Shown: positions 1 through 64,000 of the stretch, one piece after another
How positions within the stretch are numbered: the stretch's first letter is position 1
Layout: the number at the start of each line of letters is the position of its first letter
Source: a virus
Direction: 5' to 3' (one strand)
IMG/VR virus record: IMGVR_UViG_3300020408_000003
Location: 1 to 64,000 of that record
DNA: 64,000 nt
Translations under genes and position numbers: made by a program
Notes under the pieces: generated by a model
The model's input: the letters and a program-made list of their open reading frames with translations, nothing else
What the model was told of the DNA's origin: nothing
Database searches by the model: none

Positions 1-699
1 TCCTTCTTTCACACTTTCATTTCTAGCTTTCTGATCATAATAATCTCTGTGTTTATTATGTGTGCGATCATATGCTGGTAACTTATCATAATCATGGCCG
101 TCTTTTGCTGCCATTCTTTTGGCTTTTTGTAAAAGATGATAACTGTCATCACCAGGAGTTCTACCAATCGATTCATTTGTGCTATTCATTTGCATTCTTC
201 TATCAATCTCTCTTTGAGCTCGATCTTTATCTCTTATATTCTTTCTTTGAGTAGATAATTTACGAGCTTGTCCTAAAGCAGTACTACGATTAGAGCCTGT
301 TACTTTAGATAAACTACCTATTCTTCGAGTTAAGCCTCCAGCTATATCTTCGTTTGCTTTTTTCATCATTTTCCTCATCTGATCTATTTTATCTTTTTCT
401 CCAGGCTTTAACAAATCATCTCTTTTCTTTTTGTTTATTCTTTCTATAGACTTAGCATATTCTGCAGAGCTTTCGTTTTTTTTCTGCATTAATCTATTTC
501 TTTTTTTAATATCTCTTTCTATATTCTTATCGGGATCGTAATCAGTACCTTGCTTTAGCGGTCCACGTTTAGCAGAAAGATAAGCGGCTATTGCTTGATC
601 ACGTCTTTCATCTTTAGAGCGTCCTTTAAATTGCTTAGCTTTAGAATCTTGAAAGTCTCTAATCCATGCGCCCATTCCGTCTTTTACTTTTAATGGCAT
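1..699 (-). CDS. Basic/charged protein, probable internal head protein (runs off the left edge; missing from ORF track)
   Basis: ATG at 699 preceded by AGGAG; frame MPLKVKDGMGAWIRDFQDSK... stays open to position 1; recurrent xNE/xKE motifs resembling prohead protease sites. Confidence 0.75.
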   Translation of the reverse strand, partial: MPLKVKDGMGAWIRDFQDSKAKQFKGRSKDERRDQAIAAYLSAKRGPLKQGTDYDPDKNIERDIKKRNRLMQKKNESSAEYAKSIERINKKKRDDLLKPGEKDKIDQMRKMMKKANEDIAGGLTRRIGSLSKVTGSNRSTALGQARKLSTQRKNIRDKDRAQREIDRRMQMNSTNESIGRTPGDDSYHLLQKAKRMAAKDGHDYDKLPAYDRTHNKHRDYYDQKARNESVKEG

Positions 700-708
700 T
701 TTTTTCTC

Positions 709-948
709 CTAAGCTAAATCTTTATCGTGATTAAGACCACCGCGTTTTTTCTTTGTTATAAATGCATTAACTCTCGCATGTCCCCATTGAGATGGTGTAG
801 TTCCTGGTCTGTGACCAGTTTTCCAAGCAGCGACTCCGCGATTATACACTTTACGCAATGTGCTTGATGAAATTCCTGATTTTTTAGCTTTGTCTGCTAG
901 AGACTTGCCAGCTTTATCTTCTTCGATATATTTCTTAAAATTTTTCAT
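709..948 (-). CDS. Small basic protein with capsid-targeting-like N-terminus
   Basis: MKNFKKYIEE resembles the T4 internal-protein leader MKTYQEFIAE; conserved-looking VYNRGVAAW..GHRPG...WGHARVNAF core. Confidence 0.7.
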   Translation of the reverse strand: MKNFKKYIEEDKAGKSLADKAKKSGISSSTLRKVYNRGVAAWKTGHRPGTTPSQWGHARVNAFITKKKRGGLNHDKDLA

Positions 949-2177
949 CCTACTGAAGTCTCCCTATTTTTATTCATTGCATCTCTTAATCTAGCACGAT
1001 CCATTTCTCTATCGTGTCTTTTCTTTAGTATATTTTTTTGTCTTTTATGTCTGTCTTTTGTCATCTTTATATCTTCACCGTACATTGCTTTAAAAGCTTT
1101 TGTGTATTTGCTTTGAGGCATTGGTTTTTTTCGAGCAGCTTTATCCCCCGGTGCATCTGTATATGAACTTGGTTTATCATCAGGTTTTTTAGCATCCCTT
1201 TTAAATTTAGCATCACGAGCAGCTTTAGTAGCTTTTGATTTTATACCGGCATGATATACTGCAGGTTGAGAACCTTTTCTCTTTCTTATATCTGGATCTT
1301 GCCGAACCTCAGGTCCTTCATATATCTCATTATCAAGTGGATTCCATTCTTGTAAAGTCAAAGGTTCAATATCATGCAACCATTTTCGTAATTGATGGCC
1401 ATTTGAATTTTCTACTATAACATAGTTCGGTCCTTTTTTAATTATCCTTGTAACTTCATCATTTTCTTTTACGACTACGTGATCTCCAATTTTAAAAATC
1501 ATACCTTTTACATATGCCTCTCTGATGTCTGAAAGTTTTTCTAATTTAATTAAATTTTGGAATATCTTTTGCTCTTTTAAACCCATTCCCATTCTTACTG
1601 AATTATATAATCTTTTTGCTTCAGTATTAGACATGTTTCTTGGCAAACCCTGAGAAAATTTAGTAAAATCTTTTTGTTCTACTGCTTGACGCATTTTAGA
1701 TGCTGACATTCCAGTTGCACCATCGGCATCTGGATCTCTATCACCAGCCGATATGATGTTTATCTTTTCAAAGTTATAAAAACCGTGACGAGCTCTTTTA
1801 CCGTTATACTTGTTTAATAACACCTTAAACTCGTTAAGTCTATCAGATCCAACGACTAAAGAAACGTGTTTATAACCTTCATCGTATAATTTTGTCGCTA
1901 CATCAAAAACATTTTTAATCTTTTTATCTGCCATGATCTGACGCGCATGTTTCGGAAACATTTTTCTAGCGTACTTAATTTTTTCTACAAAAGATAACGG
2001 ATTTTTCTTTTTATCCTGTGATTGAGACAGATAAACTCGATAAGGATTTTTACCAGATTTTTCTGATAATGTCTTCATTAACTTTTCATGACCAATAGTA
2101 GGAGGGTTCATTCTACCAAACGTAAAATAAACTCCTTTACTTTCTTCAATTAAATATGATTTAAACGAATTTACCAC
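945..2177 (-). CDS. HIGH-superfamily nucleotidyltransferase (cytidyltransferase-like) with basic C-terminal extension
   Basis: FTFGRMNPPTIGH, VVGSDR and MSASKMR motifs; family common in marine T4-like phages. Confidence 0.8.
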   Translation of the reverse strand: MVNSFKSYLIEESKGVYFTFGRMNPPTIGHEKLMKTLSEKSGKNPYRVYLSQSQDKKKNPLSFVEKIKYARKMFPKHARQIMADKKIKNVFDVATKLYDEGYKHVSLVVGSDRLNEFKVLLNKYNGKRARHGFYNFEKINIISAGDRDPDADGATGMSASKMRQAVEQKDFTKFSQGLPRNMSNTEAKRLYNSVRMGMGLKEQKIFQNLIKLEKLSDIREAYVKGMIFKIGDHVVVKENDEVTRIIKKGPNYVIVENSNGHQLRKWLHDIEPLTLQEWNPLDNEIYEGPEVRQDPDIRKRKGSQPAVYHAGIKSKATKAARDAKFKRDAKKPDDKPSSYTDAPGDKAARKKPMPQSKYTKAFKAMYGEDIKMTKDRHKRQKNILKKRHDREMDRARLRDAMNKNRETSVG

Positions 2178-2578
2178 TACATCTTCTTTCTTCTAATTTC
2201 TGCTTTTCTTTTCTTTGGCATTAATCTTCTTTGCATTACATCTAATCGTTTTTGAAAAGATGGTCTATCTAGTCTTTTTTCTATTGAAGCTTTTGCCACG
2301 TCAGATAGTTCTGATTTCTTACGTCCCTTTAATAATTTAGCTGCTATTGCTTTTCGCGCAGATCTTCTTGATCTTTTCTTTAAAACAGGATCACGTGCCA
2401 TTCTTCTTCTTGCTCTTTTACGTGCAAGTTTAAGAACGGTTTTACGTCTTTTTGCATCTCTGGCTTTTTTTCTACGACCAGAAATAGATAAGACTTCATC
2501 TAATGTTTGGGATTCTTCGAAGAGTTCAACGTCTTCTTGCGTAAAATTTTTAAATGATAGGGGCCTGTTGTCTGCCAT
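2177..2578 (-). CDS. Arg/Lys-rich protein, probable internal head protein
   Basis: Acidic N-terminus (SFKNFTQE...LDE) followed by a very basic body. Confidence 0.6.
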   Translation of the reverse strand: MADNRPLSFKNFTQEDVELFEESQTLDEVLSISGRRKKARDAKRRKTVLKLARKRARRRMARDPVLKKRSRRSARKAIAAKLLKGRKKSELSDVAKASIEKRLDRPSFQKRLDVMQRRLMPKKRKAEIRRKKM

Positions 2579-2580
2579 CT

Positions 2581-3804
2581 TTATCTCCCTGGTTTATCCC
2601 ATCCCTTGATTATATTGGGTGAAAAGTTGGCGAATGAAAATTCCATTCGATCAACTATTTTCACTGCATCACCACCAAGTTTATCTATTGCTACATAACC
2701 TTCTTGACCTGTAGAACGATATCCTCTATTTGTTTTTAAAAATGTATTCGTTTTATTTAGTTTATTTAATATATTTATAAGTTTTAACTTCGCTAAAACG
2801 ATAACTTTTTGCAAATCAAACATTCTTTTTAAGCTTTTTTTATTGCCATCAGAGAAAAACGTTAAGATTTTTTGGAGCTTTGCTTTTTGGCCGGCTTGGC
2901 CTTTTTCTGTTTTCCTGGCTTGGATTTCTTTTTGATATTTTTGTTTGATCCAATTAATGAGCTTGGAAACATGATTACCTGTATTAACGACCACTTGACC
3001 TTTGCGTATATAACTATTATTGAATTGCTCAATGAGCTGAGCCAACTCACGATTATTTTCCAAAGTTTTAAGGGTAGTTGAACTAATTTGGTTAAATAAG
3101 AACCCAGCGTGACTAAGATATTCATTGACTTCCTCCGTATCTTTTTTCGTCATCGTATAGTTAGTCATATCTCTTAACATTGCGTCTTGAGAAAAAACAT
3201 TTACACTCTTTTTAAATTTTGTTATGTTTACACCATAAGATGCTTTCATCGTTTCAAAAGATCTACCGTTATATGTCGTGTGCCATACGATACCAATCTT
3301 TGCTTTTTTAATGGTTTTAGCCATTTCAGTATTGTTAGGTATAGCATACACGATCGTGTTTGGGTGAAACGTAACGTATTGTTTTCCTTTTATTTTAGAT
3401 ATTTTTAAATCTTGTTTTGAGAATAAAAAATCTCCTTGAACTACTCCTTTGATACCAAGTTCTGGTAAATACTTTAATGCATCTTTTAGCTTAACAGCCA
3501 AACTACCAGAAGCATCAGCATCAACGTCCGCAGCAGTATAATATACTTTCGGTGACTTATTGAAAATCCCTTTTTTCGCAACAAAGAAATTACCGTTTCT
3601 GGGATCAATACCAGCAAAAATAGCAGGAGCACCATCCCACTTAACACTAACTGACCCATCTTTCACACCTCCTAATGTATCTCTTAATGATCTAAGTGCA
3701 AGAATAGCTTCTCTCGTACCTTTCACTCCACCATAGAGAACCTTGTCCTCTATATGCGTCATATGAGTATTTTTTTGTTCAGTTATAAAATCTACAAAGT
3801 TCAT
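2581..3804 (-). CDS. DUF6267-like protein with ATP-dependent ligase motifs
   Basis: SVKWDGAP (KxDG motif I), QGDFLF, EGYVA...VKIVDR (motifs IV/V-like). Confidence 0.65.
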   Translation of the reverse strand: MNFVDFITEQKNTHMTHIEDKVLYGGVKGTREAILALRSLRDTLGGVKDGSVSVKWDGAPAIFAGIDPRNGNFFVAKKGIFNKSPKVYYTAADVDADASGSLAVKLKDALKYLPELGIKGVVQGDFLFSKQDLKISKIKGKQYVTFHPNTIVYAIPNNTEMAKTIKKAKIGIVWHTTYNGRSFETMKASYGVNITKFKKSVNVFSQDAMLRDMTNYTMTKKDTEEVNEYLSHAGFLFNQISSTTLKTLENNRELAQLIEQFNNSYIRKGQVVVNTGNHVSKLINWIKQKYQKEIQARKTEKGQAGQKAKLQKILTFFSDGNKKSLKRMFDLQKVIVLAKLKLINILNKLNKTNTFLKTNRGYRSTGQEGYVAIDKLGGDAVKIVDRMEFSFANFSPNIIKGWDKPGR

Positions 3805-4616
3805 CCAATTTTTACTCTTGGTTTAATTGTTCCTTGTGTCACAACATCTATCGATATATCTGCAAGTTTAGGTTTCATGATTGCAGCTACTTCACCTATT
3901 CTTGAAGCGGGGGTAGTATTAATCATAAAGATAATTTTATTTTTTCCTAAATATTTTGCAGCTTCTTTTGCATAAGGTATTTCAACTTCTTTTTTCCACC
4001 TTGCCGCTAGCTTTCTATCTTTCATAATGGCTTTTATTTGACTACCATTTACTCCAGTTCTTTCTCTACCAAGTCTAGCAATTTTAGGATCTACATCTCT
4101 AATTTCTAACGCAGCTTTAACTTCTTTTGCTATAGGAACTGTACCACCTAATTTAAATCCTATAATTTCTTTTCCTCCACCGTCACCAGGTAAATTACCA
4201 GCTTTAACTTCATAATTCGTACCGCTAATAACGATGTCAACACCTGCGCTAGATCCACCGCCTAAATGCGCATTATCTAATAAAAAGAATAAAGTTGCTT
4301 CAGCTGGACCTACACCCTTTAAATTATAATTGTGCAAATTTCTAAAACTTTTAGCACTAATAGCTTTTAAGTTTTTAATTAATTTATTTAATTTAGTAAC
4401 ATTTGGCGGTCCAGATATTGTATTATCTAAATCAAATGCTGGAAACATATGTGTTCTAAATAAATGTTGTATTTCTTTTTTATATTTTAAACTAGTAAAA
4501 TCTCCGGATGAAAGATTAAAAGACGTTACTTTTTGTGCACGTTTTAAAAAATCTGCATCAAGATCGGATACATTTACTGCAGCCATCTCTGTGATATAAC
4601 TTTTAAACTTCATCAT
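3801..4616 (-). CDS. Hypothetical protein, possible PD-(D/E)xK nuclease fold
   Basis: GPAE...GVDIVISGTNYEVK pattern; MKFKSYITE leader. Confidence 0.45.
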   Translation of the reverse strand: MMKFKSYITEMAAVNVSDLDADFLKRAQKVTSFNLSSGDFTSLKYKKEIQHLFRTHMFPAFDLDNTISGPPNVTKLNKLIKNLKAISAKSFRNLHNYNLKGVGPAEATLFFLLDNAHLGGGSSAGVDIVISGTNYEVKAGNLPGDGGGKEIIGFKLGGTVPIAKEVKAALEIRDVDPKIARLGRERTGVNGSQIKAIMKDRKLAARWKKEVEIPYAKEAAKYLGKNKIIFMINTTPASRIGEVAAIMKPKLADISIDVVTQGTIKPRVKIG

Positions 4617-4645
4617 AGTTCTACCTTTTGTTTATGTTATACCTT

Positions 4646-4677
4646 TATTTATATCATAAATTTTTTTAATTGTAAAC
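4646..4677 (-). promoter_or_regulatory. Late promoter TATAAATA nested in a GTTTACA-N17-TATAAA promoter
   Basis: Minus strand GTTTACAATTAAAAAAATTTATGATATAAATA upstream of the ORF starting at 4616. Confidence 0.7.
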
Positions 4678-4701
4678 AAAAAAAAGGGACCATACGGTCC
4701 C
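4678..4701 (-). terminator. Rho-independent terminator
   Basis: GGGACC-GTAT-GGTCCC followed by T8 on the minus strand. Confidence 0.85.
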
Positions 4702-4726
4702 GAGGTAGTATCAAAACAAAGGAGAA

Positions 4727-4891
4727 TTATTTTTGTTTTTGTTTATTAAATGAATTATTCCACAACTTTAAACCGTATTTTTTTCTCTTTTCTACCTCAA
4801 TTGGATGATTAGCTTCATACGTTTTTTGTCTCGTATGAAGCTGATTTTCTTTTATCCAATCGGCAATTTGTTCGCGAGTATGTTTTTTCAT
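4727..4891 (-). CDS. Hypothetical protein (likely start 4891, MKKHTREQ)
   Basis: ATGA overlap with the upstream small ORF. Confidence 0.55.
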   Translation of the reverse strand: MKKHTREQIADWIKENQLHTRQKTYEANHPIEVEKRKKYGLKLWNNSFNKQKQK

Positions 4892-4995
4892 GACACCTGA
4901 ACTGCTATGTAAATACATAACGCTAGTATCGTCAATTTACCATAATCTAAATCCCATTTGGTACCTTCACCAAAGTTTTTTTCAAATTTTTTCAT
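4888..4995 (-). CDS. 35-aa membrane peptide (not in ORF track)
   Basis: MKKFEKNFGEGTKWDLDYGKLTILALCIYIAVQVS; GGAGG upstream; ATGA overlaps at both ends. Confidence 0.6.
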   Translation of the reverse strand: MKKFEKNFGEGTKWDLDYGKLTILALCIYIAVQVS

Positions 4996-5948
4996 GATGC
5001 CTCCGCAAATTCGAGAGCAGATTTAATGGCATCACGCTTTCTAACTTGATTATATCCATACCAAGAAGAATAAAGTCTGTTATCTTCATTACGACCTTGT
5101 AAATGATCGGTAACGTAAGTTACACTGTTAAAAGCTTGCCACCAACTTCCTTCTGCAAAGTTTGAACCTGGCTGAGTTTCAAGAGCATCGTAACAAAGAC
5201 GTGCATTTCTTGATAAAGTATCGATAGCAAGTTTTTTACCTTGTGTTTTCTTATCAGCAGTTCTTGGAAATACTGTGTTATAATACTCAATAAGAGCTTC
5301 AGCTGTATATCTTTTCTTTCCAAGAAATTCAGCCATTTCTTTATAACTATTAAGCTTTTCAGAAGCAATACCAAGTGCTTCTTTTACACTATCAGGATTA
5401 AACTGAGTTCTGTGTGTAACTTTAACAGCTTTATCTGCTTTCATTTCCAATGAAAGTGATAACGTATTATTGCATACAACACGAATTGGTGTAAATCTAA
5501 TATCTATTGATTTACCATACTGATGAGGATTTGAAAAAAGTAAATATGAATCGACTTTATCTCCGCCAAAAAGTTCAAATGAATCCTTAACTTTTGCTAA
5601 AGCCCAAACCATTTGACCACCTTTAAGTGATCCAGCAGTATGCATTTCCATATTACCGGCAAGTACATACTCACCGAAAAAATTAAATGCTTCTTCATTC
5701 TGAACTGGTGTCCAATTTTCACCGACATTAGTTAAAATTTTTCCATCAGTACTTCTTACTAATGATTTTTGACCAGTCGGTATCAATTCACCGTTGAATT
5801 GAATGTATGATTGAACTTCTTCAACTTTCCAATCGAGGCCAGCTTTTTCCATCATCATAGTCGGTGATAGATCGTTTGATACAGGTGTTCCAAGACCATG
5901 CCATGGAACTTCACCTGCGTATGCCATTGTTTCAACTTGATGTGCCAT
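4992..5948 (-). CDS. DUF932/DUF945 family protein
   Basis: PWHGLG, AGLDWKV, TAGSLKGG, TPIRVVCNNTL motifs. Confidence 0.85.
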   Translation of the reverse strand: MAHQVETMAYAGEVPWHGLGTPVSNDLSPTMMMEKAGLDWKVEEVQSYIQFNGELIPTGQKSLVRSTDGKILTNVGENWTPVQNEEAFNFFGEYVLAGNMEMHTAGSLKGGQMVWALAKVKDSFELFGGDKVDSYLLFSNPHQYGKSIDIRFTPIRVVCNNTLSLSLEMKADKAVKVTHRTQFNPDSVKEALGIASEKLNSYKEMAEFLGKKRYTAEALIEYYNTVFPRTADKKTQGKKLAIDTLSRNARLCYDALETQPGSNFAEGSWWQAFNSVTYVTDHLQGRNEDNRLYSSWYGYNQVRKRDAIKSALEFAEAS

Positions 5949-5962
5949 TATTTAAATTCTCC

Positions 5963-6229
5963 TTATATAGCAGTTAATAATGAAGGTGAAACTTTCCAGT
6001 TACCAATATTAGTAGCAACGACTACAGTTTTAAGATTAACTTTTTTTACAAGACCTTCGATGAAACTGCCTCTTCTATTTTCGAAAGAAACTTTGTCACC
6101 GACTGCAAATTCTCTTGCAGCTTTATATTGGAATTCACTTTGCTTTGCTTTTATCATTGTTATGATAGCATTAATTTCGTCACGATTACAAGTGTTGATT
6201 ATACCTTGAACATTATCTAATTTATTCAT
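5963..6229 (-). CDS. Hypothetical early protein (SH3-like C-terminus)
   Basis: FAVGDKVSF...GLVKKVNLKTVVV...WKVSPSLL; GAGG RBS. Confidence 0.65.
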   Translation of the reverse strand: MNKLDNVQGIINTCNRDEINAIITMIKAKQSEFQYKAAREFAVGDKVSFENRRGSFIEGLVKKVNLKTVVVATNIGNWKVSPSLLTAI

Positions 6230-6266
6230 TATTAAATTTTCCTCATTTTAATTTGCTTATAGATAT

Positions 6267-6348
6267 AATATAATATGTTTAGGATGAAATGTAAACCCTT
6301 TTTTTAAAATAATTTAAATTTTTATTTATATGTAACATAAATGATACA
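6267..6348 (-). promoter_or_regulatory. Early-type promoter with A-tract and upstream TGT-N12-ACA box; also a TATAAATA at 6323-6330
   Basis: GTTTACA-N17-TATATT; box TGTAACATAAATGATACA at 6331-6348. Confidence 0.7.
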
Positions 6349-6354
6349 ATATTG

Positions 6355-7839
6355 TTACAATCTTTTTGGTTCCATTTCTAAAGACTTTCCACTGTAACCC
6401 CAAAATTCATTATAAGATTTCGAAATTTTTACTTTATTATTTTTCTTAAAGTATTTTTTAATAACTTTACTGTGAACATCCATTGGCATTTTAAAACCTA
6501 GTTTATTGACGTGTTCTTTTAGTCTTTCTCGCCTTTGCATTCTTTCTTCGAAAGTACTATTTTCATTATACCAGTCATTTCTTTGATTATATTTTATATT
6601 TAGTTCTTCTTGCATGTGCCATACAGGAGCGTGTGGCATAAAAATAAATGTTCCTCCAAGAATAACTGTATGAAATACATCTTTGTGTTTCTGATGTTTA
6701 GTAAAAAAATTTAAAGTTTCTTGAAAATCTTTTTCTGTTTCAGTTGGATAACCTACCATCATGAGTGCAGTAATTCCAAGCTTATACCGATAACTCATTT
6801 CTACGTAATGATCTAAATCTTCATTACTAAATTTTTTATCCATATGGTCGCGTACACTTTCAGAACCCGATTCTATTCCTAAATCTTGAGATAATATTCC
6901 AGCTTTAGCCATTTTTTCAAAATACCAAGGTGGACATTGTCTTTTTGGTCTAACTATACACTGTCCTGCAAATTGCATATCTTCTCGTAACATTCCCTCT
7001 TCTTTATATCTAATTATTTCATCTAAAAATATATGAAATTCTCTCATGGCTCCATTAAATAAACTATCTGCCCATCTCATTACATTCACTGTTGGATGTC
7101 TTAAAGATTGATGTACAACTTCTTCGGCCATGAGTTTTCCAGATCTAAATTTAAATTTAGGAGCCATTGCGTGAATATCACAGAAAGTGCAATTTCTTAC
7201 ACAACCTCGAGATGATGCCATATATAATACACTTCCATTAGAAGAATATTCTTTTAAACTTAAATCTGTATAATCTGGGAATGGATATTTGTCTAAGTTT
7301 TGCAATTGTTTAAAATTTTTAGTATCAATACCCGGACCTGAAGTTTTACCTTTTAATAATTCAATTAAAGATTCTTCTGCTTCTCCGTATATTACATGAT
7401 CTACCATTTTAATGATAGGTGTTTCTGAATGAAATAACATGCATGAAGGACCACCGAGTACAAACTTTCCTTTATAACCAAGTTCTTTAAAAGCTTTTAT
7501 TAATAAAATAGATGGAGCTTGTGATGTAGTAGAAAACTGCGTAATACCTATCCATTTAGGATTATGTTTTAAAACATCTTTTGCAAAAGAGAAAGTTGGT
7601 TCTTTTAATTTTGTGCCATAATCTTCTATTAGTAAATCTAAATCTAACCAGCAAGGATGTTCATCGCCCCACCATAATTCATGACAATCTCCCATTCGGT
7701 TATAGAGATAGATATTAAAATCCATATAAACCGAAGAAAAACCATTTTCTCTTAGTTGTGATTTCAATAAAGCAGGTCCAACAATAGGCATATTAGGATC
7801 TAATTTTGGTACAGTTATAAAAATAATGTCTTTATTCAT
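6355..7839 (-). CDS. B12-binding-domain radical SAM protein
   Basis: SRGCVRNCTFC, VLGGP, GEAE, GIESGS, MVGYPTET. Confidence 0.9.
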   Translation of the reverse strand: MNKDIIFITVPKLDPNMPIVGPALLKSQLRENGFSSVYMDFNIYLYNRMGDCHELWWGDEHPCWLDLDLLIEDYGTKLKEPTFSFAKDVLKHNPKWIGITQFSTTSQAPSILLIKAFKELGYKGKFVLGGPSCMLFHSETPIIKMVDHVIYGEAEESLIELLKGKTSGPGIDTKNFKQLQNLDKYPFPDYTDLSLKEYSSNGSVLYMASSRGCVRNCTFCDIHAMAPKFKFRSGKLMAEEVVHQSLRHPTVNVMRWADSLFNGAMREFHIFLDEIIRYKEEGMLREDMQFAGQCIVRPKRQCPPWYFEKMAKAGILSQDLGIESGSESVRDHMDKKFSNEDLDHYVEMSYRYKLGITALMMVGYPTETEKDFQETLNFFTKHQKHKDVFHTVILGGTFIFMPHAPVWHMQEELNIKYNQRNDWYNENSTFEERMQRRERLKEHVNKLGFKMPMDVHSKVIKKYFKKNNKVKISKSYNEFWGYSGKSLEMEPKRL

Positions 7840-8380
7840 AAGCCCTGATTAACATATTGTTTATTAAAAACCCATCACGCGCTGCATTTATTATATGATT
7901 TGTACTTATACAAACTTGCTTTAAACTAACATAATTTTTCGGTTTATATTCTTTTAAAATTTTATCGGTACCAACATATCCAAACTTTATACTTGAAACC
8001 ATTGGTCCTTTAGGAATGTATTGCAATTGGTAGATGGCTTTATCCAACGCAGCTTTTGCAGCTTGATATGGCCATACTTTTCTTGTATTTTCATCTACAG
8101 TATTTGAACTTATATTTATAATCAATTGATCAGCATTCATTCTATCGTAAACCTCATAAAGAATTTCTGTTTGTACCCACATATGATCCGGATATTTTGG
8201 ATCATCATACATAAAAGCATTGTTGATAAATACAGAACATTCATTTAAATGTTGATACATTTTAAGTCTATCATATTTTTCTGTTAAATTATATCCATTT
8301 GATCTACTAAATCCTTTATCACCAAAAGCCTCAAAAAGAGCTTTACCTATTCCATTTGTATGGCCTGTAATAAAAATCAT
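7832..8380 (-). CDS. Short-chain dehydrogenase/reductase (minimal)
   Basis: ITGHTNGIG, INNA, YQAAK (YxxxK). Confidence 0.85.
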   Translation of the reverse strand: MIFITGHTNGIGKALFEAFGDKGFSRSNGYNLTEKYDRLKMYQHLNECSVFINNAFMYDDPKYPDHMWVQTEILYEVYDRMNADQLIINISSNTVDENTRKVWPYQAAKAALDKAIYQLQYIPKGPMVSSIKFGYVGTDKILKEYKPKNYVSLKQVCISTNHIINAARDGFLINNMLIRAYE

Positions 8381-8934
8381 ATTATACCTTCTACCTTTTG
8401 TATATCTCTACGATCTAATCTCCACACGGATTGTTTAACTCCGTATATTTCTTTTTCATCATACCAACTATATGTTGGATCAATATCTTTACATTTATGA
8501 AAATGTTTATCTAATTTTTCACTACTAGCTGTTCCACCGTCTCCAGTATTAGTAGTGAATAATATATATTTTGCTCCACGATCCATTGCGTAATCTACCA
8601 TATATGGTACCAACCAACTTGTAATTCCAGAACAAGATATTAAACCTCTTCTTCTTCCAAATCCTTTAGCTCTATATTGTCTTAGCGTAGCAGTTCTACA
8701 AAATATTCTCCATGCTTCAGGGTAATATTCATAAAAATCGTGCGTATGCGACATAGATATAATTTTATTATCGTAATAAATTACATATAAACCACTATTA
8801 GATCTTAATGCTAATTTTTCCATAGTTGAATTATTTTCAATGCCTTGATCAGCAGCTTCACTAATAAAAGCTTCTAAATCTGATAACATCGAATCATTGT
8901 AAAGTTTTATTTGCATATTGTTTATGTTTAACAT
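8377..8934 (-). CDS. Hypothetical protein, possible GNAT fold
   Basis: WRIFCRTATLRQYRAKG resembles the acyl-CoA-binding motif A. Confidence 0.45.
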   Translation of the reverse strand: MLNINNMQIKLYNDSMLSDLEAFISEAADQGIENNSTMEKLALRSNSGLYVIYYDNKIISMSHTHDFYEYYPEAWRIFCRTATLRQYRAKGFGRRRGLISCSGITSWLVPYMVDYAMDRGAKYILFTTNTGDGGTASSEKLDKHFHKCKDIDPTYSWYDEKEIYGVKQSVWRLDRRDIQKVEGII

Positions 8935-10225
8935 AACACCTCTTTATTATATCGGATTTGTCTTTATCAGTAATATTTTTAATTTGATCGTAGGTATAAT
9001 CTAAATTACGTAATCGATTATAAAATGTAAAACTATTTATTGTATTATTCATCGAACGAATAGCTATATCAGTTGCTTGTGATTCAGTCATATTATCGTT
9101 GTACCAACCCATATCATTAAATGAATATCCGTATTTATCAGGATCAATTCCTATTTTTGACTTTGGCGATATCGATAAAACTTGAAAACTATAACTATCA
9201 ATTGAATTTGTTTTATCTAACCAATCAACTGTAGCATTTAAAGTGTCTTGAGTTTCGTACGGCAATCCAGCAATGAATCCGCAAGATATTAAAATATCTG
9301 GATGCTTTTCTTTCATCCATTGCAATCCATCTTTTATTTTATTTGGATCCATACCCTTACCAATGGTTTTTGCAGATTTATGATTAAAACTTTCTATTCC
9401 AAAGAATACAGATTTTAATCCGCTTTCTGCTAATATATCCCAACTTTCTGGTTTTGAAATAATAAGATCTGCACGTGCATAGGATGAAAATTCTAAATCA
9501 AACGGTAATGTTTTAAACATATTTTTTAATTTTCTAATTTTTTCTACAGAATCATTATAGGTGTCATCACTAAACATATAACCTTCAGTTCCGTAATTAA
9601 TATAATTTCTCATCATTTCTTCTTTTAAAACTTTCGGTGATTTACAAAAATCCCAAAGTTTTTTACCGTTTAAAGGATAAGAACAAAAACTACATTTAAA
9701 TATACAACCTCTGGCTATTTCAATAGGTAAATGTTCTTTTTCAAAAATATAATCTGAATCATCCCACAATATTTGGCTTGTATTAAAATTAAAATCGTTT
9801 ATAAATTTATCTTCGGCAGGACCGTAAATGTACTTTACATTTTTAAATTCATTTTTTATCTTCATACCTCCAATCACTATTTGCATTCCTAAAGTTCTTA
9901 TATAACTAAATAATTCTTCGGCTTCTTGTTTTTCAATTCCAATGCTAGTGGCTTTTTCTAATTCGGATCTTATTTTAATTCGACTTTCAAAAGCATCAAA
10001 ATTTTTAGGAGCCATGAATGTAGAGCTAAAACCAATCCATGTGGTGTCTTTAGTTTTATATTTTAAAATGATATTTTTTATTTCATTTAAATTAAAAAAG
10101 GTAAAAAAATCTACAACTTTAACCTTTTCATTTTTTAATCTAAAATCTGAAGCAATTCTATAAGCACCAGCGGCTCTTCCTAAACCAATACTTCCATTTA
10201 CGTCTGTGAAAATGATAGCTTGCAT
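8894..10225 (-). CDS. B12-binding-type radical SAM protein
   Basis: ARGCIFKCSFC, DDTYN, FGIESF, IAGLPYET. Confidence 0.9.
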   Translation of the reverse strand: MQAIIFTDVNGSIGLGRAAGAYRIASDFRLKNEKVKVVDFFTFFNLNEIKNIILKYKTKDTTWIGFSSTFMAPKNFDAFESRIKIRSELEKATSIGIEKQEAEELFSYIRTLGMQIVIGGMKIKNEFKNVKYIYGPAEDKFINDFNFNTSQILWDDSDYIFEKEHLPIEIARGCIFKCSFCSYPLNGKKLWDFCKSPKVLKEEMMRNYINYGTEGYMFSDDTYNDSVEKIRKLKNMFKTLPFDLEFSSYARADLIISKPESWDILAESGLKSVFFGIESFNHKSAKTIGKGMDPNKIKDGLQWMKEKHPDILISCGFIAGLPYETQDTLNATVDWLDKTNSIDSYSFQVLSISPKSKIGIDPDKYGYSFNDMGWYNDNMTESQATDIAIRSMNNTINSFTFYNRLRNLDYTYDQIKNITDKDKSDIIKRCYVKHKQYANKTLQ

Positions 10226-10926
10226 TTAATTTTTTCTCTAAATTCATCTGTAAATACCCCGTCTATTCTTAAACAATACGAGGCTTGTGGTATGCCGTCT
10301 GAAGTATGTCTATCTTGATCATTAAACCAAGTACATGTTGATTCTGGATAATGTTTTACTTTTATTCCATTTTCTTGTTCATCAACTAAATGAAATCTCA
10401 TTTTATTTTTGTCTATAGTAAACCATAAAAATTCACACACATCATTTCTTTCACCATCATACATTCCATCACGATGTTCAGTTAGTATTGAAAAATGATC
10501 CAATGTAAAAAAGAATACTCTACCAAAATTTTCAAATGGAAGTGCGTTTATATATTTTACTAATTCAGGGAAATACTTTGCATTATGAGTCCATTCAGCA
10601 CCTTCACCAGAATCTTTATTTAAATATCCTTTATGTTTTTTTAAAAATACACCGCTAACAGAATAATGAATATCTTTCCAATACTTTAAAAATGTTCTTC
10701 TTTCGTAAGTAGTAAGCCCTTCAACTTCTTTCTCATATTTGTATTCTTCTTCATATGGATATATTAAATCATCTTGTAATTTATATACTCTAGGGCCAGG
10801 ATCACATATATGTGGATATGATTTTGCCAATCCCATAGCTATTTCTTTATCTAATTTCAAAAAACTTTCTGTATCAACTATATCGTCTAAATCTAAAAAT
10901 GGTATACTATAATCTAAACCTATCAT
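10198..10926 (-). CDS. 2OG-Fe(II)/cupin oxygenase-like protein
   Basis: EHRD...RH...LRIDG metal-binding pattern. Confidence 0.6.
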   Translation of the reverse strand: MIGLDYSIPFLDLDDIVDTESFLKLDKEIAMGLAKSYPHICDPGPRVYKLQDDLIYPYEEEYKYEKEVEGLTTYERRTFLKYWKDIHYSVSGVFLKKHKGYLNKDSGEGAEWTHNAKYFPELVKYINALPFENFGRVFFFTLDHFSILTEHRDGMYDGERNDVCEFLWFTIDKNKMRFHLVDEQENGIKVKHYPESTCTWFNDQDRHTSDGIPQASYCLRIDGVFTDEFREKIKCKLSFSQT

Positions 10927-11497
10927 ATATCTGTATTAACTCCTTATTATCTGTCTCATGTCTTTCAGGTAAACACGTTACAATGTGTATTCTATTTTGT
11001 TCTGTTGAACAATTCATTGCAGTATGTTCTTTTGTAGTATTAACTATAACAACTTCGCCTTCTTTTAAATTTAAAACCTGTGGAGGATCTGTGAATATAA
11101 ATCTACCTCCCTTTCCGTATGTATCATAAGCACCGTAAATGGGTATATGCATTCGAATTGTTTTATCTTTATGTAATGAATAACAAGTTTTAGGTGTTTG
11201 TATCATAATCCGTGTTCTTACAACGGGAAATGGGAGGTTTTTTAAACACTCAATAATATATTCATTTTCAATATCTTTATTCCATACATTAAATTGTGCG
11301 TCCGATGTTACAGATCCATCATTATACCATAGCGACCCAACTCCATCATAGTGTTTATTTTCAACAGTTTCGGGTAAATGCTGTAAAGCAATCTGTGAAA
11401 CTGAATCTGGAGGAGGACACTTTTTCTTTATAGATAAATATGATTGATATAATTCTTTTACATTAAATTTTATGTTATAATAAAAATGAGATTCCAT
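10907..11497 (-). CDS. Asp/Asn beta-hydroxylase-like 2OG-Fe(II) oxygenase
   Basis: YSLHKD..RMHIPI...HTAMN...RIHIV. Confidence 0.8.
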   Translation of the reverse strand: MESHFYYNIKFNVKELYQSYLSIKKKCPPPDSVSQIALQHLPETVENKHYDGVGSLWYNDGSVTSDAQFNVWNKDIENEYIIECLKNLPFPVVRTRIMIQTPKTCYSLHKDKTIRMHIPIYGAYDTYGKGGRFIFTDPPQVLNLKEGEVVIVNTTKEHTAMNCSTEQNRIHIVTCLPERHETDNKELIQIYDRFRL

Positions 11498-12641
11498 GAG
11501 TTTACGCCAAAGTAAATGGTTTTGTCCTGAGCCTTTTTCTAATATATTTATAACTACAGATGGAGCTGCTGCTCCGTGTTGTGTCTCTGGTCATTGGCCT
11601 TTGAAAGAGCATCAGACTCATAATATAAAAGATTGGAGTAAAGTTCAAAATAGTAAATATTTTAAAGGATTAAGAGAAGATTTATCAAAGGGTGCCGGTG
11701 ATTTTATATCTAATTATTGTAGTTGGTGTTATAAAAATGAAGAAGCCGGTAGAAAGTCGCATCGTCAAAATTATGTAGAAAGATTAACAGATGAAGAATG
11801 GGATTTATTAGATAAAGCTTATTTAGACAAAAATAATTATAAACCGCCTATCATTAAATCTATGCAAATTAAAGCATTGGCAGGAAACTATTGTAATTTA
11901 TCTTGTCAAATGTGTTTAGCTTCAGAGTCATCAGGTTTAGCATTAGAAAATCGTAAATTGGGAATTAAAGATAATCACCCTTTAGATAGACCTGCAAAAT
12001 ATCTTTTTCCGTGGGATCAAAATGGATTAGAAGAATATTTAAGAAAAACGCAAATATTAAAATTAGTTGGTGGTGAAACTCTAGCTATTAAAGCAAACTA
12101 TGATATTTTAAAAACGTGCATTGATAAAAAAATATCAGATAATATAAGCGTTGAAATTATAACAAATGCAACTATTTTTCCAAAGTTTGATAACTATGAT
12201 ATATTTGATTACATTCCATTTTTTAAAAATTTTAATATAACATGTAGCGTAGAAATATGGGGAGAAGAAAATGACTATATTCGTTATCCAAGTAAATGGG
12301 AAGAAACTGAAAAAAACATTTATAGATTAAATGAAACAAATGCAAATGTCGCAGTAGCTTCTACGGTCAATGCTTTGAATATCGGTTATTTAAATAAAAT
12401 GAAATTTCCAAGATATAGTTTTATGTCGGTAGTATCTGCAGATAATCCTTTTAGTATTACATCTATTCCACCAGATATTAGACAAAATCTAAATATATTA
12501 CCTGAACATAAAGAATTATTAAATGTGTTTAAATATGATAAAAATAATATGGATAAGATGTTAGAAGTTATCCGTAAAAGAGATCAGTTTAGAGGTACTA
12601 AACTTACTGATGTATTTCCTGAGTGGGATCGTTACTACTAA
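11496..12641 (+). CDS. Radical SAM protein with N-terminal twitch/SPASM-like domain
   Basis: CPEPF..PCC..CSWC; CNLSCQMC; GGET; YIRYPSKW. Confidence 0.85.
   Translation: MSLRQSKWFCPEPFSNIFITTDGAAAPCCVSGHWPLKEHQTHNIKDWSKVQNSKYFKGLREDLSKGAGDFISNYCSWCYKNEEAGRKSHRQNYVERLTDEEWDLLDKAYLDKNNYKPPIIKSMQIKALAGNYCNLSCQMCLASESSGLALENRKLGIKDNHPLDRPAKYLFPWDQNGLEEYLRKTQILKLVGGETLAIKANYDILKTCIDKKISDNISVEIITNATIFPKFDNYDIFDYIPFFKNFNITCSVEIWGEENDYIRYPSKWEETEKNIYRLNETNANVAVASTVNALNIGYLNKMKFPRYSFMSVVSADNPFSITSIPPDIRQNLNILPEHKELLNVFKYDKNNMDKMLEVIRKRDQFRGTKLTDVFPEWDRYY
11545..11552 (-). promoter_or_regulatory. Late promoter embedded in the plus-strand radical SAM gene
   Basis: TATAAATA about 48 nt upstream of the ATG at 11497. 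Confidence 0.55.
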
Positions 12642-13134
12642 GTATTTGCAATAATCTTATATGAGTAAGACTTGCATTAACTAAATAATGTTCTGTCATC
12701 CATTTCCAACAAATAGCGTCACCTTGTTTCCAATTAGTAATTACTTCATCTTCAACTCCAAATACTTGACCGCATTTCCAATCTTCTAAAAATATTAAAT
12801 TTTGCCATAAAGTTTCTAAATTATATTTTTTTCGATAAGGCTCTAATTCATCCACGTGTATTGGTAACATATTACCAGGACCTTGATCAATTAACATACA
12901 TTGTGCATGTTTCCAAGGACCATTAGGTGGATTATCACAATCTGCAACTCTAAATCTAATATTATGTGTTGTATATCCAGCTTTTTGATATCTTTTATAC
13001 TTGTGTTCGGTTTCTTTAGCTAACTCCATTCCGCATAATGAATGCTGTAACATTTTTAAATTTAATTCATCATGCCATTCTGGATTAACTTCAAAGTTTC
13101 CATAACGTATAATCTTATTCATCTTTCCTGCCAC
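12604..13134 (-). CDS. 2OG-Fe(II) oxygenase-like protein
   Basis: LPIHVD...IFLEDWKCGQ...EHYLVN...RLLQI. Confidence 0.7.
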   Translation of the reverse strand: MAGKMNKIIRYGNFEVNPEWHDELNLKMLQHSLCGMELAKETEHKYKRYQKAGYTTHNIRFRVADCDNPPNGPWKHAQCMLIDQGPGNMLPIHVDELEPYRKKYNLETLWQNLIFLEDWKCGQVFGVEDEVITNWKQGDAICWKWMTEHYLVNASLTHIRLLQILSSNDPTQEIHQ

Positions 13135-13646
13135 TCCGTTAATTCAATACCTGTAATTTTAGGAACATCTTTAAATTGTAAAGTATTTCGTATAAAATAA
13201 AATTTTCTATAATCAAAAGACATTTCTGTATAGCCTTCTATATCGATAAAATAAATTTCTTTATTTTCTGTTATTACAAAATTTTTAAGTGTTACGTCTG
13301 TAAAACCCCAATCAGATTTTCTTTCTATCATACCTTTCCATATTTTTTCATTAATATCTAAAGTTTTAATTTCTGCAGTCCTTAAATTATCTAATGTAAT
13401 ACCCTGAATATATTCTACTTCAAAATCTATTAACATATTTTGAGGGTTTTTATAAAAGTTAAACTTAGGAATTTTTATATCCCCGAATTCGTTTTTATCA
13501 TTGCTAAGAGTTTTATATCGTGACCCAGCATAATCAAGAATTTCTAAAGTTGGATATTTTCTATAATATTTAATAGTAAGATTTTCTGCGTAATAAAATT
13601 TATCTCTTTTATAGCTATAAATTTCTAATTCTTTTTCTATAGTCAT
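13119..13646 (-). CDS. Protein-kinase-like fold phosphotransferase (minimal)
   Basis: EYIQG hinge, TDVTLKNF catalytic loop, FIDIE. Confidence 0.6.
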   Translation of the reverse strand: MTIEKELEIYSYKRDKFYYAENLTIKYYRKYPTLEILDYAGSRYKTLSNDKNEFGDIKIPKFNFYKNPQNMLIDFEVEYIQGITLDNLRTAEIKTLDINEKIWKGMIERKSDWGFTDVTLKNFVITENKEIYFIDIEGYTEMSFDYRKFYFIRNTLQFKDVPKITGIELTEWQER

Positions 13647-14260
13647 GGACCTACTGATAGAAATATTCTATCTACTTCTCCTTTCTTTATTAAAACACGA
13701 TGAGGCATATGTGTTCTTATAATTCTATAACCTTCATTACAAACCAAATTAACTTTTTCTCCGTCTATAAATTCTAAAGCTTCTGGTTGTGAAAGTTGTA
13801 AAGCTTGATGATATCTCCATTCAAAAGCATCAGTATGATAAGGAAGATGTACACCAAATTTTGATGACATTGTATATAATACATTAAGATTTTTTTGTTT
13901 AAAATGATCTTCGCATTGTTGTATTATTAATTGTTGATCATTAATTCTATGTTTTGTAAAAACTTTATATAATATAACAGATACAGGAATTTTATAAACC
14001 ATATCATCAAATACTAATTGATATTTGTATATGCTAATATAATCTGATTCTATTATAGGAATATGACACAATTCTCTATGAGAAAGATGTGTATAATTTT
14101 TATAAGCATCAAATGGTTCTTGACATAAATGAAAATTAACACCGTCGTTAAAGTATAAATGATCTTTAATATGAGTTTTTAATAACTCTAATATGTCTTG
14201 CCCTAAATTTAAAGCTAATTCGTAATCAGCCGCAGCAGATAGTTTTTCATAATTTTTCAT
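13643..14260 (-). CDS. 2OG-Fe(II) oxygenase-like protein (start revised to 14260)
   Basis: LPYHTD...PHRV...RIFL; ATG lies 5 nt after TATAAATA. Confidence 0.65.
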   Translation of the reverse strand: MKNYEKLSAAADYELALNLGQDILELLKTHIKDHLYFNDGVNFHLCQEPFDAYKNYTHLSHRELCHIPIIESDYISIYKYQLVFDDMVYKIPVSVILYKVFTKHRINDQQLIIQQCEDHFKQKNLNVLYTMSSKFGVHLPYHTDAFEWRYHQALQLSQPEALEFIDGEKVNLVCNEGYRIIRTHMPHRVLIKKGEVDRIFLSVGP

Positions 14261-14265
14261 GAAAG

Positions 14266-14273
14266 TATTTATA
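14266..14273 (-). promoter_or_regulatory. Late promoter heading the tailoring-enzyme island
   Basis: Exact TATAAATA. Confidence 0.75.
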
Positions 14274-14274
14274 T

Positions 14275-14622
14275 GACCAGATTCTGTTCCCAAGCTCTGG
14301 TCAGGCTCGGTATAATTACGCTGCTTGTGCGTAATCTACGGGTGCAAAATTATCGTTTGCATTTATTTTTTCGTAGACTCAATTACCTGTCGATCCTATT
14401 TCGCCCCCACAAAGATACACTAGCTGATTCTACCTATCAATCAGACGATGTTAACCGGATGTGCATTCCCTTGTGCACCCTGCGGTGAAGCCGTTGTGTA
14501 CCGTAGGTATTGCTCCATATTACAGTTGGGCTCCCAAGTTCATATGTCAAAACCTAGTGTATCTATGGTGGAGGCGACGGGTACCGCCCCCGTGTCCAGT
14601 ATAACCTCTAACATCTACTATA
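14275..14622 (-). ncRNA. ssrA: Circularly permuted (two-piece) tmRNA, alphaproteobacterial type; tag ANDNFAPVDYAQAA
   Basis: Acceptor piece GGACACGGG-GGCGGTA-CCCGTCGCCTCCACCA ends at 14566; coding piece GGGGGCGAAATAGGATCGAC starts at 14408; G3.U70 pair; tag reading frame 14360-14316; closing hairpin GACCAGA..TCTGGTC. Confidence 0.95.
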
Positions 14623-14628
14623 ATATTT

Positions 14629-14658
14629 ATTATATTACACTTTTGATATGATGTAAAC
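14629..14658 (-). promoter_or_regulatory. Sigma70-type promoter for tmRNA
   Basis: GTTTACA-N17-TATAAT. Confidence 0.85.
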
Positions 14659-14660
14659 AG

Positions 14661-15683
14661 TTAATTTGGTTTTGCTGCATCTATACCTGGAAGATATTCG
14701 CTCATGCCAAGTAATTCACCATCTGTAAATTTTCCATCGAAAGGATCAAAGTCACCCATAGTAATTGCATCAACTAAATTTTTTGCTACTATTTGAACTG
14801 CTGGTGGCATATTCGTAAAAGGTGCCATTTCAACCATACCTGTGTCCATACCTCCCCAAGTATCTGCTGATTCCCAAGTACCGTTCAGAACTGCTCTTAC
14901 TCTTTCAACATAATACGGACCCCATTGATCTATAATAGCTGTAAGTTGAGTATTGGGTGCAAACTTAATCATATCAGATGCTTGACCAAATGCTTTGATA
15001 CCAGCTTTTTCTGCAACTTGTAATGCTGCAGTAGAATCTGTATGTTGTGTAATAATATCTGCGCCTTGTTGAATTAATACTTCGGCAGCATCACTTTCTT
15101 TTGCGGGATCATACCAAGTATTAACCCATACAACATCAATATCAAAATCTGGATTTACTGAAGTAGCACCAAGATAAAAAGCGTTAATACCTCGAATAAC
15201 TTCAGGAATTGGGAAAGAAGCGATATAACCTGCTTTTCCTTTTTCACTCATCATTCCAGCAATAACACCTTGAATATATCTACCTTCATAAAATTTAGAA
15301 GAATATACAGCCATATTATCAGCAGTTTTATATCCAGTTGCGTGTTCAAACTTTATATTCGGAAATTTCTTTGCAACATTTAACATTTGTTCCATGTACC
15401 CAAAAGAAGTAGCAAATATCATGTCGACGCCGTTCATAGCCATTTGCGTCATAACTCTTTCAGCATCAGGTCCATATTTTACACTTTCGACATAAGTCGT
15501 TGTAACGTCATCACCAAATTCTTTTTCAATTGCTTTACGCCCTTCGTCATGCATGTATGTCCAACCATGATCACCTGTCGGTCCGACATAAATAAAGCCG
15601 ACTTGAAGTTTGTCAGCTGATACGGTAGTAACTAAAAATAGCGGCATTAATAGGACAGCCAGTCCTTTTATGAATGATCTCAT
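14661..15683 (-). CDS. BMP family ABC transporter substrate-binding protein (purine/nucleoside-binding type); start revised to 15683
   Basis: Signal peptide, GFIYVGP.GDHGWTY.H, ATSFGY, FEHATGY, PIPEVIRGINAF, QHTDS. Confidence 0.9.
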   Translation of the reverse strand: MRSFIKGLAVLLMPLFLVTTVSADKLQVGFIYVGPTGDHGWTYMHDEGRKAIEKEFGDDVTTTYVESVKYGPDAERVMTQMAMNGVDMIFATSFGYMEQMLNVAKKFPNIKFEHATGYKTADNMAVYSSKFYEGRYIQGVIAGMMSEKGKAGYIASFPIPEVIRGINAFYLGATSVNPDFDIDVVWVNTWYDPAKESDAAEVLIQQGADIITQHTDSTAALQVAEKAGIKAFGQASDMIKFAPNTQLTAIIDQWGPYYVERVRAVLNGTWESADTWGGMDTGMVEMAPFTNMPPAVQIVAKNLVDAITMGDFDPFDGKFTDGELLGMSEYLPGIDAAKPN

Positions 15684-15728
15684 AAACAGATTTCCTTTCG
15701 ATGTTTTGATTGTTGTTAAATAATTATA

Positions 15729-15736
15729 TATAAATA
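15729..15736 (+). promoter_or_regulatory. Late promoter for the plus-strand gene at 15809
   Basis: TATAAATA, then AGGAG RBS before the ATG. Confidence 0.65.
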
Positions 15737-15808
15737 CTATTGTCAATATATTATTCTCCCATTATGTTTATTTTTTGAAATGAATTAAAAAATTCATAGG
15801 AGAAATTT

Positions 15809-16321
15809 ATGGATCCAGTATCCGCAGTCGCTATAGCTGGTGCCGCGTTTAGCGCCATCAAGAAAGGCTTTGCTTTCGGTCGAGACATGGAGAGTATGTC
15901 TAAAGATCTCGGTCGATGGATGGGCGCTATGAGCGATATTAAAAAATGTGAAGAACAGGCAAACAAGCCTCCATTATTTAAAAAACTTTTTTTCGCTGGT
16001 TCAGTTGAAGAAGAAGCACTGAACACTTTTATGGCTAAAAAGAAAGCCGAAGATATGAGAGAAGAGTTAAAAAGATTAATCATGTTTACTCGTGGTCAAA
16101 GTGCGTGGAACGAACTATTAAAAACAGAAGCAGATATTAGAAAGAAACGACAAGAAGCTATATACGCACAAGAAGAATTCCGTCAAAAAATTATTGACGG
16201 AATTTTAATTATTATAGCTTCAAGTATAATGATATTAGGTGTATCATTTATAGTTTATCTTATTGGTATTAACCAAGGATTATGGCAACCAATCGATTGG
16301 TGGAAATTAATCGGTGGATAA
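15809..16321 (+). CDS. Hypothetical coiled-coil protein with C-terminal TM helix
   Basis: AGGAG RBS; hydrophobic C-terminal segment. Confidence 0.75.
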   Translation: MDPVSAVAIAGAAFSAIKKGFAFGRDMESMSKDLGRWMGAMSDIKKCEEQANKPPLFKKLFFAGSVEEEALNTFMAKKKAEDMREELKRLIMFTRGQSAWNELLKTEADIRKKRQEAIYAQEEFRQKIIDGILIIIASSIMILGVSFIVYLIGINQGLWQPIDWWKLIGG

Positions 16322-16639
16322 TAAATCCTTTATATAGGTTTGGCCATACGCATTCTTTTGACCAGCAGATTTTTGATCATGCACGTGAAGTTGAATAATT
16401 GCATAATGAAGTATTTTCATTAAATCTTTTCTTGCTTCTTCGTGCGAACCTTTTTTTCCATAACGTTGTGCATATTTTAAAATATTTCCAATACAAAATC
16501 CTGTACCGTGTCCACCGTCAACGATAAATTCTGCTGCTTGAAATTTTTCTTTAGAATAGTGACTGCTATACGTTGAATCAATATGTGTAGCTAAGTCTCT
16601 TATACTTTTATCTTCATTAAATTTATAATCTATTTTCAT
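16307..16639 (-). CDS. DUF3310 (SaV-like / T7 gp1.7-like) protein
   Basis: HY...GFCIGNILKYAQRYGKK...DLMKILHYA. Confidence 0.8.
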   Translation of the reverse strand: MKIDYKFNEDKSIRDLATHIDSTYSSHYSKEKFQAAEFIVDGGHGTGFCIGNILKYAQRYGKKGSHEEARKDLMKILHYAIIQLHVHDQKSAGQKNAYGQTYIKDLLSTD

Positions 16640-16905
16640 TTATTTTCCTTGTACCAAAGTTCGGCAGCATCCATAATCATATTAGTATACTTTATTCTAT
16701 AACCAGTACCAGCTTTTAAATCATCGATGTTGACTAATTTTTTATGCGGATGAGTAATCTCATTCCATTTTTCAATAAGTTTTTCACAAAGATTATCAAA
16801 TTGAAAATCAGTTAATACTGATTTATCTTTTTCATAATAAAGATATGATGACATCAAAAAGTATGCCATCATTCTATTTGGAGATAAATTTTCTATCATC
16901 CCCAA
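16636..16905 (-). CDS. Standalone NAD-ligase domain Ia-like protein
   Basis: SYLYYEKDKSVLTDFQFD resembles LigA YY..D.P.ISD..YD. Confidence 0.6.
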   Translation of the reverse strand: MGMIENLSPNRMMAYFLMSSYLYYEKDKSVLTDFQFDNLCEKLIEKWNEITHPHKKLVNIDDLKAGTGYRIKYTNMIMDAAELWYKENK

Positions 16906-17168
16906 TTCTTTCTATCAGTTTCATTTTCATAGCCAAAAGTATATTGAGCAATTTGAAGCGGATCCATTTGTTCAGCTTCGATTTTGATACCATTATTAGT
17001 ACCCATCGGCCAATAATGTGGATCATAAGGTCGACCGTAGTAGCGATCTGCACTACCACGATCTAGAGGAGAACCGTGTTCAGCTTTTGCTCTTAAGTCA
17101 TGAAAACATTTTTTAGGATCAAACATGTCAGACTCCAATAATTCTCTTACTTCTGCTGGTATATTCAT
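16896..17168 (-). CDS. Hypothetical early protein
   Basis: HGSPLDRGSADRYYGR..PHY motif; in operon. Confidence 0.7.
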   Translation of the reverse strand: MNIPAEVRELLESDMFDPKKCFHDLRAKAEHGSPLDRGSADRYYGRPYDPHYWPMGTNNGIKIEAEQMDPLQIAQYTFGYENETDRKNWG

Positions 17169-17290
17169 TATATATTACTCCCCATATATTGTATTATTGA
17201 CCACCAAGTATATTGTGATCCTTGTCCAAAATCTATCCAACCTAAGGCAAAAGCCATAAGGACTAAACAACCTAATAAATCTCTAAGCAT
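17168..17290 (-). CDS. 40-aa membrane peptide (not in ORF track)
   Basis: MLRDLLGCLVLMAFALGWIDFGQGSQYTWWSIIQYMGSNI fills the gap with TAATG coupling to the next gene. Confidence 0.6.
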   Translation of the reverse strand: MLRDLLGCLVLMAFALGWIDFGQGSQYTWWSIIQYMGSNI

Positions 17291-17483
17291 GTCCTTGACC
17301 CGCAACTTCAAATACGAAATCATGTACATTGTGCTTATTTAAACCAGTCATTTCAAGGTTTGGAACTTTTAAAATTTTTTCAACTGCGGTGTCAATACTA
17401 ATATGACCATCACCTAACGTTGTAATAATATCGTCTACTGCGATTTCAGCTTGATTTTCTGCTAATCTTTTAGTAGCTGCCAT
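17283..17483 (-). CDS. Hypothetical early protein
   Basis: GAGGAG RBS directly after an early-type promoter. Confidence 0.7.
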   Translation of the reverse strand: MAATKRLAENQAEIAVDDIITTLGDGHISIDTAVEKILKVPNLEMTGLNKHNVHDFVFEVAGQGHA

Positions 17484-17511
17484 AATTTATCTCCTCATTA
17501 GTTATAGTATT

Positions 17512-17593
17512 AATATAATGCTTTTTTCAGAAATGTAAACCCCTAAAATCCACTTTTTTTAAATTAATTTAATATTGTTACATATATGTTACA
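17512..17593 (-). promoter_or_regulatory. Early-type promoter with A-tract and TGT-N12-ACA box
   Basis: GTTTACA-N16-TATATT; box TGTTACATATATGTTACA at 17576-17593. Confidence 0.7.
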
Positions 17594-17595
17594 TA

Positions 17596-17708
17596 TGGCT
17601 CTGGGAGAAGGATTCGAACCTTCACGCTAGATAAATAACTTTTTACACTAATTATTATCTAACAACCAATAAACAGTTGATCGCGTCTACCAATTCCGCC
17701 ACCCCAGA
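17596..17708 (-). tRNA. Non-canonical tRNA-Asn(GUU) with 41-nt variable arm
   Basis: Acceptor TCTGGGG/TCCCAGA-G-CCA; D arm GCGGAATTGGTAGACGC; anticodon stem ATCAA/TTGGT with loop CTGTTTA; T arm GAAGG-TTCGAAT-CCTTC. Confidence 0.85.
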
Positions 17709-17714
17709 ATAATT

Positions 17715-18605
17715 TTATGGTCTAGGATTACCGTATGATTGTGCAAATCCATGCATTACTCCACTTTTAGGATCAACAAATTCAGTAGTAAAATTTGCAT
17801 TTACTCTTTTGTGCGCTTTTATCATTCGAGTCACACCAATTCCACCACCAACTCTTGGAAAAAATTCAAACTTTAAAAATTCATCAAGTTCTTTTTGCAC
17901 TCTTTCTTTACCAAATAAATCATAAAGTAATTGAGCATACTGTCCATCTGATATAGTTTCAAAAGTATTTCTCATTTGATCTACGTCTGTGCTTCTTTCA
18001 GCAGATCCAATTGTTTCCATACCATTTAAAATAACGTCAATCTTTTTACTTGTTTTGCCGTCTTCATTTCTTGTCATATTCCAAAAAGGTGATGTATGTT
18101 CTGGAAATTTAGTAATCATGCCCCAATCAATTTGTTTTTCATGGTAATTATCAAGTTCATCTGTATTAAATTCTAAACACCATTCTTCATATGTTTTTTC
18201 ATCTAACTTAGGAAATCCCATATATTCACATAATTCGATTTCTAATTTTTTTAGATCATCAATGTCACCTGGCATTTCAAATTCAAACATTGGAAAGATT
18301 GTTTCATGTCTTCCTTGTATTGGATTTGGTTCTTGTCTATAACTTGTTGAAAGACAAAAATAACCTGGTGAATTCGGGCCACCGTGTGCTAGCAATTCGT
18401 GTTCTAACCACATTTGCCCAGTTTGGGGTAATGGCCAAACTTCTCCATCATAATTATAAATTCCTACTGTTTCAGGATCTTCACACGCTGCTAATATACT
18501 TAATCTATTTTGTGTATGTACTTCCCACCAACCTTTTTCCAAAAAAAAGGACCGTAAACGGCCCACTGTAAAACTATAATCTTGTGAATTAATCAACTTT
18601 GTCAT
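17715..18605 (-). CDS. Class IIb aminoacyl-tRNA synthetase catalytic domain only (AsnRS-like / archaeal-type asparagine synthetase-like)
   Basis: Motif 1 LRSFFLEKGWWEVHT, LPQTGQMWLE, motif 2 SYRQE..GRH..FPMFEFE, ETIGSAER, motif 3 GGGIGVTRM; no N-terminal OB fold. Confidence 0.85.
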   Translation of the reverse strand: MTKLINSQDYSFTVGRLRSFFLEKGWWEVHTQNRLSILAACEDPETVGIYNYDGEVWPLPQTGQMWLEHELLAHGGPNSPGYFCLSTSYRQEPNPIQGRHETIFPMFEFEMPGDIDDLKKLEIELCEYMGFPKLDEKTYEEWCLEFNTDELDNYHEKQIDWGMITKFPEHTSPFWNMTRNEDGKTSKKIDVILNGMETIGSAERSTDVDQMRNTFETISDGQYAQLLYDLFGKERVQKELDEFLKFEFFPRVGGGIGVTRMIKAHKRVNANFTTEFVDPKSGVMHGFAQSYGNPRP

Positions 18606-18626
18606 ACTTGCTCCTTTTTTAAATTT

Positions 18627-18634
18627 TATTTATA
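18627..18634 (-). promoter_or_regulatory. Late promoter for the synthetase-like gene and tRNA
   Basis: TATAAATA, then AGGAG and ATG at 18605. Confidence 0.75.
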
Positions 18635-18639
18635 CCTTA

Positions 18640-19317
18640 TTATTGTATGTTTGGAAATATTTCTGAAATAACTTTAGCACATTCAACAGCAACAAGTCTA
18701 TGTTCTTTCTGTGTTCCGTTAGCAGATCGTAATTCTATAAAATGAATCCAAGATCTTAAAGTTCCACTCATGTATAATCTACTTTTTGTTAATCCTTCTG
18801 GCAAAACAGCTCGAGCTTGTTCTTTTGCAATGCCATGTTCTACAGCCCATTTATAGACTTCTCTACATTGATTTATAACTCCTGTTTGTCGTCTTTGCCA
18901 TTCTGTAATCAACTCTTGCATTTTTTTATCATTCTGAATACTCGGATCATTTTCTATTTCAATACTATTTTGTCTGTTCTTTTCATCTTGCAATCTACAT
19001 TCACGAGTTGTAAAAGATAAATCGTCAGTAGGATCTGCATATCTTTGACTAAACTCTTGAAATGAAAATGATCTGTGTCTGAGTATTTGTCTGGCAATGT
19101 CTCGAGTTGTTTCTATCTCCAAGCAAGCGCTAACCATTTCGAAGGGCGACCAATGCTTGTTTTTGATAAGATAACGTAAGAGCTTTTCTGACGTTTTTTT
19201 GTTGGTTTGGTTCGATGGATTGGAAACACGGGCGCAATACGCAACGAGATCTTTGGCATCTTCTACTCCCTCCATTTTCTCAAATGGTTTACTGTAACTT
19301 ATAAGTTTTACGTTCAT
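18640..19317 (-). CDS. thyX: FAD-dependent thymidylate synthase
   Basis: HWSPFE, RQILRHRSFSFQEFSQRY, TQKEHR. Confidence 0.97.
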   Translation of the reverse strand: MNVKLISYSKPFEKMEGVEDAKDLVAYCARVSNPSNQTNKKTSEKLLRYLIKNKHWSPFEMVSACLEIETTRDIARQILRHRSFSFQEFSQRYADPTDDLSFTTRECRLQDEKNRQNSIEIENDPSIQNDKKMQELITEWQRRQTGVINQCREVYKWAVEHGIAKEQARAVLPEGLTKSRLYMSGTLRSWIHFIELRSANGTQKEHRLVAVECAKVISEIFPNIQ

Positions 19318-19562
19318 GTTGTAACTTCCAACTCACTTTTAATTTTTTCAACAACCTTTTCGTTTACGCATGAAATCATATGCGGTTCATTATCTGGTCC
19401 AAATTCCGCAAATAATCTACGCATTATCGGAAACATATTAATTTGAGTAAATCTAGCACATTGTTCCCATGTATTAAATTTATGCGTATCAAATACGTAA
19501 ATATCACGTGTACCCTGTTCAACATTAATTACTGACATCATTGCTACTATTAAAAATTTCAT
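19314..19562 (-). CDS. Small two-Cys protein with hydrophobic N-terminus
   Basis: FNTWEQC...ISCV. Confidence 0.6.
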   Translation of the reverse strand: MKFLIVAMMSVINVEQGTRDIYVFDTHKFNTWEQCARFTQINMFPIMRRLFAEFGPDNEPHMISCVNEKVVEKIKSELEVTT

Positions 19563-20213
19563 TTAACTTTCCTTTATCATTGTCCAAAAACCGGATCCTG
19601 TTTCAAAATCATGATGATCAAATTTACGTCTATGTTCTTTTAAAAAACCATCAATAGCTCTAACTGTTCCTTGATGACTAGGATGATAATCATCGCCGCA
19701 TATGTATTTTACATCTTTTAAAGCTCGTAATTCTAAAGTAACATTGAAGTAACTGTGTAATCCATCAATATAAACTAGATCCCAATTTGTATCTTTTTCT
19801 AATATTTCTAAACTTTTCTTTTGATGTATTATGTGTTTCATCATAAATCGAGTCGGATGTTGAGACATTACCCAATTAAAAATTTTTCTTTGAGCATTAT
19901 CGTTTTCTTCAACATACATCTTCATAAGATATTCAATCGTAGAATTTCCTTTATGTTTTTCAATCACTCCATTATAATGTTTTTGTTTTAAATAAGGTTC
20001 ATTCATGTCAAAAGTATCACACGTATGAAGTTCAACATCTTTTGGTAAATTATTTAATAATATCCAAGTAGAACATCCCCATGCACAACCGATTTCTAAG
20101 ACTCTTCCACCAGACTTAACATTACGAGCAAATTCACCAAGAGCTTCTAAATGTTTTGGATTATTAAATCCTGGAATATCTAAATAGTGTTTCACTGGTT
20201 TTGGTATAATCAT
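19563..20213 (-). CDS. Class I SAM-dependent methyltransferase (Methyltransf_24-like)
   Basis: VLEIGCAWGCST, YIDGLHSY, GDDY. Confidence 0.85.
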   Translation of the reverse strand: MIIPKPVKHYLDIPGFNNPKHLEALGEFARNVKSGGRVLEIGCAWGCSTWILLNNLPKDVELHTCDTFDMNEPYLKQKHYNGVIEKHKGNSTIEYLMKMYVEENDNAQRKIFNWVMSQHPTRFMMKHIIHQKKSLEILEKDTNWDLVYIDGLHSYFNVTLELRALKDVKYICGDDYHPSHQGTVRAIDGFLKEHRRKFDHHDFETGSGFWTMIKES

Positions 20214-21580
20214 AATTTAAAATCCTCGAACTTTTTACCAGCTGGCGTTTTATCAAAAACCGGTGTATCATCAGTTAAAGTTTGGTGACTTTCTTCAACA
20301 TCGTATAATTTCATTTTACTTCTATCTATTCCAATAACGAAACGTCGATGTTGCGTAGGATCGTTATAGCGATTTTTTAATTGTTTAACCATCATTTGTC
20401 CCATACCATCAAGTTCTTCAGAAGATATCAAAGCAAACATTAGATCTGCAGTAGCTGGCAAACCAAAGCTTTCTGACGTATCTTCTAAACCGATATCAGA
20501 ACTTCCAAACCCAGATCGAGTTGTTTGTGTTGCAGAAAATATGGGTAAATCAAATTCTACGGCTAAACCGCGTAATTCTTCGGCAATCGCTTTGACATAT
20601 GAATAAGAATTAATTGCACCGCCTAAACCTTTCATCCTTGAACTAGCACATATATTTAAATAATCTATGAAGATAATATCTGGTTTAAATTGTTTTTTTA
20701 ATTTTAATTCGTTTAACAAAGATCTAAAATGGCCAGAATGAGCAGCACCTGTAGGATATTCTTTTATTATAAGTTTACCGTTTGTTTTACGAGATATGTC
20801 TTCAACTTTACTAGTAAACATATCTTTAGACATTTTATCTAATTGATCGATAGGGACATTTAATAAATTAGCATCAATACGCTCTGCTATTCTTTCTTCA
20901 GCCATTTCCATTGTAATATATAAAACATTATAACTATCATTTAATGCAGCAGCCGCTACATGGCACATGAAAAGAGACTTACCAACCCCAGTGCCAGCAA
21001 GAGCAATATTAAGAGTTTTATTAGGAACACCTCCCTTAGTGATTTTGTTAAAATACTCCAGATCGAACGGTATACGACTTTCTTCCTTATGATAAAATTC
21101 AAATCTTTCTCCGGCTTGTTCGACATAATCGTGACCTACATTTGTATCAAACGCCACACCTAATGCATCTTGTAATAAACTAGGTAAAGCGTTTTTCGTT
21201 AACTTTTCGTGTTTACCATCTATGATTGAGATGGATTCCATTACGGCATTGTATATAGCTCTATCTTGACACCACTTTTCGGTATTTTCTAAAAGCCATT
21301 TTTCATCAACTTCGTCACCATCAAACAAGTTTTGAGCAATATCAACAGCAGTTGAAAATTGTTCGTTACTTAAATTAGAATGTTCGTTTAATTCTACTAA
21401 GAACGATTCTCGAGTTGGCAACTTGTTGTATTTATCAACGAACTTACCAGCTTCCTTAAATAATGTTTTATACGGACCTTCAAAATATTCTGGTTTGATG
21501 AAAGGTAAAACCTTTCGCATATAATCGTCATCAGTTAATAATTTTCGAAGTATCGTCTGTTCTATTCTCGTATTCATCAA
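20210..21580 (-). CDS. gp41: Replicative DNA helicase
   Basis: LAGTGVGKSL, IDYLNICAS, AEELRGLAVE, SESFGLPATAD. Confidence 0.97.
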   Translation of the reverse strand: MMNTRIEQTILRKLLTDDDYMRKVLPFIKPEYFEGPYKTLFKEAGKFVDKYNKLPTRESFLVELNEHSNLSNEQFSTAVDIAQNLFDGDEVDEKWLLENTEKWCQDRAIYNAVMESISIIDGKHEKLTKNALPSLLQDALGVAFDTNVGHDYVEQAGERFEFYHKEESRIPFDLEYFNKITKGGVPNKTLNIALAGTGVGKSLFMCHVAAAALNDSYNVLYITMEMAEERIAERIDANLLNVPIDQLDKMSKDMFTSKVEDISRKTNGKLIIKEYPTGAAHSGHFRSLLNELKLKKQFKPDIIFIDYLNICASSRMKGLGGAINSYSYVKAIAEELRGLAVEFDLPIFSATQTTRSGFGSSDIGLEDTSESFGLPATADLMFALISSEELDGMGQMMVKQLKNRYNDPTQHRRFVIGIDRSKMKLYDVEESHQTLTDDTPVFDKTPAGKKFEDFKL

Positions 21581-21875
21581 TTCGCTTTTTTTCCTCTAAT
21601 TTTACCCAACCGTCTTTTTCACCTCGTTCTATAATATCTTCTAATACTCTTGCAAGGACAAAATGTAAATCTTCATTATCTACCGTTAAATTTAAATCAG
21701 GACTTTCTATTATGCTAAAGTCATACGTAAATTGCTTTCTCTTTCCATCGAAAGCTACAGTTCCATATTGAACTACAGTTTCAACAAAATCTCCAGTTAA
21801 TATTCTGATATGCCAGGCATGTGAATCACTAGAACTTGGTATGAGTTCGTAGTCTTTATTCTCTTGCATCTTCAA
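21531..21875 (-). CDS. Hypothetical protein at the T4 gp40 position
   Basis: Synteny between uvsX and gp41; similar size. Confidence 0.5.
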   Translation of the reverse strand: MKMQENKDYELIPSSSDSHAWHIRILTGDFVETVVQYGTVAFDGKRKQFTYDFSIIESPDLNLTVDNEDLHFVLARVLEDIIERGEKDGWVKLEEKKRIDEYENRTDDTSKIIN

Positions 21876-22881
21876 TATCTATACTCCTATTACCGCCAAT
21901 TTGATATGCGCTTTTAATATAGTCTTTAAAATCAGTTTTTTCGAAAATTGGTTTCCAAAAATCTTCAACTAAAGTAGATTCATGTCTAACTTTATTTTCT
22001 TCATTTGCACGTGCGTACCACCCAGGCGAAGGCTTAGTCACATAACCACCGGTCATAGCAATATCAAGTAAACCAGAATAAGATAAAACACCGCCTTCCC
22101 AAGAAACAGAAATCGGTATCTTAGATTTTTCTTTTACATACCGTGATTTTTCTACGTTAATAATAAAATGATAACCTTGAATCTCAGTACCTTTTTTATC
22201 TTGTTGCCTACCGATAATCCATATATTGTCAGCACTATAGTATATGCCAGTACCACCAGATACCACGTCTTTTGGAAATAAACCGATTTCTTTGTATGTA
22301 TGATTTACTGCAATGAGTGGTATGTTTTTCATATTTAAATATGGTGTACACATTCTAAATAAACCTTTGAGAGCTTTTGCTCTTGACATATCCGCAACTG
22401 ATTTTTCATTAATAGCATCTTCTAATTCTTTTTTAGAAGCTAAGTTACCAACAGAATCAATCATGATAATAACTCTATCATTACGATCTATACCTTCTAA
22501 TTGACTTATCATATCGAATTTTAATTCTTCAACGTTTGTAATAGGTGTATGTAAAACACGAGAAGTATCAATGTTAAATTGCTGAAAGTAAGATTGAGGT
22601 GAACCAAACTCTGAATCATAAAATAACAGTACAGCGTCTTCATACTTTTTTAAATATGCAGAAGCCATTATCAAACCGAAAGAAGTTTTAAAATGTTTTG
22701 ATGGTCCTGCTAGTACTGTCAAACCAGGTGCTAATCCGCCTTCTGTTGTACCAGATAATGCAACGTTCATCATCGGAACGTCTGTTGGTACCATATCTTT
22801 TTCTGTAAAAAATTTACTTTCAGATAGAATATTTGTATATTCTACTTTACTATTCTTTTTTAATTTATCCATTATCGACAT
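21856..22881 (-). CDS. uvsX: RecA-like recombinase
   Basis: AGPSKHFKT, YDSEFG, DMSRAK, SGGTGIYYSAD. Confidence 0.97.
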   Translation of the reverse strand: MSIMDKLKKNSKVEYTNILSESKFFTEKDMVPTDVPMMNVALSGTTEGGLAPGLTVLAGPSKHFKTSFGLIMASAYLKKYEDAVLLFYDSEFGSPQSYFQQFNIDTSRVLHTPITNVEELKFDMISQLEGIDRNDRVIIMIDSVGNLASKKELEDAINEKSVADMSRAKALKGLFRMCTPYLNMKNIPLIAVNHTYKEIGLFPKDVVSGGTGIYYSADNIWIIGRQQDKKGTEIQGYHFIINVEKSRYVKEKSKIPISVSWEGGVLSYSGLLDIAMTGGYVTKPSPGWYARANEENKVRHESTLVEDFWKPIFEKTDFKDYIKSAYQIGGNRSIDIEDARE

Positions 22882-22890
22882 ATATGTCTC

Positions 22891-23847
22891 CTAATTTTTC
22901 TTATAATAACTTTTATACCACTCAACAAAATCACGAATTCCATTTTCTATATTCGTCATTGGAACGTAGCCTAATTTTTTAATATTGGTTATATCAGCTA
23001 ATGTATGACGAATGTCAGCTTTGTGCATATCACTAAATTTTATTTTTGCCTTACGACCTAAATTTTCTTCAATTAATGATACAAACTTCATGAGCGGTAT
23101 ACTCTCTCCACTTCCAATATTAAATATTTCATGCGTATTAATTCTTTTCACTTTATCTATGAGTAATTGTACACCATTTACGATATCTTGTACATAGGTA
23201 AAATCGCGAGACATTTCTCCATGACCATAAATTTCAATAGGTTGATCTTCTATGATTTTATCAGTAAATTTGTAAAGAGCCATATCTGGTCGACCATGCG
23301 GTCCGTATACAGTAAAGAATCTAAATCCTATTGATGAGGATAAATTGCTGTGTTTAAATTGACATTCATTAACGTATTTTGACCAAGCATAAGGATTTTT
23401 ATGATGTTTAAATTCCATACTTTCTGTAAAGGGCGGTGTTTGACCAGCATAAACGCTTGAAGACGAAGCATACACAATTGGTATTTGTAATTTTTCTGCT
23501 AATTTAATTATGTGCTGTGTTCCAAGTATATTTGTGTTGATATAATTATCAGGATTTTCTAATGAATTTCTTACACCAGCATAAGCTGCTAAATGAACTA
23601 TAACATCAATATCTTCAAAATCTTTTTCATTTAAATCAATTATATCTTTATTGTGTACATTTATATTAAAGGTTTTTAAAAGATCTGCACGGTTTTCTTT
23701 TAGCCACGGATTGTAATACGAATTAAAATTATCGCAACCGGTTACATCATTTCCGTATGTTTTTAATTCCCTTGATCCTTTTTCCACAAAATTTGTCGCT
23801 AAATGATATCCTATAAACCCAGCGATACCAGTAATATAAATTTTCAT
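22891..23847 (-). CDS. NAD-dependent epimerase, UDP-glucuronate 4-epimerase-like
   Basis: ITGIAGFIG, HLAAYAGVRNS, YAWSK, RFFTVYGPHGRPDMA. Confidence 0.9.
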   Translation of the reverse strand: MKIYITGIAGFIGYHLATNFVEKGSRELKTYGNDVTGCDNFNSYYNPWLKENRADLLKTFNINVHNKDIIDLNEKDFEDIDVIVHLAAYAGVRNSLENPDNYINTNILGTQHIIKLAEKLQIPIVYASSSSVYAGQTPPFTESMEFKHHKNPYAWSKYVNECQFKHSNLSSSIGFRFFTVYGPHGRPDMALYKFTDKIIEDQPIEIYGHGEMSRDFTYVQDIVNGVQLLIDKVKRINTHEIFNIGSGESIPLMKFVSLIEENLGRKAKIKFSDMHKADIRHTLADITNIKKLGYVPMTNIENGIRDFVEWYKSYYKKN

Positions 23848-24650
23848 TCATAACTCACGTTTTGTTCTTTTTCTCTATCATCTTTTTCATATTGCAATCT
23901 ATATGTATTGTTTTTCTTGATAACGTATTCTAATATAGGCATACTATTTGTAAAATTAATCCATGCAGATAAATCTTTTGGAAAGCATGCTCCTCCAAAA
24001 CCTCGTTTTCCATCAAATCCTGGTACTCTTGTATGAGATTGGCCAATTCTAGGATCTGTACCAATAGCATTTATAATCTTACCAAAGTTTCCACCGAAAT
24101 TATCTACTGCATCGTATAATTCATTATACCATAAAACCTTTGTTGCTAAAAAACAATTGATTCCGTATTTTACAAAAGATGCGTCAGTCAATGACATATG
24201 AAACGTAGGACAGGGTTTACATATACTATACTCTTTATAAAATTGTTCTACCTTTTCTGTTGTTTCTTTTTGACCTCCAAAGACTTGAATTGAAGGATTG
24301 ATTATATCTTCGTTAGCATTCTTTTCTGTAAGAAATTCTGGATTATATACTATTTTTAAATTATTTAAATTTTTTAAAATATTAGGTGGTATTGTAGATT
24401 TTATAACTATAATTCCACATTTAGTATTTTTTAATTTATTTAAAATATTTTCTAATATGTATGTATTACAAGTACCGTTTTCACTCATAGGAGTTGGCAC
24501 ACAAACAAACGTTATATCAGAATTTATATCAGAATAATTTTCATCATTATTATATTTAGGATCTATAATTTGTTTTTTAACGTCGTATTGAAAAGCATAA
24601 TCAACTGCTTTACCAACAAATCCGTGACCAATGATCGTGATATTAAGCAT
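23844..24650 (-). CDS. UDP-glucose 6-dehydrogenase family protein (lacks C-terminal domain)
   Basis: IGHGFVG, CVPTP, IKSTIPP, NPEFL, GFGGACFPKD. Confidence 0.9.
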   Translation of the reverse strand: MLNITIIGHGFVGKAVDYAFQYDVKKQIIDPKYNNDENYSDINSDITFVCVPTPMSENGTCNTYILENILNKLKNTKCGIIVIKSTIPPNILKNLNNLKIVYNPEFLTEKNANEDIINPSIQVFGGQKETTEKVEQFYKEYSICKPCPTFHMSLTDASFVKYGINCFLATKVLWYNELYDAVDNFGGNFGKIINAIGTDPRIGQSHTRVPGFDGKRGFGGACFPKDLSAWINFTNSMPILEYVIKKNNTYRLQYEKDDREKEQNVSYE

Positions 24651-24656
24651 TGCGAA

Positions 24657-25682
24657 TTAAACCATAAATTCATTTAATGGATGATCTATCTTTCTTTGTA
24701 CACGTATTTCTTTCGGTCTTTTACCGGTATATAATCTTTTAAAACCTCCTGCATTTTTATATGGACCTGCTCTACAAACATTATCAAGAAATCGAATAAA
24801 AATACAAAGAGTATCTTCGTGTTGGGCTGGTGTTGTACCTAATTTTTCTGATAAAGCTATAAGACCTGTATCTGTAAAATCATCAAGAGCCATTCCCTTT
24901 GGTCGTTCAAAACATTCTAGCAATCCATCTCGAGCATTCGATCCACACATCAACATGCTATTTGGATCTACGTTATTCGGATGATAGTGAGCTATATCAG
25001 CAGATGCCATCGCAAATGGAAAGTTCCAACGTTTGATTCCTTCTTGTAAATGATATTCATTTAAAAAATTAGTAGTTGTACGAATTGAACGTGGAGTATT
25101 AGCTCTTACAAATTTAGAACATCTTTCAGCTTGATAAACTCCGTCAGTGCACATATACTCTGCGACGCTTTGACCTTTACGAGGATGCGGAGGAATATTA
25201 CCTACAGACGTATTCATAGATCTTTTTTGTCTTTTCCACTTTCGAGTAAGATCAATCATCTCATCTATCGTTTCATATTTTCCGAAATGAGTTACGATGC
25301 TATTTCTATATCCGTGATCGTAAGTACCGCTAAATCCACTACCAGTTGCTCTATGAAATATATAAGTCCATATCCAGGTTTTTAAAGTCCAACTTTCTGT
25401 TTTATATTTTAAAATACGCTCTTTAACTTGATCTGGTCTTTTATGAAACTGAGGACTTTTTTCTTTGTTTTGCAAATCTTCAAGAACATAATTAAATCCT
25501 TCGGTCCAACGAGAAACAGAATTATACACGCCGTTTTGCATTAATGGATCATTTACTATTTTATTAGCTTCTTCTCCTAACGGATCGGTTGTGCCTATAT
25601 GACAATTGTCTTCTAACCATTTTGCTCTTGGCCAGAAATATTCAACATATGTTTTATAATTTTCTCTTTGTACTAAATTCAT
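24657..25682 (-). CDS. aGPT-pyrophosphorylase-like (HhH-glycosylase fold) DNA base transferase
   Basis: DPLM...N.VSR, FAMASADI...GSNARDGL and EDTLCIFIRF resemble the family patterns DPIL..N..R, GPGA.RGL and E..LCEF.KY; gene context. Confidence 0.6.
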   Translation of the reverse strand: MNLVQRENYKTYVEYFWPRAKWLEDNCHIGTTDPLGEEANKIVNDPLMQNGVYNSVSRWTEGFNYVLEDLQNKEKSPQFHKRPDQVKERILKYKTESWTLKTWIWTYIFHRATGSGFSGTYDHGYRNSIVTHFGKYETIDEMIDLTRKWKRQKRSMNTSVGNIPPHPRKGQSVAEYMCTDGVYQAERCSKFVRANTPRSIRTTTNFLNEYHLQEGIKRWNFPFAMASADIAHYHPNNVDPNSMLMCGSNARDGLLECFERPKGMALDDFTDTGLIALSEKLGTTPAQHEDTLCIFIRFLDNVCRAGPYKNAGGFKRLYTGKRPKEIRVQRKIDHPLNEFMV

Positions 25683-25690
25683 CGTAAATC

Positions 25691-26656
25691 CTATATTGTA
25701 AGTGGATTGCTGCCGAAATCGTTTCTACGATAATTGGGTGGAGCGATATGTACACTTGATCCTTTTTCCATAAAATTCAATGCGTATTTTTCTGGATCCA
25801 TATCATACCAAAAACGAGGTGGCATAACAATATTTCCTTTTGATTCGTCTGTAAGAATACTTATAAAGTCATCAGTAATACGTTTTCTTTCAGATTGAGA
25901 ACCAAAAAATGGTGTACCTTTGTAATATCCAGTTTTAGGAAGTTTACGCTTTTCATATTCTACTGGCACGGGTGCAGCAAATTTAGGATCATCAGTACAC
26001 TCTTTAGCTTGCTTTATGTATTCTTTAATCATTGCTTTTAGATCAACGTTATTGTGTCGAAGTAAATGATGTCGAATGTCTATGGAACCAAAACAAAATG
26101 TAATATTACCTTCTATTGGTTTATCTCGAAATAAATTTTTTAAACCAGTTTTTAAAGCTCCGTGTAAAGTAGCTCCATCTCTACGGTATATCTTATCTGT
26201 TTTATCGCTAAAAGCTAAAGTATGAGAATCGCCTACAGTAATTCCTTTCATATTAAGATCTTCTTGTTTTAAGATAGGAATATTTTTTAATAAAGCTTCA
26301 AGCTTATCGCACCATTGCTCAGTTACTTTATGATACGTACTAGAATTTCCAATTCTTTTTCTAAAATTATCGGTCCATATCTTTATATCCCATTCGAGTG
26401 ATACAATCTTTTTACACATAAAGAGAGTATTAATGCGATCGTAAATATCTCTATCGATACCACCAAAAAGATTAATTGATCCAGTAAAGTTAACTCCATG
26501 ATTAATGTATACTATATCTGCATTTTGAATATTTTTTGTGCACGTATGATCTATCTTCGCATTTAGTTGATCTGCCCATATTTGAGCATAACCAAGATTA
26601 TGAGACTTCGGGGCTTTCGGTATATTCGACAGAGGATTGGTAATTACCAAAGACAT
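25691..26656 (-). CDS. Two-domain hypothetical protein with SGNH-like C-terminal domain (likely start 26656)
   Basis: VGDSH, FGSIDIRHH, SVHI motifs. Confidence 0.55.
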   Translation of the reverse strand: MSLVITNPLSNIPKAPKSHNLGYAQIWADQLNAKIDHTCTKNIQNADIVYINHGVNFTGSINLFGGIDRDIYDRINTLFMCKKIVSLEWDIKIWTDNFRKRIGNSSTYHKVTEQWCDKLEALLKNIPILKQEDLNMKGITVGDSHTLAFSDKTDKIYRRDGATLHGALKTGLKNLFRDKPIEGNITFCFGSIDIRHHLLRHNNVDLKAMIKEYIKQAKECTDDPKFAAPVPVEYEKRKLPKTGYYKGTPFFGSQSERKRITDDFISILTDESKGNIVMPPRFWYDMDPEKYALNFMEKGSSVHIAPPNYRRNDFGSNPLTI

Positions 26657-26888
26657 ATTCAACTCCTGCTTCATTATATATTTTTTCAGATTCAGACCAT
26701 CTTCGTGTCCAAATATCGGGATATCTGTACTTAGGCATTATAACACGTTTTATACCCATTTGTACAATGTTTTTTGTATATTCAGGCGAAGGCGGAAGAC
26801 CGTAAATATATAAATCTGTGCCAATCATGACTTCGCCTTTATCGGTTTCTTTGGCTAAATCTATGTATTTCATATTGTATGAACTCAT
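26598..26888 (-). CDS. Degenerate dCMP deaminase paralog
   Basis: LYIYGLPPSPEYTKNIVQMGIKRV aligns to MYITGLPTCHRCAKAIIQVGIKRV of the neighbouring deaminase. Confidence 0.65.
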   Translation of the reverse strand: MSSYNMKYIDLAKETDKGEVMIGTDLYIYGLPPSPEYTKNIVQMGIKRVIMPKYRYPDIWTRRWSESEKIYNEAGVEYVFGNYQSSVEYTESPEVS

Positions 26889-27355
26889 ACTTTTCTCCCG
26901 AGTTTTACATCTAAAAATTTTTTTAGTTCGTCTAACATTTTTTGCTCGTATATTCTACCAGCTTCACCATTAAAATTGCGATTACGCGGTGAGGGATGAT
27001 CAATTTTGTAATTATCTATAGCATATTTTTTACACACTCTAGCTACAAGATGACCAAGCGCTATGATAACTTTTTTTCCTTTTACTGCTTTTTGTAAAGC
27101 GGATTCATCAACTTGTTTAATATCTTTACAGTTCATGATATGCGGTATTACATTATGAAAATCCCATTCTTCTAAACCAAGTCTAACAGTCCAATCTTCT
27201 AATCGAGCAAAAGTTCCGTGTGGCTGTATTTTACCTTCTTTAAATTTTTTTCTAAAGGTATCAGAATTTCTAGAAGAAGGAGATTCTCCTAATATTAATA
27301 CATCATTAGACAATTTGTGATTACTTAAAAAATCTAAAACATTTGATAATTTCAT
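26885..27355 (-). CDS. Uracil-DNA glycosylase superfamily protein
   Basis: VLILGESPS, IIALG..A, HPSPRN. Confidence 0.75.
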   Translation of the reverse strand: MKLSNVLDFLSNHKLSNDVLILGESPSSRNSDTFRKKFKEGKIQPHGTFARLEDWTVRLGLEEWDFHNVIPHIMNCKDIKQVDESALQKAVKGKKVIIALGHLVARVCKKYAIDNYKIDHPSPRNRNFNGEAGRIYEQKMLDELKKFLDVKLGRKV

Positions 27356-27816
27356 TGATCTGGCTCCACTATTTGATAATATATTTTTGCTTCTTTAAAT
27401 AAACTTTCTGTTAATTTCCAAGAATCAATCCATCTTTCTGGTATTTTTGCTCTTATAAAAACTCTTTTTATTCCAACTTGTATTATGGCTTTAGCACATC
27501 GATGACATGTTGGAAGACCAGTTATATACATTGCGGCTCCTTCTAATGGTACTCCACTATTCGTAGCATTGTATATAGCATTTTCTTCAGCATGAACTAT
27601 ATAGTCATATTTAAGAATTCGGTTACTATATTTATCAGGACAGTCTTTTATACCACGAGGAAACCCATTATATCCTTGAGTTAATATTTGTCCTTTTTTA
27701 CCAACTACTATAGCACCGATCTTTGTCGATGGATCTTTAGACCAAGACGAAATCTGATCTGCAATATCTAAATATCTTTTATCCCAATCATTTAACAAGG
27801 TGAAAATGCCTTTCAT
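27352..27816 (-). CDS. cd: dCMP deaminase
   Basis: SKDPSTKIGA, GYNGFPRG, HAEENA, PTCHRC. Confidence 0.95.
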   Translation of the reverse strand: MKGIFTLLNDWDKRYLDIADQISSWSKDPSTKIGAIVVGKKGQILTQGYNGFPRGIKDCPDKYSNRILKYDYIVHAEENAIYNATNSGVPLEGAAMYITGLPTCHRCAKAIIQVGIKRVFIRAKIPERWIDSWKLTESLFKEAKIYYQIVEPDQ

Positions 27817-28483
27817 ATACGTGAAGATTTTGTACTTGCCAAATCATATGACCTAATGATATTTTATCACCAGTATCGTATTCTTCAAACTTGCAATCAT
27901 TCCAATCTTTAACTAATCTATTCATGATTTCAAACTGCCAAGCGTAATCATTTTTATAACCAAAGACTACATCATTAGAACGCATTTGAACTACAGCATG
28001 TAAGATATTATCTCGTATGTAATACGTAACGCTATTAGTACAAATAAAATCGTTTTTACCGTTTTCATTATATTCCATCCAAATTGAAGGGCGATTGTAA
28101 ACCATACAAGCACGACGGCTATCTGGGTTTCTTATCAGTTCATCTAATACTTGACCGTATTGGTTATGGTATTTATCATTGAAAATTAGATGACCGTAGT
28201 TAGAATTAATTTCTCCATGTTTATTTGCTGAATATTCCCAACATTTAGGTGGATCTTCAAATTCTCTTATGTCATTAATATTAGTCGACTGACTATCATA
28301 CCATTTTATCTCGCTGTCGATATATTCTTGACTTGGTGTTCCGAATATAGATGGTTCATCTGCTATGAATGATGCACCGATTAATTCAATCGTTGACATA
28401 CCACTTCTATCAATAGTAAATGCTTTATCGTATAATTCATCGATAAAATGTTTACGTATGTCGTTTACAGTCATCATTCGCAT
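27788..28483 (-). CDS. gp42: dCMP hydroxymethylase-like thymidylate synthase homolog
   Basis: INSNYG, DFICTN, MRSNDVVFGYKNDYAWQ (Asp at the dCMP-specificity position), LHVYERHF. Confidence 0.9.
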   Translation of the reverse strand: MRMMTVNDIRKHFIDELYDKAFTIDRSGMSTIELIGASFIADEPSIFGTPSQEYIDSEIKWYDSQSTNINDIREFEDPPKCWEYSANKHGEINSNYGHLIFNDKYHNQYGQVLDELIRNPDSRRACMVYNRPSIWMEYNENGKNDFICTNSVTYYIRDNILHAVVQMRSNDVVFGYKNDYAWQFEIMNRLVKDWNDCKFEEYDTGDKISLGHMIWQVQNLHVYERHFHLVK

Positions 28484-28883
28484 CTTGTACTCTCTTTCTC
28501 AAATCTGATGTTGAAAATTTGTGGTCTCTTTTATTAAAGTGTAATTGTATACCACGCTTTTTACATTCATCCTTTCCAGTAAAATCTTTATCACGGTATT
28601 CTTCACCTAAAATTCTTATATCGATCGGATACATGTTTATTATATCACATAATTCTGTTTCTGTACAATAAATAATTACTTCATCAACGTATTTTATAGC
28701 GCATAATTGTGCTTGTCTTTCTACAATAGATTGAACTGGAGGATTTTTGTTCTCTCTATCAAGAGAAGGATCTACTTGTAAGCCAACTATCAAATGATCA
28801 CAAACTGATTTTGCTTCACGTAACATCGCTACATGACCAGCATGTAATAAATCAAAAGTGCTGCAAGTAAATCCGACTTTCAT
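28452..28883 (-). CDS. TagD-like (glycerol-3-phosphate) cytidylyltransferase
   Basis: STFDLLHAGH, KYVDEV, RDHKFSTS. Confidence 0.9.
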   Translation of the reverse strand: MKVGFTCSTFDLLHAGHVAMLREAKSVCDHLIVGLQVDPSLDRENKNPPVQSIVERQAQLCAIKYVDEVIIYCTETELCDIINMYPIDIRILGEEYRDKDFTGKDECKKRGIQLHFNKRDHKFSTSDLRKRVQDANDDCKRHT

Positions 28884-29053
28884 TCTACTGCATCTTCAAT
28901 ACAAACAAAACTCGTACCAAGTTCTGCTTCTTCTTTATGCAATATTGCATTCTTCCAACATTCATATTCACCAGTATAATAATCAAGTGATTCGCCTTCG
29001 ACTATTCCTTGAGCGTTAATCACAACAGCGACAAGTATATAACCTAAGATCAT
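28880..29053 (-). CDS. 57-aa two-Cys protein (not in ORF track)
   Basis: MILGYILVAVVINAQG...YTGEYECW...FVCIE; GAGGA RBS; ATGA overlaps. Confidence 0.65.
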   Translation of the reverse strand: MILGYILVAVVINAQGIVEGESLDYYTGEYECWKNAILHKEEAELGTSFVCIEDAVE

Positions 29054-29412
29054 GATTCCTCGTCTGATTTAATTACTTTACTTTTTTTCTTTCGATTTAA
29101 AAAATCATGATCTGCGTTTTGACCTTGCATTTTACCGCGACAATATTCTACGATGAATGAACCGTAGTTAATCATATCTTTTGCAGAATCTTCGATTGAT
29201 TCGAAGTTAGGATCATAGTCAGGATCGTTTTGCATTGCTTCGATAACTGATCGCATACGAAGCATTTTAGCATGAATAATATCTAAAAGCGTTGCTACAC
29301 CTTGTGGATAATAATCTGCTTGTTGTATGCGCGAATTAGGATTTTGATAATCATTACCTTTTTTAGCTTGTAGTTCTGCGCATTCTTGTAAAACTTTAAT
29401 TGATTCTTTCAT
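29050..29412 (-). CDS. Nucleotide-modification-associated domain (Nmad1-like, all-alpha NTP-PPase fold)
   Basis: KKGNDY...K..R...ESIEDSAKDMINY. Confidence 0.75.
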   Translation of the reverse strand: MKESIKVLQECAELQAKKGNDYQNPNSRIQQADYYPQGVATLLDIIHAKMLRMRSVIEAMQNDPDYDPNFESIEDSAKDMINYGSFIVEYCRGKMQGQNADHDFLNRKKKSKVIKSDEES

Positions 29413-29429
29413 TATACACCTCCGAATAT

Positions 29430-29458
29430 ATTATACACTATTAAATTTTTTTTGTACA
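29430..29458 (-). promoter_or_regulatory. Promoter heading the DNA-modification operon
   Basis: TGTACA-N17-TATAAT, then GGAGG. Confidence 0.75.
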
Positions 29459-29464
29459 TAGGTA

Positions 29465-29968
29465 TTAAGCAACTTCTTCTAGAGATGGGGGTGGAGGATA
29501 AGGAAAACGCATCTCTCCATCTATATTTTGAAGAAGTTCAAGAGCACGATTAGCTTCTACATAACCACAGATTTCGTAGTTAGCTTGTTTATTTGCTTCA
29601 AGTGGAGTCCAACGATTTCCATCAGCCCATTTCCAAACAACAATGTATTTGACTGTGCCGTCGTTGATGCGGTCTTGTGCATATGGACTTAGCTTAACGC
29701 CTTTCTTAGCGAACTGCTTATATTCCATTTCACCAAAATCTTTGTGCATAGTATCGTATTGAAAACCCCAATAAACTTCTTGCTTAGAGTCAACTTGACA
29801 CTGATGATACTCGGGAAACTCTGCTTCCCAACGTCTACGTTCACTCATAAGATCGAGATCGCGTTTACCGCTTTGATAACTTTTTTCTGCACGCTCACGT
29901 AAACGTTTTAAAATATAATTGTCTGGCGTAGCAGATACAATTTTATTAATTTCAATAAATTTATTCAT
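29465..29968 (-). CDS. Hypothetical protein, possible PD-(D/E)xK nuclease
   Basis: YD...MEYK pattern. Confidence 0.45.
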   Translation of the reverse strand: MNKFIEINKIVSATPDNYILKRLRERAEKSYQSGKRDLDLMSERRRWEAEFPEYHQCQVDSKQEVYWGFQYDTMHKDFGEMEYKQFAKKGVKLSPYAQDRINDGTVKYIVVWKWADGNRWTPLEANKQANYEICGYVEANRALELLQNIDGEMRFPYPPPPSLEEVA

Positions 29969-29978
29969 AATATGTTTC

Positions 29979-30161
29979 TCACTTAATATTAGATAATACT
30001 TTACAAATTTCTTTTACTGTAAAACAGTTAATAATATTGCCTTGTAATTCACGATAATTTTTTGGTTTATAATCTTGAATTATATCAATAGCAGTTGTTT
30101 TAGCTTCATAAGAAGCTTCGGTGAATTTTACTTTAAATTCTTTTATTATTTTATTAATCAT
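29979..30161 (-). CDS. Hypothetical early protein
   Basis: Coupled ORF in early operon. Confidence 0.55.
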   Translation of the reverse strand: MINKIIKEFKVKFTEASYEAKTTAIDIIQDYKPKNYRELQGNIINCFTVKEICKVLSNIK

Positions 30162-30421
30162 TAAACTAACCCTTCTAATACAGTAAAAGCTTTTTCAAAT
30201 AAATCGTGTACAGCTGAATCATACTCGAAACCAGATTCTACACCAAAATCAAAACTTGAAGAAGTTCTAAATGAATCAAAATATCCAAAAGTAATAAAAG
30301 CTTTTGCTAATTCTAATGGATCGTTAGATGCACATACAATTCCTGTACTATTGTGAAGTTCTAATTTACCTTCACCTGCGCTTAAATAATGTATTTTATC
30401 AAATATTGGTGTATCAATCAT
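30161..30421 (-). CDS. Hypothetical early protein
   Basis: AAGGAG RBS directly after promoter. Confidence 0.7.
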   Translation of the reverse strand: MIDTPIFDKIHYLSAGEGKLELHNSTGIVCASNDPLELAKAFITFGYFDSFRTSSSFDFGVESGFEYDSAVHDLFEKAFTVLEGLV

Positions 30422-30448
30422 AATATAATTTCTCCTTGTTATAATACT

Positions 30449-30540
30449 AATATAATACTTTTTTCAGAAATGTACACGGTAAAAACGCATTTTTTTTAAA
30501 TTAATTGAATTTTTTATGTAATTGTGTCTTTTATGTTACA
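30449..30540 (-). promoter_or_regulatory. Early-type promoter with A-tract and TGT-N12-ACA box
   Basis: TGTACA-TTTCTGAAAAAAGTAT-TATATT, nearly identical to the promoter at 17512; box TGTGTCTTTTATGTTACA at 30523-30540. Confidence 0.7.
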
Positions 30541-31459
30541 CATTACGATAGACATATTCTAATGCTCTATCTGCTTCTTTTTTAATCGGACGTTTTTGAT
30601 ACCAATTACCGTTATCGATATCAAACTCACGACATAGATTTGTGATTTCATCCACGTTTATAGGATATTTAGACTTAATAGCATTACCAGCTATAGCAAC
30701 CATAATTTGATACATCTTATGATACCAACCAGTTTTAGTAATCGTCTTATATTCATTTGCTAATTGCATAGGCCAAAATGGACAATCGCGATAAGAAGAC
30801 CAAGAAAAATCATTATCAAGTTTATTTTTCTTATATTCTAAAACTTCTTTCTGCAATGCTTCAGGTAATCTATCGAAAAAACTATTAAGCGTAGCTTTTT
30901 CTGGCATAGGATGTTTTGCTATTAAAGCATCGGGATCAAGAACATCACCATTGTTACTGAATATAAAATTAAAAGCACGATCATATTTCGCAGGGATATA
31001 ATACATTCTCGATAAGTCTTTAGTTTGCTTATCGCCAAGTTCACCGAGTTCGGATTGGAGTGCAAACCAGAATTTTCTAATTCTATCGTTCGGGACATTG
31101 TTTCTAACTGGGAACACGAGTCGGAACTTTGGAGCATTAGTCTTAGAGCTTGCAGTACTATAACACACAAAACGCAAATGACTAAAGCGAGTAAGTAGCT
31201 CATCTTTTAAATCTCCTTTAAATTCAAAATCATCAACATCAACACAACACCATTGAGACCATTCGATAACGTTATCGTTTGCTCGTGTAGTATCTTTTTT
31301 ATACACAGCAGGAGATATTAGAACAGCGTCTTTCTTTGATTTAAGTTTTCTTTTAGATAAATCATATAATAATTTTTCGAAAGAATCAAAATCTTGATGT
31401 TCTAATATCTTATCAGTTTTGTTATCGAATATATTTTTAAATATTGTGTATTTAATCAT
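30536..31459 (-). CDS. Primase-polymerase (AEP-like) protein
   Basis: RANDNV, CVDVDD, YSTAS...KFRLVFP, D.QTKDLSRMYYIP. Confidence 0.75.
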   Translation of the reverse strand: MIKYTIFKNIFDNKTDKILEHQDFDSFEKLLYDLSKRKLKSKKDAVLISPAVYKKDTTRANDNVIEWSQWCCVDVDDFEFKGDLKDELLTRFSHLRFVCYSTASSKTNAPKFRLVFPVRNNVPNDRIRKFWFALQSELGELGDKQTKDLSRMYYIPAKYDRAFNFIFSNNGDVLDPDALIAKHPMPEKATLNSFFDRLPEALQKEVLEYKKNKLDNDFSWSSYRDCPFWPMQLANEYKTITKTGWYHKMYQIMVAIAGNAIKSKYPINVDEITNLCREFDIDNGNWYQKRPIKKEADRALEYVYRNV

Positions 31460-31890
31460 TATCTTTTCTTAATACCATCATTTATATTTCCATGATTCTT
31501 CTTATGGCTAGGACCTTTCCATCCATCTGGTTTAATTAAATCAGGTAATCCTAAAGGATTTGGTCTTGACGGTTTAACACCGGGTTCTTTTGACATATTA
31601 GCTTTATGTACGCTATTCCACGCTTTATACGCATCAACGCCAAAAGCATCTAAAGTACCGATGGCAACAACGCAAAGATCGATTAATCCATCAACTATCT
31701 CTTCAGGATTTTTATCTGTAAAAGCAGCTTTACGTGTTTCATCTAGTTCTTCTTTTAAAAAGTTAAGACGAAATTCTAAAAACTTTTCAAGCTTATGCAA
31801 TTCGCCTTTATCTTTTGTTTTTTTAAACCAATCATGTACACCAAACTTAGCATGCATGTTATTAATATCTTTTACCCAATTTTTTGTCAT
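31459..31890 (-). CDS. MazG-like NTP pyrophosphohydrolase (candidate dCTPase/dUTPase)
   Basis: EELDE..EIVDGLIDL..VHKANMSK..KPDGW. Confidence 0.85.
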   Translation of the reverse strand: MTKNWVKDINNMHAKFGVHDWFKKTKDKGELHKLEKFLEFRLNFLKEELDETRKAAFTDKNPEEIVDGLIDLCVVAIGTLDAFGVDAYKAWNSVHKANMSKEPGVKPSRPNPLGLPDLIKPDGWKGPSHKKNHGNINDGIKKR

Positions 31891-31895
31891 ATTAT

Positions 31896-31924
31896 ATTAT
31901 ACTCCATTTTTTATCATTTGTAAA
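31896..31924 (-). promoter_or_regulatory. Promoter, leaderless geometry
   Basis: TTTACA-N17-TATAAT-N5-ATG. Confidence 0.75.
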
Positions 31925-31927
31925 TGC

Positions 31928-34417
31928 TTAAACAAAGAAATCTTCTAACGTAGCTTTTTCTTCGGCAGACCACCCTACAGCGTTAAGTATGAAATTAAGT
32001 GGCTCGATGAAAGTTTTTTCAAACTGTAAATTATAGTCAACGTATTTGTGAAGTTTAAATTCCGTTGGTAAAACATCAGGAAATGCTATAACATTTTCGT
32101 GAATTGAATTTGGTATTTTTAAATATGTAAATTTAATCCTATCACCGTTAACTACTGATTCATATTTTCTTGTTAATTTATTATGTATTAAATATTTATT
32201 ATATAGTATAGAACCGCGTACATGAATCGGAGTACCTTTCTTGTAAGTACCACGATTTTGCCAATTAGTTATATTAGATATTGAACGAGGAAAACTTACT
32301 TCTTCTGGTGGCAATTTACAAAATTCTTCTTTAAAGCTTGCGATATATTCTTGAGTTTGCCGTTCTGAACCTGATAATATAATCTTAAATATTTCTTTAA
32401 ACTTATCTCGGCAAATCTCAGGAGTCGAAGATTTTATGGCTTCGATACCCATAATCTTAAGTTTAGGTTCAGCATATTGTACACCTTCTGAATTGTGAAC
32501 ATTAAGAATATATCTTTTCTTTGCAGTCCAAATGCCACGATCAGCAATAACTTCTCTACCCATTTCCATACGATTTTTATGCGCATTCATGTTATTAAAC
32601 AATTTATCATAAGCTTTTTTCAGAGTTGGTTCAAAATGTTCAATACAGATTTTATCAAGAAATTTAACTGGATCTTTTGGTTTTAATTGTTTTATTAAAG
32701 GACCAAAATTGATATACAAGCTATCAGTATCAATAGCGATAACATAATCTTTATCATTTGTTTTCATTACCTCGTTCATAGTTTCGTTCATTGCTTTTTC
32801 AGCCCATTGTATGGCAAGCTGACCAGATAAAGTTACACCTTCTGCTAATCGTAAATCAAAATATTTAAAGTATTGATTACCTAAAGCACCATAAAGAGAG
32901 TTCATCAAAATCTTAATAGCCATTTGCTGATTACCAAGTGTGTTGATTTCAGATTGTAGACTTTCATCTTTTGTCTTTTGATATTGTTGCTCTGTAGCTA
33001 ACATTATCTTTTTTATAGACGTACGTTCTGCATAATAATCTTCGATGATAGTTGGTAATACACCATCAAATTTTTTATGATACGTTGAACCATTTGCGGC
33101 AACTGCAAATTTAGTTTTATCTGGTAATCCTCCGTTTAAATAATAATCAACACCGTTTTTCTGACTTTGATCGATAAGAGTTTCTGGCGACATATTATAT
33201 TGTACGATAAGATTAGGATATAGAGAATTTAAATCGAAAGAAACTACCCAATCATGAGCGCCAACATGTGGATCTTTCACATAACCACCAGCAAATTTAA
33301 ATTTACGCGCTTCTGGTAATATAGCAGGTGGAACTAATTTTTGTGAATATAGTTTTCTATGAATGATAGATTCCCATATCGATGTTACTCCAAAGGTATC
33401 TTGATAATTAACACCGCCTTTATAGGCTATAGTCATGGCTAAAGTAATCAATCCCATTTTATCTTCAAGACGATCGACTAATTGTACGTCTTTCATATTA
33501 TAATCGATATACTTTTGAAAGTCATCTTTATAAAGATTTCTTAATGAACCAGACTCTTCATAAGAAAGTTTCTTTTCACCAAGAACAACATAAGCTATAT
33601 GATTCAATTTATATGACTCTTGTGGACCGTACGTATAACCAAACTTTTGAAAGAGTTCAAGATAATCTAAAGTTTGTATACCTCTTATATCGTATACTTC
33701 TTCTTTTTTACCTCTACGTGTAATCTCTCTACTTTCTACCATACCCCATGGCGAAAACCTTTTTACACTATCAGTACCAAGGATACGAGCAGTACGATTT
33801 ATTAAATATGGAATATCAAAAAATCTTGTATTCCAACCAGTAATAACGTCGGGCATTTGATCTGGTTTAGACCACCACTGTAAAAATTTATTGAATAGAT
33901 CTTTTTCATCTTTACATTTTACGTAAACAACTGGTTTGATAAGTGCTTTATCTACGTCATAATCACCATAACCCCATACCCAAAATACATCAGACTTACT
34001 CGATTTAACAGTAATAGCTAAAACATCTTGAGTTGCTTCGCTTGGATGTGGGAAACCATCGTCATAATCTGTTTCGATATCGATAGTGACTACGTTAATC
34101 CATTCTCTTTTAAATTTTATTTCGTTTGGAAATTTATTGGTTATATACTGATGTATATAATTTGTAGTACCAAACACTTTACGGTTTGCTACTTCTTTAT
34201 TATTTTCTATCCATGTTTTTGCTTCACGCATTGTCATAAAACTTAGTCTACCAACGTTATGACCGTACAACGAATGCCAACCAGTTTCTTTTTTAGATGA
34301 AACAAAAAACTCTGGCGAAAACTTATCTTTACGATATACGTTTTTACCAGAGCTATCATAGCCACGATACAACATAGAATTACCGTAGCGAACTACTGAA
34401 GTATAAAAATTAGACAT
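31928..34417 (-). CDS. gp43: Family B DNA polymerase
   Basis: DIET exonuclease motif, SFDLNSLYP, KILMNSLYGALGN, DTDS, KKRY. Confidence 0.98.
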   Translation of the reverse strand: MSNFYTSVVRYGNSMLYRGYDSSGKNVYRKDKFSPEFFVSSKKETGWHSLYGHNVGRLSFMTMREAKTWIENNKEVANRKVFGTTNYIHQYITNKFPNEIKFKREWINVVTIDIETDYDDGFPHPSEATQDVLAITVKSSKSDVFWVWGYGDYDVDKALIKPVVYVKCKDEKDLFNKFLQWWSKPDQMPDVITGWNTRFFDIPYLINRTARILGTDSVKRFSPWGMVESREITRRGKKEEVYDIRGIQTLDYLELFQKFGYTYGPQESYKLNHIAYVVLGEKKLSYEESGSLRNLYKDDFQKYIDYNMKDVQLVDRLEDKMGLITLAMTIAYKGGVNYQDTFGVTSIWESIIHRKLYSQKLVPPAILPEARKFKFAGGYVKDPHVGAHDWVVSFDLNSLYPNLIVQYNMSPETLIDQSQKNGVDYYLNGGLPDKTKFAVAANGSTYHKKFDGVLPTIIEDYYAERTSIKKIMLATEQQYQKTKDESLQSEINTLGNQQMAIKILMNSLYGALGNQYFKYFDLRLAEGVTLSGQLAIQWAEKAMNETMNEVMKTNDKDYVIAIDTDSLYINFGPLIKQLKPKDPVKFLDKICIEHFEPTLKKAYDKLFNNMNAHKNRMEMGREVIADRGIWTAKKRYILNVHNSEGVQYAEPKLKIMGIEAIKSSTPEICRDKFKEIFKIILSGSERQTQEYIASFKEEFCKLPPEEVSFPRSISNITNWQNRGTYKKGTPIHVRGSILYNKYLIHNKLTRKYESVVNGDRIKFTYLKIPNSIHENVIAFPDVLPTEFKLHKYVDYNLQFEKTFIEPLNFILNAVGWSAEEKATLEDFFV

Positions 34418-34423
34418 AATATA

Positions 34424-34453
34424 ATTATATCACAAATATAAATTTTTGTAAAC
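34424..34453 (-). promoter_or_regulatory. gp43 promoter, leaderless geometry
   Basis: GTTTACA-N17-TATAAT-N6-ATG. Confidence 0.8.
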
Positions 34454-34460
34454 TGTTTTT

Positions 34461-34931
34461 TTACATAAGTTCAAAATGTGGACCATCAATAAAAGGACGT
34501 CTTCCCTCACTTCTTCTTAAATCTATATAAGCGTTCATAGCATCTTCTGCTGTACCTGGATATGATCTAATATCTCCTTCAGACCATGCAGCACCCCATT
34601 TTATCGCCACGCCTTTTTCTTCGGCTGCTTGTTTAAATGCATCACATATATCATCATAAACATTTATTTCCCAAATGACGTCTGATCCGTCATAAGCTAC
34701 TACATCTACGGCATGCGAATAACCGCTGCCATCTTGAAGTAAATGTTTTGAATTCATAGTCTGAGATCTACCAGATTCGTATAATTTTTTCTGTTCTTCT
34801 AAAGTTCTAACTCCATAAGTGACGCCAAAGTCAACTTTAGTTATTTCTATTGCTCTTTCAACTACCGCGACCATATCTGGATGGACGCCTTCTAATTTTC
34901 CTCGACTTCTCGACGATAAACTAAATGCCAT
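34461..34931 (-). CDS. Endolysin, M15 family L-Ala-D-Glu peptidase
   Basis: LEGVHPD, GVRT..EQ, SKH..HAVD, WGAAW, DGPHFEL. Confidence 0.9.
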   Translation of the reverse strand: MAFSLSSRSRGKLEGVHPDMVAVVERAIEITKVDFGVTYGVRTLEEQKKLYESGRSQTMNSKHLLQDGSGYSHAVDVVAYDGSDVIWEINVYDDICDAFKQAAEEKGVAIKWGAAWSEGDIRSYPGTAEDAMNAYIDLRRSEGRRPFIDGPHFELM

Positions 34932-34952
34932 ATTTCATCTCCTGTTAAATTT

Positions 34953-34986
34953 AAAGGGACGAGTTTCCCCGTCCCTTTTATTTATA
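34953..34986 (-). terminator. GNRA hairpin/terminator directly preceded by late promoter TATAAATA
   Basis: TATAAATA-AAAGGGACGGG-GAAA-CTCGTCCCTTT-AAATTT. Confidence 0.7.
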
Positions 34987-35134
34987 TCCATCCTTTTAGA
35001 TTAGGATTGATAAGTTGTTTTTGTCTTCTTTCTAGTTCAACTAAGTCGTGCGAACTAGCAAGCCATTCTTCTCTAAGTTCTTGTTGAGATTTAGGCCTTA
35101 AGTTCCAAATATATTTTAATATTGATTGAATCAT
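34982..35134 (-). CDS. 50-aa DUF3563-like protein (not in ORF track)
   Basis: EEWLASSHDLVELERRQK. Confidence 0.7.
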   Translation of the reverse strand: MIQSILKYIWNLRPKSQQELREEWLASSHDLVELERRQKQLINPNLKGWI

Positions 35135-35355
35135 TTTAGCCCCATCTTTTCATTTAATCTAACTGTTAAACTATCTACAGTTTCGTGCATATAATCTGAC
35201 CTAGCATGTCTAAGTAAAAGTATAGCAACTTCTCTATTTGTAGATTTCTGTCTAGCGGTTGTCCAACCCATATACAGTTTGATTAATAAAGTTTTTAAAG
35301 ATTTTGATAGGCTTTCAAGCAGACTCGTTGAGTAGTTGAGCACTATTGTTGTCAT
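35131..35355 (-). CDS. Small protein, DUF1127/YjiS-like
   Basis: W..ARQKS.NRE.A pattern; downstream of hsp20. Confidence 0.5.
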   Translation of the reverse strand: MTTIVLNYSTSLLESLSKSLKTLLIKLYMGWTTARQKSTNREVAILLLRHARSDYMHETVDSLTVRLNEKMGLK

Positions 35356-35779
35356 TGGTTTTTCTCCCAGTTCCGATTGAAATTTGCTGGGGTCGCATCT
35401 TTTCCGGTAGGACCACTTCTATACTGACAGTAAGAATCCCATCCGTTAAATCCGCACCATTGACTTCTGCGTACTCTGATAACCTGAACGACTTTACAAA
35501 CTTTCGACCAGATATACCTTTATGAACATATTTGTTCTGATCTCTTCTAGCTTCACGATCGCCCGTAATTGTAAGCACGTGATCTTTGAGTTCTATAGAT
35601 ATATCTTCTTTTGAAAAACCAGCAATAGCTAATTCAATATCGTACTTCATATCGCCGTCTTTGACAACGTTATGCGGTGGATATGTATCTTTTGCGTGAT
35701 TTGTGATGTTTTCGAGTTCATCGAATAAATGGTCGAAACCTAAAAAAGCGTTCCTAGGGAACATAAAAGTACCAGTCAT
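35315..35779 (-). CDS. hsp20: Small heat shock protein (Hsp20/IbpA-like)
   Basis: LGFDHLFDEL, YPPHNV, ELAIAGF, YVHKGISGRKF, DGILTV. Confidence 0.95.
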   Translation of the reverse strand: MTGTFMFPRNAFLGFDHLFDELENITNHAKDTYPPHNVVKDGDMKYDIELAIAGFSKEDISIELKDHVLTITGDREARRDQNKYVHKGISGRKFVKSFRLSEYAEVNGADLTDGILTVSIEVVLPEKMRPQQISIGTGRKTNDNNSAQLLNESA

Positions 35780-35837
35780 GTTTACCTCCTATGACGTAGC
35801 AAGGTTAAAATATAGGACCCATTATTGGCATCCTATT
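35777..35837 (-). promoter_or_regulatory. ROSE-like RNA thermometer in the hsp20 5' UTR
   Basis: Hairpin ATAGGA..TCCTAT, then ACCTTGCTA...TAGGAGGT pairing the U(U/C)GCU motif with the SD. Confidence 0.8.
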
Positions 35838-35849
35838 ACTATATATACA

Positions 35850-36167
35850 TTAAACATCAACCTTTTCAGGCAAGTTTAAAAAATATTCTAATTGCGGATT
35901 TGTTTGTAAAGGTGTTCTTTTTTCAAGCGCTGGTTTTTTACCATCGTGCACCATACAACCAACTTCCAATAAAGTATATTCACCATTACTGGGTGGACCA
36001 TGATTTGCTGTCATATAATCTCTAAGCCCACCTATTAGTTCATTAGTGTAAGTGTTATAATATTTTTGACATTCGTATTGATTTTGAAATTGTAATTTGT
36101 CTGTTATTCTCCAGTCATTTGTATTTTCTGGGTGGAACATAAACAATGCGTATAATACATAGTACAT
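35850..36167 (-). CDS. Small two-Cys protein with hydrophobic N-terminus
   Basis: FQNQYEC...EVGCM; GAGGA RBS. Confidence 0.65.
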   Translation of the reverse strand: MYYVLYALFMFHPENTNDWRITDKLQFQNQYECQKYYNTYTNELIGGLRDYMTANHGPPSNGEYTLLEVGCMVHDGKKPALEKRTPLQTNPQLEYFLNLPEKVDV

Positions 36168-36181
36168 AATATCCTCCTCTA

Positions 36182-36601
36182 TTATGCTCTATTACCTCTA
36201 AGGGCAAAAAATAAACCACCAACCCATAACAAAACATGCAAGTTATCATAAAGTAAAACGTCCATTAAACTTTCTGGTTCTCCTACCCATATTACACCAG
36301 TCATAATACAACAAATAGTAATACCACTAAATCGAGTGACCATGTCACCAATCCAATCAAACTTTTCATTATATAACCAACTTGCTGTTAATACACCACC
36401 AAATAATAAACCTAGACCAGATAAAAATTCACCATACGTTACAAACCACCAAACTAATACAGATAAATCATATGACGATGCTTCATCTGCGTCAACTGGC
36501 ATTTTCATATAACCTTGATGTATGAATACTATTGCTAACGGTATTCTTAATAACCAATGGCTCATACAAAATTCTGGTAGATTTTCAATTAATTTCTTCA
36601 T
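36182..36601 (-). CDS. DoxX family membrane protein
   Basis: LLRIPLAIVFIHQG..K, GEFLSGLGLL, several TM helices. Confidence 0.8.
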   Translation of the reverse strand: MKKLIENLPEFCMSHWLLRIPLAIVFIHQGYMKMPVDADEASSYDLSVLVWWFVTYGEFLSGLGLLFGGVLTASWLYNEKFDWIGDMVTRFSGITICCIMTGVIWVGEPESLMDVLLYDNLHVLLWVGGLFFALRGNRA

Positions 36602-36803
36602 TTGTTAAAAACTCTTTTATATCTGTTATCTTTTCGTGTTGTATTATATTGATAATTAAATTTGTTAAGTCTTGTTCTTTTTTTAAAAAGAATAATTTAT
36701 CAGTTATTTCTTTTAATTTATTTTCGTAATATTCTATTTCTTTTTCCTTACGTAATTTTTGTTCAATTAAATCAGTAAGAAAAACTATTTTCTTATCACT
36801 CAT
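36585..36803 (-). CDS. Hypothetical coiled-coil protein
   Basis: Coupled ORF. Confidence 0.7.
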   Translation of the reverse strand: MSDKKIVFLTDLIEQKLRKEKEIEYYENKLKEITDKLFFLKKEQDLTNLIINIIQHEKITDIKEFLTNEEIN

Positions 36804-37030
36804 AACTTAGTACAAAAATTCCTTAAAAACTTACAATCAACTTCACCCTTACATACTTTTTCATGCTTAGCATTTTCCCAACAATCGCCATCAGGCACGT
36901 GCATCTGCACAAATATGTCCCAAGTATTTAAAGATGAAAATAATAACATTGCTGGAAACACTAACATAAAAAATACAATTGTTAGAAATGCCCAACCAAA
37001 ACCCTCATTATCATATGGTTCATTACTCAC
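36800..37030 (-). CDS. Small membrane protein with Cys-containing C-terminus
   Basis: One TM helix, four Cys. Confidence 0.65.
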   Translation of the reverse strand: MSNEPYDNEGFGWAFLTIVFFMLVFPAMLLFSSLNTWDIFVQMHVPDGDCWENAKHEKVCKGEVDCKFLRNFCTKL

Positions 37031-37226
37031 TTATGCCCATCCTTTCTAAATATTCTGGATATAAGTCTGGATTTCCAGTACCGCCTGTACCATCATCACC
37101 AAAATTACATCTTGCAACAATTAATAAAAATAATAAACTTCCGTATGCAATGTATTTACTAAACTTTATAAAACCAACATACGCTTCTTCAGCCTGTTCT
37201 TGGGCTGCTTTTTTCACATCATTCAA
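37023..37226 (-). CDS. aa3-type cytochrome c oxidase subunit IV-like membrane protein
   Basis: QAEEAYVGFIKFSKYIAYGSLLFLLIVA resembles the CtaH pattern Q..TF.GFIK...W...I.VL.FLA. Confidence 0.5.
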   Translation of the reverse strand: MNDVKKAAQEQAEEAYVGFIKFSKYIAYGSLLFLLIVARCNFGDDGTGGTGNPDLYPEYLERMGISE

Positions 37227-37244
37227 TTTTTATTTCCTTTAAAT

Positions 37245-37898
37245 TTAAATCATACTATAAAATTCGTGATTAATTATTAAATCTTTTAAAGACTTTTTCA
37301 GTTCTTTTGATTGAAACATTTTATCATAGTATTGCTTAGTTCCTTGTGAGGTATCTTTATCTATATATTGAATTGCATCATTAAATTCTATGACTTGATA
37401 GGGAATTTCATATTCCTTTAATATTTTGATATACTTAACATACATGTCTAAACATTCTGTTTCCCATTTTATAGCATGATCTACTAATGATGGTATATCT
37501 TCTTTTTGAAAATGATGCCAACTAGAATCTCTTGGTTTTGTTAAATCATCTTTTTTCCATACATTATTATATTCTGAAAACATTAAAGATCTTTGTCTGG
37601 CATAAAGATCCTTTCTATAAAGAATAATATGGTTATAATCTATAACTGGAATTGCTTGTCGTAGTTTGTCTAGTTCTTTTAATACTCGAGAAACATTTAC
37701 CATACATTTAAAAGAATATTTTTTAGAAATAATTTCTAATATTCCTCCTTCTGGTAATTTTTTTTGCGCACTTAAAGGTTCATGCTTTTTGTGCATTACT
37801 TTAGCATTGTTTCTTTCTAAATATTTAAAAAAAAATTGACTGGAAGCAGTTCTTGCACTAGCCCACAATATAAAGGGCTTACCACAATTTCGTATCAT
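37245..37898 (-). CDS. Sulfotransferase-like P-loop protein
   Basis: ILWASARTASS, HEP, ILYRKDL..R..S. Confidence 0.65.
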   Translation of the reverse strand: MIRNCGKPFILWASARTASSQFFFKYLERNNAKVMHKKHEPLSAQKKLPEGGILEIISKKYSFKCMVNVSRVLKELDKLRQAIPVIDYNHIILYRKDLYARQRSLMFSEYNNVWKKDDLTKPRDSSWHHFQKEDIPSLVDHAIKWETECLDMYVKYIKILKEYEIPYQVIEFNDAIQYIDKDTSQGTKQYYDKMFQSKELKKSLKDLIINHEFYSMI

Positions 37899-38305
37899 TT
37901 ATTCCCTATATTATATTTTGGACATAATTCCCACTTCTCCTTTTCTTTAAATGGTATGATTTTAATTTGTCTCATCGGAGCTAACGGATCCAACTGTTTA
38001 GTATTTTCAATCGTTATCAAACCCCAATCACTCATAAGTTGTGCAATTGTATTTCTACGCGCAACATCGTTTTCTTCTAAATTAGACTTTTTACCGTCTA
38101 ACAGAAATAACTCTTTAAAGTGTACTATGAAATATCTGCCTTGTTTGTGTAGTATATGGCAAGATTGAAATAATTTATTTTCTTTTCTTGATGCTACACC
38201 AATACGAGTAAGTGTTTCTCGAACCTTTAAAAAATCATCTGGTTCATTCAGAGTAACTTCTAACATCGAGCTAGGCGTCCACTCTATTATATTATTTTTT
38301 TCCAC
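37895..38305 (-). CDS. regA: Translational repressor
   Basis: DFLKVRETLTRIG, QSCHILHKQGRYFIVHFKELF. Confidence 0.97.
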   Translation of the reverse strand: MEKNNIIEWTPSSMLEVTLNEPDDFLKVRETLTRIGVASRKENKLFQSCHILHKQGRYFIVHFKELFLLDGKKSNLEENDVARRNTIAQLMSDWGLITIENTKQLDPLAPMRQIKIIPFKEKEKWELCPKYNIGNK

Positions 38306-38669
38306 CTTTATAAACCTTCTTTCTTAATTCTCCAATTTTATCGGACGAAAGAAGATTATGAACTGCCTTAGCTTGTTTATTACTATATCCATAATACTCT
38401 TTAATTACGTCCAAGTCATTTACGGTTTCTGGTTTATTCCATTTTGAAAACCGCTTTTTTCTTCTAACTATATTTATAAGAAAATCAAATTGTAAGCGAT
38501 TATCGATATGGTGGTTAATATTCATTTCATTTGCCATTATAACGGTATCTTTAAAGTAAGATAATCCTCTATTAATTAAAAAAGAATTATATTGTTTTTC
38601 AGCGATATCATCAATCATAATATCGGTTTTACCGTAATTTATTTCATTTAAAAAATTAAAAGGATTCAT
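38292..38669 (-). CDS. gp62: Clamp loader small subunit
   Basis: INRGLS..DT...NEMN, RKKRFSKW, YYGYS; synteny. Confidence 0.93.
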   Translation of the reverse strand: MNPFNFLNEINYGKTDIMIDDIAEKQYNSFLINRGLSYFKDTVIMANEMNINHHIDNRLQFDFLINIVRRKKRFSKWNKPETVNDLDVIKEYYGYSNKQAKAVHNLLSSDKIGELRKKVYKGGKK

Positions 38670-38675
38670 AGCACT

Positions 38676-38705
38676 ATTATATCATATTTATGATTATTCG
38701 TAAAC
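38676..38705 (-). promoter_or_regulatory. gp62 promoter, leaderless geometry
   Basis: GTTTACG-N17-TATAAT-N6-ATG. Confidence 0.7.
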
Positions 38706-39824
38706 TCTGTTATGTGTGTCATAACATCTCACAAAGGTTGTACATTTTGGAATATCTTTTAAACGTCTAGCACCTATGTATGTGCATGTAGATCTAATGC
38801 TACCTAATAAATCCTGTAAAGTGCTTTTTACTAAACCCTTATAAGGTATTTCAACTTCTTTACCTTCAGATGCTCTGTAATCTTTTAAACCACCAAAATG
38901 CTTTTCATTAGCTAATGTAGAACTCATACCGTAAAACTGCATAGATTTTTTTGTTGTAGTTTTTCGATGTGCTTCTGAACCGCTATTGAAAAGTTGTGAT
39001 TTATTGCTTTCATTACAAACTTGACTTGTAATAAATTCTTTTTCTATTACTTCTCCGCCACCTTCATCGTGACCAGCGAGCATTCCTCCGAGCATGACAA
39101 AGTCCGCTCCTCCGCCCAAGGCTTTAGCGACGCAACCTGGTGTCGTACAGCCTCCATCAGCAATAATAGAAGCGCCAAGGCCATGAGCAGCGTCAGCGCA
39201 TTCAATGGTCGCCGAGAGTTGCGGGAAACCGACTCCAGTCTGTATACGAGTAGTACAAACAGAACCAGGCCCGATACCACATTTAACAACATCTGCCCCA
39301 TTTAAAATAAGCTCCTGTGTCATATCTCCAGTTACAACATTGCCAGCCATAATAATAAGTTCGGGAAATTGTACTCTTAAGGAGTAAATGAAATGACTAA
39401 AAGCTTCAGTATACCCGTTTGCCACATCCACACATAGGTATTTAACCTTTCCGTCTGTCATTTCGTAAACATTTCTGAATTTTTTTAAATCTTCTTCAGT
39501 AGCGCCTATAGACATAATGGTATAGTTAGAAACTGCTTCGCTATCAGTATCAAAATATTCTACTAAAGCATTTTGAGTATATGTTTTTACTAAACAGGTC
39601 ATTAAACCTGCTTTACGTAATTCAGTTGCCATTTCAAGTGTGCCGACACCGTCCATATTAGATGCGATTATTGGTATACCATAAAAGTTTCTATCTTGAC
39701 CTTTAGCGTTACTAAATTCTATTCTTCTAAATAAATCTACTTCTTGTCTGCTTTTTAACGTTGATCTTTTAGGCCTAAACAAAACGTCTTTATAATCTAA
39801 TTTCATTTCATTTTCAATAAGCAT
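38694..39824 (-). CDS. guaC: GMP reductase
   Basis: [43 protein letters not shown]. Confidence 0.95.
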
Positions 39825-40243
39825 TAATCAACCCCATATAATTTAAAAAGTGATTTAACATTACCAACATGTTTCCATCTTGTTGGTCCTCTTTGAAATA
39901 CTACCCATTTATAACCCCAAGCACCAAGAGCTTCAGGATAGTGTTCTTGCATATAATCATCAAAACTTTTTCCTGTAGTGTATATATCATCAACAATCAT
40001 AGGCTGATGTTTTTCTTCTCCTGTTGCATATTTTTTTAAGGCATTAGCCAAAGGTACACCACCGCGCGGTATCCCTTCAACTGATCGAAAAGGCATGTCT
40101 TGATATTCCATTATCATATTAGCTAAACAATCCCATTCTTCTGGAGATATGGCATCGCATTCTAATTTAAAATTTAATTCATTACCAGCATGAGATATAA
40201 ATTTACCCCATTCAAATAATTTGGCTTCAGTTCTATGTGGCAT
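39824..40243 (-). CDS. Type I phosphoribosyltransferase
   Basis: GIPRGG, IVDDIYTTGKS PRPP-binding loop. Confidence 0.85.
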   Translation of the reverse strand: MPHRTEAKLFEWGKFISHAGNELNFKLECDAISPEEWDCLANMIMEYQDMPFRSVEGIPRGGVPLANALKKYATGEEKHQPMIVDDIYTTGKSFDDYMQEHYPEALGAWGYKWVVFQRGPTRWKHVGNVKSLFKLYGVD

Positions 40244-40430
40244 ATCTTTTCCTTATTAAGGGTTCAGATGACGTAGAATCAATATAGTCACCGTTTACTA
40301 AAAATCTTCTTTCTACTGTTTCTTTTGTTAAAACTTCATTTATTATTCTGTAAGTGACTAATTCTTGTTTAATAATATTCGAATCATCACGTTCTAAAGC
40401 AACCTTTAAAGGACCGTTTTTTATAACCAT
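40233..40430 (-). CDS. Hypothetical protein (likely start MVIKNG)
   Basis: TAATG coupling with the upstream gene. Confidence 0.55.
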   Translation of the reverse strand: MVIKNGPLKVALERDDSNIIKQELVTYRIINEVLTKETVERRFLVNGDYIDSTSSEPLIRKRYAT

Positions 40431-41050
40431 TATGACCACCTCGGACCAAGAGTCCAACAAACTAAAGATTTTCGAGTGCCTTCAGTTACTGGAGTTACTT
40501 CATGTAATAAAAAAGATGGAAACGCTACAAGAGATCCGGCCTTTAAATTTTCTATTTTTAAAGCAGGTTTACCCTCTTCATCCATTTTACCATACCATAT
40601 TTTTAAATCACCACCTTTATATTCTGAAGGATCATTTAACATAATGCTATAAGATAATTTTCTAATATTATTTGATTGATTAAATACTTTTGCTTCATCA
40701 AGATGCGCTTTAAATTCGCCGCCATTGTGACCGTGATATGTTGTATGTTGAAAAGGTTCCCAACTACTTAAATTAAATAAGTAATGCATTCCATTCATTT
40801 CTTGTAAAAGTCCTGTCATTTTTTGAAATAACCATTCTGTATTTTCATTCGGATGAAACCATTTTATTTCACAAGTTCTATAATCTGATTTTTGATTATC
40901 GCTACTTACTTTAGATTCTTCGGCTTCAATGTCAGAAGCATTATCTTCTATTTTGTCAAGATCTTCTTGTGATAAAAAATCAGATATAGTTACAACATAA
41001 CTATTCCAATCATGGTTATGATTACTTTCTGGCGGGTATATTGAATACAT
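40430..41050 (-). CDS. 2OG-Fe(II) oxygenase (PKHD/prolyl-hydroxylase-like)
   Basis: HLD, RKLS, YKGGDL, FPSFLLHEVTPVTEGTRKSLV.W. Confidence 0.93.
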   Translation of the reverse strand: MYSIYPPESNHNHDWNSYVVTISDFLSQEDLDKIEDNASDIEAEESKVSSDNQKSDYRTCEIKWFHPNENTEWLFQKMTGLLQEMNGMHYLFNLSSWEPFQHTTYHGHNGGEFKAHLDEAKVFNQSNNIRKLSYSIMLNDPSEYKGGDLKIWYGKMDEEGKPALKIENLKAGSLVAFPSFLLHEVTPVTEGTRKSLVCWTLGPRWS

Positions 41051-41988
41051 TATTTAAACTCCACGTTTGCCATAATTTCGGTTAAACAAGCGACCACGTT
41101 TAATTCGTGATCAGCTACAAAAGCATTTTTATATTGATAGTCGGCTAATATAAGAACAACTTGAGGAATGCTTTGCGGTGCGATATGATTTGTCATATTA
41201 TCATATATACCACGAAAAATATACGAAGCATCGGTATCAATATTATTTGCCACCCATTGTCGCATATTTTTAAAATCTTTGTCTTTTATCAATTGTAAAA
41301 GATTTGAAAAAACGTCATGTCCAACAGCATCACTGCCATTCCAATTAAAATTCCCAGTAGCACTATTCTTTTGTAATTCATTTAAAATTCTTCTCCAATC
41401 AGGTGCAAACTTTAATATTAAATCAGCAATCATCATTTTATTATATGTAATATTATTTTCTGATAATATTAATTCACATCTTTTTAAGAAGTCCGGACAG
41501 AGTTCACTTAGTATTTGTTTATTAGTATTAAACTCATAAACTGCACAACGAGAATGCAGTGGCGAAATAATTCTATTTTTAAAATTACAAGTTAGAATGA
41601 ATCTACAGTTATTTGCAAATTCTTCGATAAATCCACGGAGTGCTGGTTGAGTTGATTGCGGATTAAGATAATCGGCTTCATCAAGAATAACGACCTTTAT
41701 ACCACCTTGTAAAGATACCGAACTAGCAAATTGTTTGATTTTACCACGTAATATATCAATATTACCTTCTTCAGAACCATTTATAATAATGTAGTCTAAA
41801 CCTAATTCATTACAAATAGCTTTAGCCACTGTAGTCTTACCAAGACCAGCGGTACCTGTAAACAACATATTCTGTAGTTCACCAGTTTCAATTACTTTTT
41901 GAAACTGTTCTTTTAAATTTTTAGGTAATAAAGTATCGTTTATAGTTTTTGGACGATACTTTTCAACCCATAAAAAATCATTTGACAT
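41050..41988 (-). CDS. gp44: Clamp loader large subunit
   Basis: WVEKYRP, GLGKTT, LDEAD, LHSRC. Confidence 0.97.
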   Translation of the reverse strand: MSNDFLWVEKYRPKTINDTLLPKNLKEQFQKVIETGELQNMLFTGTAGLGKTTVAKAICNELGLDYIIINGSEEGNIDILRGKIKQFASSVSLQGGIKVVILDEADYLNPQSTQPALRGFIEEFANNCRFILTCNFKNRIISPLHSRCAVYEFNTNKQILSELCPDFLKRCELILSENNITYNKMMIADLILKFAPDWRRILNELQKNSATGNFNWNGSDAVGHDVFSNLLQLIKDKDFKNMRQWVANNIDTDASYIFRGIYDNMTNHIAPQSIPQVVLILADYQYKNAFVADHELNVVACLTEIMANVEFK

Positions 41989-42036
41989 ACTTTCACCATA
42001 ATATAATTATAACACATTTCAAATAGAAAGTACATA

Positions 42037-42303
42037 TTAAGAATTAAGAGCTTTTTCCTGTTCTAATTCTTCTACGCCCTGAATAACCTGTATGCATTGA
42101 TCTCTCAATCCGCCTATAGTTGAAAGTTCTTCACCTTTAAACGCACCCCTTTGACACATTGCATCAATGACAGCAACCATACTTCTGCAAGATTTATTAG
42201 CGAGATCTTGTACTACTTTTTCTTTTGCTGCTACCGTATCGATATTATCGACTGTAACTACTTTTTCAGTTGTTTCAACTTCTTTTGCCATATTATACTC
42301 CAA
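42037..42303 (-). CDS. Hypothetical protein
   Basis: IDAMCQRGAFKGEEL..IG motif. Confidence 0.7.
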   Translation of the reverse strand: MEYNMAKEVETTEKVVTVDNIDTVAAKEKVVQDLANKSCRSMVAVIDAMCQRGAFKGEELSTIGGLRDQCIQVIQGVEELEQEKALNS

Positions 42304-42970
42304 ATGTTGATGACTTTTCTAATGCGATCCAATACTTAACATTCATTCTTGGATTCGAAAATTGTGATATTAATTTAGATGATATTTCTACATCATAATC
42401 ATCAGGTATTATTTTAAGATTACTTATATTTAAAATATAATTAAAAACCGTACCTTCTTGGTATTCACCAGGAATATCGATAGAGAAAGTATTAGATGTA
42501 GTATTTTGACTATCGATAACTGAGATTTTAATTGCTCCGTCGCTATTTGCAATAGACACTTCAGTATGTCCTAACGTTGATGCAGCTCTTTTTATTTTAT
42601 CTAAAACAGCAGATTCTAATTTAAATTTAACTTCGCCTTCAGGCATAACAATATCTTTTGATGGTGTTGTAAGCGTATCAATTGCAGAATAAAAATACTT
42701 TATTTTACTTCTACCAGTTGAATCACTGATAGTTAAATATTCATCTTCAAAAGACAGATTGGGTTTATCTACTAAATTAGTAACGCCAATAAATTCGCTT
42801 AAATCGTATATTCCAAAACATTTAGGAAACGTATCGTCAAGTTCTGCGATCGATAATACATTACGAGCTTCACTTATAGTTTTTAGTTTAGTACCTTCTT
42901 TTACTAATATATTTTGATTTATATCAGCAAAATTTTTAAATATTGTCATTGTATTGTCAGAAAATTCCAT
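42293..42970 (-). CDS. gp45: Sliding clamp
   Basis: KNFADINQ, FGIYDL.EF, YWIALE. Confidence 0.95.
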   Translation of the reverse strand: MEFSDNTMTIFKNFADINQNILVKEGTKLKTISEARNVLSIAELDDTFPKCFGIYDLSEFIGVTNLVDKPNLSFEDEYLTISDSTGRSKIKYFYSAIDTLTTPSKDIVMPEGEVKFKLESAVLDKIKRAASTLGHTEVSIANSDGAIKISVIDSQNTTSNTFSIDIPGEYQEGTVFNYILNISNLKIIPDDYDVEISSKLISQFSNPRMNVKYWIALEKSSTFGV

Positions 42971-42995
42971 ATTATAACCTCACTTTTCTATAATA

Positions 42996-43025
42996 ATTAT
43001 ATAACATTTTTATATATTTGTAAAC
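42996..43025 (-). promoter_or_regulatory. gp45 promoter
   Basis: GTTTACA-N17-TATAAT. Confidence 0.8.
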
Positions 43026-43027
43026 AG

Positions 43028-44740
43028 TTAAGCAGCAATCTTTGAAAAGTTTTTTACTTTTGTAAATTCTATTTTATCTTCAAATTTATTATCTAATATT
43101 TCACCTTTATGAGATATGACAAATACATTTGTTTCATCTGGAAGCGTTGTTAATATTTTTAATAAATTTTCTACACCTTCATGATCTAATGAAGAATCAA
43201 AGGTTTCATCTAATATTAACAAATTAGTTGATACTGAATTTTTCATTTTAGCTATTTGACGCCACGTAAACAATAAAGATAAATCTATTCTTTGTTTTTC
43301 ACCTTCTGAAAAAGAATCGTATGTAAAATCATCTCTGTGCCTTGATCTTATAGTTTCATTAAATTCTTCATCTAAATCAAAGTGTACGTAAAAATCTAAT
43401 ACTTGTAAATATTGATTAATTAATGTATTCATTACTGGCAAATATTGTTTTATTATTTTTGTTTTTATTCCAGTATCTTTTAGCATTTCGGCCATAGCTG
43501 AATTGTAAGAATATGTTTCATTTCTCACCATCTTTTCATTATATAAATCAGATTTATCTAATATCAGTTTTTCTAATTGAGACTTTGCGCTTGTTAAATC
43601 GGCAGAAACATCGTTGCTTAAAAAATCTTGATATTCTTGTATACTATTCTGTAATGATCTTATTAAATTATTATTACTATTAATAATCATTTGTCTTTCT
43701 CTTACAGAACCAAGATTATGATTCCAATTATTAATATCTTGTATTATACCTTCATGCTCATCTTTTATTAAAGTTAATCTACTTTGTAAACTTTTTGCTT
43801 CTACTCTTGCTTCTGATAAAGCAGCATCTTTTATATCTTGTGATATATTTTGTTTACATGTTGGGCAGTTATCAGTAGTTTCAAAGAACTTAGCAGTTTT
43901 ACCAATGGCTTTCATTTGAGTTTGAATTTCAGAATTAGCCATCATATTAACGTTTTTTAAATCGTGAAATCTTTTTAGATCATCTTCAATTTGTTTTTGT
44001 TCTTCATCTAATCCATCAGATAATTCTGAATTTTCTTTTTGATGTTGCACTATCTTAGCGTTATATGATTTTATTTTTTCTTCATACTGCTTTTTATTTT
44101 CATCAGTTAGTATTTGAATATCTTTAATATATTTTTTCTGCGTTTCAATTTTATTAGTAGATATATCTATTTTATAATTTAAGTCTTTTAATTCATCTTT
44201 TAATTTAGTCGTTTGTTCTCTTAATATGATATTCATTTTTGAAAAAACATTAATGTCCAGAAGATCCTCTATAACACCTCTCCTGTGTCCAGTTGATAGC
44301 TGCATAAAGGGAATAAATGAGGAGGAACCTAATACAACTACCTGATGAAACGACTTATGATTAAGCTTCAAGATATTTTGTTCAAGGATCTTCTGGTACT
44401 CTTTGGCATGAGAACTTTGATTAATCATAGTGCCATCACGCCAAATCTCAAATGTGTTGGGCTTAATACCTCTTATCACATTATAAACTGATTGACCTAT
44501 CGAAAAATTAACTTCAACAACGCATTCTTTACCGTTAATAGAATTAACAAGCTGTTGTTTATTAATACTTCGATGGGGTTTTCCAAACAAACCGAAAGAT
44601 ACTGCATCTAACATCGTAGATTTACCACAGCCGTTTGGACCAACTATTAAAGTTGATTTATTTTTATTTAAATCTATTTCTGTAAAACTATTACCAGTGG
44701 ATAAAAAGTTTTTCCATTTTACTTTATTAAATTTTATCAT
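43028..44740 (-). CDS. gp46: Recombination ATPase (Rad50/SbcC-like)
   Basis: KNFLSTGN, GPNGCGKST, CPTC hook, FSEGEK, LDETFD. Confidence 0.97.
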   Translation of the reverse strand: MIKFNKVKWKNFLSTGNSFTEIDLNKNKSTLIVGPNGCGKSTMLDAVSFGLFGKPHRSINKQQLVNSINGKECVVEVNFSIGQSVYNVIRGIKPNTFEIWRDGTMINQSSHAKEYQKILEQNILKLNHKSFHQVVVLGSSSFIPFMQLSTGHRRGVIEDLLDINVFSKMNIILREQTTKLKDELKDLNYKIDISTNKIETQKKYIKDIQILTDENKKQYEEKIKSYNAKIVQHQKENSELSDGLDEEQKQIEDDLKRFHDLKNVNMMANSEIQTQMKAIGKTAKFFETTDNCPTCKQNISQDIKDAALSEARVEAKSLQSRLTLIKDEHEGIIQDINNWNHNLGSVRERQMIINSNNNLIRSLQNSIQEYQDFLSNDVSADLTSAKSQLEKLILDKSDLYNEKMVRNETYSYNSAMAEMLKDTGIKTKIIKQYLPVMNTLINQYLQVLDFYVHFDLDEEFNETIRSRHRDDFTYDSFSEGEKQRIDLSLLFTWRQIAKMKNSVSTNLLILDETFDSSLDHEGVENLLKILTTLPDETNVFVISHKGEILDNKFEDKIEFTKVKNFSKIAA

Positions 44741-44928
44741 TTCAACGCCAAAACAAAAAGAATTGCAATTAATAATATATTAGTTAAAATCATTTGTATA
44801 CACAATATTAAGTGATACCAAACCCATCTATGTTTATATAGTGTATGTATATTAACTTTTGTATCAACTTCTTCTGTTTCATTATCTTCCTGTTTCTTTA
44901 AACCAAATATTGTTAACATATCCATCAT
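44737..44928 (-). CDS. Small membrane protein
   Basis: C-terminal hydrophobic helix; coupled ORF. Confidence 0.6.
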   Translation of the reverse strand: MMDMLTIFGLKKQEDNETEEVDTKVNIHTLYKHRWVWYHLILCIQMILTNILLIAILFVLALK

Positions 44929-45986
44929 GCTATCTCTAAAGATTGAGCCTCTGTCATTAAATCGCGCATATTAATTTTTAATTTATCTTTATCTAAATCT
45001 GTATCAACACCATCAATATAATCGTTCATAAGTTTTGGTGTATCATCAACTTCTAAACCTTCATCAGCTATATTTTGACCAACAAATTCAGAAAAATTTT
45101 CTGCTATTTTTAGTTCGTATATATCTTGATTTTGGATTCTATCTACAAATCTATCAAAAGTAAAACTATCTCCTTTATTAACTACAATAATCTTTACAAA
45201 CTTTTTATCTAAATTAGATACCGTATATGTATTATAATTGGTTTTTGTAGAATTGTAAATGATTTTATGAAATAAAGTAAAAGTATTTTGTATTCTTTCT
45301 AGTTTACGAGTTTCAGTGTCTAGAATATGAAAGTATTTTGGATCATGGGCATCAGACCAAAAATATTCTAATGGCGATCCAAGATACCACACATTTCCTT
45401 TTTTAGATGAAGTATGAAAATGACCAGTTATAACTTGTTCGAATCTATCGACGACACTTGGATCCATTCCATGATGATTGGGTATACCTTTTAGCATATC
45501 AAACCCACATAATTCTAAATGAGCACCTAACCAATCTGCTTTACAATTTTGTATAAAATTCATAGACTGTTGATGATTTTCTTGATTAATCCATGGTAGT
45601 AAAGCCATTTTTAAAGAGCCATATTCCATAACAGTTGGTTCCATAATAATATGGATTTCATTCATGTAATGACCGAGTAATTCTTTTAGAGCATTCAAAT
45701 CATTCGTATTTTTATAATAGGTATCATGATTACCGGGTATGATATCCATAGACATACCACGTTTTCTAATTTCATTTAAAAAACATTTTCTATTATGATT
45801 CAATGCTTTAAAGTTTACAAATTTTCTGTGATCATAATAATCACCAAGATGTACTATTTGTTTTATATTATGTTTTTCACACTCCGGAAAAAATATATTA
45901 TCATAAAAATCTTTGGCATTGTCTAAAAATATTTGTGAAGAATTTCTTATACCACAATGGGTATCATTTAATATAGCTATTTTCAT
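44925..45986 (-). CDS. gp47: Recombination nuclease (Mre11/SbcD-like); start 45986
   Basis: DTHCG, HLGD, GNHD, GHFH. Confidence 0.96.
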   Translation of the reverse strand: MKIAILNDTHCGIRNSSQIFLDNAKDFYDNIFFPECEKHNIKQIVHLGDYYDHRKFVNFKALNHNRKCFLNEIRKRGMSMDIIPGNHDTYYKNTNDLNALKELLGHYMNEIHIIMEPTVMEYGSLKMALLPWINQENHQQSMNFIQNCKADWLGAHLELCGFDMLKGIPNHHGMDPSVVDRFEQVITGHFHTSSKKGNVWYLGSPLEYFWSDAHDPKYFHILDTETRKLERIQNTFTLFHKIIYNSTKTNYNTYTVSNLDKKFVKIIVVNKGDSFTFDRFVDRIQNQDIYELKIAENFSEFVGQNIADEGLEVDDTPKLMNDYIDGVDTDLDKDKLKINMRDLMTEAQSLEIA

Positions 45987-46321
45987 TATTTCTTTTGTAC
46001 ACCTTGGCTTATAACACAATATATATTATAATTGAAATGATATTCAAACATCGTATATGTATTTGTTGTTGGATTAAAATAAAATGACATTGGTATTATT
46101 TCCATTTCATCTTGTAATCCATCTTCTGATCTTACTTTAGTTGTTTGTAAACCTTCAAATATTAATACTTCTTTTCTACTACCAGTAGTTTCTTCGGCCA
46201 TTGATCTTTCCATACATAACACTGGTTTATCATTCCATGTCATACCTAAAGATACTGTTACTGTTACTAATACTAAAACTATTACAGCAACTAACATTAA
46301 TATTACGGGAAATTTATTCAT
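45986..46321 (-). CDS. Secreted/membrane two-Cys hypothetical protein
   Basis: Signal-like N-terminus, PVLC...YCVISQG. Confidence 0.65.
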   Translation of the reverse strand: MNKFPVILMLVAVIVLVLVTVTVSLGMTWNDKPVLCMERSMAEETTGSRKEVLIFEGLQTTKVRSEDGLQDEMEIIPMSFYFNPTTNTYTMFEYHFNYNIYCVISQGVQKK

Positions 46322-46905
46322 GTCATAAACTCACTTAAATCTGAATCAGCACTCACTGTTCTCTTTTTTCTAGTTTTTTCTTGTTTTGCGAAAGCTTTTA
46401 TCTTATCGTCAGTATATCGTACCTTTTCAATTCTATCTTTTAAAGAATCGACAAAAGCACTAACTATAGGAGCAGAACCTTCTTCTGCTACCACAAATTC
46501 TTCTAATCCAGAAGAACTTAAATATTTCATTTTTATGTCTTGTTGTTTCTTTTCTTTTGCAATTCTTCGAAGAAAGGCATACCAAGTAATTTGAGTAAAA
46601 TAAGCAAAAGCATTTGGATTACCAGTTCTTGTTGCAGCTTCTAAATTATAATTACCGATTGCTTTTAAACAGTTTTCTACAGCGTCCATAACCATTTCTT
46701 CTCTATACGTATATCGTATAAAGTTAGCCTTATGTGACAACCCTTCAGCTATCCTTAAAAAGCATTGCGCAACATAGTTTGGCACTTTAGGTATTTCTTT
46801 TTTCTTAGATTTTGCTGCATCAGCAATTTTTACATAATCTACAACTGCCTGAGAAAATTCAGCGTTATTAACATAATGTATATTTTTCTTATTTCTTCTT
46901 GGCAT
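46318..46905 (-). CDS. gp55: Late-transcription sigma factor
   Basis: HYVNN, NFIRYTYREEM..DA.ENC, NAFAYFTQI..AFLRRI..EK. Confidence 0.96.
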   Translation of the reverse strand: MPRRNKKNIHYVNNAEFSQAVVDYVKIADAAKSKKKEIPKVPNYVAQCFLRIAEGLSHKANFIRYTYREEMVMDAVENCLKAIGNYNLEAATRTGNPNAFAYFTQITWYAFLRRIAKEKKQQDIKMKYLSSSGLEEFVVAEEGSAPIVSAFVDSLKDRIEKVRYTDDKIKAFAKQEKTRKKRTVSADSDLSEFMT

Positions 46906-46927
46906 AATTTACTCCATTAATAAAGAT

Positions 46928-47020
46928 ATAATATCACACATTGACGTTCATGTAAATATATATTTTTTTAAATAAAAACAAAAAATAATGGTTTACAAAA
47001 CTTAGATTTTAGTATATAAT
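46928..47020. promoter_or_regulatory. Divergent promoter pair: gp55 promoter (-) and antisense-facing promoter (+)
   Basis: Minus: TTTACA-N17-TATTAT (46956-46928); plus: GTTTACA-N17-TATAAT (46991-47020). Confidence 0.7.
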
Positions 47021-47049
47021 AAATTAAGGTATTTTGGGGGAGAGATATA

Positions 47050-47508
47050 CTAGTGAAACGTTTTAGGAAATTGTAAAATATTTGATGTTTTATCGCTGTC
47101 TTTCGCTTCTTGTTGATCTAAATGTTGTTCTATATATTCATGTACTTCGTCGTCGGTCAAATCGTCTAAATGATCTAAATCAATAGGATCTAAATCAGGT
47201 TTTTCTTTTAAAAATTCATTTAATTTAGATAAAGATTTGGTGTATAATTTATATAAATCTGGTGACGGAGTTGATTCTCCAACAACATGTTCTGCATTAA
47301 CTGATTGTAAAGTATTAGGATCATCATTAAAAGATAACCATGGTCTGAAACTAAAAAATTTATAACCGTTTCTAATATTTACTGAATCCTGCAATTTCAT
47401 TGCTTTTCTAATTAATATGGCAGAAGTTTCAATCGTATCCCATTGTACGACTTCACATATTATCTCTTCACCTGTACTTAATTTAAAATGTTTAATATTA
47501 TCTTTCAT
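47050..47508 (-). CDS. Conserved T4-like hypothetical protein (Sm-like N-terminus, acidic tail)
   Basis: KLSTGEEIICEV...PW; follows uvsW. Confidence 0.7.
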   Translation of the reverse strand: MKDNIKHFKLSTGEEIICEVVQWDTIETSAILIRKAMKLQDSVNIRNGYKFFSFRPWLSFNDDPNTLQSVNAEHVVGESTPSPDLYKLYTKSLSKLNEFLKEKPDLDPIDLDHLDDLTDDEVHEYIEQHLDQQEAKDSDKTSNILQFPKTFH

Positions 47509-48974
47509 ATTTCTACTTCGTATGTTTTAAAATTAAATTTTTCTTTATCGTATATTTTTAATCTTTCTTTCCCGTGTTGCCAACTAAAGTTTTTATTTGT
47601 ATCATTACATAAATTATCTATAATATCAAAAAGTTTAGTTGGCATTCCATTATCAGATTTTCTTAGTCCTCTTCCGATCGATTGTAATACTCTGATTTGT
47701 GATTTGCTGGGACTGGCAAAAACAATATTATGAAGATTACGAATATTAATACCAGTGGAAAAAGTACCAAGACTGGCAACAATAATAGCATTCTTTTGTT
47801 TTTCAACTATACCTCTTATCGCTTCTCTATCTGTTGTTTCGGTTGCACCAGATACAAAAAATACTTTGCGCGCTTCGTTTACTTTATTATTTATTAATTG
47901 AAATAAAGGTTTTCCGTGTTTTTCTACCCAATTAAAAAGCACTAATGTATTGCCTTTCTGATCAACCGCTAAATTGGTTATAAATTTATTTCTTTTATCA
48001 TTATCAACTATATATTCTATTTCTTCTTGATACGTTTTCTTTCCAAAATTTTCCCGGTCGTTTTTTAAATAATTTAGAATTATTCGATGTATGTCTAACT
48101 TTGCCAATGTATCATTATCTTGTAAAGCTTTTGTTGTCGTAACTTTATAAGTTTTACCAAACAGACCTTGTAAAACTAATTCATGAGTTTGAGTTCCATC
48201 TAAAGTACCTGTAGTTCCGTATCGATATTCTGCTTCTGTAGCTTTATTCATGATATTCATTAATGATTTCGATTTAAATCCATGGCATTCGTCACCAAAC
48301 ACTGCACCAAATTGTTGAAACCAAATTTTAGGTAATTTGTATATCGATTGCCACGTACTAATGTATATATTTGCATCATTAATTTTTTCTTTACCAGAAT
48401 ATATTTTATGCGCCATATCACTTGGCATATTATAACTTATAAAATCACTATGCATTTGTTCAACTAAACTCGTAGTAGGTACAATGACTAATACTTTTTG
48501 ATTATAGTTAGCTAAAAACCATCGTATCAAATAATAAATTATCAACGATTTTCCTGATCCAGTAGGCGATAGTAATATTGATCGTTTTTGACGTATAGCG
48601 TGTGATATTCCAGTAAACTGGTAATCTCTTAATTCAAATGGTAAATTTAATGTTTTAGCAAAATAAAATATATCTTCTGGCTTAACGTTATTGATGTCAG
48701 TGGCTAAACCGTATTTTGTTCGTATTTCCTTTAATTTATAATTACGAGTTTCAGCAAATACCTTTAATTGCGGATATAAACCACCTGGCAATTCTCCGCT
48801 GTTAACATCATACAATCTTATCTTACCATCCCAAACTCTACGTTTAAAAGCTGGCATAAACCTATAACCTGGAACGTAAAAAGAAAAGAATTCTTTTAGT
48901 TCAGCTGCTATGCCATAATCGCAATCGACGTGTAAATTGGAATGATCTAATTTCCTGACTGAAATTGTTTCCAT
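47505..48974 (-). CDS. uvsW: SF2 DNA helicase
   Basis: RDYQ, SPTGSGKS, DECH, QSIGRGLR. Confidence 0.96.
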   Translation of the reverse strand: METISVRKLDHSNLHVDCDYGIAAELKEFFSFYVPGYRFMPAFKRRVWDGKIRLYDVNSGELPGGLYPQLKVFAETRNYKLKEIRTKYGLATDINNVKPEDIFYFAKTLNLPFELRDYQFTGISHAIRQKRSILLSPTGSGKSLIIYYLIRWFLANYNQKVLVIVPTTSLVEQMHSDFISYNMPSDMAHKIYSGKEKINDANIYISTWQSIYKLPKIWFQQFGAVFGDECHGFKSKSLMNIMNKATEAEYRYGTTGTLDGTQTHELVLQGLFGKTYKVTTTKALQDNDTLAKLDIHRIILNYLKNDRENFGKKTYQEEIEYIVDNDKRNKFITNLAVDQKGNTLVLFNWVEKHGKPLFQLINNKVNEARKVFFVSGATETTDREAIRGIVEKQKNAIIVASLGTFSTGINIRNLHNIVFASPSKSQIRVLQSIGRGLRKSDNGMPTKLFDIIDNLCNDTNKNFSWQHGKERLKIYDKEKFNFKTYEVEI

Positions 48975-49393
48975 CTAATTATATTGCTTATTGTTTGATG
49001 TCGCCATTTTAAGTTATCTATTATCTCTGTCAAAGTATCTACTATCGTTTTATAATATTGTATTTTCTCTTCTGATTTCTGTATTTCAGGATCTGCATCA
49101 TAGTAATAATCCATTTCACCTTTTAATATTTTTAATCCACCAAATGGATCCGGATCCCATTCTAATTTTTCGATTTCATCTTGATCCATTTTTCCATTAT
49201 AGTATAACCATTTTTGTTTTAAAAGGATTTTTTGCTCAAACTCACTTTTTTTCAATATGAGTTTAGCATTCATTAATTTTTCTAAATATTTTGAATGTAA
49301 AATGGGAACTTGTCTAGAAGTCTCATCTAAATGCATTTCACTTATTTTACAATCATCTTTCCATTCATCAAGTAACTGTTTCAAATCAATCAT
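48947..49393 (-). CDS. uvsY: Recombination mediator
   Basis: LHSKYL, WLYYNGK, I.NIIRWKQF..G. Confidence 0.92.
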   Translation of the reverse strand: MIDLKQLLDEWKDDCKISEMHLDETSRQVPILHSKYLEKLMNAKLILKKSEFEQKILLKQKWLYYNGKMDQDEIEKLEWDPDPFGGLKILKGEMDYYYDADPEIQKSEEKIQYYKTIVDTLTEIIDNLKWRHQTISNIIRWKQFQSGN

Positions 49394-50042
49394 AATTATT
49401 ATCTATATCTTCCTCTTCTTTAGTTTTATATGCCCATTCATCGGTGTGACCAACTGACCACTTTGGTTCTGTTTCTACTCTATAATTTTGAGTACAAACT
49501 TTAAAATCTGGTGTCATTAATTTATCTGGCGTTAATGAACTATCACGCCATATTATTCTATTATTTGGTTGTGCAGCAAACTGACCGTTTTTTAACTGTA
49601 TTATATTAAACGATTTATGTTCAGGATCATGTTCAGAGAAGTTTTGATCTAGCGTCGATCTTTCTGAGTGGCAATTGTCAATCGTAAAAAGATATTCACC
49701 TGGATGCATCTTTTTATCTTTTCCAAAAAATTCGCAATTACTTAAAAGCGGTTTTTCTACCACAGTTAAATTATAATCAAAACAATCCCATAATTGTAAA
49801 ACATCAAGCGGCAAATCGCCGTGATCATCTATTTTCCATACAAATGCTGATATTGGAAGTTTATCGAATAAAGCGCCGTAATCCGTTAACAACGTTTCAA
49901 AATATAATGCTTTACTCATTGTGGACTTTACGCTAACCCAGATTCCTGGTGTATATTCGCCGTGTCCTTTTTCTAAATCATATAAATATTCTTTTCTCAC
50001 GAATACGTTCATTGGTGGTAAATTATGTACTAAAAATGCCAT
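49386..50042 (-). CDS. Conserved hypothetical protein
   Basis: Full-length coupled ORF; LQLWDCF, GQFAAQPNNR. Confidence 0.75.
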   Translation of the reverse strand: MAFLVHNLPPMNVFVRKEYLYDLEKGHGEYTPGIWVSVKSTMSKALYFETLLTDYGALFDKLPISAFVWKIDDHGDLPLDVLQLWDCFDYNLTVVEKPLLSNCEFFGKDKKMHPGEYLFTIDNCHSERSTLDQNFSEHDPEHKSFNIIQLKNGQFAAQPNNRIIWRDSSLTPDKLMTPDFKVCTQNYRVETEPKWSVGHTDEWAYKTKEEEDIDNNYD

Positions 50043-50054
50043 ATCAATCCTATA

Positions 50055-50561
50055 TTATAATAAATCAAAATAACTAAATCTAAATGATATTGCAAAGGTA
50101 ACAAATTCTGTACCTGTTGCAGTCGATTCAAATGTAATATCTCCTAAAGCTATCGGTATACAATCTATATATTTAATTTCTTTAGTCTTATTATTGTGAC
50201 TAGATAAAATTGAAATAGTAATATCTGCATACGTTGGAACTACCTTTAATTTATGACTTCTTTTAATCGCGGGTACTTCTTCTTGTTCTAATAACCTACG
50301 CATCCAAGAATACATCTCATCATACGATTTTAAATTTTCATCTAAAATCAAATTAGCAGATAATTCGTTGTACGTTAATTTTGCTCCGGTAAAAGGTATA
50401 CCAGATAATTGTTTATATGGCATTTCAACTGGATTCATAATCATACCAGGATGCGTAACACTCTGTGCGAAGTATTCTAAGTTAGGATAGTTTTCTCTAT
50501 CTATCGTTAACTTATACGAGGTAGGTTGTAAGTAATTTAAATTGTTTGTTAGTGTAGCCAT
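50055..50561 (-). CDS. gp3: Tail tube terminator / tail completion protein
   Basis: NYLQPT, LDENL..Y.EMY.W, LSSHN; downstream of gp23; TATAAATA at 50567-50574. Confidence 0.88.
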   Translation of the reverse strand: MATLTNNLNYLQPTSYKLTIDRENYPNLEYFAQSVTHPGMIMNPVEMPYKQLSGIPFTGAKLTYNELSANLILDENLKSYDEMYSWMRRLLEQEEVPAIKRSHKLKVVPTYADITISILSSHNNKTKEIKYIDCIPIALGDITFESTATGTEFVTFAISFRFSYFDLL

Positions 50562-50585
50562 AATACTATTTATATAACTTTAAAC

Positions 50586-50612
50586 AAAAAAAGAGGGGCA
50601 TAAAGCCCCTCT
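50586..50612 (-). terminator. Terminator after major capsid gene
   Basis: AGAGGGGC-TTTAT-GCCCCTCT followed by T-tract. Confidence 0.9.
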
Positions 50613-50634
50613 AAAGTTATTAATTTAAGTTTTA

Positions 50635-52020
50635 TTAAGATACAGAATCAAGTATGTTGTCTACTCTAAAAATTCTGTAGTACTGGTTAGTTCTTGCATT
50701 AGCAAGACCATTTGCTGGTGCTGAACCTACGAATGGGTTTGAGGCCATTCCATATCTGGTTTTAAAACCAATTTTTGGTTGGAATGTGTTCTCACCAACA
50801 GCACGTACCATTGTTAATGGAACGTATGGGCAATAGAACATACCAGCGTCGTATGGATTAGTTCCCTTATAACCTACGTTTACATAGTTAGCAACCGCAT
50901 ATGGATCGATGTAAACTCTCATTCTTCCGTTTAATGTACCAGCAAATGTATTACCAGTGTCATCAACGTTTAGATTAGTTGACATCGCAGGTGTATAGTC
51001 TAACATACCAGCAGCATTAAGAGCGGAGGCAACATCTGAAGAACAGATTATAAAGTTACCTTTACCACGTCTTGTTTCTTTTGCAATTACGTTAGCTTCT
51101 CTTTCGAGTTGAAATACAAGACCTTTCCATCTTTCAACTGACCAACGACCATCAGCATCGTTCTGAACGTCGAATAGACCGTTTACTTTGATTTCAGCTT
51201 GTCTACAACCGATTTTTGCTTGAAGATTTATAGTTCTAATAACTTCACGATTAATCTCAGCTAAGATTTCTGTTGACAATATATTTGCCAATTCTGTCTC
51301 AGCGTCTAAACCGTGAATAGCTTTTAAATCTTGAGCAAGTTCAAGGCTGTATTCTGCTTTTAACGCTCTTGATCTGGCAGTCACTGTTGCCTTTTCAATT
51401 GTAAATCCCATTTCTGGAATCTGAGCATTTGGTGCAGAACCGTCGCCTAAAGCTTCAGCAGTACCTGTTGCATAACCTGTACCTCTTACTGGTTCTGTAG
51501 CAGAAGATGAGTCAGTAATTGATGGATCAGTATTTTCACCAGCAAAACCGGTGTCTGTTACTCCAACAAAACCTGATGGACCTTTTGCTCCGTTACCAGT
51601 TGTTGATGAGTCGCCTGAGAAGAACGTATTAGCTTCGTTAAATAAAGCTTCAGTATTATTAGCTTGACCAGCTGGATGAATACCTTGTGGATCTTTATAG
51701 ACTGACTTCATCGCAAAGATAAGTCCAGTTGGACCAGTCATTGGTTGTACACCGCAAACGTCGTATGCCATAAGGTTTGGCATTGCACGTCTTACCAGTG
51801 CGATTAGTACAGGGTTCCAGTTTGCTACACTACCAGTAGCGTTAGCTGGAGCAGCTTCTTGAAGCATACCCTCTTCTTTTAATGCTATTTCTTGGTTTTC
51901 AAGAACAGCAGCTGTAACAGCTTTTTTGTGATGATCTTGTATTGTGCCAGCAGATTCCTCATTGAGTACTGGGGCCCATTTTTCGATCAATCTATCGTAA
52001 GATACAGTATTTGTTTGCAT
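50635..52020 (-). CDS. gp23: Major capsid protein
   Basis: LVRRAMPNL.AYD.CGVQPMTGPTG, SRALKAEY, FQPKIGFKTRYG. Confidence 0.98.
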   Translation of the reverse strand: MQTNTVSYDRLIEKWAPVLNEESAGTIQDHHKKAVTAAVLENQEIALKEEGMLQEAAPANATGSVANWNPVLIALVRRAMPNLMAYDVCGVQPMTGPTGLIFAMKSVYKDPQGIHPAGQANNTEALFNEANTFFSGDSSTTGNGAKGPSGFVGVTDTGFAGENTDPSITDSSSATEPVRGTGYATGTAEALGDGSAPNAQIPEMGFTIEKATVTARSRALKAEYSLELAQDLKAIHGLDAETELANILSTEILAEINREVIRTINLQAKIGCRQAEIKVNGLFDVQNDADGRWSVERWKGLVFQLEREANVIAKETRRGKGNFIICSSDVASALNAAGMLDYTPAMSTNLNVDDTGNTFAGTLNGRMRVYIDPYAVANYVNVGYKGTNPYDAGMFYCPYVPLTMVRAVGENTFQPKIGFKTRYGMASNPFVGSAPANGLANARTNQYYRIFRVDNILDSVS

Positions 52021-52036
52021 CCTTAAGACTCCCTTA

Positions 52037-53176
52037 TTAAGTTTTGATTTGTGATTTAAGAGCAGTTAGATACTGTGACATTGATCCAGAAGTTTCAACA
52101 GTATTATCATCTGTATCTTCTTCTAATTCCATATCAAATTCACTAGTCATCTGTCTTTTCTTAAAGTATGATTCTTTAACAGTATTAACTTTGTCGGCGA
52201 ATTGTTCTACGTCGTCAAAATCAATGTTATCTGTTAAAGATTTTAGTTTTTCAATTTGAGTTTCTGCTAGATCATTCGAAGCTTCACGGATAACCGCTTC
52301 CCTTTGATAACCTTCGAGTTCCTCTGCCATAGCGATGGTTTTTGCTGTTTGGTTATTAAGAGTTTCTTCTAACTCTTCAACTTCTGCAGCAAGATCGTCA
52401 ACTAGGTCGACTTTAGACTCTGGTACTTCAATGTAAGATTCTGTGAATAAATCTTTTAGATTATTCATGAACTTCTCAGCAATTTCTGTACGGAGACCGG
52501 TTTGAACTGCAACCTTATTTTCCTCCATCCAATTCTCAACTACGTAATTAAGATATGAATCAACCTTATTTACGAGTTCTTCTTTGGTTGTAGAAACTTC
52601 AGCTTCCAATTCCTCGTTAAATTTCTCTTCGAGACGATCAATTTCTGCAGCTACTTTTGAATTAATTGCAGCTTCAAAAATTGTTTGAGCTTTACCCTTA
52701 AATTCTTCGGATAAAGTTGCTTCTGAATTAACAAGAGCATTAAGATCACTTGACCAATCAACATCGACATTAACATCATTTGACTTAACTTCAACAGCTT
52801 CGTCATCTTCAATGTCTTCAGCCATGAATTTAGAATACATAGTGGCTAAGTCTTCTTTTCTAGTCTTAGTCATCTTAGTATACATATCGTTCATCATAGC
52901 GGCTTTAGTCTTAGGTATATAGCTTTCAGTTGGTTGTGCACCACCTCCACCGGCCATTTTAGGTCCAGCATCTGGTGATTGAACTTTCTGCATTGGATCT
53001 TTTTTCTTTTGATCGCCTTTTCGAGCGGGTGCAGTTTTACCTGCGTTTTCAGCTGATTTAACTGAAGCAACAGACTTTTGTTCTGCATTTTTAGGATCAT
53101 GCCCCATAGCTTCCTCTACACTTTCATCCTCTTCGTAGAGATCGCCAATGACATCATCTTGGATTTCTTCTGTCAT
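52037..53176 (-). CDS. gp22: Prohead core scaffold (start 53176)
   Basis: LSEEFK.KA.TIFEAA, YLNYVVENW..EN, KESYF. Confidence 0.93.
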   Translation of the reverse strand: MTEEIQDDVIGDLYEEDESVEEAMGHDPKNAEQKSVASVKSAENAGKTAPARKGDQKKKDPMQKVQSPDAGPKMAGGGGAQPTESYIPKTKAAMMNDMYTKMTKTRKEDLATMYSKFMAEDIEDDEAVEVKSNDVNVDVDWSSDLNALVNSEATLSEEFKGKAQTIFEAAINSKVAAEIDRLEEKFNEELEAEVSTTKEELVNKVDSYLNYVVENWMEENKVAVQTGLRTEIAEKFMNNLKDLFTESYIEVPESKVDLVDDLAAEVEELEETLNNQTAKTIAMAEELEGYQREAVIREASNDLAETQIEKLKSLTDNIDFDDVEQFADKVNTVKESYFKKRQMTSEFDMELEEDTDDNTVETSGSMSQYLTALKSQIKT

Positions 53177-53186
53177 ATTTGACTCC

Positions 53187-53846
53187 CTAATTTTTATTTT
53201 TGAGTAACGAGAGGAAATTTTTAAACTCACGAACTTGAGTCTCGTAGAGATTTGTGCGTGATGCCCTTTTAATTTCAGTCTCCATTTTTTCAATTGCTTT
53301 TCGCTCAATAATACCGTTATGCCAAACCCATTCAACACCTTCCATTATCCCATTAACAAAAGCTCCAGGTGCAGATGGATCTTGTACTATGTCTATAGCA
53401 TTAAGCATAAAATCGTCTTTTACATACATTGCGTTATTACGTCGCTCTAAACTTCCCATACCACGAGTCGAAACGCCTAATTGAACACCGCCTTCGAGTA
53501 ACCCTTTTACTATGTTCCCCATCGGAGTTTCCAATATTTGCGCTTTTCCCATAACATCATTTCCCTTAAAATTAAGTTCATTGATCTTATGTGAAACCTT
53601 ATCTAAATTTACAGTCGGCCCTTCTGGGTGATTCAATTCACCTACGGCACGACCTTTAGAAACTTGTTCATCGGTATATTTACCAACTGCCTTTTCCATA
53701 ACTGGCATTGGATAAATTCTACCATTTCTATTTTGCCCTTCAGCTTGAGCAAAAATACCTTCTATATTATAACACTTTTTACCGTTTTTACCTTCAGTGA
53801 TAAAAACTTCTAAATTTGTATCGTTAAATTCTGAAATGAGTTTCAT
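53187..53846 (-). CDS. gp21: Prohead protease
   Basis: NRNGRIYP, GELNHP, GVSTRGMGS, DPSAP. Confidence 0.97.
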   Translation of the reverse strand: MKLISEFNDTNLEVFITEGKNGKKCYNIEGIFAQAEGQNRNGRIYPMPVMEKAVGKYTDEQVSKGRAVGELNHPEGPTVNLDKVSHKINELNFKGNDVMGKAQILETPMGNIVKGLLEGGVQLGVSTRGMGSLERRNNAMYVKDDFMLNAIDIVQDPSAPGAFVNGIMEGVEWVWHNGIIERKAIEKMETEIKRASRTNLYETQVREFKNFLSLLKNKN

Positions 53847-53848
53847 GA

Positions 53849-54103
53849 TTACCTCGGATATGCTACAGGTGTAAATGATACGTTAGCACTACCAGCATAT
53901 ATTTGCTCGTCATGTTTTTTATTAAATATAATTGATTGACCTGTATTCATTAAAAAAGAATGTATAGTAGCACCATCTACCGTACATATCGTTACGGTCG
54001 TAGATGACGTACAACATGCATATACGTTTCTGGTAAACTCTAAATAAGTTCTATTACCTGAACCGTTTGCCGTTGCTGCTTGGCCTGTTGGATTTATATG
54101 CAT
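53849..54103 (-). CDS. Hypothetical virion-module protein
   Basis: Coupled ORF in head operon. Confidence 0.6.
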   Translation of the reverse strand: MHINPTGQAATANGSGNRTYLEFTRNVYACCTSSTTVTICTVDGATIHSFLMNTGQSIIFNKKHDEQIYAGSANVSFTPVAYPR

Positions 54104-54321
54104 TATTTCATTCCTTTATATTGTTTCATAAAAGTCATACCTGCTTTTTCAGCTTCTCTTTTACTTCTATAAGCATCAAGTCTATCACCATCTATGTAAA
54201 CAACAAATTTACCCATTTCATTGTGTATTGTCATAGGAATTCTATTAATTCTTTTGGAGAATACTTTAGGTCCTATTGCCTTTCGTCCAGCAAGTTCTCT
54301 TAATTCAACAAAAGTTTTCAT
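54103..54321 (-). CDS. Small basic protein with capsid-targeting-like leader
   Basis: MKTFVELRE; TATAAATA at 54339-54346. Confidence 0.65.
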   Translation of the reverse strand: MKTFVELRELAGRKAIGPKVFSKRINRIPMTIHNEMGKFVVYIDGDRLDAYRSKREAEKAGMTFMKQYKGMK

Positions 54322-54368
54322 AAAATTTCCTTTGTATATATTTATAAAATTAAAGTTTTCAACGGATT

Positions 54369-54773
54369 TTAATTAGATACTTCTTCATTTCCGTCTTCTT
54401 CACTCCATTCTCCATCGTCTTCTGGTAATTCGTCGTCTTCCATTTCGACTCCCACATCAGAACTGGACTCTTCTTCGGTCTCTTCGTCTTCATAGCTACC
54501 CTCTGCCTCAGCGCTAACGTCTCCACCATCTTCCTCGTTATCGAGATCGAGCTCGAGTTGGTCTTCGTCTCCCGCTGTATCGTCTTCTTCAGCAGGTTGG
54601 CCATTGTAGAGTTGATCTGCAAGTTTTATTTTCTCCTGATCTAAAACGTCATTTAATTTTACAGATATTACATCGCTAAAAATTTTATTTGCTTTATTAT
54701 AATCTTGATCTAGCGAATGTTGTACTAAATCTCTCAAAGGGTTGTCTTCAGTTTCTACTTCTTGTTCAGCCAT
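54369..54773 (-). CDS. Acidic prohead core protein (gp67-like position)
   Basis: Follows portal; very acidic. Confidence 0.65.
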   Translation of the reverse strand: MAEQEVETEDNPLRDLVQHSLDQDYNKANKIFSDVISVKLNDVLDQEKIKLADQLYNGQPAEEDDTAGDEDQLELDLDNEEDGGDVSAEAEGSYEDEETEEESSSDVGVEMEDDELPEDDGEWSEEDGNEEVSN

Positions 54774-54781
54774 AATTACTC

Positions 54782-56293
54782 CTATTCTTCGTTTTCAGGT
54801 TGTTCTTGCTCTTCATCATCAGATTGTTTTTCTAAACTTTCTATATCATCATCAGTTAGCTTAAGAACATTTTTCATAATCCATTCTTTTGAAAAATATG
54901 TTCCAATATATTGTGAAGCTTGATCTAATGTTTGTAATCTTTCTCTTAATAATTCTGATTCTTTTAATTCTGTAAAATGATTGTCTTTAATATAATCAAT
55001 GACGATATCGTTTTTCATACCGTCCCAATCTTCTTCAGTGATAATACCTTTTAACATCAATTGAGTTTTTAATAAACCCATAAACAAATGTGAAAATCTT
55101 GTACGTAATCTTTCGACAAACTTTTGAAATTTTAATTCATCACGAGTTATTTCTGAAGTTCGACCTAAACTAAACTGTGCTTCTTGTTCAAGTCTATTAA
55201 TTGGCACATTTAATGCTTTATATAATTTCTTTTGAAAATATATAATATCTTCTATCTCACCAAGATTTTGTCCACCGGGTAATGTCGTAATTTCTGTACC
55301 TCTACCGCCTTCTCGACGTGGAATCCAAAAATCTTCGATCATTGACATATGTTTTCTATCATCTCGTATTTCACCAGTCTTAGCATCGTATACTATTTTA
55401 TTACGATACCTTGACATAATATCTTTCATATACTGTTCGGCTTTACCTCGAGGTAAGTTACCAACATCTATGTAAAACATTCTTCTTTCTGGTGCTCTTG
55501 ATAATCTGTATATAACAAGAGAATCTTCCATCATTCTCAATTGATTGAGAGGCTTCAATGCTTTATGTAAATAACCTAAAACTTTTTTTCTTGTTTCATC
55601 TAATAAACCAGATGTCACATAACTTACAGAATCAGTACTTAATTTAACGCCTGAAGTTTGTTGTCCCGGCTTTTCTTGATATATGTAAAATTCATCCACT
55701 TTTTCAATCAGATTAGCACCAGTTTGTGGATCTTTTTTTCTTTTAACTTGTTTTATCTTTCTTATTTTAGAAGAATCAATAGGCCTTATTTCTTGTATAC
55801 CTGCTTTTAGCGCTGATTCGTTTACAACTAAATGGTGGTATATTCTTCCATCAACGTACCATCTTCTAAAAATATCATGACCGTCTTCACTAAAATTTAA
55901 CATCGAATATATGTTGTCAAATTCTTCTTTAATTTGTTTTTTAATCCCATCGCTTACTTTTAAATTATCCATAGTAATATCTACGGATTGTTTTCCAATT
56001 TCATTCGATGAAACAACTGATTCGTTAACGATATCTTCAATAGCAGCATCACATTCTGGATGCATAGAAGTTCCTCGATATTTCATTATCAATTGGGCGT
56101 TATCTTTCGAATCATCTCCGTCCATATTAATATATTGTCCATAATGTGAACCACCAGCCGTAACATAGCCAGCGCCATCATCATCTTTCGCTGGAACTAT
56201 AGACGGTTTTTTGTCAGGATCATCTTTCGGCGCTCGTCTTAATTCAAACCCGAATAATCGTAATCCTCTTGTATCATTAATGTAATCAGCCAT
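54782..56293 (-). CDS. gp20: Portal protein
   Basis: FRRWYVDGR, EDSLVIYRLSRAPERR.FYIDVGNLP, RREGGRGTEITTLPG. Confidence 0.98.
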   Translation of the reverse strand: MADYINDTRGLRLFGFELRRAPKDDPDKKPSIVPAKDDDGAGYVTAGGSHYGQYINMDGDDSKDNAQLIMKYRGTSMHPECDAAIEDIVNESVVSSNEIGKQSVDITMDNLKVSDGIKKQIKEEFDNIYSMLNFSEDGHDIFRRWYVDGRIYHHLVVNESALKAGIQEIRPIDSSKIRKIKQVKRKKDPQTGANLIEKVDEFYIYQEKPGQQTSGVKLSTDSVSYVTSGLLDETRKKVLGYLHKALKPLNQLRMMEDSLVIYRLSRAPERRMFYIDVGNLPRGKAEQYMKDIMSRYRNKIVYDAKTGEIRDDRKHMSMIEDFWIPRREGGRGTEITTLPGGQNLGEIEDIIYFQKKLYKALNVPINRLEQEAQFSLGRTSEITRDELKFQKFVERLRTRFSHLFMGLLKTQLMLKGIITEEDWDGMKNDIVIDYIKDNHFTELKESELLRERLQTLDQASQYIGTYFSKEWIMKNVLKLTDDDIESLEKQSDDEEQEQPENEE

Positions 56294-56310
56294 TAATTAT
56301 CCCTTATTAT

Positions 56311-56334
56311 GAGGGGTGCTTGAGTGCACCCCTC
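56311..56334 (-). terminator. GC-rich hairpin between gp19 and gp20 (no U-tract)
   Basis: GAGGGGTGC-ACTCAA-GCACCCCTC. Confidence 0.55.
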
Positions 56335-56345
56335 TATCTTATATA

Positions 56346-56894
56346 TTATGCAGCATTAACGCCGTCTGTGGTATTAGATGTCCAGTACTGGTAATTCCAT
56401 GTTACTGTAAATCTTTCAATATCTTCAGCAGCATACGATAAGTCAATTGCACTTACGTCTGCTGGCCAACAATCTTTAAAAGTATAAGTTTTTTTGACTG
56501 TTTCGTTTCTATCAAATTGAGAAACCTGAAGATCAGCGAAATATAACTCGGGATTTTGAGTACCACCGATATCCGCGTGATTTGCAATGGCGTTCATCCA
56601 AGTTTCGAAAGCATTTCTTAACTTGAAATTTACGTCATTAATTATAGTGACAGTCCATTCTGCGAATGATCTATCACCTGCTATTTTTAATTGTCTACCT
56701 CTAAAGGGTACAATTATCGTACCAACTGTTGACGCTGGTAACTGCGCAGCCTCACATAAGAATGATGAAAGATCTGCATCTACATCAACACCTAAACCAC
56801 CCCTTGGATTGTTCATGGTAACTTGAAATAGATTTGATCTTGCACCTCCACCTGTAAGCCTGGCTTTAAATTGATCTACACTACCTAGTGCCAT
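56346..56894 (-). CDS. gp19: Tail tube protein
   Basis: GGARSNLF, FRGRQLKIAGDR.F..WT.T.IND. Confidence 0.96.
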   Translation of the reverse strand: MALGSVDQFKARLTGGGARSNLFQVTMNNPRGGLGVDVDADLSSFLCEAAQLPASTVGTIIVPFRGRQLKIAGDRSFAEWTVTIINDVNFKLRNAFETWMNAIANHADIGGTQNPELYFADLQVSQFDRNETVKKTYTFKDCWPADVSAIDLSYAAEDIERFTVTWNYQYWTSNTTDGVNAA

Positions 56895-56905
56895 TTTTTA
56901 CCTCC

Positions 56906-58720
56906 TTAAACGCCAGCAGTTCCAACAATTTCTTCAAACGATACACCTGTTCTAACAGCCACAAAGTTAAGTGTGACAAAGTTAATTGAACGTGCAGGCT
57001 TGATAAAAATGTTGGCTATGAATTCGTTACGATCAATGACTTCAGCAGTATTAACTGTTTCATCAGCTATTACTCTAAAGTCTGTTATTCCTCTTCGAGC
57101 TTTAACATCTCTGAGGACTGGTTCAATAATATTAACAAATTCTGCTCTTGTAAATTCATCGTTGAATTCGAACATTACATTCTTAGCAGCTTGTGCGATT
57201 GCTCTTTCAAGCGTTAAGAATAATCTTCTACAATTAATTCTGTCAAAAGCAGACGGTCTGTTAAATAATGTTTTATCGCCAAATAAACAAATTCCTGATC
57301 CACTTACATTAACGACTGGATTAACACCAGCTTTATATAGTGTATCTCTATTTGTTTTATTTGGATTATAATTAAGACCTGTTACACCTAATAACTGACC
57401 TCTTCTAGTACCAGCTGGTGAAAACCATGGTGCCTGTGTTCTATCAGTTTCAGCCATGAGACCAGCAACTGAAGAAGCAGCAGGTATTTCAATGAATTGA
57501 TCGTTAAACTTATCAAAGACTTTTAAGTAACTACAATCCATGATACCGTAAGAACTTTTTGTTATTGTAGCTGCAGTAGCAACTACGTTTGTAGTCACTG
57601 TTGTTTCATTTGATTGACCAACAACGTCTGATCTGCATGGTGAAGAAACAACTACGCAATCTTTTCTTGCTGTAGCATTTGCAATAAGATCGTTTGTTAC
57701 GGTTGTTTGATCTGATCTAACTTCCATACCTGGTGCAATTAAGAAATCAACTTCAACTGCTTCAACATCTTCAAATAGATCGTGACCAGTTGCGATTTCG
57801 GCAGTACCAAGTGCATTAGAATTAACTCCACTATCAAGTGAATAATTTAATACTTTGATATTTGCTCCTTCTGGAATAAAATCTTGTTGAGTACCAGTCA
57901 TAGCGGTTCCAGCAAGAATACCATGTGCAGATACTGTTATATTACCAGGAAAACCAACCATATGAATATATTGTGATCTTTCATTTATTACAGTCTTCAT
58001 AAAATTGCTTCCGCCATCTTGAGCTTTTGAATTTGACGCAACAGATACATAAGGATAAGTTTCGAGTACTGTTCCCTTTGTTCCTGATATCTGTCCATCT
58101 TCGTCAATAACTGCAACGTGAACTTCTGTCTTAGATCCACCAGCTGCTGAATCAAGAGCTGATGATCCTGGTGCTGCATCAAAAGATGATTTATAAGCCC
58201 AGTTATCAAACGCTGAGTCATTTAATGTCGGTGTACATACAGATATTTGTAATGAATTTCCTAAAGCTCCAGGAAATCGAGCAATAAATGATTGTTTATC
58301 AGTATTTAATATACCTTCTTGTGATGTAAAATTATCTTTATTTTTTACTGTAGGCGCACTTGTAGCCGTATGATCTCCGCCAGTTTGCATTTCTGCTGTT
58401 GCTGGAGTTCCTCCGCCTATCGCACCTCCTGCTCTAGAATTTTTAGCATGAGATGTTATAGCTCTAACGACTTGTAGTGAACTTGAATAACGCAAAAAAT
58501 ATGATGCGTTGTGAAAATCTATTGTGTTTGTGGTGTCTGGTGTCGAGTGGACATTTATCAAATCAGCTTCATTTGATATGAGTGTTCTTTGCTCGACAGG
58601 ACCCCATCTAAAATTTCCAACGATTGCTCCAGTGGAAGTTTGAACATTGGGTACGCCGCCCGTTGCATCAATTTCCTTTACAACAACCGCAGGTGATTGT
58701 GATGGTGTGAATAGTGCCAT
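56906..58720 (-). CDS. gp18: Tail sheath protein
   Basis: SP.VVVKEID, PWFSPAG..RG, SAFDRIN.RRLF, FEFNDEFTR; TATAAATA at 58783-58790. Confidence 0.97.
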   Translation of the reverse strand: MALFTPSQSPAVVVKEIDATGGVPNVQTSTGAIVGNFRWGPVEQRTLISNEADLINVHSTPDTTNTIDFHNASYFLRYSSSLQVVRAITSHAKNSRAGGAIGGGTPATAEMQTGGDHTATSAPTVKNKDNFTSQEGILNTDKQSFIARFPGALGNSLQISVCTPTLNDSAFDNWAYKSSFDAAPGSSALDSAAGGSKTEVHVAVIDEDGQISGTKGTVLETYPYVSVASNSKAQDGGSNFMKTVINERSQYIHMVGFPGNITVSAHGILAGTAMTGTQQDFIPEGANIKVLNYSLDSGVNSNALGTAEIATGHDLFEDVEAVEVDFLIAPGMEVRSDQTTVTNDLIANATARKDCVVVSSPCRSDVVGQSNETTVTTNVVATAATITKSSYGIMDCSYLKVFDKFNDQFIEIPAASSVAGLMAETDRTQAPWFSPAGTRRGQLLGVTGLNYNPNKTNRDTLYKAGVNPVVNVSGSGICLFGDKTLFNRPSAFDRINCRRLFLTLERAIAQAAKNVMFEFNDEFTRAEFVNIIEPVLRDVKARRGITDFRVIADETVNTAEVIDRNEFIANIFIKPARSINFVTLNFVAVRTGVSFEEIVGTAGV

Positions 58721-58794
58721 GTTTGCCTCTCGGTTTCTAATTAATAAGATTCATAATACGGTTGTTATCAATTACTATGATATATTTATATAAT

Positions 58795-60408
58795 TTAGAA
58801 ATTAGAGTAATTGTTCCATTGTCCGTCATGATCAAATTCTATTACCCATTCTGGTTTTTTTACTTCTTCTTCAACGTATTGAGATCCATCGTCGATGTGA
58901 CCAAACGGTACAACATCGTCTTCAATCTCTTTCATTTTTTGTTTAAAAATCATTTCTTTTAAATTAATATCTGTCATATCTCCAAAATATTTACTTGTCA
59001 CAAAATACCCGAATAATACGAAATTCATAATTAAATCATCATGATTACCATCAGAAGCTTCGTATGATTGTCCTTTTGAAATAAAAGTAGAAGCTTCAAA
59101 TATAGTATTTTCATCTTGTATCATTATTTTATTATTTTCTAATAAATCTTTTAAAGCTGAACAACCTAATCTTTTCGTTTTACGAGTCATTTCAATACCC
59201 ATTTTGTCTAGTCGAATAGCCGATTCTGAATGCATATTTTCGTATTCTAAATCTTGATATAAACCGTTACAAACTAAAGAACCTTGGTCATTTGACTCAA
59301 TTATTACATAAGATTTATTGTAGACGTTAGCCCATTTATAAATAATGTTGGGGAAGAGAATAGGTGAAATAGTATTATTGCGATACACAGCTACCTGTCT
59401 GAACGGGCGAACGCTAATATCGACTAAGTTAAAGGTAGAATAATCCTGGCCTCTTCCCTTTGCAACATCCACACACATAACATATTCGTGCTTATCTTTT
59501 GGTTGCTCATACATTTGAAGACTTCCGTTTTCGTATATTTTTTCTGGCGGACGAGCTCTCATCTCCATCAAAGTCTGTGCGTTTATAAGAGTATCGCCTG
59601 TACCGAAAAAGGTATTACCGAATTCTTGATCAAATTGTAATTGAGAGGTATTTGATATCGTAGCTTCTTTCCATTTCTTATCTCTGCCAGGAACGTCCCA
59701 CCAATCAACACGAAATGGCTTAAATTCATTTACGTTTTGTACAGCTCCCTGCCATATATTATAAAACGTATTACCAATACCATTAGCAGTAGAAGTTACG
59801 ATTATCTTTGTATCTTTACCAGCAGAAACAACAGGATAGGTTGAAGTATAAAATTCAGCTGCTCGTTCGACGAATGCAAATTCGTCTAAATATAATAAGT
59901 TAACAGAAAGACCACGAATAGAACTCCCGGAAGTAGCAGCAGCAATGATACGAGAATTATTTGAAAACTCAAGGGAACCTTTGTTAAGAGCTTTACTACC
60001 AGGCTGTAAGAAGAACGGAGTATTTTCCAACATGAGAGTAACACGAGAAAGCATTTCTCTTGCAGTAGCTCCTTTATTTGCCAAAATCGCAATAGTCTTT
60101 TCTGAATTGAATAATGCAAACCATAGTAAGTAGGCGCAGGCACTGATTGACTTACCAGATTGACGACATGCGAGAACGACATTAAACCTATTCTCCTCGA
60201 ATTGATTAAACATTTTCTTTTGATAAGGATATAATTTAAAAGGTACAAGACCTTGATCTAATGAAATAATTTTACAATATTTTTCTGCAAAATATGAAGG
60301 GCTTTTCATACATCTAGAATATTCCTCAACTAATTCAGCCGACCATTGTTGTACAACACCGTCTTTTTTTACATTAGGATTCCCTAGATAACTCTGTACT
60401 TGGTGCAT
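58795..60408 (-). CDS. gp17: Terminase large subunit
   Basis: RQSGKS, LDEFAF, STANG, DVAKGRGQDYS, HDDL. Confidence 0.97.
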   Translation of the reverse strand: MHQVQSYLGNPNVKKDGVVQQWSAELVEEYSRCMKSPSYFAEKYCKIISLDQGLVPFKLYPYQKKMFNQFEENRFNVVLACRQSGKSISACAYLLWFALFNSEKTIAILANKGATAREMLSRVTLMLENTPFFLQPGSKALNKGSLEFSNNSRIIAAATSGSSIRGLSVNLLYLDEFAFVERAAEFYTSTYPVVSAGKDTKIIVTSTANGIGNTFYNIWQGAVQNVNEFKPFRVDWWDVPGRDKKWKEATISNTSQLQFDQEFGNTFFGTGDTLINAQTLMEMRARPPEKIYENGSLQMYEQPKDKHEYVMCVDVAKGRGQDYSTFNLVDISVRPFRQVAVYRNNTISPILFPNIIYKWANVYNKSYVIIESNDQGSLVCNGLYQDLEYENMHSESAIRLDKMGIEMTRKTKRLGCSALKDLLENNKIMIQDENTIFEASTFISKGQSYEASDGNHDDLIMNFVLFGYFVTSKYFGDMTDINLKEMIFKQKMKEIEDDVVPFGHIDDGSQYVEEEVKKPEWVIEFDHDGQWNNYSNF

Positions 60409-60721
60409 CTACAACCTTTTCATCTTTTTCTTTTAACAATTTTTGTAGATCAGCTGTTGATCCTAAAAATATATTATTTTGTTGATGTTCTACTTTTTTA
60501 AGTGGTTCTTCTAAATCTTTATTCTTTTTATTTAAATCCATCAATCTATCGTTAACGTCAGATAAATTCTTTATCATATTAGATAATACTTCAAATGCAC
60601 GAGGATGCTCGGATTCTCTAGCAACTTGCATCATCGTTTCTAAACTATCTTTACCTTTTTCTAACAGTTCATAATAAGTTTCACGTGAATATTCATAATC
60701 ACTTTTAATTTTATCAGACAT
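60374..60721 (-). CDS. gp16: Terminase small subunit (start 60721)
   Basis: DYEYSR, ESEHPRAFEV, NNIFLGSTADLQK. Confidence 0.93.
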   Translation of the reverse strand: MSDKIKSDYEYSRETYYELLEKGKDSLETMMQVARESEHPRAFEVLSNMIKNLSDVNDRLMDLNKKNKDLEEPLKKVEHQQNNIFLGSTADLQKLLKEKDEKVVDAPSTELSRES

Positions 60722-60722
60722 T

Positions 60723-61100
60723 TTAACAGTTCCATCTACGTCTAGCAGCTTTACCTCTTTCGCCTGTCCAGTTTTTTGAACGAGCACAAAATGATTTTCT
60801 TCTTGCAGCGGCTTTGCTACCAGGTTTTAATTTACTTGGAGGAGTAGTAACCGCTGTTTGAAGCTTACTTCCAGGATTTTTTCTTCTATATGCAGCAACC
60901 CCTTTCGCCGTCATTCCAGCGCCCTTAGAAACTGGTAAAAAATTACCACTTTTCTTGGAAGTACTTACCGGATTTGATTCGCGATCTTCATTTTTCGGAA
61001 CGCAGTTAGGAACCATACGATTCCCTTTCTTTTTCATTCCAACTTGTTTGTGAGTTGACCAACAAGGCTTATCTTCTCTTATTTGTTTAAAAGTTTTCAT
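60723..61100 (-). CDS. Basic protein with capsid-targeting-like leader (DUF6321-like)
   Basis: MKTFKQIRE, CW...G.KKK..VPNCV, RRKSFCAR. Confidence 0.7.
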   Translation of the reverse strand: MKTFKQIREDKPCWSTHKQVGMKKKGNRMVPNCVPKNEDRESNPVSTSKKSGNFLPVSKGAGMTAKGVAAYRRKNPGSKLQTAVTTPPSKLKPGSKAAARRKSFCARSKNWTGERGKAARRRWNC

Positions 61101-61927
61101 TAGCTACCAAAACCTCCGTCACTGTCTTGACCAAAAATAGTCGTTGTAAATCCAAAGTCACTATCAGGACTACCGATAGTGGTTAATGGATTAGGATCGA
61201 TTTGAACTGTTTGTAATCTAACGTCTGAATCTACTGTTAAACCACGTGATGAATCTGTAAAACCAACTGTTGGATTAAATACCTTTGCAACTGATCTACG
61301 TATAATTTTAGATGTTGGAATGTTACCATAAAAATTTGTTCTCATTTCAAAATCTAAAGTGTATATAATCGTTCTTCTGCTTCCTAAATCTCCTTCATAG
61401 TCATCAGCAAATCCAACACCAGCAATACTAATCGGTATGTCTTCTAAAAAATTTGGATGCTCTGTCATAAATGGTTTTATAGTTAAAGTATATTGTGGAT
61501 TAAATGTCGGCAATATCTGTTCTACTATCTGTAAAGCATCATCTTGATTTTTAGCGTACGCGTTCAATTGAAATCCAATAACGTATGGTACTGCTGTATT
61601 AAACTTTTTGCGACTTTGATTGTTTGCTGCGTTATTTGTAAAGTTATTTAATTTAGATAGTTGTCGAGTAGTATCATATGCAATGTTTGTAATCTCAAAA
61701 GACATGCGAGGCAATTTTATAGCAACTCGAGTATCCTCTCTTAAATCAGGATTTTCTCTTATTCTTTCTAAATATTTTGCCTTTGGTGCATAAGACAGTG
61801 GAACTTTAAGTTGACTTATAACTTTACCACTAGAATTTTTACGAATGACATATATGTTATTAAAAAGTCTGCCAAATATAGCAACGCATTTTTTTGTCTT
61901 TTCATGATAGAAATGTGTACCAAACAT
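61100..61927 (-). CDS. gp15: Tail sheath stabilizer
   Basis: FYH, VPLSYAPK, LPRMSFE, QIVEQILP.F.P, DDYEGD. Confidence 0.95.
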   Translation of the reverse strand: MFGTHFYHEKTKKCVAIFGRLFNNIYVIRKNSSGKVISQLKVPLSYAPKAKYLERIRENPDLREDTRVAIKLPRMSFEITNIAYDTTRQLSKLNNFTNNAANNQSRKKFNTAVPYVIGFQLNAYAKNQDDALQIVEQILPTFNPQYTLTIKPFMTEHPNFLEDIPISIAGVGFADDYEGDLGSRRTIIYTLDFEMRTNFYGNIPTSKIIRRSVAKVFNPTVGFTDSSRGLTVDSDVRLQTVQIDPNPLTTIGSPDSDFGFTTTIFGQDSDGGFGS

Positions 61928-61929
61928 AA

Positions 61930-62193
61930 TTAACCCTCATAAATCTTCTGAAGGTGATCTTCAAACGCTTCTACTTTTGACAATCTATCAGGCCAAAGTA
62001 TGTATTCTTTTTCAGGATTCTTTTTTAAATTATTTAAAAGTGGTGTTATCGCATTAAATAATTTATCTAATTTTTCCTTTGTTTCATCGGCTGAACTTGC
62101 AACAGTTTCAGCTTTCTTAGTAGCGGTTTGTACTGCTTCTAATTCTTCTTCATCAACTGCTGTAAATCCAAAATCAAAAAAATCATCTGCCAT
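61930..62193 (-). CDS. Conserved hypothetical protein
   Basis: FDFGFTAVDEEEL...PLLNNL..NPEKEYI.WP.R. Confidence 0.75.
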   Translation of the reverse strand: MADDFFDFGFTAVDEEELEAVQTATKKAETVASSADETKEKLDKLFNAITPLLNNLKKNPEKEYILWPDRLSKVEAFEDHLQKIYEG

Positions 62194-63077
62194 TAATTAT
62201 TCTCCACATCACCGAATGGATTACTTTCTGTAAAGTCTAAGAAATCAGTGTTAGTAGTAAAATCTGTATTTTGTTCGTTATTAGCAAGTTTATTATCTTC
62301 AGTTATCCCGGTTATTGCAAACCCAGTTCCATCGGGTATTGTTATAATTCTATTTAAATTAAAATTATGAAACTTACCATCAGTAGCACCAACGTGAATC
62401 AAGCTCAGTGTTTTTGTAGTACTATTGTAGTTTGAAACTTCACCAGTAATTGAAATATTTTCAGCGCTATCTAACATTTGACTAACAGTCATACCATTAG
62501 TAATCAAATTAGTATTATTTTGTAATACAAGATTATATGTATATGCAAAATCTTTATCGATATCATCAACTTTAGTAATACCAGTATCCATGTCTTCGCC
62601 AGAATACTCGAATAACTGAGCACGACATTTAAATACCGGAACGTTTTGTAGTTGAAAGAATGGTTGTTCGTGCTCTACAAAGGTGATTTCAAATATTTTA
62701 TTACTCATAATCGAATAAATCAAATCACCTTCTCTTGGACGATTTGAACTTATTTGATTATTTGCTCGCGTTACTGTTTCTTTCCATCTTCTCCTTGATA
62801 CAACAAACGTTGCTTCATCTCTTATTTCAACGCCAAATTTGGTAAACAAATCCCCTTCACCATCAAAGCCTTCAATGTTTTCGATATACATTTCAATTTT
62901 ATAAGCGTCATCAAACATAGACGGAACGTCTTCACCAAAAATTCTATTTTCATTTACAACCGTACGAGGTAAGTAATAACAATCTTGACCATAGATCTTT
63001 AACGATTCTATTACAAGATTTTCGTAAAGTGTTTGTTCTGATTTAACATTTGATCTGATGTTGAAGTTAGTTGGCAT
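62193..63077 (-). CDS. gp14: Neck protein
   Basis: ESLKIYG.D.YYLPR, KFG.EI.DE, RPREGDLIY, NPFG. Confidence 0.95.
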   Translation of the reverse strand: MPTNFNIRSNVKSEQTLYENLVIESLKIYGQDCYYLPRTVVNENRIFGEDVPSMFDDAYKIEMYIENIEGFDGEGDLFTKFGVEIRDEATFVVSRRRWKETVTRANNQISSNRPREGDLIYSIMSNKIFEITFVEHEQPFFQLQNVPVFKCRAQLFEYSGEDMDTGITKVDDIDKDFAYTYNLVLQNNTNLITNGMTVSQMLDSAENISITGEVSNYNSTTKTLSLIHVGATDGKFHNFNLNRIITIPDGTGFAITGITEDNKLANNEQNTDFTTNTDFLDFTESNPFGDVENN

Positions 63078-63078
63078 A

Positions 63079-63834
63079 TTACCCTACAAACATATCTACT
63101 GGCATTTCGTGTTCTAATCTTAATCTTTCTCTTAAAGCTTCTAACTCTCCTTGAGCATCGTCGTATAATTGTCGACCGTTAATGATAACTCCACCGGGTA
63201 ATTGCATACCTTCAAACTTCATAAGATTTAATCCCCATTGTTCTTTTATCAAAGCAGTTGCATAAGCTTTTAACCAAAGATCATTGTATACCGAAGTATG
63301 AGAATCAGGATCTATTATGGCAAATACTTCTGCTATGATAAAATCATTTAACTTAATATCTTTATCTGCCCAATCACCAAAAATATATAATCTTTTTTGT
63401 TTTCTTGACCATTCAATTTGAGGTGCGCCATTTAACTTCATGTCTAATATTGAAAGATACTGTTGAAGCTGTTCGTAGTAAGCTAAATCACCGGCAAAAT
63501 TTTGTAAATCTGCTATATCATTCAGCATCATTTGATATTTAATATCGAAAAAATTGAAAGATGCGCCAAATGAACTTCCAAATGGAATAAGTCTTTTAAT
63601 ATAAAGAACACTATCCATTATAGTGATATACTTATTAGTTACGTCATCAGCAGTAATTTGATGTTTAAGATAGGCTCTAAAGGTACCGTCAGAATGGTAT
63701 TCTTGAAAATATTGTAAAGCTTCATCAATACGATCTTCAATTTGATCTTCATCAACATTGACTTCGATAACTGGCTCACCAAGTTTTCTTTTACAATATT
63801 GTATTAATTTATCTCTGGAATTTGGATTTGCCAT
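63079..63834 (-). CDS. gp13: Neck protein
   Basis: LGEPVIEVNV..DQ, WLK.YATALIK.QWG.N..KF.G.QLPGG; TATAAATA at 63855-63862. Confidence 0.95.
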   Translation of the reverse strand: MANPNSRDKLIQYCKRKLGEPVIEVNVDEDQIEDRIDEALQYFQEYHSDGTFRAYLKHQITADDVTNKYITIMDSVLYIKRLIPFGSSFGASFNFFDIKYQMMLNDIADLQNFAGDLAYYEQLQQYLSILDMKLNGAPQIEWSRKQKRLYIFGDWADKDIKLNDFIIAEVFAIIDPDSHTSVYNDLWLKAYATALIKEQWGLNLMKFEGMQLPGGVIINGRQLYDDAQGELEALRERLRLEHEMPVDMFVG

Positions 63835-63857
63835 AATTTCCTCTGTTTATATCCTAT

Positions 63858-64000
63858 TTATACGAAACTAGTAAATACAAAACAATAGTAGTTTGTGCTA
63901 GAACTTCCACCATCACCCCAAAAAAATTGATCGGCATTAGTATCACCACCGTTTTTATTGTTAAAACCGTAAGCTTCAGTACCACTCATCCCAATATCAC
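63858..64000 (-). CDS. C-terminal end of an upstream gene (possibly fibre/virion protein), truncated by window edge
   Basis: Open frame ...DIGMSGTEAYGFNNKNGG...FVFTSFV*; its stop codon overlaps the gp13 late promoter. Confidence 0.5.
   Translation of the reverse strand, partial: DIGMSGTEAYGFNNKNGGDTNADQFFWGDGGSSSTNYYCFVFTSFV

What the first reader, a model, noticed from the sequence alone, without database searches (positions are those of the whole stretch)
14409..14565. 157-nt structured RNA carried inside the tmRNA intervening segment
Seen: between the CCA (14566) and G1 (14408) the segment is closed by an 11-bp stem (AGATACACTAG/CTAGTGTATCT) and holds four further helices: CATAT..TTGGG/CCCAA..ATATG, CCTACGGT/ACCGCAGG, GTGCA/TGCAC and CTGATT/AATCAG. 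TACCTA/TAGGTA offers an alternative pairing. It is much more GC-rich than the flanking DNA. Established: this segment is excised during tmRNA maturation and is usually short and poorly conserved. Inference: tmRNA processing releases a separate stable ncRNA (sponge, ribozyme or switch) that I do not recognise.
Basis: partly seen in the sequence, partly recalled or inferred. Interest (0 to 1): 0.8.

Follow-up and report, generated by a model that had tools for sequence, protein, structure and literature searches.

The report
Conserved folded RNA inside phage tmRNA spacer
The piece that is cut out when this marine phage's two-piece ribosome-rescue RNA (tmRNA) matures is a conserved, knotted small RNA of a family not yet catalogued, so the tmRNA gene seems to double as a delivery cassette for a second RNA whose job is unknown.

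Summary
The 157-nt stretch (14409-14565, minus strand) lies exactly between the CCA end and G1 of a permuted alpha-type tmRNA in an uncultured marine T4-like phage. It is a real structured RNA. I found it at 25 loci including the window, which give 14 distinct full-length sequences. All 25 sit in the same tmRNA spacer. None was found in 185,579 cellular genomes or in phage isolates.

Covariation supports the 11-bp closing stem, the CAUAU/AUAUG stem, the CUGAUU/AAUCAG hairpin and the long-range UACCUA/UAGGUA pairing, which makes a pseudoknot. GTGCA/TGCAC lies in an insertion found only in the window and L188.

No Rfam family matches. Between two very different tmRNA bodies the spacer is 84-94% identical while the coding pieces are about 47% identical, so it moves as a cassette.

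Release as a stable RNA, and what it does, remain untested. This scan has noted other RNA and protein cargo in phage tmRNA spacers on other DNA, but not this family.

The parts
14629..14657 (-). Sigma-70-like promoter of the tmRNA gene (TTTACA, 17 nt, TATAAT)
   Evidence: 11 of 12 consensus matches. This is a consensus match only.
14566..14618 (-). tmRNA acceptor piece, ending in CCA at 14568-14566
   Evidence: Rfam RF04321 at 85.2 bits and RF01849 at 81.9 bits; sequence.
14409..14565 (-). Intervening segment (IVS), 157 nt: the structured RNA under study
   Evidence: Model R1 scores 116.7 bits here.
14554..14564 (-). P1, 5' strand (AGAUACACUAG)
   Evidence: Pairs with 14413-14423. 11 pairs, 100% of cells paired in 14 sequences, 3 pairs changed on both sides. 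Duplex energy -14.3 kcal/mol.
14413..14423 (-). P1, 3' strand (CUAGUGUAUCU). Four nt (UUGU) then separate it from G1.
   Evidence: sequence.
14516..14546 (-). P2: CAUAU (14546-14542) pairs with AUAUG (14520-14516). The tip hairpin UUGG/CCAA (14537-14526) is variable.
   Evidence: P2 has 97.6% of cells paired and 1 compensatory pair. The tip is absent in 3 of 14 and enlarged in 3 others.
14504..14509 (-). Pseudoknot, 5' strand (UACCUA)
   Evidence: Pairs with 14431-14436. 100% of cells paired. The end pair occurs as UA 6, CG 5, AU 2, UG 1.
14494..14501 (-). Invariant single-stranded word GUACACAA
   Evidence: Identical in 14 of 14. It contains the palindrome GUAC.
14454..14490 (-). Insertion of about 36 nt, private to this phage, forming the hairpin ACCG..GUGCA..UGCAC..CGGU
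   Evidence: Present only in the window and L188. L194 has an unrelated hairpin at the same site.
14445..14453 (-). Conserved junction UAACAUCGU
   Evidence: Nearly invariant in alignment A2.
14424..14444 (-). P4 hairpin: CUGAUU (14444-14439) pairs with AAUCAG (14429-14424). Its 9-nt loop carries the pseudoknot 3' strand UAGGUA (14436-14431).
   Evidence: 100% of cells paired. UA changes to CG in L183 and L196.
14272..14408 (-). tmRNA coding piece of the 'minimal' body type. The tag frame at 14360-14316 reads ANDNFAPVDYAQAA then stop.
   Evidence: Rfam. I read the tag from the sequence.

Best explanation
The spacer of this phage's two-piece tmRNA gene carries a separate RNA module. It belongs to a small phage-only family with a core of about 100 nt.

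An 11-bp closing stem (P1) encloses a multi-helix junction made of P2, a short central helix and P4. The junction is locked by a 5-6-bp pairing between the central loop and the P4 loop, which is a pseudoknot. Extra hairpins are tolerated at two peripheral sites, and the window has a private 36-nt one.

The module is transcribed from the tmRNA promoter as part of the precursor. Inferred: RNase P cuts 4 nt after its closing stem to make G1, and an endonucleolytic cut plus trimming exposes CCA 1 nt before the stem. The module would then leave as a stem-closed RNA of about 150 nt, protected against exonucleases, that acts on its own on a partner not yet known.

Shown: position, conservation, covariation, cassette-like exchange between tmRNA genes, absence from Rfam. 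Inferred: excision sites, stability, action in trans.
For: (1) The segment lies exactly between CCA and G1 of a tmRNA supported by Rfam.

(2) 25 of 25 loci that carry the motif hold it in that same spacer. There is one copy per genome in the 4 phage records searched whole.

(3) Structure: 96.0-98.7% of cells are paired, against 27-40% when partners are slid. 7-8 pairs changed on both sides, against 3.1-3.5 +/- 1.2-1.3 in shuffles (0 of 500 reach the observed number). G-U pairs recur at several positions, for example 9 of 14 at one P4 pair, and would be C-A mismatches on the other strand. RNAalifold finds P1, P2 and P4 on its own.

(4) Loops and junctions are invariant while stems covary. That pattern is expected of a specific tertiary fold.

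(5) tmRNA maturation does not need this fold. 33 of 103 distinct spacers in a sample of phage tmRNA genes are 40 nt or shorter.

(6) For 8 of 14 sequences the nearest spacer sits in the other tmRNA body type, with spacer identity 0.84-0.94 against coding-piece identity 0.45-0.48. The module is therefore exchanged or retained independently of the tmRNA body.

(7) The same slot holds unrelated cargo elsewhere: ORFs preceded by a ribosome-binding site in 30 of 103 spacers, and a tRNA-like RNA in L089.
Against: No RNA ends, abundance or half-life were seen. The RNA-library data are contigs and cannot exclude DNA carry-over.

Only 14 distinct sequences exist and they are closely related. Recombination among them means that cells are not independent events.

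The central part is unresolved: a P3 of 5 bp competes with two 3-bp helices.

Single-sequence folding is unremarkable: z = -1.83 for the window and -0.95 to -4.02 for 13 relatives.

No antisense target for the conserved single-stranded words exists in the 64-kb window, and no partner is known.

The best-conserved blocks also read as a -35/-10-like pair.
Confidence: 0.5

Rival explanations
1. A cis-acting maturation device. The fold works only within the precursor. It would clamp the two halves of the acceptor stem together, delay or gate RNase P and 3'-end processing (possibly in response to a ligand or protein), and then be degraded.
For: P1 sits 1 nt after CCA and 4 nt before G1, coaxial with the acceptor stem. 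Every long spacer in the sample is closed by a stem. Invariant junction nucleotides suit a binding pocket. A glutamine riboswitch sits beside the Melnitz tmRNA (PMC9004378, passages read), so metabolite sensing at phage tmRNA loci has a reported precedent.
Against: A plain hairpin or a spacer of 3-40 nt suffices in 33 of 103 spacers. The outer part of P1 is shared with spacers whose interiors are unrelated, so the clamp does not need this interior. No riboswitch model matches.
Confidence: 0.22
2. A hitch-hiking spacer with no function of its own. It would be a structured insert kept only because it is harmless and recombines along with the conserved tmRNA flanks.
For: Exchange between tmRNA bodies could be driven by the identical flanks alone. 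Peripheral hairpins come and go.
Against: Compensatory changes in five helices, and invariant loops across lineages whose mature tmRNA parts are only about 47% identical, point to selection on the fold.
Confidence: 0.12
3. An internal promoter. The conserved blocks TTAACA and TAGAAT, 16 nt apart, would start a second transcript about 12 nt before G1, so that the coding piece could be made separately.
For: 10 of 12 consensus matches at 14454-14427. At least 9 of 12 are kept in 13 of 14 relatives, always with 16-nt spacing.
Against: The scan finds 6 such sites in 650 nt against 2.5 +/- 1.8 in shuffles, so a match is weak evidence. In L183 and L196 the change in the -10 hexamer is matched by a change in the spacer that restores the P4 helix, which is RNA logic. 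L194 loses the -35 hexamer (3 of 6). A promoter does not explain P1, P2 or the pseudoknot.
Confidence: 0.07
4. A self-cleaving ribozyme of a new class that frees the CCA end or its own ends.
For: It has a compact pseudoknotted junction with an invariant core and variable peripheral hairpins, as small ribozymes have. A structured 3' trailer needs an endonucleolytic cut.
Against: No ribozyme family matches at E up to 10. Spacers with quite different cargo share the same boundaries, so general host enzymes suffice. A cyclic-phosphate end on CCA would block charging (established chemistry, recalled).
Confidence: 0.05
5. A protein-coding segment, on the sense or the antisense strand.
For: An antisense frame is open through the whole segment in several relatives. 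The ORF listing gives plus-strand ORFs at 14273-14488 and 14448-14651.
Against: The window's own antisense frames carry stops. The open frame switches register between relatives. Lengths differ by non-multiples of three (103 to 157 nt). Every sense frame has stops and no ribosome-binding site with a start codon is present. Substitutions follow base pairs, not codons.
Confidence: 0.02

Closest known systems
Intervening sequence of circularly permuted (two-piece) tmRNA genes (Rfam RF04321, RF01849; PMC11915505, passages read; Keiler et al. 2000, recalled, not held)
   Same: It lies between the CCA end of the acceptor piece and G1 of the coding piece, and is absent from mature tmRNA.
   Different: In the passages I read, PMC11915505 reports content in a spacer only twice: one tRNA-Ala gene and one repetitive element. 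Here the spacer is a conserved, covarying, pseudoknotted RNA family. Across tmRNA body types it is better conserved than the mature coding piece.
tmRNA of OM43 phage Melnitz and pelagimyophages (PMC9004378, abstract and passages read)
   Same: A marine T4-like myophage with an alpha-type two-piece tmRNA behind its own promoter. The helicase is 62% identical, and a 38-nt stretch of a type-B relative's acceptor piece (L146) is 97% identical to Melnitz.
   Different: The Melnitz spacer holds a 54-codon ORF and not this RNA. Melnitz has a glutamine riboswitch just after the tmRNA; the window has none.
Phage T4 small stable RNAs C and D (species 1 and 2), processed out of the tRNA gene cluster
   Same: It would work alike: a small structured RNA of unknown function, co-transcribed with tRNA-type genes in a T4-like phage and freed by tRNA-processing enzymes.
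   Different: No sequence or fold relation was tested. The host gene here is a tmRNA, and the module sits inside the gene, between its two halves.
Junction RNAs locked by loop-loop pairing, such as the purine riboswitch aptamer (recalled)
   Same: A closing stem, a junction with invariant nucleotides, and a covarying long-range loop pairing.
   Different: The helix count and the sequence differ. No Rfam riboswitch model matches, and no ligand or expression platform is known.

Membership tests
Intervening segment of a permuted tmRNA gene | Flanked by an acceptor piece ending in CCA and a coding piece starting at G1, both recognised by tmRNA models | tested here: met
   RF04321 at 85.2 bits (cut-off 47) and RF01849 at 81.9 bits (cut-off 50). 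The segment is modelled as an insertion. ARAGORN missed the gene.
Intervening segment of a permuted tmRNA gene | Removed from the mature RNA in vivo | not testable with these tools
   Only contigs were available from RNA libraries.
Any family of Rfam 15 | Covariance-model match | tested here: not met
   cmscan of 14380-14600 at E up to 10 gave only the two tmRNA models, plus sR7 at 13.4 bits (cut-off 37, E = 0.65) inside the private insertion.
tRNA or tRNA-like cargo (as in L089 and the tRNA-Ala case of PMC11915505) | Cloverleaf with a T arm, recognised by ARAGORN or the Rfam tRNA models | tested here: not met
   No tRNA call or match in the segment. As a contrast, the L089 spacer scores 31.1 bits on the tRNA-Sec model.
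Glutamine riboswitch (RF01739) | Model match | tested here: not met
   None in the window. The same tool finds it at L200 1886-1934 with 52.8 bits.
Small self-cleaving ribozymes held in Rfam | Model match; catalytic cleavage | tested here: not met
   No model matches at E up to 10. Cleavage itself cannot be tested here.
Phage small stable RNAs freed from tRNA-type precursors (T4 RNA C and D; recalled) | Bounded by tRNA-processing sites on a shared transcript | tested here: met
   The 3' boundary lies 4 nt before G1, the expected RNase P site. The 5' boundary lies 1 nt after CCA. One promoter lies upstream. The sites themselves are inferred from anatomy.
Phage small stable RNAs freed from tRNA-type precursors (T4 RNA C and D; recalled) | Accumulates as a discrete stable species | not testable with these tools
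   One search gives presence in RNA libraries only.
Self-pairing phage small RNAs noted earlier by this scan (e1-6100381, e1-6100388) | A self-complementary word in an apical loop that is kept or covaries | tested here: inconclusive
   GUAC is invariant. The palindrome around it is 4 nt in 7 of 14, 6 nt in 1, 8 nt in 1 and 10 nt in 5. GUUAAC occurs once in 14 of 14. Words this short are expected by chance, and neither covaries.
Protein-coding spacer cargo | A ribosome-binding site, a start codon and a conserved reading frame | tested here: not met
   Stops in all sense frames. The antisense frame is not kept in register. Lengths are not multiples of three.

The most novel reading that the evidence does not exclude
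Marine T4-like phages use their tmRNA gene as a production line for a second, independent RNA. The excised spacer would be a new class of phage small RNA with a pseudoknot-locked junction core. It would be swapped between phages as a cassette. It would act in trans as a decoy or regulator of a host or phage factor, or alternatively as a ligand-sensing 'pro-segment' that decides when the phage's tmRNA becomes active.
Probability: 0.35. Interest if true: 0.8.

Novelty: new variant of a known kind. Interest (0 to 1): 0.62.

Why it matters
The spacer of two-piece tmRNA genes is treated as discarded filler. Here it is an RNA under selection for its fold, and it is kept across tmRNA genes whose mature parts have diverged beyond easy alignment. 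Together with the protein genes and the tRNA-like RNA seen in the same slot, this suggests that phages use the tRNA-processing signals of tmRNA to express and release small cargo.

It gives RNA biologists a compact, uncatalogued pseudoknotted fold to probe. It also gives phage biologists a testable case of a stable-RNA precursor with two products.

Tried and rejected
Rfam at the gathering threshold and at E up to 10 found nothing beyond tmRNA.

ARAGORN found no tRNA or tmRNA in the window.

blastn of the tmRNA locus against 50,697 phage records found no match for the window. For a type-B relative it matched only 38 nt of the Melnitz acceptor piece.

Two long degenerate patterns found 0 hits in genome contigs.

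Two further viral scans aimed at divergent members, followed by a model R1 search of their new loci, added no member. R1 run over 196 loci plus the window matched only family members. L091 (21 bits) and L106 (20 bits) share the P1 stem alone.

An extension of P1 by pairing the junction after P1 with CAUCAU has 81% of cells paired and no compensatory change, so I rejected it as a conserved helix.

Searches for antisense targets of the two conserved single-stranded words within the window returned only the segment itself. Host targets were not searched.

A protein-coding reading is rejected.

RNA evidence: four metatranscriptome runs from four studies hold contigs that cover the segment. X15 record 2 covers 14389-14566 with 0 differences at depth 5.6. 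X17 record 17 covers 14402-14570. X18 record 24 covers 14447-14597. X16 record 6 covers 14275-14456. Depth is low, DNA in the libraries is not excluded, and the contig ends fall where the sequence becomes shared with other tmRNAs, so they say nothing about RNA ends. In X15 the phage-specific flanks have no cover while the segment does. The high-depth 'joints' that skip 150-158 nt carry 4-33 other letters and come from other organisms' tmRNAs with short spacers.

Literature: three searches found no paper that describes a structured RNA family in a tmRNA spacer. PMC516066 and PMC16621 are not held. Supplements were not opened, and the tmRNA database tables of PMC11915505 may list spacer contents that I could not see.

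Full report
What is there. On the minus strand the window carries a circularly permuted, alpha-type tmRNA gene. Rfam tmRNA_permuted spans 14316-14618 (85.2 bits) and alpha_tmRNA spans 14272-14661 (81.9 bits). ARAGORN misses the gene. Read from the sequence, the acceptor piece ends with CCA at 14568-14566. The coding piece starts with G at 14408 and carries the tag frame ANDNFAPVDYAQAA. A TTTACA-17-TATAAT promoter-like site lies at 14657-14629. The 157 nt between CCA and G1 (14565-14409) are the finding.

The record is a virus fragment of 81,648 bases, rated 40% complete. Its DnaB-type helicase is 62-65% identical to those of marine T4-like myophages, namely Phage C48C1, Synechococcus myophages and the OM43 phage Melnitz.

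Is it more than chance? On its own the segment folds only a little better than shuffles: -43.1 kcal/mol, z = -1.83, with 7 of 200 shuffles as good. Its GC content is 0.45, against 0.19-0.29 in the gene downstream. The decisive evidence is comparative.

Pattern scans of viral contigs and one scan of metagenome contigs yielded 25 loci including the window. Of these, 22 are full length and 3 are cut by a contig end, and they give 14 distinct full-length sequences of 103-157 nt. All 25 lie between the CCA end and the GGGGGCGAAAU start of a permuted tmRNA.

Two long patterns found nothing in one genome from each of 185,579 bacterial and archaeal species. No isolate in a 50,697-record phage collection has the motif. 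A covariance model built from the 14 sequences found exactly one copy in each of four phage records searched whole and none in Melnitz. Among about 200 other loci it found no further member.

Structure. On the MAFFT alignment A2 I tested a model with the following parts:
- P1, the 11-bp closing stem;
- P2, with a variable tip;
- a central helix;
- P4, the CUGAUU/AAUCAG hairpin;
- a long-range pairing of UACCUN with NAGGUA, whose 3' strand lies in the 9-nt loop of P4, making it a pseudoknot.

In this model 96.0% of 520 cells form standard pairs, against 32-40% when partners are slid by 1-3 columns. Seven pairs show changes on both sides, against 3.1 +/- 1.2 in shuffles, and 0 of 500 shuffles reach seven.
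- P1 has three such pairs.
- P2 has one: C-G becomes U-A in L183 and L196.
- P4 has one: U-A becomes C-G in the same two sequences.
- The pseudoknot has one pair that occurs as U-A in 6, C-G in 5, A-U in 2 and U-G in 1.

RNAalifold recovers P1, P2 and P4 independently. It also proposes a 3-bp extension of P1, columns 13-15 with 71-73.

A hybrid model splits the strand AACCAUACCUN into three consecutive short helices: one with GUU downstream, one with AUG after P1, and one with the P4 loop. It reaches 98.7% paired cells and 8 covarying pairs. With 14 closely related sequences I cannot decide between a 5-bp P3 and these two 3-bp helices. P1, P2, P4 and the pseudoknot are solid.

An alternative helix between the junction after P1 and CAUCAU is not conserved: 81% of cells paired and no compensatory change.

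G-U pairs are frequent at several positions (for example 9 of 14 at one P4 pair and 8 of 14 at one P2 pair). They would be C-A mismatches on the other strand, so the selected molecule is the RNA of the tmRNA strand.

The loops and junctions are invariant. GUACACAA is identical in 14 of 14, AACAUC(A/G)U is nearly so, and AGGUAG is identical in 14 of 14.

The 11-bp stem, CAUAU/AUAUG and CUGAUU/AAUCAG are confirmed. The UUGG/CCAA tip is an optional appendage: in L159, L183 and L196 a short loop replaces it, and in L092, L162 and L165 it is enlarged. UACCUA/UAGGUA is the conserved pseudoknot and not an alternative. CCTACGGT/ACCGCAGG pairs at 7 of 8 positions, uses the pseudoknot strand, and has its partner inside an insertion of about 36 nt. 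That insertion exists only in the window and in the identical metagenome contig L188. GTGCA/TGCAC is the hairpin of the same insertion. L194 carries a different hairpin at the same site. This site and the P2 tip are therefore places where the fold tolerates extra arms.

Context: the spacer as a slot. In 115 of them both spacer ends could be found, which gave 103 distinct spacers. By a crude rule:
- 33 are 40 nt or shorter;
- 30 carry a ribosome-binding site and an ORF of at least 15 codons;
- 40 are longer and have no such ORF. Many of these are GC-enriched and stem-closed but have unrelated interiors.

Melnitz, a cultured phage, has a 54-codon ORF that starts in the spacer and runs into the coding piece. 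Its record annotates only SsrA there. The L089 spacer is tRNA-shaped: it scores 31.1 bits on the tRNA-Sec model, below the cut-off of 47.

Earlier notes of this scan describe the same slot idea for protein genes, and they describe other RNA families in spacers on other DNA. I treated those notes as leads. The family described here was not among them.

Modularity. The 14 sequences sit in two tmRNA body types. Type A is a 'minimal' coding piece (window, L159, L162, L186, L192, L196). Type B is longer (L092, L136, L146, L165, L183, L184, L187, L194). For 8 of 14, the most similar spacer belongs to the other type. Spacer identity is then 0.84-0.94, while the coding pieces are 0.45-0.48 identical and the acceptor pieces 0.67-0.71 where measurable. 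Within a type, the coding pieces are 0.96-1.0 identical while the spacers differ by indels in the peripheral arms. L165 looks like a mosaic of an L162-like 5' half and an L136-like 3' half. The module is therefore exchanged between tmRNA genes, probably through the identical flanks, and its core is kept.

Mechanism. Shown: a selected fold, in the precursor of a tmRNA, at a fixed place. Inferred from established tmRNA and tRNA processing: RNase P cuts at G1, 4 nt after P1, and an endonuclease plus trimming exposes CCA, 1 nt before P1. The product would be a stem-closed RNA with a P1 duplex of -14.3 kcal/mol and short overhangs, which should resist exonucleases.

Short spacers and plain hairpins serve many phage tmRNA genes, so the elaborate invariant core is not needed for tmRNA maturation as such. 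I therefore favour an RNA with a role of its own after release (confidence 0.5) over a purely cis-acting maturation or gating element (0.22). A functionless passenger (0.12), an internal promoter (0.07), a ribozyme (0.05) and coding sequence (0.02) rank lower.

The promoter reading deserves mention because TTAACA-16-TAGAAT coincides with the two best-conserved blocks. However, the change in the -10 hexamer in L183 and L196 is compensated within the P4 helix, L194 loses the -35 hexamer, and a promoter explains none of the other helices.

RNA data. Four metatranscriptome runs hold low-depth contigs that cover the segment, one of them exactly. These are contigs, DNA is not excluded, and the contig ends coincide with sequence shared among tmRNAs. 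They do not test release or stability.

Comparison and novelty. The segment is a member of the class 'intervening segment of a permuted tmRNA' by position. It matches no Rfam family, tRNA, riboswitch or ribozyme model. It would work most like the small stable RNAs that T4 processes out of its tRNA cluster (recalled, not tested).

In the papers I could read, spacer content is mentioned only as one tRNA-Ala gene and one repeat (PMC11915505, passages). The Melnitz paper does not analyse the spacer: its text has no occurrence of 'intervening'. Three literature searches found nothing on structured RNAs in tmRNA spacers. I rate it a new variant of a known kind. The RNA family and its location are new. 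The principle of freeing small RNAs by tRNA-type processing is known.

Noticed in passing
window 17599-17708 (-) and 17715-18605 (-): A tRNA-like gene (Rfam tRNA, 41.1 bits; missed by ARAGORN) has a 38-nt insert that forms a long variable arm, and its anticodon loop reads GUU. It lies directly after a 296-aa class II aaRS catalytic-core ORF with weak AsnRS/AspRS matches. Earlier notes of this scan have already followed this pair up (e1-6207312).
   Followed up: partly
L200 1584-1748 (Melnitz MZ577097.1, inside SsrA 45984-46436): The spacer of the cultured phage Melnitz's tmRNA holds a ribosome-binding site and a 54-codon ORF (MFKW...) that runs into the mature coding piece. The record annotates no CDS there. 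Peptides with a similar ...PKYL(S/G)G motif are encoded in the spacers of L041 and L015. I read those two by eye from the DNA printed and did not translate them with a tool; one search printed L041's peptide but a different ORF for L015.
   Followed up: partly
L031, L047, L111, L096, L100, L108, L018 (tmRNA spacers): A family of small hydrophobic peptides (..YI.WSICAD..L.AGI..) is encoded inside tmRNA spacers of 159-192 nt. In some of these the stop codon lies in the few bases just before G1.
   Followed up: no
L089 11221-11325: This spacer is a tRNA-shaped RNA with a GGGUUCGAAACCC T arm and a long extra arm. The spacer's closing stem serves as its acceptor stem. It scores 31.1 bits on the tRNA-Sec model, below the cut-off, and ARAGORN calls nothing.
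   Followed up: partly
window 14272-14408 compared with L092, L136 and others: There are two tmRNA body types. The window's coding piece lacks the roughly 45-nt stretch that type B has between the tRNA-like start and the tag frame (a 'minimal' tmRNA). ARAGORN fails on the window's gene.
   Followed up: partly
window 14427-14454 (-): Promoter-like hexamers TTAACA and TAGAAT, 16 nt apart, lie inside the spacer and coincide with its most conserved blocks.
   Followed up: yes
window 14454-14490 (-): The private insertion contains GUGCACAAGGG, which resembles the invariant core word GUACACAACGG just upstream. It may be a local duplication.
   Followed up: no
window 8894-12641: Two radical-SAM ORFs (8894-10225 on the minus strand; 11496-12641 on the plus strand, with a weak SPASM match) lie downstream of the tmRNA locus. 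A Bmp/PnrA-like substrate-binding protein gene (14661-15746) lies directly upstream of it.
   Followed up: no
window 14389-14409 and 14566-14597, runs X15-X18: High-depth contigs from RNA libraries join the conserved acceptor end to the conserved coding start across only 4-33 other letters. These come from other organisms' tmRNA genes with short spacers in the same waters.
   Followed up: no

What the first reader, a model, noticed from the sequence alone, without database searches (positions are those of the whole stretch)
22891..29458. Cytosine hypermodification locus predicting an unusual (possibly uronic-acid) DNA base
One operon contains an Nmad1-like protein, a TagD-like cytidylyltransferase, a gp42-like enzyme with the dCMP-specifying Asp (GYKND), dCMP deaminase, a UDG-fold protein, an SGNH-like protein, an aGPT-pyrophosphorylase-like protein, UDP-glucose dehydrogenase and a UDP-glucuronate-4-epimerase-like enzyme. 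ThyX elsewhere covers dTMP synthesis and a MazG-like enzyme sits beside the polymerase. No T4-type alpha/beta-glucosyltransferase and no obvious 5hmdU kinase is visible. Established: aGPT-type enzymes act on activated 5hmdU in phiW-14, SP10 and ViI. Inference: here a related fold works with modified cytosine and an activated sugar acid or CDP-polyol donor.
Basis: partly seen in the sequence, partly recalled or inferred. Interest (0 to 1): 0.8.

Follow-up and report, generated by a model that had tools for sequence, protein, structure and literature searches.

The report
Phage hydroxymethylcytosine decoration island, sugar-acid variant
An uncultured marine T4-like phage makes T4's hydroxymethylcytosine, but where T4 has its glucose-adding enzyme it carries an esterase-fold enzyme, a relative of the enzymes that graft amino acids onto thymine, and a small sugar-acid pathway, so its DNA probably holds a decorated cytosine that has not yet been identified chemically.

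Summary
All nine genes are at the stated coordinates on the minus strand. Support is strong for the gp42 orthologue (50% identical to T4 gp42, specificity Asp and catalytic Cys kept), dCMP deaminase, cytidylyltransferase, truncated UDP-glucose dehydrogenase and the UDP-glucuronate-4-epimerase-like SDR. The SGNH-like and aGPT-Pplase/AADT-like proteins are supported by fold only. The Nmad1 and UDG calls are weak.

The island sits where T4 has 42 and beta-gt. The SGNH-like and AADT-like proteins are fused in six other protein clusters, so they work together. Of 80 related loci, 75 also carry a PLP enzyme. This window and four close relatives lack it and have a divergent AADT-like gene followed by Ugd and the epimerase.

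The sugar module is separately mobile. In sister phages it travels with DNA glycosyltransferases (TAGT, AGT), and these never co-occur with the AADT cassette.

Best reading (0.55): hmC is made and then decorated by a kinase-less SGNH/AADT-like pair, possibly with a uronic-acid-derived group. Uronic-acid cytosine made by glycosyltransferases is already in a 2023 preprint. The scan's earlier AI notes describe the kinase-less cassette on other genomes; the PLP-less sugar variant is what this window adds. There are no chemical data.

The parts
31459..31890 (-). MazG-like (PRA-PH) nucleotide pyrophosphohydrolase beside DNA polymerase. Presumed dCTP-pool clearing (inferred).
   Evidence: PF01503 4.8e-10 and phrog_671 2e-23. 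Present in 41 of 80 related loci. PRA-PH co-occurs with Asp-type TS in cytosine-modified contigs in PMC8670742.
29050..29412 (-). Nmad1/DUF1599-like all-alpha protein. The call is weak.
   Evidence: PF07659 E 0.007, below cut-off. phrog_18404 1.8e-13 and phrog_1485 5.9e-13. Present in 28 of 80 related loci. No solved relative.
28880..29053 (-). 57-aa ORF of unknown function, overlapping both neighbours by 4 bases.
   Evidence: ORF list. Not scanned against any family library; no homologue found among the 80 related loci.
28452..28883 (-). Cytidylyltransferase-like nucleotidyltransferase (HxGH type). Substrate unknown.
   Evidence: PF01467 1.3e-13. rfaE domain II 2.1e-22 and TagD 1.8e-17, both under cut-off. 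Solved relatives: ethanolamine-phosphate cytidylyltransferase 4e-23, TagD 1.3e-12. HAGH seen in the translation. Present in 21 of 80 AADT loci and 37 of 80 mini-Ugd loci.
27788..28483 (-). gp42-type dCMP hydroxymethylase.
   Evidence: BLASTP to T4 gp42: 50% identity over 227 residues, E 8e-81. Asp of GYKND aligns with the Asp of T4 GFRND, and the Cys of FICTN with that of T4 FMCTN. PF00303 1.6e-12. Asp and Cys in 50 of 50 sequences.
27352..27816 (-). dCMP deaminase.
   Evidence: PF00383 2.3e-20 and phrog_174 3e-42. Present in 55 of 80 related loci.
26885..27355 (-). UDG-superfamily-like protein. The call is weak.
   Evidence: PF03167 E 0.0028, below cut-off. No PHROG, NCBIfam or solved relative. 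GESPS and HPSPRN in the translation resemble family-4 UDG motifs as I recall them. Present in 10 of 80 related loci.
26598..26888 (-). 96-aa catalytically dead copy of the C-terminal half of the dCMP deaminase.
   Evidence: In related loci this query hits the deaminase gene itself (p96 scored in 54 of 80 loci, at the deaminase ORF's coordinates). The translation has PPSPEY where the deaminase has PTCHRC, and no HAE. Kept at E 5e-59 in L093.
25691..26656 (-). Two-domain protein: N-terminal Rossmann-like domain (about residues 1-135) plus SGNH-fold domain with Ser144 and His303. Proposed activator or tailoring partner of the AADT-like enzyme.
   Evidence: phrog_13881 5.5e-83. AF2 pLDDT 89.8. Foldseek PDB finds GDSL esterases and the SsfX3 acyltransferase at E 2e-4 to 1e-3. 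GDSH, ID[IVL]RHH and the S-x-H motif are found in 58, 58 and 57 of 58 relatives. G142, D143, S144, H145, S301 and H303 are invariant in alignment A2. Fused to the AADT-like domain in 6 of 6 long representatives.
24657..25682 (-). aGPT-Pplase/AADT-fold protein of the divergent PLP-less lineage, with Glu289 and Cys293. Proposed group transferase acting on hmC in DNA.
   Evidence: AF2 pLDDT 89.9, pTM 0.89. Foldseek BFVD: AADT-domain proteins at E 1.6e-14 (TM 0.79), then SP10 and PhiW-14 HMUDK-helical proteins and an endonuclease III. 93 representatives. EDxxC motif. No Pfam match.
23844..24650 (-). Truncated UDP-glucose 6-dehydrogenase (mini-Ugd). NAD-binding and central domains with the catalytic Cys are kept; there is no UDP-binding C-terminal domain.
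   Evidence: PF03721 and PF00984, each about 1e-14. TIGR03026 2.9e-38. The A6 profile aligns to residues 37-329 of 424 in 3phl and 1-298 of 402 in 1dli. A CF.KD-type motif is in 28 of 30 relatives, most of them 268-301 aa long.
22891..23847 (-). Extended SDR, UDP-glucuronate 4-epimerase-like.
   Evidence: PF01370 1.8e-44. Solved relatives: 5u4q 1.9e-61, 6zl6 2.9e-41, MoeE5 (6kv9) 9.4e-35. MoeE5 is a UDP-glucuronate 4-epimerase according to PMC7984243. The best NCBIfam hit, HldD 3.5e-41, is under its cut-off.
18640..19317 (-). ThyX, flavin-dependent thymidylate synthase (dTMP supply).
   Evidence: PF02511 1.1e-46, over cut-off.

Best explanation
This is the DNA-base modification island of an uncultured marine T4-like phage. 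It lies between DNA polymerase/primase and uvsX, where T4 has 42 and beta-gt.

Step 1 (shown by close homology): a gp42 orthologue converts dCMP to 5-hydroxymethyl-dCMP. dCMP deaminase and ThyX supply dTMP. The MazG-like and Nmad1-like proteins presumably deplete dCTP (inferred).

Step 2 (inferred): after replication, hmC in DNA is altered by a two-enzyme cassette with no kinase.
- One enzyme is an SGNH-fold protein with invariant Ser144 and His303.
- The other is an aGPT-Pplase/AADT-fold protein with a conserved Glu289-x3-Cys293.
- The two are one polypeptide in other phages, so they act together.
- By analogy with thymidine hypermodification, I propose that the SGNH enzyme takes the place of the 5-hmU DNA kinase. 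It would turn the 5-CH2OH into a leaving group, for example by O-acylation.
- The AADT-like Cys would then attack C6, an exocyclic methylene would form, and a nucleophile would be captured at the 5-methylene carbon.

Step 3 (shown by comparison): this window belongs to a sublineage that lost the PLP enzyme found in 75 of 80 relatives and has a divergent AADT-like protein. The appended group is therefore probably not a decarboxylated amino acid.

Step 4 (inferred, weakest): the mini-Ugd, the UDP-glucuronate-4-epimerase-like SDR and the cytidylyltransferase-like enzyme form a nucleotide-sugar(-acid) supply module for DNA decoration. In sister phages this module accompanies DNA glycosyltransferases. 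Here no such transferase is visible. Its product either goes to the SGNH/AADT-like pair or to a transferase in the roughly 60% of the genome that is not on the contig.
For: gp42:
- 50% identity to T4 gp42, E 8e-81, with Asp and Cys kept.
- Asp and Cys in 50 of 50 TS-like proteins.
- T4 gene order 43-imm-42-bgt-uvsX-40-41 against window order pol, MazG, primase..., 42, cd..., uvsX, p114, 41.

AADT fold:
- Foldseek E 1.6e-14, TM 0.79, to AADT-domain proteins. Lower in the list are SP10 and PhiW-14 HMUDK-helical proteins and an endonuclease III.
- Atlas look-alike clusters carry PF18723 in 10-36% of members and PF18724 in 12%.
- The E-x3-C motif is found in 79 of 80 relatives. Clade-2 AADTs have E243-x3-C247 at a similar distance from the C-terminus. 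Both residues are essential in M6 gp51 and ViI gp247 (PMC8989533, passages).

Coupling of the two enzymes:
- 6 of 6 representatives of 600 aa or more are SGNH-like plus AADT-like fusions.
- The order SGNH-PLP-AADT is seen in 33 of 33 colinear loci. It mirrors the 5-HMUDK-PLP-AADT triple fusion described in PMC8989533.
- The PALP-like gene is in 75 of 80 loci. It matched Pfam PALP in 5 of 5 tested, at E 5e-7 to 1e-3.

Link to phages with gp42 but no glucosyltransferase:
- The only cultured carriers of the SGNH-like domain are 38 Aeromonas, 3 Tenacibaculum and 2 Stenotrophomonas phage records.
- In 44RR2.8t it is the N-terminus of a 795-aa protein whose C-terminus weakly hits HMUDK_hel (E 0.0036).
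- Phages 44RR, 31 and 25 have genes 42 and 56 but no glucosyltransferase (PMC2993671).

PLP-less variant:
- No PALP-like gene in the 81.6-kb contig (tblastn E 1.3 or worse).
- The order SGNH, AADT-like, Ugd, epimerase is kept in L093-L095. L096 starts within the AADT-like gene and shows AADT-like, Ugd, epimerase.

Sugar module and DNA:
- Among the 80 mini-Ugd loci kept, a GT-like gene (TAGT, AGT or GT4) is present in 38 of the 72 without the AADT-like gene, in 23 of the 28 of those with full flanks, and in 0 of the 8 with the AADT-like gene.
- 0 of the 84 AADT loci have one.
- Hypergeometric P is about 0.004.
- An epimerase-dependent HexA-cytosine and a cytidylyltransferase-dependent heptose-cytosine have been shown experimentally (preprint 10.1101/2023.12.21.572611).
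Against: - There are no chemical data of any kind.
- The AADT-like protein matches neither PF18724 nor PF18723. Only 1 of 55 family members reaches PF18724, at E 0.001.
- Profile-profile comparison with eight clade-2 AADTs is negative (probability 0.5%). The equivalence of the Glu/Cys motifs is therefore not shown.
- The window's clade has Cys-Ile where 79 relatives have Cys-Asp.
- The SGNH block III Asn is an invariant Ile. No acyl donor is identified, so the activation role is pure analogy.
- The sugar module is not an obligate partner. Ugd is in 29, the epimerase in 21 and the cytidylyltransferase in 21 of the 80 AADT loci.
- 72 of 80 mini-Ugd loci lack the AADT-like gene, and 17 of 32 full-flank loci lack a TS-like gene.
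- PMC7029224 reads rfaE and UDP-glucose dehydrogenase in pelagimyophages as LPS genes.
- The whole strand is tightly packed, and promoter-like sites are not enriched (68 found, 69.8 expected). Adjacency alone is therefore weak evidence.
- The mini-Ugd lacks the domain that binds UDP.
- The contig is about 40% of the genome.
- The loci compared are related, so the exclusivity statistic overstates independence.
Confidence: 0.55

Rival explanations
1. The mini-Ugd, epimerase and cytidylyltransferase are auxiliary metabolic genes that remodel host surface polysaccharide (LPS or capsule). They merely sit in a plastic spot of the replication module. Only gp42 and the SGNH/AADT-like pair concern DNA.
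For: PMC7029224 interprets rfaE and UDP-glucose 6-dehydrogenase in pelagimyophages this way (passage). The module occurs without the AADT-like gene in 72 of 80 loci, and without a TS-like gene in 17 of 32 full-flank loci. Ugd plus a UDP-GlcA 4-epimerase is a classic polysaccharide-precursor pair (recalled).
Against: In 23 of 28 full-flank loci without the AADT-like gene, the module lies beside genes whose tested examples match DNA-glycosyltransferase families (AGT 3.3e-32, TAGT down to 5e-48) or GT4, often with a C5 DNA methylase. It always lies inside the DNA replication module. Epimerase-GT and cytidylyltransferase-GT sets have been shown to act on DNA.
Confidence: 0.2
2. Two independent decorations of hmC. 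The sugar module feeds an ordinary DNA glycosyltransferase encoded in the part of the genome not on the contig. The SGNH/AADT-like pair adds something else to other hmC residues, as T4 splits hmC between alpha-gt and beta-gt.
For: The contig is about 40% complete. In sister phages the module goes with TAGT or AGT glycosyltransferases. T4 itself uses two transferases (PMC2993671).
Against: No GT-like gene lies within 10 kb of any of the 84 AADT loci, nor in the 81.6-kb contig. In sister phages the GT lies next to the module.
Confidence: 0.15
3. The SGNH/AADT-like pair does not decorate DNA bases. It could be a DNA-glycosylase-like repair or anti-defence factor, or it could act on free nucleotides or on a non-nucleic-acid substrate. 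In that case the hmC stays bare.
For: The fold is that of helix-hairpin-helix glycosylases (endonuclease III appears). There is no Pfam membership. M6 gp55, a paralogous aGPT-Pplase, was dispensable in vitro (PMC8989533). SGNH enzymes are mostly hydrolases.
Against: The pair is strictly linked to Asp-type gp42 and, in 75 of 80 loci, to a PLP enzyme, as in thymidine hypermodification clusters. It occupies the beta-gt slot. A conserved Glu-x3-Cys is present.
Confidence: 0.1

Closest known systems
Thymidine hypermodification pathways of phages M6, ViI, PaMx11, PhiW-14 and SP10 (dUMP hydroxymethylase, 5-hmU DNA kinase, clade-2 aGPT-Pplase = amino acid:DNA transferase, PLP decarboxylase; PMC8989533, passages read)
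   Same: A TS-family hydroxymethylase makes the 5-hydroxymethyl pyrimidine. An aGPT-Pplase-fold enzyme has a conserved Glu-x3-Cys. A fold-II PLP enzyme lies next to it in 75 of 80 relatives. The components fuse into one polypeptide. The genes sit among replication genes.
   Different: The base is cytosine (Asp-type gp42). No P-loop 5-HMUDK is present; an SGNH-fold two-domain protein stands in its place. The transferase-like protein is too far from clade 2 for HMM or profile-profile detection. This window also lacks the PLP enzyme and adds sugar-acid genes.
T4 gene 42 / beta-glucosyltransferase (hmC synthesis and glucosylation)
   Same: gp42 is orthologous (50% identity). The genome position between polymerase and uvsX is the same. 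dCMP deaminase is present.
   Different: There is no alpha-gt, beta-gt or other recognisable GT. Similarity of the SGNH protein's N-terminal domain to beta-gt is limited to an 11-residue motif (hhalign probability 1.6%).
Metagenomic phage 5hmC glycosylation gene clusters (GT with sugar epimerase; GT with HAD/APH enzyme and cytidylyltransferase) that give HexA-, Kdo-, heptose- and other glycosyl-methylcytosines (preprint 10.1101/2023.12.21.572611, passages read)
   Same: Phage-encoded nucleotide-sugar tailoring genes (epimerase, cytidylyltransferase) dedicated to DNA decoration. A uronic-acid cytosine is one product. Sister loci of this window carry TAGT- or AGT-like glycosyltransferases next to the same mini-Ugd/epimerase module.
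   Different: The window has no glycosyltransferase. Its 5hmC comes from gp42, not from a methyltransferase plus TET. It also has a truncated Ugd.
5hmC carbamoyltransferase clusters found by MetaGPA (PMC8670742, passages read)
   Same: The same pool-side network: Asp177-type TS, PRA-PH (MazG-like) and dCMP deaminase next to a non-sugar hmC-modifying enzyme.
   Different: The transferase there is a TobZ-like carbamoyltransferase, not an SGNH/aGPT-Pplase pair.
Aeromonas phage 44RR2.8t ORF233c (795 aa) and its homologues in phages 31, 25, phiAS4, Aes508 and IME13
   Same: The N-terminal 330 residues are homologous to the window's SGNH-like protein (31% identity, E 1e-32; Foldseek TM 0.87). The C-terminus weakly matches HMUDK_hel. 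These phages have gene 42 but no glucosyltransferases.
   Different: It is a single fused protein in a different genome position, beside a sodium:solute symporter gene. Its C-terminal part is not detectably related to the window's AADT-like family. Its function is untested.

Membership tests
T4 gp42 dCMP hydroxymethylase (thymidylate synthase superfamily) | TS fold and close sequence similarity to characterised gp42 | tested here: met
   PF00303 1.6e-12. 50% identity to T4 gp42 over 227 residues, E 8e-81.
T4 gp42 dCMP hydroxymethylase (thymidylate synthase superfamily) | Asp at the position of E. coli ThyA Asn177 (T4 Asp179), and the catalytic Cys (T4 Cys148) | tested here: met
   GYKND aligns with T4 GFRND and FICTN with FMCTN. 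Both residues are present in 50 of 50 sequences. The role of these residues is taken from PMC8670742.
T4 gp42 dCMP hydroxymethylase (thymidylate synthase superfamily) | Product is hydroxymethyl-dCMP rather than methyl-dCMP or hydroxy-dCMP | not testable with these tools
   Inferred from 50% identity to gp42, against about 26% to the RB69 5-hydroxy-dCMP synthase locus.
aGPT-Pplase / amino acid:DNA transferase (Pfam ADDT PF18724, HMUDK_hel PF18723) | Match to the family HMM | tested here: not met
   No Pfam hit for the protein. PF18724 and PF18723 find nothing in the contig at E up to 10 and up to 1 respectively. 1 of 55 family members hits PF18724, at E 0.00099.
aGPT-Pplase / amino acid:DNA transferase (Pfam ADDT PF18724, HMUDK_hel PF18723) | All-alpha helix-hairpin-helix glycosylase-like fold shared with AADT and HMUDK helical domains | tested here: met
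   Foldseek BFVD: E 1.6e-14 with TM 0.79, and E 3.6e-6, to AADT-domain proteins. SP10 and PhiW-14 HMUDK-helical proteins at E 0.016-0.022. Endonuclease III at E 0.18.
aGPT-Pplase / amino acid:DNA transferase (Pfam ADDT PF18724, HMUDK_hel PF18723) | Essential Cys with a nearby essential Glu (clade 2) | tested here: inconclusive
   The family has E289-x3-C293. Clade 2 has E243-x3-C247. hhalign does not align the two motifs (probability 0.5%).
aGPT-Pplase / amino acid:DNA transferase (Pfam ADDT PF18724, HMUDK_hel PF18723) | Works with a P-loop 5-hmU DNA kinase | tested here: not met
   No HMUDK_hel match in the contig. No kinase family among the 58 window ORFs scanned. An SGNH-like partner is present instead.
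aGPT-Pplase / amino acid:DNA transferase (Pfam ADDT PF18724, HMUDK_hel PF18723) | Neighbouring PLP-dependent enzyme | tested here: not met
   Absent from the 81.6-kb contig and from L093-L096. Present in 75 of 80 more distant relatives.
SGNH/GDSL hydrolase-acyltransferase | SGNH fold | tested here: met
   Foldseek PDB finds GDSL esterases and the SsfX3 acyltransferase at E 2e-4 to 1e-3, TM relative to target about 0.5. No Pfam hit.
SGNH/GDSL hydrolase-acyltransferase | Block I GDS Ser, block III Asn, block V His | tested here: inconclusive
   GDSH (Ser144) and H303 are invariant. The block III position reads G-S/N-I-D, with an invariant Ile where Asn is expected. The block definitions are recalled.
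UDP-glucose 6-dehydrogenase | NAD-binding domain, central domain with catalytic Cys, and C-terminal UDP-binding domain | tested here: not met
   The first two are present (PF03721 and PF00984; GGACFPKD). The C-terminal domain is absent: the profile ends at residue 298-329 of solved enzymes that are 402-424 residues long.
UDP-glucuronate 4-epimerase (extended SDR) | Full-length similarity to characterised enzymes | tested here: met
   MoeE5 (6kv9) 9.4e-35 over residues 3-312. 6zl6 2.9e-41. 5u4q 1.9e-61. MoeE5's function is taken from PMC7984243. The functions of 6zl6 and 5u4q are recalled or as deposited.
UDP-glucuronate 4-epimerase (extended SDR) | Carboxylate-binding residues that separate epimerases from decarboxylases | not tested
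   The residues are described in PMC7984243. I did not map them.
DNA glycosyltransferases (T4 AGT PF11440, TAGT PF20691, T4 BGT) | Any match in the contig | tested here: not met
   PF11440 and PF20691 give no match at E up to 1. phmmer with 7 GT queries from sister loci finds nothing in the contig. BGT against the SGNH family: 11 columns aligned, probability 1.6%.
UDG superfamily | Match to PF03167 | tested here: inconclusive
   E 0.0028, 18.2 bits, against a cut-off of 24.3. No solved relative.
Nmad1 (DUF1599) | Match to PF07659 | tested here: inconclusive
   E 0.007, 17.1 bits, against a cut-off of 25. PHROG hits at about 1e-13.

The most novel reading that the evidence does not exclude
In this PLP-less lineage the divergent AADT-like enzyme attaches a sugar acid (glucuronate or galacturonate, or its nucleotide form) or a CDP-activated alcohol directly to the 5-methylene carbon of cytosine. 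The chemistry would be thiol-addition with an exocyclic-methylene intermediate, not a Leloir glycosyltransferase reaction. The SGNH enzyme would activate hmC by O-acylation in place of the DNA kinase. That would be a new way of activating a DNA base and a new class of sugar-base linkage.
Probability: 0.15. Interest if true: 0.9.

Novelty: new variant of a known kind. Interest (0 to 1): 0.72.

Why it matters
Post-replicative hypermodification by aGPT-Pplase-type enzymes is known only for thymine and depends on a DNA kinase.

Here the same fold is tied to T4-type hydroxymethylcytosine, with an esterase-fold partner in place of the kinase. The family is abundant: 377 IMG/VR stretches and 93 clusters at 50% identity.

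If the chemistry is confirmed it would:
- add a new class of cytosine modification;
- add a new way of activating a DNA base;
- explain how gp42-positive, glucosyltransferase-negative phages such as Aeromonas phages 44RR, 31 and 25 finish their DNA;
- give new enzymes for labelling 5hmC.

The window's own contribution is a natural experiment. One lineage dropped the PLP enzyme, remodelled the transferase and kept a sugar-acid module that otherwise travels with DNA glycosyltransferases.

I found no paper linking aGPT-Pplase/AADT with dCMP hydroxymethylase or 5hmC pathways. The library lacks most subscription journals, and Iyer et al. 2013 could not be read.

Tried and rejected
- Megablast of the island against 50,697 phage records found no match. 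tblastn of the AADT-like protein found no match either.
- Sequence search of the AADT-like family against the PDB gave nothing meaningful.
- hhalign of the family against M6 gp51 (probability 0.8%), M6 gp55 (probability 10%, 35 columns) and 44RR ORF233c (probability 0.1%) gave no usable relation. The profile of eight clade-2 AADTs was also negative.
hhalign aligned 11 columns at probability 1.6%. No BGT appeared among the 50 Foldseek rows shown for the PDB or for BFVD; two glycosyltransferase rows had probability 0.35 and TM 0.21-0.26. I neither adopt nor exclude this idea.
- Pfam on seven long or fused forms gave nothing except one weak MGDG_synth hit. Their N-termini were identified as SGNH-like only with my own profile.
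- Promoter and terminator scan showed no enrichment (68 against 69.8, and 5 against 5.0). One candidate promoter lies in the gap upstream of 29412.
- Complex prediction on the SGNH-like and AADT-like chains gave no verdict (score 0.00). This counts neither for nor against binding.
- I first considered the sugar genes obligate partners of the cassette. reject that.
- A literature search for modified DNA in Aeromonas T4-like phages turned up nothing specific.
- Supplementary files of papers were not opened. Those of PMC8989533 and of the 2023 preprint may list contigs of this family.
- Pfam summaries of 38 other window ORFs list families but not which ORF holds them.

Full report
WHAT THE WINDOW IS. 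The window is the first 64 kb of an 81.6-kb viral contig that CheckV rates as about 40% complete. Almost all genes are on the minus strand. The DNA polymerase is 54% identical to Phage C48C1 and 46-48% identical to T4-like cyanophages. UvsX, a gp41-type helicase, primase, clamp and clamp loader, UvsW, UvsY and RegA families are present. It is an uncultured marine T4-like myovirus. No phage record matches the island at the DNA level.

THE OBSERVATION.
- The strongest call is 27788-28483. It is 50% identical to T4 gp42 (E 8e-81). The specificity Asp (GYKND against T4 GFRND) and the catalytic Cys are aligned.
- dCMP deaminase, the cytidylyltransferase-like protein, the Ugd-like protein and the SDR are clear Pfam and NCBIfam matches.
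- The Nmad1 and UDG calls are below the Pfam cut-offs (E 0.007 and 0.0028).
- The two proteins without any Pfam match were modelled from alignments of relatives, with pLDDT 89.9 and 89.8.
- 24657-25682 has the aGPT-Pplase/AADT fold. Foldseek gives E 1.6e-14 and TM 0.79 to proteins annotated as amino acid:DNA transferase domain. Lower hits are the SP10 and PhiW-14 HMUDK helical proteins and an endonuclease III.
- 25691-26656 has an SGNH-fold C-terminal domain (GDSL esterases and the SsfX3 acyltransferase, E 2e-4 to 1e-3) behind an N-terminal Rossmann-like domain of about 135 residues.
- ThyX is at 18640-19317 and MazG at 31459-31890.
- No AGT, TAGT or HMUDK_hel match exists in the contig.

POSITION. 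T4 has the order 43, imm.1, imm, 42, beta-gt, segA, uvsX, 40, 41. The window has polymerase, MazG, primase, small ORFs, Nmad1-like, cytidylyltransferase, 42, cd, UDG-like, a dead half-deaminase, SGNH-like, AADT-like, Ugd, epimerase, uvsX, a 114-aa ORF, 41. The unusual genes therefore fill the slot of beta-gt.

THE CASSETTE IS WIDESPREAD AND TIED TO CYTOSINE.
- The AADT-like protein has 93 representative relatives at E 0.001 or better in a library clustered at 50% identity. It has 377 confirmed stretches in IMG/VR.
- In the 80 loci kept, I found homologues of the TS-like gene in 51, deaminase in 55, SGNH-like in 64, MazG in 41, Nmad1-like in 28, Ugd in 29, epimerase in 21, cytidylyltransferase in 21 and UDG-like in 10. 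Many loci are short, so these are lower bounds.
- All 50 TS-like proteins of 200 aa or more (window included) have the Asp and the Cys.
- MetaGPA found the same network (Asp177-type TS, PRA-PH, dCMP deaminase) on contigs with modified cytosine (PMC8670742, passages).

THE SGNH-LIKE AND AADT-LIKE PROTEINS WORK TOGETHER. Six of the 93 representatives are 639-790 aa long. All six have an N-terminal SGNH-like part (phmmer E 6e-19 to 1e-37; hhalign probability 100% for the two tested) and a C-terminal AADT-like part. GDSH, ID[IVL]RHH and the S-x-H motif are found in 58, 58 and 57 of 58 SGNH-like relatives. An E-x3-C-D motif is found in 79 of 80 AADT-like relatives.

A THIRD CORE GENE IS MISSING HERE.
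- Clustering the ORFs of the 80 loci showed a gene of about 300 aa in 75 of them. In 33 of 33 loci where the TS-to-UvsX interval contains the AADT-like gene, the interval also holds the SGNH-like gene and this gene, usually in the order SGNH, this gene, AADT-like.
- Five of five tested copies match Pfam PALP (fold-II PLP enzymes) at E 5e-7 to 1e-3, below the cut-off.
- This repeats the logic of thymidine hypermodification clusters. M6 gp52 is a PLP decarboxylase next to the glycine:DNA transferase gp51. A 5-HMUDK-PLP-AADT triple fusion has also been reported (PMC8989533, passages).
- The window has no such gene anywhere on its contig (tblastn E 1.3 or worse).
- Four IMG/VR contigs carry AADT-like proteins 82-93% identical to the window's. 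None has the PLP gene. L093-L095 show SGNH, AADT-like, Ugd, epimerase. L096 begins within the AADT-like gene and shows AADT-like, Ugd, epimerase.
- The window's AADT-like protein is only 30-40% identical to those of the other 80 loci. It differs at otherwise fixed positions: GFSG for GASF, and Cys-Ile for Cys-Asp.
- Loss of the PLP enzyme thus goes with a remodelled transferase.

HOW FAR THE AADT ANALOGY GOES.
- Membership in Pfam ADDT or HMUDK_hel fails by sequence.
- A profile of eight clade-2 AADTs (M6 gp51, PhiW-14 gp109 and others) does not align with the family.
- Both families have Glu-x3-Cys about 50 residues from the C-terminus. In clade 2 these residues are essential. I could not show that they are equivalent.
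- The relation is therefore at the level of fold, not family.
- No kinase is visible. The SGNH protein as the activating enzyme is an inference from its position, the fusions, and the fact that SGNH enzymes form acyl-enzyme intermediates.

CULTURED RELATIVES. The SGNH-like protein matches 43 phage records: 38 Aeromonas, 3 Tenacibaculum and 2 Stenotrophomonas. In 44RR2.8t it is the first 330 residues of the 795-aa ORF233c. The C-terminus of that protein weakly matches HMUDK_hel (E 0.0036). Petrov et al. state that 44RR, 31 and 25 have genes 42 and 56 but no glucosyltransferase genes (PMC2993671, passages). This fits a role as the glucosyltransferase substitute.

THE SUGAR GENES.
- The Ugd-like protein keeps GxGxxG and GGACFPKD but stops where solved enzymes begin their UDP-binding domain. 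Most of the 30 relatives are 268-301 aa long.
- The SDR's best solved relatives are 5u4q (1.9e-61), 6zl6 (2.9e-41) and MoeE5 (9.4e-35). MoeE5 is a UDP-glucuronate 4-epimerase (PMC7984243). That 6zl6 is the Bacillus cereus enzyme is my recollection.
- The nucleotidyltransferase is nearest to ethanolamine-phosphate cytidylyltransferase, TagD and RfaE domain II, without reaching any equivalog cut-off.

To test whether these genes belong to the cassette, I searched IMG/VR with a mini-Ugd alignment.
- Only 8 of the 80 have the AADT-like gene. 56 have the epimerase, 37 the cytidylyltransferase and 22 a TS-like gene.
- Of the 32 loci with at least 4 kb on both sides, 28 lack the AADT-like gene and 17 lack a TS-like gene. 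So the module moves on its own.
- Its neighbours in those loci matter. Pfam finds T4-type DNA alpha-glucosyltransferase (3.3e-32), TET-associated glycosyltransferase (down to 5e-48), GT4, C5 DNA methylase and phosphomannomutase.
- Using these as queries, a GT-like gene is present in 38 of 72 mini-Ugd loci without the AADT-like gene (23 of 28 with full flanks). It is present in 0 of 8 with the AADT-like gene, in 0 of the 84 AADT loci, and nowhere in the window's contig.
- The hypergeometric chance of that exclusivity is about 0.004. The loci are related, so this overstates the case. GT families unlike my seven queries would also be missed.

A preprint shows that phage epimerase-GT pairs make hexuronic-acid cytosine, and that a cytidylyltransferase-containing set makes heptosyl cytosine (10.1101/2023.12.21.572611, passages). 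Dedicated nucleotide-sugar synthesis for DNA is also described for RB69 and DLP3 (PMC13326640, passages). I therefore read the module as a donor-supply unit for DNA decoration, not for LPS as proposed for pelagimyophages (PMC7029224, passage). I read the SGNH/AADT-like cassette as an alternative to the glycosyltransferase. Whether the cassette really uses the module's product is open.

VERDICT.
- hmC synthesis is close to certain.
- A post-replicative, kinase-less decoration by the SGNH/AADT-like pair is likely.
- A uronic-acid or other sugar-derived adduct in this PLP-less lineage is possible but unproven.
- Uronic-acid cytosine made by glycosyltransferases is already reported in a preprint.
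- Earlier AI notes of this scan describe the kinase-less cassette on other genomes (86 notes held all my search words, in at least 66 genomes; the eight shown describe it). I reached the same reading from my own calls. What this window adds is the PLP-less, sugar-linked variant and the exclusivity with DNA glycosyltransferases.

Noticed in passing
window 26598-26888 (-): A 96-aa ORF that is a catalytically dead copy of the C-terminal half of the neighbouring dCMP deaminase. It has PPSPEY where the deaminase has PTCHRC, and no HAE. It overlaps both neighbours and is kept in L093 (E 5e-59).
   Followed up: partly
window 23844-24650 (-) and IMG/VR loci L097-L172: The UDP-glucose dehydrogenase lacks its whole UDP-binding C-terminal domain. 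How it binds its substrate is unexplained.
   Followed up: partly
L099, L103, L104, L109, L114, L119 (IMG/VR contigs): Sister phages carry TET-associated-type glycosyltransferases plus the mini-Ugd/epimerase module between polymerase and uvsX, without any TS-like hydroxymethylase or C5 methylase in the interval. The base they glycosylate is unclear.
   Followed up: no
L055 3741-5679; L094 2575-3348; L023 9402-10004: Some relatives add a KdsA-like DAHP_synth_1 enzyme (1e-51), an ATP-dependent PEP carboxykinase (5e-91), a second cytidylyltransferase or a class II aldolase (4e-25) to the island. This hints at ulosonic-acid-type donors.
   Followed up: no
window 19563-20213 (-): A Methyltransf_24-type SAM methyltransferase (4.9e-8) overlaps the end of the gp41 helicase gene by 4 bases, directly downstream of the island's transcription direction.
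   Followed up: no
window 945-18605: The Pfam summary of 19 ORFs shows three radical SAM proteins (one ORF also matches B12-binding), a PnrA-like substrate-binding protein, DUF6267, DUF932 and an SDR. Which ORF holds which family was not resolved. An AsnRS-like gene is at 17715-18605.
   Followed up: no
L001 (Aeromonas phage 44RR2.8t) 4408-8388: The 795-aa SGNH-like fusion protein ORF233c lies directly after a sodium:solute symporter homologue, far from gene 42.
   Followed up: no
window 29465-29968 (-) and 28880-29053 (-): A 167-aa ORF and a 57-aa ORF frame the Nmad1-like gene. The 167-aa ORF has no Pfam or PHROG match but recurs in 13 of 80 related loci. The 57-aa ORF was not scanned against family libraries and has no homologue in the 80 related loci.
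   Followed up: no
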